From assembly GCF_001194135.2 (NCBI RefSeq), contig NC_068981.1, forward strand, positions 106,153,047-106,217,046: a stretch of DNA of 64,000 bases, given 5' to 3'. Below are positions 1 to 64,000 of the stretch, piece by piece. The notes under the pieces were generated by a model. That model was given only the letters and a program-made list of their open reading frames with translations. It was not told the DNA's origin and did not search any database. This DNA is from Octopus bimaculoides (lineage: Eukaryota). The first letter of the stretch is position 1. Each line of letters opens with the position of its first letter. Position numbers and translations under genes: made by a program.

Positions 1-39934: not shown

Positions 39935-41100
39935 ATCATCATCATCATTTAAAATGTGTTGTCCATGCTGGCATGGGATGGATGGTTTGACCAGAGCTAG
40001 CAAGGTGGGGAGCTGTACCAGACTCCAGCCTGATTTGGTATGGTTTCTACAGCTGGATGTCCTTCCTAACACCAACCACTTTACAGAATGTGCTGGGTAC
40101 TTTTACATGGCACTGCATGGGCACTTTTACACAGTACTTTTATGTGGCACCACCATGAATGCTTTACGCCACCAGCGGGACTGGTCTTAACACTTCTGCT
40201 GCATGGTCTTTTGTCATGTTGCCTGAAAGGTTCATCATCCTGAGGTCATTCTTCAGTACTTCATCCTATGTCTTCCTGGGTCTCCTATTTCTATGTGTTC
40301 CATCCACTTTGAGACTGGCACTTCTTTATGGTGCTGTTGGCATCCATCCACGTCACAGCCCAAAACAACATAGTCTTCTCTCTTGCACACAGCAACCAAT
40401 TCCTCTTAAGCCTAACTTCTCTCTCAAAACACTAGCAATCTGTCTAACATCTACACTTATATTACACATCCAGTGGATCATACTAGCCTCATTCCTTTCT
40501 AACCTTTGCATGTCCTCTGCACTCAGGGCCCAAATCTCACTACCATGTAGAATTGCTGCCTGTACAATCTTCCTTTCACTCAGAGAGGGAAACCTTTCAT
40601 GGCCATCAGAGGAAACAGTTCTCTGAATTTCCTCCATCCTAATCTTATTCTAGCTATCATAATCTCCATGCATCCTCTCCCATTACTAATTTGGTCTCCT
40701 AGGTAGTAGAAATTATCTGCTACCTCCAACGAGCCACCATGGCATTTGAGAGAATCAATTTATTGGGTTTCTAAAATTTTTATGGATCCTGTAGATCTGC
40801 CACACATGAAAACCATCTTCTCTGATGACCTTCCTATTAATCCACTGCATCTCTTGTGTGTCCATAGCTTACACTGGGTACACTAAATGGAGTTCCTGCT
40901 TACACCTTTCCTACAAATTGAACAAGGCCACCTTGGGGATAAGGGTCCTTTCAGTTTTCTTGCTTACTAGGACCTTAGTCTTTGCTAAGTTAACTTTAAA
41001 TTCCAGATTTTGCTTCCATATCTGGAATATAGGTTTTAAGGAGTCTTGTTTTGTGAACTGTGTAGAGCTAGAAGTAAAGCAGGCAGCAAATGTGATTGCT
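39935..41100 (-). mobile_element. RTE-type LINE 3' portion, decayed
   Basis: ILHGSEIWALSAEDMQRLERNEASMIHWMCNISV...VQERRL, then 3' tail. Confidence 0.82.
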
Positions 41101-43460
41101 TTATCTGCAGGTCAGTGAGTGGTAGAGACAGAAGATGAATTTAGGTGAAGGGAGATTTTGAGCCAAAATAATTAGATATTTTTGTTTTTGATATCAAGGA
41201 TAAAAGGGAAAGTAGACAAGAAGAGTATCTAGCCATAAAACATTACCTCATAAAACCTGTCCAACTGATGCCAGAATGAAAAAGAAAGTGGATGAAAACT
41301 GATGTTGATGTACAGGTAGACATCACCTTTTACAAAAATTTGGAATACAAAGTTATGAAAAGACAACAGAGATGAGTTAGAAATAGTGAGAAATCAGAGT
41401 TTCAAAGATGAACAAGACATATGAAATTTGAGTGTTAGTAAGTGGAGAAGAGGATCAAAATTTGACCAAAGTTTTTGATCTTAGACATGATAGTGAGATA
41501 AAAACTTGTGGAAACAATATTTGCTTAGGTCCAAAATATTTTACAAAGAAGGTTGATATTTTTCAGTCTTAATATCAAAACAAACACAGGTACAATAATA
41601 ATTATTATTAATATATTTGTACATCAATCAAATCAGATAAATCCTATAATGGAAAAGTAATGTTTGAAATCAGTCCAAAAGTGTTTCTATGCTTGTTCAT
41701 TTTGGCAACGACGATTTACAGGAGGATGTTCAAAGAGTTTTTATTACTGCCCAAAAATGTTAGGGGCTATTCTTGTATCCACTGTTCACGAGCCTATGGA
41801 TAAAAAAGATGTTAGAAGTTTGATTGATTAAAAAAATTTTTTTTTTGCCTTTTTCAATGTCCAGAGAATATTTTTGATGGAAAGATTTATAAGTTACGTC
41901 AGTTCCAGTGGTTAGCCTAACTGGAAGTCAATGATATTCTATGTGCCTCACAAATCCTGTAACATGCTGAGATATAGAAAACTGTACGCTATGAGCTGAG
42001 AGGGCAGCTCCTAACAGCATCACCCACTGGTTTAAGGCTCACGAGATTCAATGAAAAAAATTTACCTGACATAAAGCAACAGAGCTCAAACGAAGGACAT
42101 ACAGAGACTGTTAAAATGGAATTGAGAGGGTTTGATCCAATTGATGTCAACAGAGGGAAATGCTAAAAGCAAATAAATACTTGATGGTGTCAAAACCTGG
42201 TGACATATTAGGCAGACCCTCTCCCTCAACAGTAAAAGGGCATAGTGTTTCTACAGACACCACCACTCTCTCACAAAAATGGTAAAACGCTAGAAAAAAG
42301 GGAAAAGAAAGGAATAAGTAATATGGAAGTGAGGAAAATATATATTCATTCTTTAAGATAATCAGCCAGAAAAGATGAAAATGGAGAAAAGTTCATCGCT
42401 TCTCTTATATTCATAAAGCACATGTGTAGCATACCTTCAGTATTGGTTACCAAAGGGGAAAAAAACTGATAGTAAATGATTTACACCTTACAGTTGCTAG
42501 ATAATCGTTGAGTTTTGTCCGAAATGATTTTTATTTGTTAATGTACAAGAGAGCTATGTAATCGAATGTTGAGTAATACTTAATTTTCATATCTAAATTG
42601 ATAAGAATAAAAAAATAATTCAATTTGAAATCTAAACGTATATACTTTAAATGTAATCTGGCTGCTTTCAGGTCGTATATTACGCCTTAAGGATTAGTGT
42701 GTGTGTGTGTGTACATGTCTGTGTATAAGAGTTGCATAATTTCTCAAATGAATCCATTTAAATGGGAGCTTTAAATGAAGCGCAGTTACTGAACATAAAT
42801 ATAATTTATTAAAAAGACGTATTTATACTGAGAATACATATCAAGAAAAATGTTGCGGGGGAAACTTGAATATTTATAAAGGACATTTCCCTTTAATTCA
42901 GTTAAAATTTCTTTGGTATATGGAGGCAGTTTCCATTTAAATAATTAACAACCTTCAAGTGAAATAACTTAGAAGCACTAACTATATAATGTAGCAGTTA
43001 AGTTATCTAGCTTATATTTATTTTTGTTTTGATTCTTAAGCCAATTTAACCATTCTTTATGAAGCAACAATACAGTTCAGTTTGTCCTAAACCCGATAAA
43101 CTTCCCTTTCGCTGACTCAAATTGCCATAAAAACTGTCAGAAAATTAAAACCGCTGTTAAACTAAATGATTTCCGAACATATTTTTTCATTAAGCCCAAT
43201 GTCTAAGAAAAGTTTCTTTGTACCGAATTCTTAGCTGAACTAAATCGACAGTTTCTGTCTTAAATGAACATTCATTAGACCTCCGTGACTGTCCCGCTAT
43301 TTTTAAAAGGGATATTTAAGACCATTATTAAACGTGTCCTTCACTTTTTGAGACGGTAGGATGTTACTATATATACATCAATCATTCAATATCGATCCTT
43401 ATGGCATTTCACTTCACTTCGTTAAAGCCCTAAAAAAGGTGAACAGCAATTAGGTGCATG

Positions 43461-43497
<37 letters not shown>

Positions 43498-44049
43498 ATA
43501 ACTTTGATGCCTAAATGTTCCTGTAAGATTAAATAAAAGGTCTTTTCAATGAGTTATTTTAAGCAAGTATAATCTCTACATGGTTTTCCAAATAATTTCT
43601 TTGAGAAATTGAACCCCCGTAGCTCACTGAAAGCTTGACTATTTTCAAAGTAAACACAATTAACTCTCCTCCCACGCACATTTTAATTTAGTGTCAATGT
43701 AAATATATTTATCTCTTTACATGCATTTGCTGTTAGTGTTAAAATGAATACGTGATTATATTTGAATGACTTTTAATGCTGTGTAATTGATAGTTATCAA
43801 GTGAAGTTTGACATCGAATAAAAAAAAATACTTTAATGTCTAGGACAGTATCTTAGTAACACATCCTAAAAATAAACTAAATGATTATTCCAGTTTGAAT
43901 TAAAAACAAATAATTTCGTATCATTTCAAATTATAAAACGAAGAGACAAAATTTCTTTTCCTTTCCAAACTGAATGAAATTAGCATAATCGGTTGAACGT
44001 CAGAGTATATGTATTGTGTCTTCTGTTAGTTTTTCGGGGTTCTATTTCT

Positions 44050-44957
44050 AAGTTCAAAGCTATGTCAAATTCGTCTTTATCTCTTCAGGCCGAGAAAACA
44101 TCTAACAAATTTGTTGGCCTTTATCCAAATTCGGCGCGAAACACTAATATTATTACCCAAGTTCAATATCTAAGTTAGTAAAATAAAATGGTTTTAAAAT
44201 GCAGCAGTTACGATATTGTTTAATTTTCTTAAGAAATTAACTATACCTACTTAGTTTATTAATTAAACATAAATGCTGTGCGTGTGTGTGTGTGCTTGAA
44301 TACGAAAACGATCGGCAAAATTCGGTAAATTCCGGTAATTCTGAACAATAGAAACAACATTTAATAAAAACGCGTACATGTTTCTCTCTTCTCCCTCTGT
44401 AGAAGGCGCGTAGATGAATCTCCTATATCACTACATATACACACACGTGTGTATGTATATGTCCCTCTATATTCATATGTAGGTATAAATTTGTTTAGGC
44501 GTATAGCTTCTCTCTGTGTGTATATATATATATATACTTTTTGTAATATTGCAAATGTGACGTGTATATGTGAGGAGCGGGAAGAGGGATTAAAGAAGTG
44601 AGAGAGATTCTAGGAAAAAAAAAACCCCGAAAACGAGGTGAAAGAAGGAGGAGTTTTAATGAGTGAGTGAAGGTAAGAGGTAAGACAGTGAGGGAACAGG
44701 ATTATTCTACGCCATATTTTCTCTCTCTACACACATGCTCTCTCGTATGGTTGTAGTTGAGATTCTTTTTCTGACTCTACGCATTTAGAGAAGAAAAAAA
44801 GAAACAACAAACTTATCCGTCACCTCAGCTCGTTATTAGAGCGTTGGGGAAAGTTTCTGCTTTTTTTTCTACTTTGCACATTAGTAGCAGAGTAATTTTT
44901 ATTTGAATCTAGTTTTACATCTTTATCAACATTAACCAAAAGTAAAAAGAGAAAAAA
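44050..44957 (+). promoter_or_regulatory. tra2 promoter / 5' UTR region
   Basis: CpG-retaining stretch directly upstream of the ATG; YY1-like CGCCATATT at 44710-44718; pyrimidine tract after it; purine-rich block at 44570-44700. TSS not determinable. Confidence 0.55.
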
Positions 44958-44978
44958 ATGAGTGACAAGGAAAACGAG
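44958..44978 (+). CDS. tra2: tra2 coding exon 1 (MSDKENE), phase 0 donor
   Basis: A-rich context gaaaaaaATG AGT GAC AAG GAA AAC GAG followed by GTAAGT at 44979; MSD start as in TRA2B; in frame with exon 2. Confidence 0.85.
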
Positions 44979-47685
44979 GTAAGTTTAACGACAACAAATT
45001 GATCTTTATTTTTTAGGTTTTATACAAAAAAAGATCTTTGGCGATCTTTCGATACCAGTACGAAATATCGGCCTTATTTATTATAAATGTAGTTATCTGA
45101 TTTCATATAATTTATCACTTCTAAAGGAAGATGTATACATTTGCATTTTAAAAGAATCGTATAGGCCATTAAATACATCGTATCAATTTACGGATGGAAC
45201 CCTGTCGAAAATGATAAATATTTAGTCTTTTCACTACTGAGAAATTATAAACGATCGAATGTTTTTTTTTTCTTTCGTTCGGTAGATAGAATTCTTACGC
45301 ATTTGTTAATTAAATATCCAGTGTCTTGTTTTTAGTGTTATCTTGCATGTTCTCTCACTCTGTACCCTTTCTCCATTTATTGATAGCTAATAAGTACATA
45401 ATTTTGCTACAAACATTGACTATTTTTCCATACTGAATTATTTCATCCAAGATTTTTTATCTCCTATTTGTAACGTAATAATAGCTTCAAAACCAGGCGA
45501 TAAGCTAGGTGAGCAGTTTCAACTTGTTGGCGCTTGACCGCCATTTCTAGCCTTACAACAAATATACTTATTGGCTTCGGTAAGGGAGCAATCCACCGCG
45601 TGTCGATTTAAGTTCTCTCATTTCTCAAGTCTTGCTAATTTTTGGCTAAGTTATCCAATATTAAAAATATTCTTAGCATGTTTTATATTGGCTTTTTTTT
45701 TTATCTGACAGTAAAAGGATTAAATAAACAGTTTTGTAATTAGTGTGACATACAATAAATGTGAATCGTGAAATTTTATCATAAAGCTCTTAGAATAAAT
45801 ATTAGCATTTTCATGTAAGTCTGTTTCGTTCGTCCCTTTAATAATGTACACGACTTGATATGATTGATAATGGCACATTTTAGGGATTTAAAGATATATG
45901 GGCATTTGAAATCATTCAGAAATATTCGTATTATATACAATATACGTACTTGTTCCATTAAATTTATATATAAGTAATCATTTTCACTAAAAGTAAATTT
46001 CTAACTTAGATGTTGTAAAAAATATATAAAATTAAACTAGTAAATCTGCTATTAGTAATAGATTTTGGGATTCTGCTAACAAAGCTTCCTGCATTAGTTT
46101 CTATGGCGGCAAAGAAAATGTACATGTGCAGGAATGACTTTAAAGGGTTAAGAATAATATGACTGAATTGAAGAAATTGTGACTTGATCCGGGATCGTGT
46201 ATAGAAGGTGAAACAATTTATAATAATCATTGAAAACATGTTCTATTTGTTACATTTTCTATTACAGCAGTGTAAGAAAAATATAAAGTATTTATCCTCT
46301 TGGTTGAACATGTAGGACCTGCATTTGTATGAAGTATGTGTCCAGATCATTATACGATAGAAATACTTGGATGCATATTTTAACAAGATAAAAGTGAATT
46401 TAACTTTTAACGGCCGACAAATAAATATATTGTAATGGTTAAAATAAAGAAAAATGGTTGGAAAGTTGGAAGGCCATGCTTTTTCTATATAGGTGTTTTT
46501 AATTGTTTGATGTCAGTCGCTAAGGAAGGGGCTTACTGTGTTCAATTGTTTTTATTTAATGCTGTATTTTATTTTAAAATATTTTGTTTTCTTGTTCCTC
46601 TTATTTTGATTCATATGTACAAATATTTTGATATAACGGTTGCAAAAATTTAAGCGTCGAAATCCTACATTTTTGAATCTAATATAGACGCATGTTTAAG
46701 AGAGGAGATGGAGTGCGTTTAAACAATCCATTGAATAACTGAACATGTATCTTTCGTGTGTTCAATGTTCAAGCCTGTATTGTTTTGTTAAAATAATATC
46801 GCTTTATTGTTTATATTTGGGTTCGTGTAAGGAATATTTAAAATTTTTGTATGTTTTACAATAGATATAATTGTGTTGAGACTAAATGTATCTTGTACTT
46901 TATTTTTTTGTTATTATTGGAGTGAATGAATTTTAATATAATATTTTTATTATAATTTATATGTTCAGAATGTGTGTGTGTGCAAAAATGATCTCAACTC
47001 AGAATCAACAGAGTTACCTGTATAATCAATCGCTGAAATTTTTGTGGTTGAGCTAGCTATTGATGCATTTCAAATAAATCATTTACACGTTTTAACTTGT
47101 GCAGCGCAAGTCTATACATGTCAGTTCATATTTTTTTATTCGTTCGAATTTGTTTATATTACGTAATCGGTTTTAGCTATTATATTTGATACTGCGATCA
47201 AAAGAGTTGTTTGCCACGGTTTTGTTTTGTAAAAGAAAAAGAAAATGCCTTTTAGCTTCTATGCACTATATTTAGGCGAGTTTTGATAGACTTTCTCTGA
47301 AAGCTCGCTTAAATTTCTTAAACTTAAGGATTTAAGCCTTGAAATTTTCCATAAACTCTTCTGTGCTGAAACCATCAATTGTTTTGGATTTTAGTTTCGA
47401 TGAAGGTGACGGGATCGAATTTCTATTTTTAGATATGCTTATATTTTGAGTATTAATAAACATTTTTTAAATGAGAAATTGAAATATAACTTAAATTATT
47501 ACTGACTTGTTCCAAGCAGCATTTTCTAAAGTGAAAGTACTACTACTTGAGTTTCACTCGAAACGAAGGGAGATAATTTTATTACTATAAAGTAAGTTAA
47601 AAAAAATTAAGTACTGACATAATGCACATGGTATTCTAAATACAGATTGTCATAAAATTTAATTTTAATCGCGCTATGTTTTATT

Positions 47686-47717
<32 letters not shown>

Positions 47718-50700
47718 TATACTCAATCGTAGTTACTTTCATGTCAAAGACCACTTTAATTTTGTGATTAAAATGACAAGAATAAGTCAAATAAGACATC
47801 AAAACTGAATGACCAGTTTGAATGATTAATTTACGTTATGTAAATATGTTGGAAATAAAAGATGTAAACATTAACCAAAATTTTCAATGTAAAGTTGATT
47901 CGGTAAAATTTCATAATCAAGAAAGTCATTTGAATATTTGATGATAGAGGATAGATGGCATTTGCTATTTGTGTAGTCTTCACGACGATTACGTTTGGGT
48001 GGGGATAACCATCAAAATTCTTGGTTAATGTTTACAAGTACACCGACACGAAAAAAATAGACTTTTTTTTTCTTTTTTCGATGACAGAGATTCTGAATAT
48101 GCCAAAATCTACGTGGAAAAATATGGAGATTAGGAATATGGAAAAAAGAAAATTAATTTCAAATTTTCTATGCGGAAACTCCAAAATTGATTCATACACC
48201 CTCACCACCCCATCCCGCTGTCTAAAAGTGAAAAATTAACGGCCTGTGTGTTTGTGTGCGCGCGTGCGAGTGAGCAGAAAATACACCGAAATATGTTTTA
48301 CGTACCTGTTACACCGAAATATGTTTTACGTACCTGTCGTATACATCAGTTTTGCATTTTCGCTTTAAAGGTAAACGGTTCTGAAAAAAGCAAACACAAT
48401 ATTCAATATGTTTGTGTTCTTCATTCAGCAAGAAAAACTTCAGGGGACTTCGTTCATGNNNNNNNNNNCCCCAAGTTTGTATATTCGAAATCTACATGAT
48501 ATAACACATTCGTAGAAAATTTCATTAAAACAATATCTATTTTTCTGAAAGTTATGATCATCCAAAGTCGGTGGGGCCGAAATCTGTTGTCATTCCTGGA
48601 TTTTCAGTGCATGGTGCTCACAAAATTGACCACAATCGCTCCAGAGAAGGGAAGATAAGCTTTTTTGTAAAACAGATGCTCCAGATCATTTCCAAGGGCA
48701 CCATGAAAAGAAATCTGAAAAATCTCCGTCTAAACGGAGAAATTCCAACTTGTTAGTGCTTCCTAACTCCGAAGTCGGCCTATACATGTATGTATAAATG
48801 TATATATGTATGTATCTAACTGTGTCTTTGTTTGACACCCCGTCAACGCTTATAACTGCTGTTGCTGTGCATTATTTACAATGGAGAGATAGGTATCCGC
48901 ATCGTGTTTGTTGTTATCACAACGTTTCGGCTGATGTACTCTCCAACCTTCATGTGTTCTGGTGGAATTTCGAACCCAACCCTTTATTTGACTAATGTAG
49001 TCTACTTCAATTCGTCTTAATTTTAAGAAAATGAATATTTTTTAATGAAATAATCTACAAATATACCGAGGACAGGAATTTTGGGGGTTATTTTTGAGAA
49101 CCGTTCCTCACTCGCTGGTGTTTCTGAACAAGTCCATAGTTGTATAGAATTTCATTAATAACATCCATTTTCTTGAAAGTTAAGGCGAATTGAAGTGGAC
49201 TCCGGTGAATTTTCCGAAATTCCCCACCTCCAAAATTAGGGCGTATCCTAATATGCCACATTTTATGCACTTAGAAACAATTCCTGGTGGACAAGGGGCT
49301 TTCACAGTATTCATATTAACTGCTGCCAAGAAGAATGGTTGGACCCTCACTTGTGTTCACATTAGGACAGCTCTCTCACATTTAGTAGCCTTTCATATTT
49401 GCAAGCCGTTCATTTTCACTTCTAGATAGCGGGATGGGGTGTATGAATCAATTTTGGAGTTTCCTCAGAAAATTTGAAATTAATTTCTCCATGTTTTTCC
49501 ACGTAGATTGAAAAAAAAAAAATTTAATTTTAAAATTTCGGGTGGAGAAGGGGGGGGAAGTTAAAATTTTGAAAACATGGATTTTGACATACTCAGAATC
49601 TCGTCACCGAAAACAGGGATCCGCTGAAAAAATTTCAAAACAAAAAGAAGGTCGATTTTTTTTTTTGTGCCGGTGTACTTGTAAACATTAACCAAATTCT
49701 TTTTTAGAACAGTAGATCTCAAGGTACATAAACCTATGAATAGTAAAATGTAAACAGATATTTGGTTCAAATACCCTTTTGGACAGGAAAATGCCGAGGG
49801 CTGTCGGTCCCACGGGCGCCTTTCAATTTTTTTTTTTAAATCTTAGTTTTTCAGCTTTACATGCTATTATTCATAGCTTTATGTACTTCGAGATCCACTG
49901 CTTCAATAAAATTGTCTCGAAAGTTTTTAAGTTCTGTCGTCAACAAAACTTAATATTGAAACTGTTGAAAGTTAGAATGAGTCTTGATTTTCCTTTTGTA
50001 GTTAATTGTATTAGCATGTAAGAAGTTAAGGGTCGAAACGCTTACCTTAGGGTTTCTTTAAGACCTGCTGTTTAGCTCTCCCGAGAGATTCTTGCCATTA
50101 TTTTATGTTGTTGCCTGTCTCACTGTTTTTGTTTTTTTTTGTCTTATTTTGTTACAGAGGAGCCGTTCAGCCTCCAGGGAATCAAAAATATCTGAAAAAT
50201 CTCACCAATCTGGTTCTCATAAGTCGGAAGCCTCTCGCTCCTATTCAAGGTCTCCAACTCCAAAATCTGCTCGTTCTCAGAGATCTGCCTCCCGATCTCG
50301 TTCTCGATCAAGGTCCCAGTCGCGTTCACCATCTCGTTCCAGATCTAGATCAAGATCTCGATCAAAGCATAGACACAGGAGATCATACAGCAGATCAAGG
50401 TAAATCTTACCATACACTAGTTTTTTCAAATAATGCTTGCTTAGTTCTATTATTTAGCATTTTCTTATATTTCTAAAATATAGTCCTCCAGTTTAAAATG
50501 TAATCCAATCGAAAGTAAAATTTGAACACTTTTCAACACTGCTGACAAAATGAACTTTTTCTCTAGAAGTTAATAAAAAGTTACAAACCTTTAAAGTTCT
50601 GTGATTTTACCAATCTGAAGTCTCCATTGCTGACATTTTCTTGAAAATGGTTTTCATCAGCATCAATGTAGAAAAAAAAAACATTCTGGTGGTTGAAAAA

Positions 50701-53700
50701 TACTTAAACCAAGTATATGATTATTAAAGAACATATGTTATTCCTGAAAATTGTACTTCAATAAAGAATAAATATAACAATGGAATTTTGAACACAATTT
50801 GGTAAATTGTTTTCAACTTCATGTGCAATCAATTTCCAAAGGTCTCCAAATTAACACAACTTATTTACCACTCTCAGTATTGGGCCAAAGCATTCACTCT
50901 CTACTGTAATATGTAAAATGGCATCATCTCTTTCAACAAATACATTTTCTCTTAAATTTTTGTCAAATTTTACTTGTTGAACTAAAAATAGATTGTCATA
51001 TGCTCCTTCCCCATATGTTTCAATTGCATTCTGAATCAAAAACTTAAGGTTTCTGTGGATCAGTTATATTATTTATTGATATATCTGTATATATATAAAA
51101 GTAGTTTTTGAACATGACAAAAGGGTCGTCTCTTTTCCTTGCTGGCATAGGTTTGATGGTTTGACTGGAGCTGCCAGATAAGGAGCTGTCTAGACTCCAA
51201 TTGTCTGTTGTGGCATGGTTTCTATGGCTGGATGCCTTTTCCGATGCCAATCACTTTACAGTGTGCAGGGTGCTTATTACATGGCACCAGCATGTGTGCA
51301 TTTACACAGTACTAGCATGAGTACATTTTATGTGGCACCAGCACCTGTAAAGGACAAGCCTATATGTATGGATGACAGCGTTTTTACTTGTATGTTAATC
51401 TTGTAAAATTGTTATCACTTATGCAGTAATGAAACCTGTTGATATTTTCATTTAAATATGAGTAGATTATGTCATAGGTTGGTAATAAAGTAAAAAATTT
51501 ACAATTATCAACTTTTTGTAATAGATCAAGAAGTCGAAGCAGGCGGTACTGTTCTCGTTCTCGGTCACGAACTCCTTACTCACAAAGACGTAGATAGTAA
51601 GTATTTTTAACCCTTTCGTTACCATATTTCTAATCATGTGTTTCAATTAATTTCTAATAGAATCATAAATTTAGTCTGGTTTCATTAAACAACTTTTTTA
51701 TTTATCAACATATTAATGTGATTTTTGGAAGATAATTTAACGAAAGGTTCTCAACCAATTCTATACCAAAATTTTTGTCACAAAGTGACTCTAATTACAG
51801 GTAAATTCAACAAAATATAAAATTATTTAAATTTTTGTTCAAACATCGCTATAGAAAATGGGTTATTGAGTACAACAAAATATTATTATAGAAGAGTTGT
51901 GCACATTACTGGATTCATTACTGTCTCTTTTGCCAGTATAAAATTAAAATCCAGAGCAGTACCCAGTATTTGATTCACAAATCTTCCAAACTTTGATCCC
52001 CCATTTTGTGGGCTTTCCTGGCATATACTGTCAAAAACGCACTCGGCCTTTATAGCCCACCATATCCTCATCTATAAACTGTTTTATATGCGTTTTGAAC
52101 ACAGTCAATGAGGGGTCTTAGTTTAAATAAGGGATCAAAGTCTGGTTCTCCACGTACTGGTGTACTGCTCGTGTCTCTTATATATATATATATTGAGTCA
52201 ATTTTAAAAACTGTCTTCGTCATTATACTTGAGACATATTCGTCTCCAAAGGGTCCATCACTACTCTAGTAATTTGTTATTCTAGGTAACTTTCTAATGC
52301 CCATAATAATATTTATGGCAGAATATGCTTTAATTTCATTCAAGTTTGTGGGAAACCACAAACTATCCCTTTTTTACGCTTTGTTTACATTCAGCGTAAC
52401 GGTTTGTTTCCACCGTAATCAATTCAAATAGGTACATCGGAAAAAGCAAAAAGAAATAGTCTAAAACTTTACTCTCCTGGGTAAGACTGGCTTGGTCCAG
52501 TTTCTTCAGAAAAATCACTGAAAGGAGTTTTTAAATTTTCACTCCATTCAGGTACTAATTCATTCTCTTTATCGCTATCATCGGAGCTCTCGGATTCACT
52601 GCTTTCATTTTCGGAAAATGAAACAGATTCATTATCAAATACCACGTGCTTTTTTTTTTCCCCCGGTTACAGAGTTAGATTTATCAAGGTCTTCAACGGA
52701 AAATCCTTCGAATTCTGACTCGCTGCTTGACAATAAAATTCATATCCATTTTTTTTGTCAGGNNNNNNNNNNNNNNNNNNNNNNNNNNNNNNNNNNNNNN
52801 NNNNNNNNNNNNNNNNNNNNNNNNNNNNNNNNNNNNNNNNNNNNNNNNNNNNNNNNNNNNNNNNNNNNNNNNNNNNNNNNNNNNNNNNNNNNNNNNNNNN
52901 NNNNNNNNNNNNNNNNNNNNNNNNNNNNNNNNNNNNNNNNNNNNNNNNNNNNNNNNNNNNNNNNNNNNNNNNNNNNNNNNNNNNNNNNNNNNNNNNNNNN
53001 NNNNNNNNNNNNNNNNNNNNNNNNNNNNNNNNNNNNNNNNNNNNNNNNNNNNNNNNNNNNNNNNNNNNNNNNNNNNNNNNNNNNNNNNNNNNNNNNNNNN
53101 NNNNNNNNNNNNNNNNNNNNNNNNNNNNNNNNNNNNNNNNNNNNNNNNNNNNNNNNNNNNNNNNNNNNNNNNNNNNNNNNNNNNNNNNNNNNNNNNNNNN
53201 NNNNNNNNNNNNNNNNNNNNNNNNNNNNNNNNNNNNNNNNNNNNNNNNNNNNNNNNNNNNNNNNNNNNNNNNNNNNNNNNNNNNNNNNNNNNNNNNNNNN
53301 NNNNNNNNNNNNNNNNNNNNNNNNNNNNNNNNNNNNNNNNNNNNNNNNNNNNNNNNNNNNNNNNNNNNNNNNNNNNNNNNNNNNNNNNNNNNNNNNNNNN
53401 NNNNNNNNNNNNNNNNNNNNNNNNNNNNNNNNNNNNNNNNNNNNNNNNNNNNNNNNNNNNNNNNNNNNNNNNNNNNNNNNNNNNNNNNNNNNNNNNNNNN
53501 NNNNNNNNNNNNNNNNNNNNNNNNNNTTATTTTCAGTTTAGCAGCTGCTGTGTGAGCTGTTGCTTTTCATTTTAACCAGTGTAGAATTAAAAAAAAAATC
53601 TAAGTTTACTTCCTTAGAGATTTGTGAACTTACCTTTTATGTCAACATCTTAGTTTTAAGATGCCACACATCTTAAATATAAGATCCTCATGTATATTAG

Positions 53701-56700
53701 TGCAAACAATGCTGCAATCATACTTTTGAATTCAGTTTCAATGTATTTGACTTTGATTGTTGAATATGTACACAGCACTAAATATTCTGGATTATGTAAA
53801 AAAAGAAAAACAAAAAAAACTATGATTAGGTGTATTTGTTTACTTTGTCTTAACATCAATGATACTGGATTTTAGGAAAATTCTTATTTCTATGTTATTT
53901 ATGTTGTTTGGCTTTTAAATGATAATTAGTGACTCACCATTAGCTATCTTAACTACTCGGTTAAGTATGCTAAAAGAGTAAACCCTAACTTAGTACCCTT
54001 AAAATTTTGTCACAACACAAATTTTAATAAATATGACCGTTTTTTTTCATGTGTGCATCAAATATGGCTGAAGCGGACATGATTAGCGAAAATAATTGGA
54101 ACTGAGAATATAGTGAAGATTTTAGAAGAATATGATTGGTTTCACTTCCAGTTTATTGGAACAATATTTTCAAAACAACTTGTGAATAATGAAAAATGGT
54201 GTCAACATACTTCAGAGTATGGAAGTGAAATTGAAGAAAACAAGGTTATGGGGGATCCTTCTTGGAACACTTACAAATATCCATGGCTTTAGAATTTCAA
54301 AGAATTATAGGGCCTATGCTCTTTGAAGCATTGATCCTGATTCGTGAGTATGCATCAAGTGCAATCCACTGATGTGCTCTTAATGTTTTAAGTAGTAATG
54401 CATTGAGGTAAACTGTTACACTAACTACATCTTATGACATTAGCAACTTTTTTTTTTTAATTGTGTGTTTGTGTGTGTGACTGGTACACTTATGGTTGAT
54501 TTCAGTCGTAAGAATTTTTACGGAATATTTTAAAAAGGGCTTGGTCTCTTCAGCATTAGGATATTTGAATGATAAGTTCATTCATGATTTGGCTATTGGA
54601 AAAAAGTTTTTTTATACAAAAAAAAAAAAAATGGTTTGGTAGTTAACAAAGTTTGTATGAAGAACTACAATTAATAAATATAACCACGATTGTTTTTCTA
54701 CTCAAGTGTGAAGCCATATTATGTAAGTAATCTTTATTGTATACTTACACCATTTTATACATCTTCATGCTGTATGGCTCATTGGATGATATTTCCATTT
54801 TAACAAGTGGTTTACAAACAATGTTTTTCATAGTTGAGAACATACCTCAAATATTTTCATGGGCAGTTTAGTTTCTTCACTATTTTTCCTTTCAGGACAA
54901 CCCTGAGCCTTCACGGTGTCTTGGTGTTTTTGGTCTCAGTTTGTATACACAAGAAAGAGATCTCAGAGAGGTTTTTACTCGATATGGTCCAGTCGAAGAT
55001 GTTCAGGTTGTCTATGACAGACAGGTATTATTTTATATTTTTCTCTTCACTAGTTTATGATAGGAAAATACAATCTGACATTATGTGGTTAAGTCAAAAA
55101 TTATACACTAATTTATTTGAACAAAAATGGGTTAAACAGTTACATAATTTTTCAACATAGGCTCCTTGTTTTTCGATGCTTGCTTATTCCATTGAAGAAG
55201 GTTTTCAGCTGGTTGCACCACTTGTCCAGTCATTTTAAAATTTCCTAATTCACTCTTACACACTTCTGCATGTTAGAGCTCTGTTTTCATATTGTACTGA
55301 AAACCTGTGATGAATTTCAGCATGTCAACATCTTCATACAAGAGAAAATCAGATCACTGATCTCTGTTTTTCCTTGGTGCACATGCCCAGCAGAGTGGCC
55401 ATGCTTACTCTGCAATACAAGTAAGAATACAAAGCAATTGCAGTCAAATTTTGGTTAGATAACCACAAGAGTACTATCTTTTAGTTTGTAGGTACGGAAG
55501 GTATTGTGGCTGACATAAAAGTTTTGGCAGAAATGCGGATAATTTTTTACCTTCCCTAGTATGTTTTTTATTGTAAATTGTAAAATACAATAGTTCTTTT
55601 GCAACTGGGTTCATATTTAAGTTTTTTGTTTGTATATTTCTAGCTAAAATACATTTCCAGTTTGTATAAATTAAAAGTCTAGATTCAGCTTAAAATTCTG
55701 AGAACAATGTTGAACATGAAATATACTAGGAAACTGGAGGGTGCAAATGTGACTGTATACATAGCTGAAACACTAACAATGTAGGTGAAGACACTAGTCC
55801 AGGTGTATCGGTGGATGAAAATAATTCATTTCAGAAGGAATTTAAAAAAGAATTTTGTAAAGTTTTCCCCTCTACATTATGCAATCTTGCTAAACATGTT
55901 AGATTGTTGTTTCAATTCACTGATATACAACATTCTTGACACTTTTTGATTATTGTTTGACAGAATTGTTATTATTGGGGAAATGCTTTCATTTGTTCTT
56001 TTACATTCTCAGTTCAAATCTCTTGGGTGTCAACTTTGTGACTATTTGTAATTAACACCTTCCACTCGAAAATTGCAGACCTTATGCCTGAATTAGAAAC
56101 TATTATTACAAGTGACTTAGTAAAATCATTAGGGTTGGAAAATATCCCTTACAGTATTTTCTCTGACACTTGCTTAGCTCACCTTGGCCTTTCAATCCTT
56201 TGGTGTTGATAAAATAAAGTGCCAGTCAGGTACTGTGGTCAGTACTAGTCCTTCTACTTAAGATTGCTGGCTTTTGAGTATTTTCATTATTATAACAGCT
56301 AAAATGAGATGGGTATCCTTGCTCTCGACTGTGTTGTATCTGCTTGGAATTAGATGGTCACATTGATTTTAGCCCTTCACAATTTGGTGTTTTAAAAAAA
56401 AGATTGCATTATAGATATTTACTATGTGCAAACCAGATACTGCTGCCCCTTAATGCCTGGCCTGCTATATCTGGTGTAACTTTCACTGAACTTACTCTAG
56501 ATAAACATTAAAACTCCAGTAATATCTTACCACCCTTGTGTTGTATACTATTTTGCGGGCTTACCTGATGTAGATAAAGGTATGTCAAGCCTTTATCAAT
56601 CAAAAATCTTTTTAGTTGGTAGTAGGACTTGGCATTATAGTGTTCACTATCATGCTATTGGTGTTTTGTTCATAGAAATACTGATCCAACTTCAAAAACC

Positions 56701-59700
56701 ATGTTAAGATTGTGATCTTGGATGTTGCCATATGGAATGAATTATTTGCAAATAGAAATGCCCTTTCTGGTATTTACAGTATGATAATTCAATCTGTCTA
56801 TATTCACGTAATGCATTACTTTTCACTCTTGTAGAATATTTGAATTGGAATTAAAGTGAGTCAGATGCAGTTTTATTATATACTGTTGGAAATTGAAACT
56901 GTCTGCAGTCCACCATGTGTTACCCTGGATACATTTTTGTTTTTATTTGCTGCATTGACAATTATTTCCATTCAGTCTCTAATGCTAAATCATAAATTTA
57001 AAATGGTCAGATAGAGACAGTCTGAACATGAAATTTAGATGTTGAAAAAGATGTAGTTGTTTCACTTTGTAGAATCAGTAATGCACTAATGCAGGCGCTT
57101 TGATCTTGAACATGGGCAGGAAATAAAGTATTAAAATGTCTGAGATGGAGCAGTTCTAGTTTTACTAAAGAAAAAAAAGTCAATGCATTTTGATTCATTC
57201 AAATTTTTTAAATGAAACCTTTATTAAGCTAGAAATTTTGTGTGCGTGCTTGCATGCACAATGAATGATGTCTGAAATGATTTTAAGAATCTTATGTATT
57301 CATTTTTCTTGTAGTCTGGCAGATCACGAGGCTTTGCCTTTGTGTATTTTAGAGCTACACACAATGCCATGGAGGTAAGTCATAATTCATGAATTCTGGA
57401 TAATCAAAACCAGTTAGCAGTTTATTCTAAAAATTTCATTTGGTATTGGCTAATATATTGCTGTAATTTTATAACTTTCACATGACTAGCTTGATTTATA
57501 CATTTTTGACTGATATGTGACCTGTAGATCATGTGATGATTCTCATATCTACAATTAATTTTTCAGTTGAGGATAGTTATGGAGACTGTTTACTTCTAGC
57601 ATGTTTAAATGCATTTACTTTCTGTTTATACTTTAGGTGTATCCATGTTAATTGTTAAAAGCTCCTATACAATAGGCTCATACTTAGGTATTTTTTTGTT
57701 TTTTATTTCAGGCGAAAGATAGGTGCAACGGAATAGAAGTTGATGGTCGAAGAATAAGAGTTGACTATTCCATTACAGAAAGAGCTCATACTCCAACACC
57801 TGGTATTTACTTAGGGAAACCAACTTCGTAAGTACCTTTTTACACCTAAACCTTTAATACATTGTTTTGCTTGATTTTTCAGTATTAGTTTTACAAGTTT
57901 GTTTTTATGTTGCTTCACTTGGTTCAAATTTAATGTTTCAGAGAAGGCAGAGGTAAACGTTCTCCATCTCCTTACTATCGACGCAGTGGAAGTCGTTACT
58001 CTCGGTCCCGTTCCAGATCATTTTCTCCCCGTAAGTTTTGTTTTCCTTAAATTCGCATGACAACTCCACTTGAATGTTCCATATGGAAATACTTTTGGAA
58101 ATGCTTATCAATGTGAAGTATGATAGACCCGTTATTTTAAACTCTATTGTTACCATATAAGCTTTAACTTGATGTGCTACGGTATTCTTGTATAGGCTTG
58201 ATTTTACTATTACTAACCCTTATTTAGTTTTTTGGATTAAAACTGCAAAAGTCATTTTACAATTTGTCACCTAAGTACTATATTAGAATTTTTATGCAAT
58301 GTAATTGTTCGGTCCAATAATTTGGTATATGAAAAGACATGCTGTTCAGTAAAGTGAAAGCTAAATGTTTGGATGAGTGAAATTTTGCCACATTTTAAAA
58401 TATATACTGTTAGTAAAAGTGACATCTGAACATTTAGAACTTGACAAATTGAAGTATATGAGCTCTCTGGCTTAATATCTCAATTATATATTAAAAACAA
58501 AAAAAGTTTTATATGAAATACGTTCAGTTTTGGCACATCATAGTCAGTAACCATTATGTTCGCAGTTTTAACATAGCTTTTTGTTTTCTAAGCTTGGTAA
58601 TGCTCGATATATTTTAAAAGCATTGATATTAAACTTGGCAGCTGCATTTTGGTAACAAAAGGGTTTTTAATAAATTTTGTTTGGGTTTCTAATGATTAAA
58701 GCTTATATTTTAGATGTCAAGATCACTAAATAAATCCTGTGTAGACAACATGAAAGATTCAGTGTTATGTGTATATTTATCAATGTACAAGGTTTTGCAA
58801 AGAGTGGAGGTTTCGGTTTCTATGCAAGTAGATTTTAAAATCTTCTATAGGCTGTTTTAGTTTGGCTGTTTAGATTTGGACAAATTGAATTAAATCTTTC
58901 ATTCTTTGATACCCCATATTGTAAGGTTGCTCTTCATGTGTGTGGCTGGAAGCATACCTGATTTTTCTATCCCACTGTCCCTTCATAAATGGACTGTTTT
59001 TTCTTAGTGATAGAGCTTACATATGCAGTGTCTAAGAGAGGTCATAATGTTCTGTGTACAAGATGTACTGCCGGTGTTCAATGCATGCCAATAATTTGAA
59101 ATCCACAGTCTAATCCATAATACTGAAAATTTGAGGATTTGTTGTACGAGTCATCTGTGCTCCAATAAGTTTGTTCTCCTGAGCACCTTCCAAATGCCTA
59201 TTACGTATATTTAAAAAAGAAAAAAAGAAACCCTGAATCTCATCAAGGTGTGTTAGAGGACATAATCTCCTAATTAAGTTCCTACAGTTTGGAACATTTC
59301 AGTCGCAAAAATTGAGGGAAATAATTGATTTATATGAAAACTATCATATACATTTTATCCAAATCAACAATACTTCTAAGAAGTCTATCTTAGGCTGCAT
59401 ATATTTGAAAAGCATCAGAAAGACTGGGTTTGGTTTCTACTGAAAAATTCAGAAAAAGATAATTGGAAAATGAAATAAAGCATTTATGCTTGTTAGAATT
59501 TTTCATTGCTATTCTTCCGATTTGTAGTTGCTGGGATCTTTTGTTTCATTTCTAAAAAGACAAAAATATCCCTTGAAATTCAGAGAGCATAAATTTGTCA
59601 TGGAAATGTTGTATAAAGTCACTTCCACTCATATAAAATTTAAATATAAGTAGGTAATTATGTTATATAGCAAATTAAATGAAAGGAGTAATCAAAAGTA

Positions 59701-61235
59701 CTTGTCGACAGCTTTCATATTATCACATGCATTTTCTTGTGCAGTTGTCAAAACCAATATTCTTTGCCTATCTAATCAAGATACATTTTTTTGTGTAATT
59801 TATGATTTACCTGTGCTCATAATTTTTTTTATTTTTATTCTGCTGCTCAGCTTTGTTTTTTGTACTAACCCATTAGCATTTAAACCAGCTAGATCTGGCC
59901 TTTCACACATACTTTACAATGTCATTTTTAAAATAATCAAATCAAAATCTCAAAGCTATGAGATAGTGCATTATCAATTCAAAACAATGTGAATAAACAA
60001 GCATTGCATTTGACAAAGTAATCTGAATGCTAAAGGGCTAATTGACCTTGTGCAAAGGCTGAATTTTGGTTTCTTAATCTAATAAAATTTGCAAAAGTGC
60101 AACTGCTGAGAATGATCCTAGTCTTTTTTTTCATCTCTATCTTTCTGGGTTTTGCTAATGTATGAATAAACAGTAAAGCCCAATTAAAAGCACTTATTAA
60201 CTGTAGGATAATTTTTCTTCACCCCAACATTTAGACCTTGTATTCAAATTTGTCGTGATTTAAAACTAATTTTTAATATTTAGATGAATTCAGTTTCTTC
60301 ACTCATTAGAAATATCAGTATTAAAAATATTCATGAAGGTAAAATGATTGTAATTATATATATCTGCAGTTACAAAGTGGAAAATTTTCTTATACTCTGC
60401 TTACTAACAATTTTGTTGGATCTTCATTTTCAGCTTATCTATTTAAATTAGTGGTTCTCAACTGGGCTCCATATAAGATTTTGTTTAAATTTATGTGCAA
60501 TAAAATTGGTTATAACTTCTACAATACACAAAAAATTTTAACTAAATACAATTTGTAATATATCCAATTGTGAAAATATAAATAGGATTTTATTTAAGCA
60601 TTTAATCACTATGGGGTCCATAGACAAAAAGTGGTTGAGAAACACTGATTTAAGTGGTCAACATTTTACTTAAAAAGCACCTAAGTGTAATTGTTACACA
60701 TGTTTGAATGTTATCTAAATATTTCTTGCAGGTCTATCTTACTGATTTAGATCCAAAATATTTGTTTTGATCTGCATGTAAATAGTGCCTTGCTTTTCTT
60801 GTCCTTTTTTTGTGTAAATAATTTGCATTAAATTATATATTCTACTAAAGAGGTCTAGGTTTTTGATACTTTCTAGAGTTTTCAAAATGTGCAATTAACT
60901 ATCCATTAAAAACAGGCATTCCCTTTCTAGCTTAAGGAATTGCATGTTTTTTTTTATTTTAATCAGTCGGTTATTTTTTCCTAAATGTAAAGAAAAATGC
61001 TTCCATCAGTATGTGCAGAAATCCATTGTGATTTACTGAAGTTCCAAACTAAAGCACTTTATAAAATTCTTTTCTAATGTTATTTTAGAAATTCAGTACA
61101 TTTTACTAAATATGTAATTGGCTTTAATTCCATTATGTAAAATTTTATCCCAGCCTGTCCATCTCCTTCTGTTATGTTGCTTCAGTGTTATTACATGATT
61201 CTCTTTGTTTCCCTTTTTCCTCAGGTCACTATTGA
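44958..61235 (+). CDS. tra2: Transformer-2 (TRA2A/TRA2B-like) SR-family splicing regulator; spliced CDS join(44958..44978,50158..50399,51525..51596,[exon presumed in gap 52763-53526],54896..55024,57315..57374,57712..57827,57942..58030,61225..61235)
   Basis: Manual splicing gives MSDKENE-RS1 domain ... [137 protein letters not shown]2 (LGVFGL), RNP1 (RGFAFVYF), the Tra2-specific linker HTPTPG and the RRSPSPYY-like motif closely match vertebrate TRA2B. All visible introns are GT-AG. Confidence 0.96.
48019..49700. mobile_element. ~1.7-kb non-coding element bounded by long degenerate inverted repeats, in tra2 intron 1
   Basis: 48019-48245 is the reverse complement of blocks within 49400-49700 (TTGGTTAATGTTTACAAGTACACCG; AATTAATTTCAAATTTTCT...GGAAACTCCAAAATTGATTCATACACC; CCCCATCCCGCT). 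Confidence 0.8.
48282..48337. repeat. Perfect 28-bp tandem duplication
   Basis: TACACCGAAATATGTTTTACGTACCTGT x2. Confidence 0.92.
50158..50399 (+). CDS. tra2: tra2 coding exon 2, RS1 domain
   Basis: Long T tract + TACAG acceptor (AG 50156-57); [15 protein letters not shown]...[35 protein letters not shown]; donor AG|GTAAAT at 50400, phase 2. Confidence 0.93.
51120..51400 (-). mobile_element. LINE 3' tail in tra2 intron 2
   Basis: Homology to the 19590/31010 family (GGCATGGTTTCTATGGCTGGATGCC). Confidence 0.7.
51525..51596 (+). CDS. tra2: tra2 coding exon 3, RS1 continuation (72 nt, phase 2-2)
   Basis: ctttttgtaatag acceptor; (R)[23 protein letters not shown]; donor TA|GTAAGT at 51597. Confidence 0.88.
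51607..51866. mobile_element. TTAA-type (piggyBac-like) MITE
   Basis: Begins TTAA-CCCTTT; ends in degenerate ATGGG-TTAT; no coding. Confidence 0.5.
51895..52762 (-). pseudogene. piggyBac (PGBD4-like) transposase remnant, antisense in tra2 intron 3
   Basis: Minus-strand translation across frameshifts and stops: SESEFEGFS... [24 protein letters not shown]...[33 protein letters not shown]...[13 protein letters not shown]...[46 protein letters not shown]. Confidence 0.88.
52763..53526. other. Assembly gap presumed to contain the missing tra2 exon (SPMS..RRRH-type) and the piggyBac 5' end
   Basis: Exon 3 ends phase 2 (TA) and RRM exon A begins phase 0; no suitable RS/SPMS exon was found in the sequenced parts of 51597-54895. 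Confidence 0.65.
54896..55024 (+). CDS. tra2: tra2 RRM exon A (RNP2)
   Basis: tatttttcctttcag acceptor; [43 protein letters not shown]; donor CAG|GTATTA. This frame is not in the supplied ORF track. Confidence 0.96.
55960..56290 (+). mobile_element. Two decayed SINE pieces in the tra2 RRM intron
   Basis: TTCTCAGTTCAAATC...CAACTTTG; CTTTCAATCCTTTGGTGTTGATAAAATAAAGTGCCAG. Confidence 0.55.
57315..57374 (+). CDS. tra2: tra2 RRM exon B (RNP1)
   Basis: tttttcttgtag acceptor; [20 protein letters not shown]; donor GAG|GTAAGT. Confidence 0.96.
57712..57827 (+). CDS. tra2: tra2 RRM exon C and Tra2 linker
   Basis: ttttatttcag acceptor; [38 protein letters not shown]; donor TC|GTAAGT, phase 2. Confidence 0.96.
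57942..58030 (+). CDS. tra2: tra2 RS2 exon
   Basis: taatgtttcag acceptor; (S)[29 protein letters not shown]; donor C|GTAAGT, phase 1. Confidence 0.94.
59865..60041. mobile_element. piggyBac-like MITE copy
   Basis: CTAA-CCCATT ... AAAGGG-CTAA; internal homology to 33879-34125. Confidence 0.65.
60449..60647. mobile_element. hAT-type MITE with 8-bp TSD
   Basis: TIRs TAGTGGTTCTCAAC / GTTGAGAAACACTG; flanks ATTTAAAT and ATTTAAGT. Confidence 0.8.
60732..60745 (+). other. Candidate alternative tra2 terminal exon ((R)LSY*)
   Basis: ctaaatatttcttgcag acceptor; C|GT CTA TCT TAC TGA; ATTAAA about 80 nt downstream. No transcript evidence. Confidence 0.4.
61225..61235 (+). CDS. tra2: tra2 terminal coding exon ((R)HY*)
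   Basis: Strong acceptor ctctttgtttccctttttcctcag; C|GT CAC TAT TGA gives SPRHY*, matching TRA2B SPRRY*. Confidence 0.85.
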
Positions 61236-61281
61236 GATGTTTTGTCCTATGCGATGAGCCTACAGTAAAAAGCAGCTCTTC

Positions 61282-61287
61282 AATAAA
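61282..61287 (+). terminator. Candidate polyadenylation signal AATAAA (second at 61465-61470)
   Basis: AATAAA hexamers about 50 and 230 nt after the tra2 stop; the second is followed by a T/GT-rich tract. Confidence 0.4.
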
Positions 61288-61609
61288 TGTACATAATTAT
61301 GGTGTAGTCAATATTTGTGCCTGTGAGGAAATTCCGAATAATTCTAAGGCAGAAATGCATCTTCCACAATTTATCATATCTTTCCCTCTATAGCCAGAAC
61401 CAAATATGTAGCTGTAGTTCTTTTTTGTGCTGTCTATTTCCCTGCTATACTGTTAACAACTTTCAATAAAGATCAATGGGAGTGTCTTAATCTATAGCAT
61501 TTTTTGTTGTTTTATGAAGCCAGGATCAAATGAAGAGTAAAAAAAAAAAGTAGACTGCAGAATTTTTGTCCCCAAAAATTAATGTTACTTATTCTTGTAT
61601 TGTATAAAG

Positions 61610-61893
61610 GTTATGAAGAAAGAAATGAAATGGGCTGGTGAAGAAAGAACTCTGAAATCAGGGGATTGAACGAGAAGAAAGAATGAACTGTGAAGAAAAA
61701 TCTGAATAGGCTGAATGAAAATCATGGAAGCTAAGAAAAATGAGAAAAATAATTTATAAAATAATAAAAAAAATATGAAGATAATGAGTTGGTGAATTAA
61801 GAAGTGGGAATGAGAAAATGGGTTTGATATGCCAAGATAGAAGTCTTTAGCTGTGTAAAGAAGCCAGAAGATCGCTTGGAATCGAGCAGATGG
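61610..61893 (+). other. Candidate AGAA-rich regulated (poison) exon of tra2
   Basis: Weak acceptor ttacttattcttgtattgtataaag; C|GT TAT GAA GAA AGA AAT GAA ATG GGC TGG TGA (stop 61639-41); about 30 GAA and about 15 AGAA by hand count; donor TGG|GTAACA at 61894. Confidence 0.5.
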
Positions 61894-63285
61894 GTAACAT
61901 TTTTATTCCAATTTTGATTTAGCTGACTGCTGACTATTTTAGACTGAACTGACATAGGATATTCTTGCTTGTCTTGTTTTGTTAAAACACAAGTTGCTAA
62001 TTTCTAAATTTAGGCTTTTAGTTGAACATTATAATGTTATATCACCTTCATTTAAAAAAAAATTTCTGGGGTCTTTATCAGATGTAAGTTACATTGCGGT
62101 ATGTATGGTGGTACCATTTCTGTAAATTTAAAAACATTCCCATTCTTTTAACTTATCGGTTCTTAATTCAAATATTGTAGATATGGGCACTTTTTTGACG
62201 CTTTTCAAGTTCACTGAAATTTTCTCCATTTTTTTTTTTTCAAACCTCATAGTTCTTTTAAGCTAAGAAAACCTGTGGTTTTGCTGTTTAGCAAGACTGT
62301 GTAATACTTTCTGGTTTTAATAAACTTATTAAAAGGATCTGGTGGTTATTATTCACACCAATTTGACATTGACACTTGCAAAATTAGATTGACCAAATTG
62401 GAAACAGTTGATCTATTAGTATTCCCTGCTCTAGTAAAATTTCGACTGGATCCTTAGTTAAGAAGAGAAAACGTTAGGTTCTATAGGTTTTGTTCTTTGC
62501 GGTATGGATTTACCTCCCATTACAGAGAATTATAGTGGAAATGGGTGTGTGCCTTACATGAAATGGAATATAATAGATGAGTGAACTTAGCAATATTGCT
62601 TGAAATGAAAGTGATGCATCCTAAGGTGAAAACTTTCTTACTGTAATAGCACTGAAACTTCAATTCTTTTTTTTTTTGTTTAAATTTCTGCTTTTATATG
62701 GTTACTTGTTTGCTTGTTTAGGGCAAGACTGTTTTCCTTTCATAATTTGTCAAACATTATACATTAAAGATAAAGATAATAACCATCTAAAATTAAGGTA
62801 ATTTGTTGCCTTATATTTAGTCATTTCTTCATTACAAAAGACAAAATCTAACTTTAGATTTGAGCACATTACATTTTCTATTTCAATCTAAAATTTTACT
62901 CCCACAATAACTTCAGCTCAAAATTTAACTCAGTAAGAGCCAAGACAATTTTTTTTATCACATTCGAATTATATTGCCTGTGATCTTTTTGCAGCAGCAA
63001 GTAAGAAACTTAATGATGAAGAACTATTTGTTAACGAAGACCCATCACTATTGTTGCCACTCCTTAGAGCTGTCTTTCTCCTTGTGAACAGAACATCACC
63101 TCATTACATTACATATCACGACACTTTGGATACAAAGCTGACTGTTATGTTAAGAATGAAGGAGATGGCAGTACTTAATTTACATACTCTAATGAAGCTT
63201 ATCAAAGAAGTACATAAATTTTTGAATGGGGCAAATTCTACATAGAAGTGAAAATTGGTCAGTATAAATATGAAATTTCTGTTTA

Positions 63286-63328
<43 letters not shown>

Positions 63329-64000
63329 TATATATATATATACCAAGTTCTTTGATTAACTCTAAATCTTGGCAATCTAGATATAAAATAGGTTGTTTGC
63401 TGAATGTTGACTTGACTCAACTAAATTTGAGATTGATAGTTGATATTTATTATCTTGAGTTACACTAATCTGCTGGAAACTTATATTGTTTGCTTTGAAA
63501 TGGATTTGTTAGAAGCAATGTCTTTTAACTTGGAGGTTCATACTTCAAACTCCTCCGCTAGAAAGCTTACCATAAAATACTGAAGTTGGCTGAAAAGTTT
63601 GCACTTTTGAAAGTTTAAATTGAAATTACTGTCCTGCTGAATATTTCTCATGTGGAAAATGTACAATGTCATTGAAGAAGATTTGGCTTTGATAGGAAAA
63701 TCTATTTGAAAATTAACAATCAAATTTAAGAAAGAAGGTAAGTAGTGGTGTTTCTCTGCATCATGCAGTGTATACTATAGTGGTCATTTTGGATTCTAAG
63801 TTACAACAGTTATTTAAAAATTAATGTTGTAAGTTCAAGTATTCAGTAACCATATATTAGACACAGCTTTGTAAGCTTTATTATAAATTGAAATGTTCTG
63901 TATTGTGTGTGAAGTTTCAAATGGCCTAAAGTGATTTGTTGTCAAATCTTTCAATTGTATGTGCAAATAGAATTCATTTCCATTGATTGCTTAATGTTTT

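Follow-up and report, generated by a model that had tools for sequence, protein, structure and literature searches.

The 3' end of tra2 in Octopus bimaculoides lies within the window analysed here, a stretch of 64,000 nucleotides (NCBI RefSeq assembly GCF_001194135.2, contig NC_068981.1, positions 106,153,047 to 106,217,046 of the forward strand; coordinates below count from its first letter), and comprises two alternative 3' exons together with a series of downstream features (table). The last exon common to all tra2 isoforms, the RS2 exon, ends ..TCT CCC C|gtaagt in phase 1 (boundary 58030|58031), and its donor at 58031 serves both alternatives, the acceptors at 61225 and 61610 each pairing with 58030. 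The nearer one, the productive terminal exon, has a strong acceptor (ttccctttttcctcag|G at 61225), is read C|GT CAC TAT TGA, that is RHY followed by a stop at 61233-35, and carries an AATAAA (61465-70) and a U/GU-rich element (61500-14), signals that would put its 3' end near 61490. About 120 nt past the poly(A) signal region of this normal terminal exon lies the other, a GAA-rich block. It is a genuine alternative 3' exon of tra2, deeply conserved and closed in all three reading frames.

Entered from the RS2 exon, the GAA exon is read C|GT TAT GAA GAA AGA AAT GAA ATG GGC TGG TGA, as a first-pass annotation made from the letters alone had proposed (SPR-YEERNEMGW, TGA at 61639-41), and the identical peptide occurs in annotated proteins. 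The protein of this GAA isoform has YEERNEMGW in place of the C-terminal HY, while RS1, RRM and RS2 are intact. From the TGA (61639-61641) to the 3' end of the exon (ATGG|GTAACA, 61893|61894) there are 252 nt, close to the 250 or so at which a donor had been anticipated. Further downstream, the conserved AATAAA at 62319 may provide a poly(A) signal to transcripts reading through the 61893 donor, the acceptor sequence TTTTTGCAG has its 3' end at 62994, and the putative micro-exon has a strong donor (AAG|GTAAGT) that is conserved in Argonauta together with its flank. The exon after 63737 would lie about 5.5 kb further on, beyond the end of the window.

Features of the 3' end of tra2 in the window, with the basis on which each was placed
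Feature	Positions	Strand	Basis or remark
RS2 exon, last common to all tra2 isoforms	57942-58030	+	L001 mRNA contig alignment and sequence reading
Productive terminal exon	61225-61492	+	L001 junction 58030 to 61225; 3'UTR to at least 61442
GAA-exon 3' splice-site region	61580-61609	+	ttacttattcttgtattgtataaag|G; A at -3; 69% pyrimidine at -20 to -5
GAA-rich alternative exon	61610-61893	+	284 nt; start set by YEERNEMGW tails in sister species
GAA-isoform stop TGA	61639-61641	+	SPR-YEERNEMGW and stop; same peptide in annotated proteins
Weak donor GTAACA and conserved 55-nt intron flank	61894-61948	+	Argonauta alignment; O. vulgaris MAAS model implies use
Conserved AATAAA in small conserved island	62319-62324	+	hexamer and flanks kept in Argonauta, surroundings not
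Highly conserved acceptor region	62901-62994	+	ends TCTTTTTGCAG|
Downstream non-coding exon, 3' end GAA|GTACAT	62995-63209	+	O. vulgaris CAI9715368.1 = ATGG (61890-93) plus exon
Putative micro-exon AAAGAAG (or end of a longer exon)	63731-63737	+	'KE' residues and phase of CAI9715368.1; uncertain

Splice junctions, motif content and splice-site strength

Both acceptors are represented among assembled or annotated transcripts. The mRNA contig L001 is the form that skips the GAA exon and shows the junction from 58030 to 61225, the acceptor that had been named as productive, and the corresponding SPRHY ending is found in O. sinensis X2 and O. vulgaris CAI9715369.1. The junction from 58030 to 61610, which was among those that the first-pass annotation had named as ones to look for, is present in gene models: the RefSeq and GenBank entries for O. 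sinensis X1, X3 and X4 (XP_029643803.1, XP_029643805.1, XP_036358186.1) and of Argonauta hians X1 (GAB1597839.1) end ...SPRYEERNEMGW, the 61610 acceptor thus being used in three of the four O. sinensis isoforms. The GAA exon accounts for the two C-termini, HY and YEERNEMGW, in octopod Tra2 annotations.

At the other end of the exon, the O. vulgaris "hypothetical protein" CAI9715368.1, whose accession adjoins that of tra2 (CAI9715369.1), begins MAAS.KLNDEE; since its M-A-A-S start corresponds to ATG G|CA GCA AGT, the ATG at 61890-92 and G61893 are joined to 62995, which is the splice to the acceptor ending at 62994 that had been put forward as a candidate. The two junctions come from separate annotated models of different species and not from one molecule. 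A coding exon at 62995-63245 was considered and rejected, because the open reading frame (83 codons) has no Pfam match and no third-position or codon-position bias, is frameshifted in Argonauta, and has one database match, the O. vulgaris model CAI9715368.1, among 5.8 billion proteins. That model probably consists of non-coding tra2 3' exons.

Within its 284 nt (61610-61893) the block holds 30 GAA, 15 AGAA, 4 GAAGAA and no TTC, with 71.5% purines; the earlier hand counts of about 30 GAA and 15 AGAA, far denser than the flanks, were exact. Averaged over every 284-nt window of both strands, the count is 5.5 GAA (sd 3.0), which gives the block a z of 8.1, and the highest count in any such window outside it is 18. 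Shuffling its bases 5000 times gave a mean of 15.1 GAA (sd 2.9) and a maximum of 27, so that base composition alone is insufficient to account for the motif count. Intron 1 (44979-50157) is without a GAA peak, reaching at most 14 GAA per 284 nt, and a poison exon at the vertebrate position there was rejected; the octopus exon, after the RS2 exon, stands elsewhere in the gene. Blastn of the block against the window returned the block alone, so that it is single-copy there, and TRF reports no tandem array in it, only a 31-nt A-rich run; a dispersed repeat or tandem array was rejected on these grounds. An Rfam search gave sub-threshold matches only, on a (TA)n microsatellite, and the 13-nt dsxRE repeats TC(T/A)(T/A)C(A/G)ATCAACA number zero in the block, with a window-wide count equal to chance.

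The acceptor of the GAA exon, AAG at 61607-61609, is weak, as had been supposed: position -3 is A in four lineages (Octopus, Argonauta, Sinanodonta and Lottia), against C or T at the productive acceptors, and the pyrimidine tract amounts to 69-75% at GAA-exon acceptors versus 81-94% at productive ones. By a rough PWM, the octopus GTAACA donor scores 3.2, versus 7-12 for the three tra2 donors that the scan placed correctly, and the donor at 61893 comes sixth among 27 GTs. On the same rough PWM the proposed GAA-exon donor is top-ranked in Sinanodonta alone, and donor strength was set aside as stand-alone evidence, being weak support. The GAA exon presents both a weak 3' splice site and, within about 300 nt, an exonic purine-rich, enhancer-like cluster.

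Conservation among octopods and other molluscs

Between Octopus and Argonauta, the octopods on which the cephalopod comparison rests, the GAA exon is 94.4% identical and the coding exons 84-89% (RS2 exon, 87%). Its 3' splice-site region (61580-61609) is 93% identical, and the 55 nt past its donor 87%, after which identity falls sharply, at about 61949, to some 31%; the upstream intron does not align. The productive exon is 94.0% identical, its poly(A) signal at 61465 included, and conservation runs unbroken from it into the GAA block. Further on, positions 62900-62999, taken in 50-nt bins, are 90-100% identical to Argonauta, the roughly 100 aligned columns of 62901-63003 showing about three mismatches and a short difference in poly-T length. 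Within the exon, GAA motifs are not spared over other positions (substitutions at 4 of 90 versus 12 of 194 sites, p=0.78), a result that tells against the feedback reading proposed below; the whole exon, and not merely its motifs, is constrained.

The check on other molluscs that had been called for turned up equivalent exons in bivalves and gastropods as well. One layout is common to five genomes that represent three classes of mollusc (Octopus, Argonauta, Lottia, Sinanodonta): the RS2 exon is followed by a terminal exon with a strong acceptor (R[RH]Y and stop) and then by a GAA-rich exon with a weak AAG acceptor and G|GTA at its 3' end. In the Sinanodonta and Lottia loci the GAA exon, with an aaag|G acceptor and a length in the range 264-380 nt, is the sole outstanding GAA peak (36 and 27 per 284 nt, respectively), and in Sinanodonta it lies 6.4 kb beyond the productive exon. 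Wherever a donor-like site was identified, it lies 221-276 nt after the stop (244 nt in Lottia, with corrected exon ends).

Transcripts extend the series. The Logan runs L002-L009 are mollusc-like by protein similarity, and related exons of other species carry 8.8-12.7 GAA per 100 nt, L003 (5.2) being the exception. SPR is joined directly to purine-rich sequence in L002, L003, the cDNA of the unionid mussel Sinohyriopsis, cloned in the GAA-isoform form, and Gigantopelta X1; in L004-L008, five runs of one species, SPR and a stop are followed directly by a GAA-rich 3'UTR, and the 3'UTR of L004 resembles none of the downstream regions of octopus, Lottia and Sinanodonta. For Gigantopelta X1 (RefSeq protein, IEERN...) and Sinohyriopsis (cDNA, FEERN...) it is the matching [YFI]EER(N/K) tail, and no more of the layout, that is seen, and a homologue search with the RS2 and K/E-tail query returned four uninformative matches only. 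Across classes the nucleotide match is limited to the first 16 nt or so, GTT[A/T]TGAAGAAAGAAA (octopus, Sinanodonta, L002); a whole-exon alignment was rejected, the rest being compositional similarity. The GAA-isoform tails range from 0 to 33 residues and their peptide conservation ends after the first four or five; the tails not being conserved as peptides, selection acts on the RNA.

Proposed feedback and rival readings

We lean, with confidence a little above even, to the view that tra2 carries a conserved alternative exon limiting Tra2 by negative feedback. Tra2beta binds GAA/AGAAGA and activates weak exons with multiple sites, including its own poison exon (PMC3240583), and Tra2 protein has been shown to activate the vertebrate TRA2 poison exons, which keep its level in check (PMC3240583, PMC11791180). 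The octopus GAA exon is most likely a Tra2 dosage sensor, and most likely represents this vertebrate logic at a new position in the gene; the RRM exons of octopus Tra2 share about 74% identity with their human counterparts. That Tra2 binds the octopus exon, that inclusion follows its dose and what becomes of the RNA are inferred.

By default, the 58030 donor would be joined to the strong 61225 acceptor and cleavage after the AATAAA at 61465 would give the productive mRNA (...SPRHY). When Tra2 is high, Tra2 and SR partners would bind the approximately 15 AGAA and 30 GAA sites in 61610-61893 and define the exon even though both its AAG acceptor and its GTAACA donor are weak; the 58030 donor would then pair with 61610, the productive terminal exon would leave as part of the intron, and the frame would end at the TGA at 61639-41. 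Two fates may follow. In the first, the GAA exon would be joined to non-coding exons (62995-63209 and beyond), which would place at least two, and probably three, junctions after the stop and predicts NMD. The 50-nt EJC rule comes from work on vertebrates, and EJC-dependent NMD is not known to be established in molluscs. In the second, read-through to a distal poly(A) site would yield an mRNA with a GA-rich 3'UTR, a form open to nuclear retention by Tra2. Productive tra2 output would fall on either route, hence the proposed negative feedback. The poison exon of the first-pass annotation is upheld in part: its structural side is borne out in all details, and an alternative exon in the gene's own transcript, the motif cluster, the weak sites and the conservation all speak for it, but the exon does not prevent synthesis of the full-length protein.

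The GAA exon could also be no more than an alternative last exon: it would exchange the C-terminal residues and the 3'UTR, perhaps to set stability, localisation or translation by tissue or stage, neither decay nor self-regulation would be involved, and Tra2 or other SR proteins might act as constitutive enhancers of the weak site. This is a real, if minority, possibility. The GAA isoform is annotated as an ordinary coding isoform in O. sinensis, Argonauta and Gigantopelta, the cloned Sinohyriopsis cDNA carries it, L004-L007 are mRNAs of roughly 3 kb in which the GAA block precedes a long 3'UTR, the L003 transcript continues through its donor-like site, and the AATAAA at 62319 is conserved; the tra-2 of the crayfish Cherax quadricarinatus likewise has 3'-terminal splice isoforms, for which no GAA-rich element or feedback role is reported (PMC7363937). 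Against this stand tail peptides of such variable length, unconserved past their first few residues, and a conserved donor flank which, with the O. vulgaris junction from 61893 to 62995, makes the exon internal in at least some transcripts. Nor does a plain last exon explain why, in five genomes, the gene of a GAA-binder should hold the only extreme GAA cluster of its locus. Frequent annotation and cloning of the GAA isoform is not what strongly degraded RNA would suggest, and argues for at least one stable form.

It is improbable that a separate non-coding transcript, lying downstream, has the block as its first exon, tra2 splicing into the block being an occasional read-through by-product. 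The O. vulgaris gene of CAI9715368.1 does start at the block's end and run more than 5 kb downstream, with an ORF that looks non-coding, but the conserved 5' edge is the 61610 acceptor and not a promoter, that acceptor is used in Argonauta as well as in most O. sinensis isoforms, the junction from RS2 to the GAA exon recurs in bivalves and gastropods, and conservation is continuous from the productive exon into the block. Chance low complexity, a dispersed repeat or simply the far end, left unspliced, of a single long 3'UTR, the last two of which the first-pass annotation had listed among the outcomes that would overturn it, is scarcely credible, for in spite of an AT-rich genome and a block contiguous with conserved octopod 3'UTR sequence, the motif excess, the single copy without tandem array, the 94% identity where introns are unalignable, the annotated splice junctions at both block ends and the distance of the Sinanodonta block from its productive exon all contradict it.

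Comparison with known systems

The closest parallels to the proposed feedback exon are the vertebrate poison exons, a comparison that rests on features and not on alignable homology. Like exon 2 of TRA2A and TRA2B, the octopus GAA exon is an alternative exon of a few hundred nucleotides in the gene's own transcript, included in some transcripts only; like them it is packed with GAA/AGAA, closed in all frames, flanked by weak splice sites and conserved above the coding exons. Unlike them, it lies after the RS2 exon and past a poly(A) signal instead of in the interval between exon 1 and RS1, and its isoform leaves the protein essentially complete.

SRSF2 (SC35) and SRSF1 reportedly autoregulate via splicing in the 3'UTR, as Sureau et al. 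2001 and Sun et al. 2010 are said to have found. The 3'-end position is shared with these genes, in which extra splicing after the stop destabilises the mRNA without truncating the protein; whereas those genes retain the normal stop, which turns "premature", octopus tra2 uses a different terminal segment and stop, its productive terminal exon being skipped as part of an intron. Female exon 4 of Drosophila doublesex, which depends on Tra/Tra2, has a weak, purine-interrupted 3' splice site that a cluster of Tra2-binding enhancers within about 300 nt activates, and the octopus exon resembles it in having the weak acceptor of an alternative 3' exon and a cluster of candidate Tra2 sites inside the exon; it differs in lacking the dsxRE 13-mers, in that the target would be tra2 itself, and in being the distal and not the proximal exon. 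We know of no Tra partner in molluscs.

In Drosophila, too, Tra2 acts on the splicing of its own pre-mRNA to keep its expression down (PMC3240583). This case, retention of the M1 intron, is repression of intron removal via intronic sites in the male germline, whereas the octopus proposal is activation of an exon. In "interstasis", TRA2 captures GA-rich multivalent mRNAs in nuclear speckles (PMC12629991), and a multivalent GA-rich RNA with a long exon and few junctions, as in the octopus read-through form, would fit such a scheme, which is described as a collective loop for human coding GA-rich regions and is not known for a 3' exon of tra2 itself or for molluscs.

The isoforms are already in databases, and their regulatory reading appears to be new; no paper was found that describes a GAA-rich 3' exon in mollusc tra2. 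How splicing-factor poison exons arise, and why they are so strongly conserved, has been studied almost only in vertebrates. The tra2 locus adds a counterpart from an invertebrate, in a gene of the same family but elsewhere within it. Its anatomy is unusually clear: the proximal terminal exon is strong, the distal one is weak and loaded with the factor's own motif, and a conserved donor and non-coding exons follow downstream. The GAA exon is traceable through cephalopods, bivalves and gastropods. If its dependence on Tra2 is true, the feedback logic would be either older than vertebrates or easily reinvented, and because the protein is not truncated, the locus could serve as a test case for NMD-based versus retention-based feedback. 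A further-reaching reading, which we regard as doubtful, is that a GAA-rich, Tra2-sensing, unproductive 3' exon is ancient, at least pan-molluscan and possibly protostome-wide, self-limitation then predating vertebrates; the vertebrate exon-2 poison exon would be a relocated version or an independent reinvention, and the octopod copy would be under extreme constraint like that of the vertebrate ultraconserved poison exons. Hints of a protostome-wide distribution come from one transcript with a chelicerate-like tail and from the 3' isoforms of crustaceans.

Two 3' ends of the octopus tra2 gene

The exons of Octopus bimaculoides tra2 were placed with L001, a public RNA-seq contig that spans the full mRNA and is 99-100% identical to the window, and are listed in the table together with their counterparts and tails in other molluscs and the octopod identity profile. 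The one exon without a counterpart in the window, E4, is found in DNA of O. sinensis (L014 17580-17720) and Argonauta (L013 15976-16116), which places it in the N gap at 52763-53526. The RS2 exon, the last common to all isoforms, is in phase 1 at its 3' end (C/gtaagt), and the terminal productive exon reads GT CAC TAT TGA, giving ...SPRHY and stop. Judging by a conserved AATAAA (61465-70) and the U/GU-rich sequence downstream of it (61500-14), the productive mRNA likely ends near 61490, so that the GAA exon would begin about 120 nt past the normal 3' end. The window shares 89-95% identity with O. sinensis DNA, and UniProt A0A0L8H7Q9 (O. bimaculoides) matches it at 100% across the aligned part.

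The first-pass annotation, made from sequence alone, had proposed that the RS2 donor at 58030 is also joined to 61610, and the tail predicted from this junction proves to be present in databases: NCBI protein cluster look-ups gave ...SRSFSPRYEERNEMGW as the end of O. sinensis X1 (XP_029643803.1), X3 (XP_029643805.1) and X4 (XP_036358186.1), and likewise of Argonauta hians X1 (GAB1597839.1), while ...SPRHY ends O. sinensis X2 and O. vulgaris CAI9715369.1. The L001 reading frame, constructed with the predicted tail, equals O. sinensis X3 in every residue. Isoforms with the junction 58030 to 61610 are thus annotated in two octopod genera.

Other variation was seen along the gene. Isoforms X1 and X2 use a longer form of E4, whose added 5' sequence encodes SRSYSRGRYSPYYY, and O. 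sinensis X4 carries the SRSYSRGRYSPYYY segment in place of the residues of E3, which points to more alternative splicing within the RS1 region. The 2015-era model A0A0L8H7Q9 joins 57827 to 61225, skipping the RS2 exon and reading the terminal exon out of frame; it is an annotation artefact, or else exon skipping of this kind does occur but is rare. In the productive exon (61225-61492) the 3'UTR, at 94% between Octopus and Argonauta, exceeds the coding exons in identity, shares its first bases with a cuttlefish-like transcript (L010), and is probably regulatory in its own right.

Coordinates and sequence features of tra2 exons, GAA exons and conserved segments (a slash marks a splice boundary)
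Sequence	Feature	Position	Strand	Details
O. bimaculoides	E1	44850-44978	+	L001
O. bimaculoides	E2	50158-50399	+	L001
O. bimaculoides	E3	51525-51596	+	L001
O. bimaculoides	E4	no counterpart in window	+	L001 445-554 (...YSRSRRDGYNDRRRGYYRTHCRSPMSSRRRLGGSRVSE)
O. bimaculoides	E5	54896-55024	+	L001
O. bimaculoides	E6	57315-57374	+	L001
O. bimaculoides	E7	57712-57827	+	L001
O. bimaculoides	E8 (RS2 exon)	57942-58030	+	L001
O. bimaculoides	terminal (productive) exon	from 61225	+	L001
Window vs Argonauta hians	intron	58036-61161		unalignable, ~55% in forced alignment
Window vs Argonauta hians		61180-61225		91% identity
Window vs Argonauta hians	productive exon + 3'UTR			94.0% identity
Window vs Argonauta hians	gap	61493-61579		82.8% identity
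Window vs Argonauta hians	30 nt 5' of GAA exon			93% identity
Window vs Argonauta hians	GAA exon	61610-61893		94.4% identity
Window vs Argonauta hians	55 nt 3' of donor 61893/94			87% identity
Window vs Argonauta hians		61949-62228		~31% identity
Sinanodonta	RS2 exon	ends 15663
Sinanodonta	productive exon	18644		cacag/GTCGCTATTAG, RRY and stop
Sinanodonta	GAA exon	25068-25447		380 nt, 46 GAA; acaaaag/GTTTTGAAGAAAGAAAAATG ... GTTAGATG/gtaggt
Lottia	RS2 exon	ends 11109
Lottia	productive exon	11876		tag/GTCGTTACTGA
Lottia	GAA exon	13300-13563		264 nt, 26 GAA; tttaaag/GCATCAAGAAAG ... ATCTTTG/gtaatt
Sinohyriopsis schlegelii	'transformer-2 beta' cDNA			tail FEERNLKLEEK...
Sinanodonta woodiana	Tra2			tail FEERKMKFEDRK...
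Gigantopelta aegis	Tra2			X1 tail IEERNMKYLKNES vs X2 RY
Mytilus	Tra2			X1 RRY vs X2 K and stop, X3 stop

Motif content and conservation of the GAA exon

Recounting bore out the motif-dense block first noticed by eye, with 30 GAA, 15 AGAA, no TTC and 71.5% purine in 61610-61893, and likewise its AAG acceptor (61607-09), its TGA (61639-41), its donor ATGG/GTAACA (61893/94), the start of the productive exon at 61225 and the downstream acceptor TTTTTGCAG, whose last base is 62994. All reading frames of the exon are closed. Over all 284-nt windows of the 64 kb, on both strands, GAA occurs 5.5 times on average (sd 3.0), so that the exon stands at z = 8.1, with 18 the top value elsewhere; 5000 shuffles of its own bases gave 15.1 +/- 2.9 GAA and at most 27, placing the observed count above expectation from purine bias alone. 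Tra2beta-type hexamers (GAAGAA, AGAAGA, AAGAAA and similar) exceed the window average by a factor of 15 to 40.

Between Octopus and Argonauta, tra2 coding exons are just 84-89% identical, and the 16 differences within the GAA exon are spread evenly between GAA and non-GAA positions. Further islands of conservation lie at 62300-62350 (AATAAA at 62319) and 62650-63270, and about 100 aligned columns across the 62994 acceptor (62901-63003) are near-invariant. Such a profile fits an alternative exon under regulation, with conservation reaching into its intron flanks, and does not fit an unconstrained 3' flank.

The first homologue search found several Tra2 relatives in which ...SRSYSPR is followed by K/E/R-rich tails. 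In transcript contigs L002 and L003 the RS2 exon is spliced straight onto GAA-rich sequence, and for the L003 sequence the productive isoform is represented by L009 (99% identity, 854 nt in common). The GAA exon is the sole extreme GAA peak at each of the Sinanodonta and Lottia loci. In Octopus, Argonauta, Sinanodonta and Lottia alike its acceptor carries A at -3, whereas productive acceptors have C or T there and richer pyrimidine tracts, and its stop lies 221-276 nt 5' of a donor-like site across species. The tails, of 0 to 33 residues, agree over no more than a few opening codons, [YFI]EER(N/K) or ..T GAA GAA AGA AA., which argues for selection on the RNA and not the peptide.

In addition, a Logan contig, P0058, has a chelicerate-like Tra2 ORF, similar to the cluster with Ixodes scapularis Tra2, and reads SPR/RAWKKEKSEEKGRW..., with the tail RAWKKEKSEEK..., and 3'-terminal isoforms of crayfish tra-2 have been reported (PMC7363937). 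Together these hint at a spread wider than molluscs, and P0058 hints that in chelicerates, too, the RS2 exon may be followed by a purine-rich one. Another short GAA-rich patch (gaagaaagaaaactgaagagaagttctgaagagtcagaagac) occurs at 2470-2535 of L004, in a long 3'UTR after the GAA block that is shared by L004-L007, contigs of one species.

Exons downstream of the GAA exon

When 61893 is joined to 62995 in silico, a 97-codon frame arises that includes an ATG at 61890-92, and its downstream part has one match among 5.8 billion proteins, CAI9715368.1, an O. vulgaris 'hypothetical predicted protein' whose accession number neighbours that of tra2 and whose N-terminus is MAASMKLNDEELFVNEDPS.... Its M-A-A-S is only readable as ATG G/CA GCA AGT, that is, 61890-61893 followed by 62995, with no ATG in this frame in the genomic sequence upstream of 62995; the donor and acceptor that the first-pass annotation had paired are thus joined in this model. 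It runs on via a donor at 63209/10 and a 'KE' piece fitting AAAGAAG/GTAAGT at 63731-37 to a last exon about 5.5 kb further in O. sinensis (L014 33702), beyond the window. A first coding segment of 4 nt and an exon of 7 nt suggest an ORF call on aligned transcripts, not an ab initio prediction.

As a protein, CAI9715368.1 is very likely ruled out, since its ORF (62995-63245) is frameshifted in Argonauta, substitutions fall 8:5:7 on codon positions 1:2:3 without positional bias, Pfam gave no match, and the 5.8 billion proteins held no other homologue. With this ORF non-coding in look, the exons 3' of the GAA exon are taken as non-coding, and the model appears to have arisen by calling an ORF on them. 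Sub-threshold Rfam matches to mir-297 and mir-1277 at 63285-63345 fall on a (TA)n microsatellite and were rejected as compositional noise.

Readings of the GAA exon and a second conserved island

Vertebrate Tra2beta binds GAA-core motifs, with AGAAGA the top hexamer, switches on weak exons with several sites, and limits its own level via poison exons in Tra2b and Tra2a (PMC3240583; PMC11791180). Between octopus and human, the RRM exons share about 74% identity. Observation covers the exon itself, both of its junctions, a single donor serving two acceptors, the motif load and the conservation; read most economically, these would make the GAA exon a sensor of Tra2 dosage. The binding of Tra2, the response to its dose and the fate of the RNA, which we infer, would then run as follows. 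At low Tra2, splicing would go to the strong acceptor at 61225, with polyadenylation at the proximal site; at high Tra2, the weak GAA exon would be defined and the productive terminal exon lost within an intron, yielding either a stop followed by spliced non-coding exons, a predicted NMD target, or an RNA that reads through the donor and has a GA-rich 3'UTR. GA-rich, junction-poor RNA undergoes TRA2-dependent nuclear-speckle capture (PMC12629991), and such capture of the read-through form could offer a decay-independent path to equivalent feedback.

Several points weigh against the label 'poison'. The GAA isoform is often annotated, and in a unionid it is the one that was cloned; SPR and stop lead straight into GAA-rich 3'UTR in five runs of one species, in four as ~3-kb contigs; the isoform encodes Tra2 without truncation; L003 continues through its donor-like site; and the octopus donor at 61893 scores poorly on a rough PWM. 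The rule of EJC-dependent NMD comes from vertebrates, and the NMD prediction here would borrow it. Because of these points, an autoregulatory unproductive exon is favoured only cautiously, as on balance probable, and a plain alternative last exon, although unlikely, keeps a real share. The junctions 58030 to 61610 and 61893 to 62995 are each known from a separate gene model. That the exon is part of a separate downstream non-coding gene is decidedly improbable. Chance or repeat sequence has almost nothing to commend it, the exon being present in one copy in the window, with no tandem array there.

The GAA exon is built like the poison exon of vertebrate TRA2A/B and presumably follows its logic, but it departs from two traits of that class, the position in the gene and the truncation of the protein. 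It is alike in position to the 3'UTR splicing feedback of SRSF2/SRSF1, and in splice-site logic to the Tra2-activated dsx exon, although it lacks dsxRE repeats. A full-text search, covering few subscription journals, found no paper tying mollusc tra2 to a poison or GAA-rich exon, and Lareau and Brenner (2015) do not mention Tra2; tra2 GAA isoforms are already in databases, and the element and its regulatory reading appear undescribed. The structure first proposed was right in all checkable details, and the function proposed with it, self-limitation by Tra2, is plausible and now far better motivated.

A second conserved non-coding island of tra2, at 53977-54492, is 84.8% identical to Argonauta within intron that otherwise gives no alignment, and has the second-highest GAA density in the window (18 per 284 nt), a secondary peak also present in O. 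sinensis and Argonauta. The N-terminus of A0A0L8H7Q9, MVSTYFR/DNPEPS, falls in this island (ATG 54197, donor 54217/8 joined to 54896), which is a candidate for an internal regulated or poison exon, or for the start of an RS1-less isoform.
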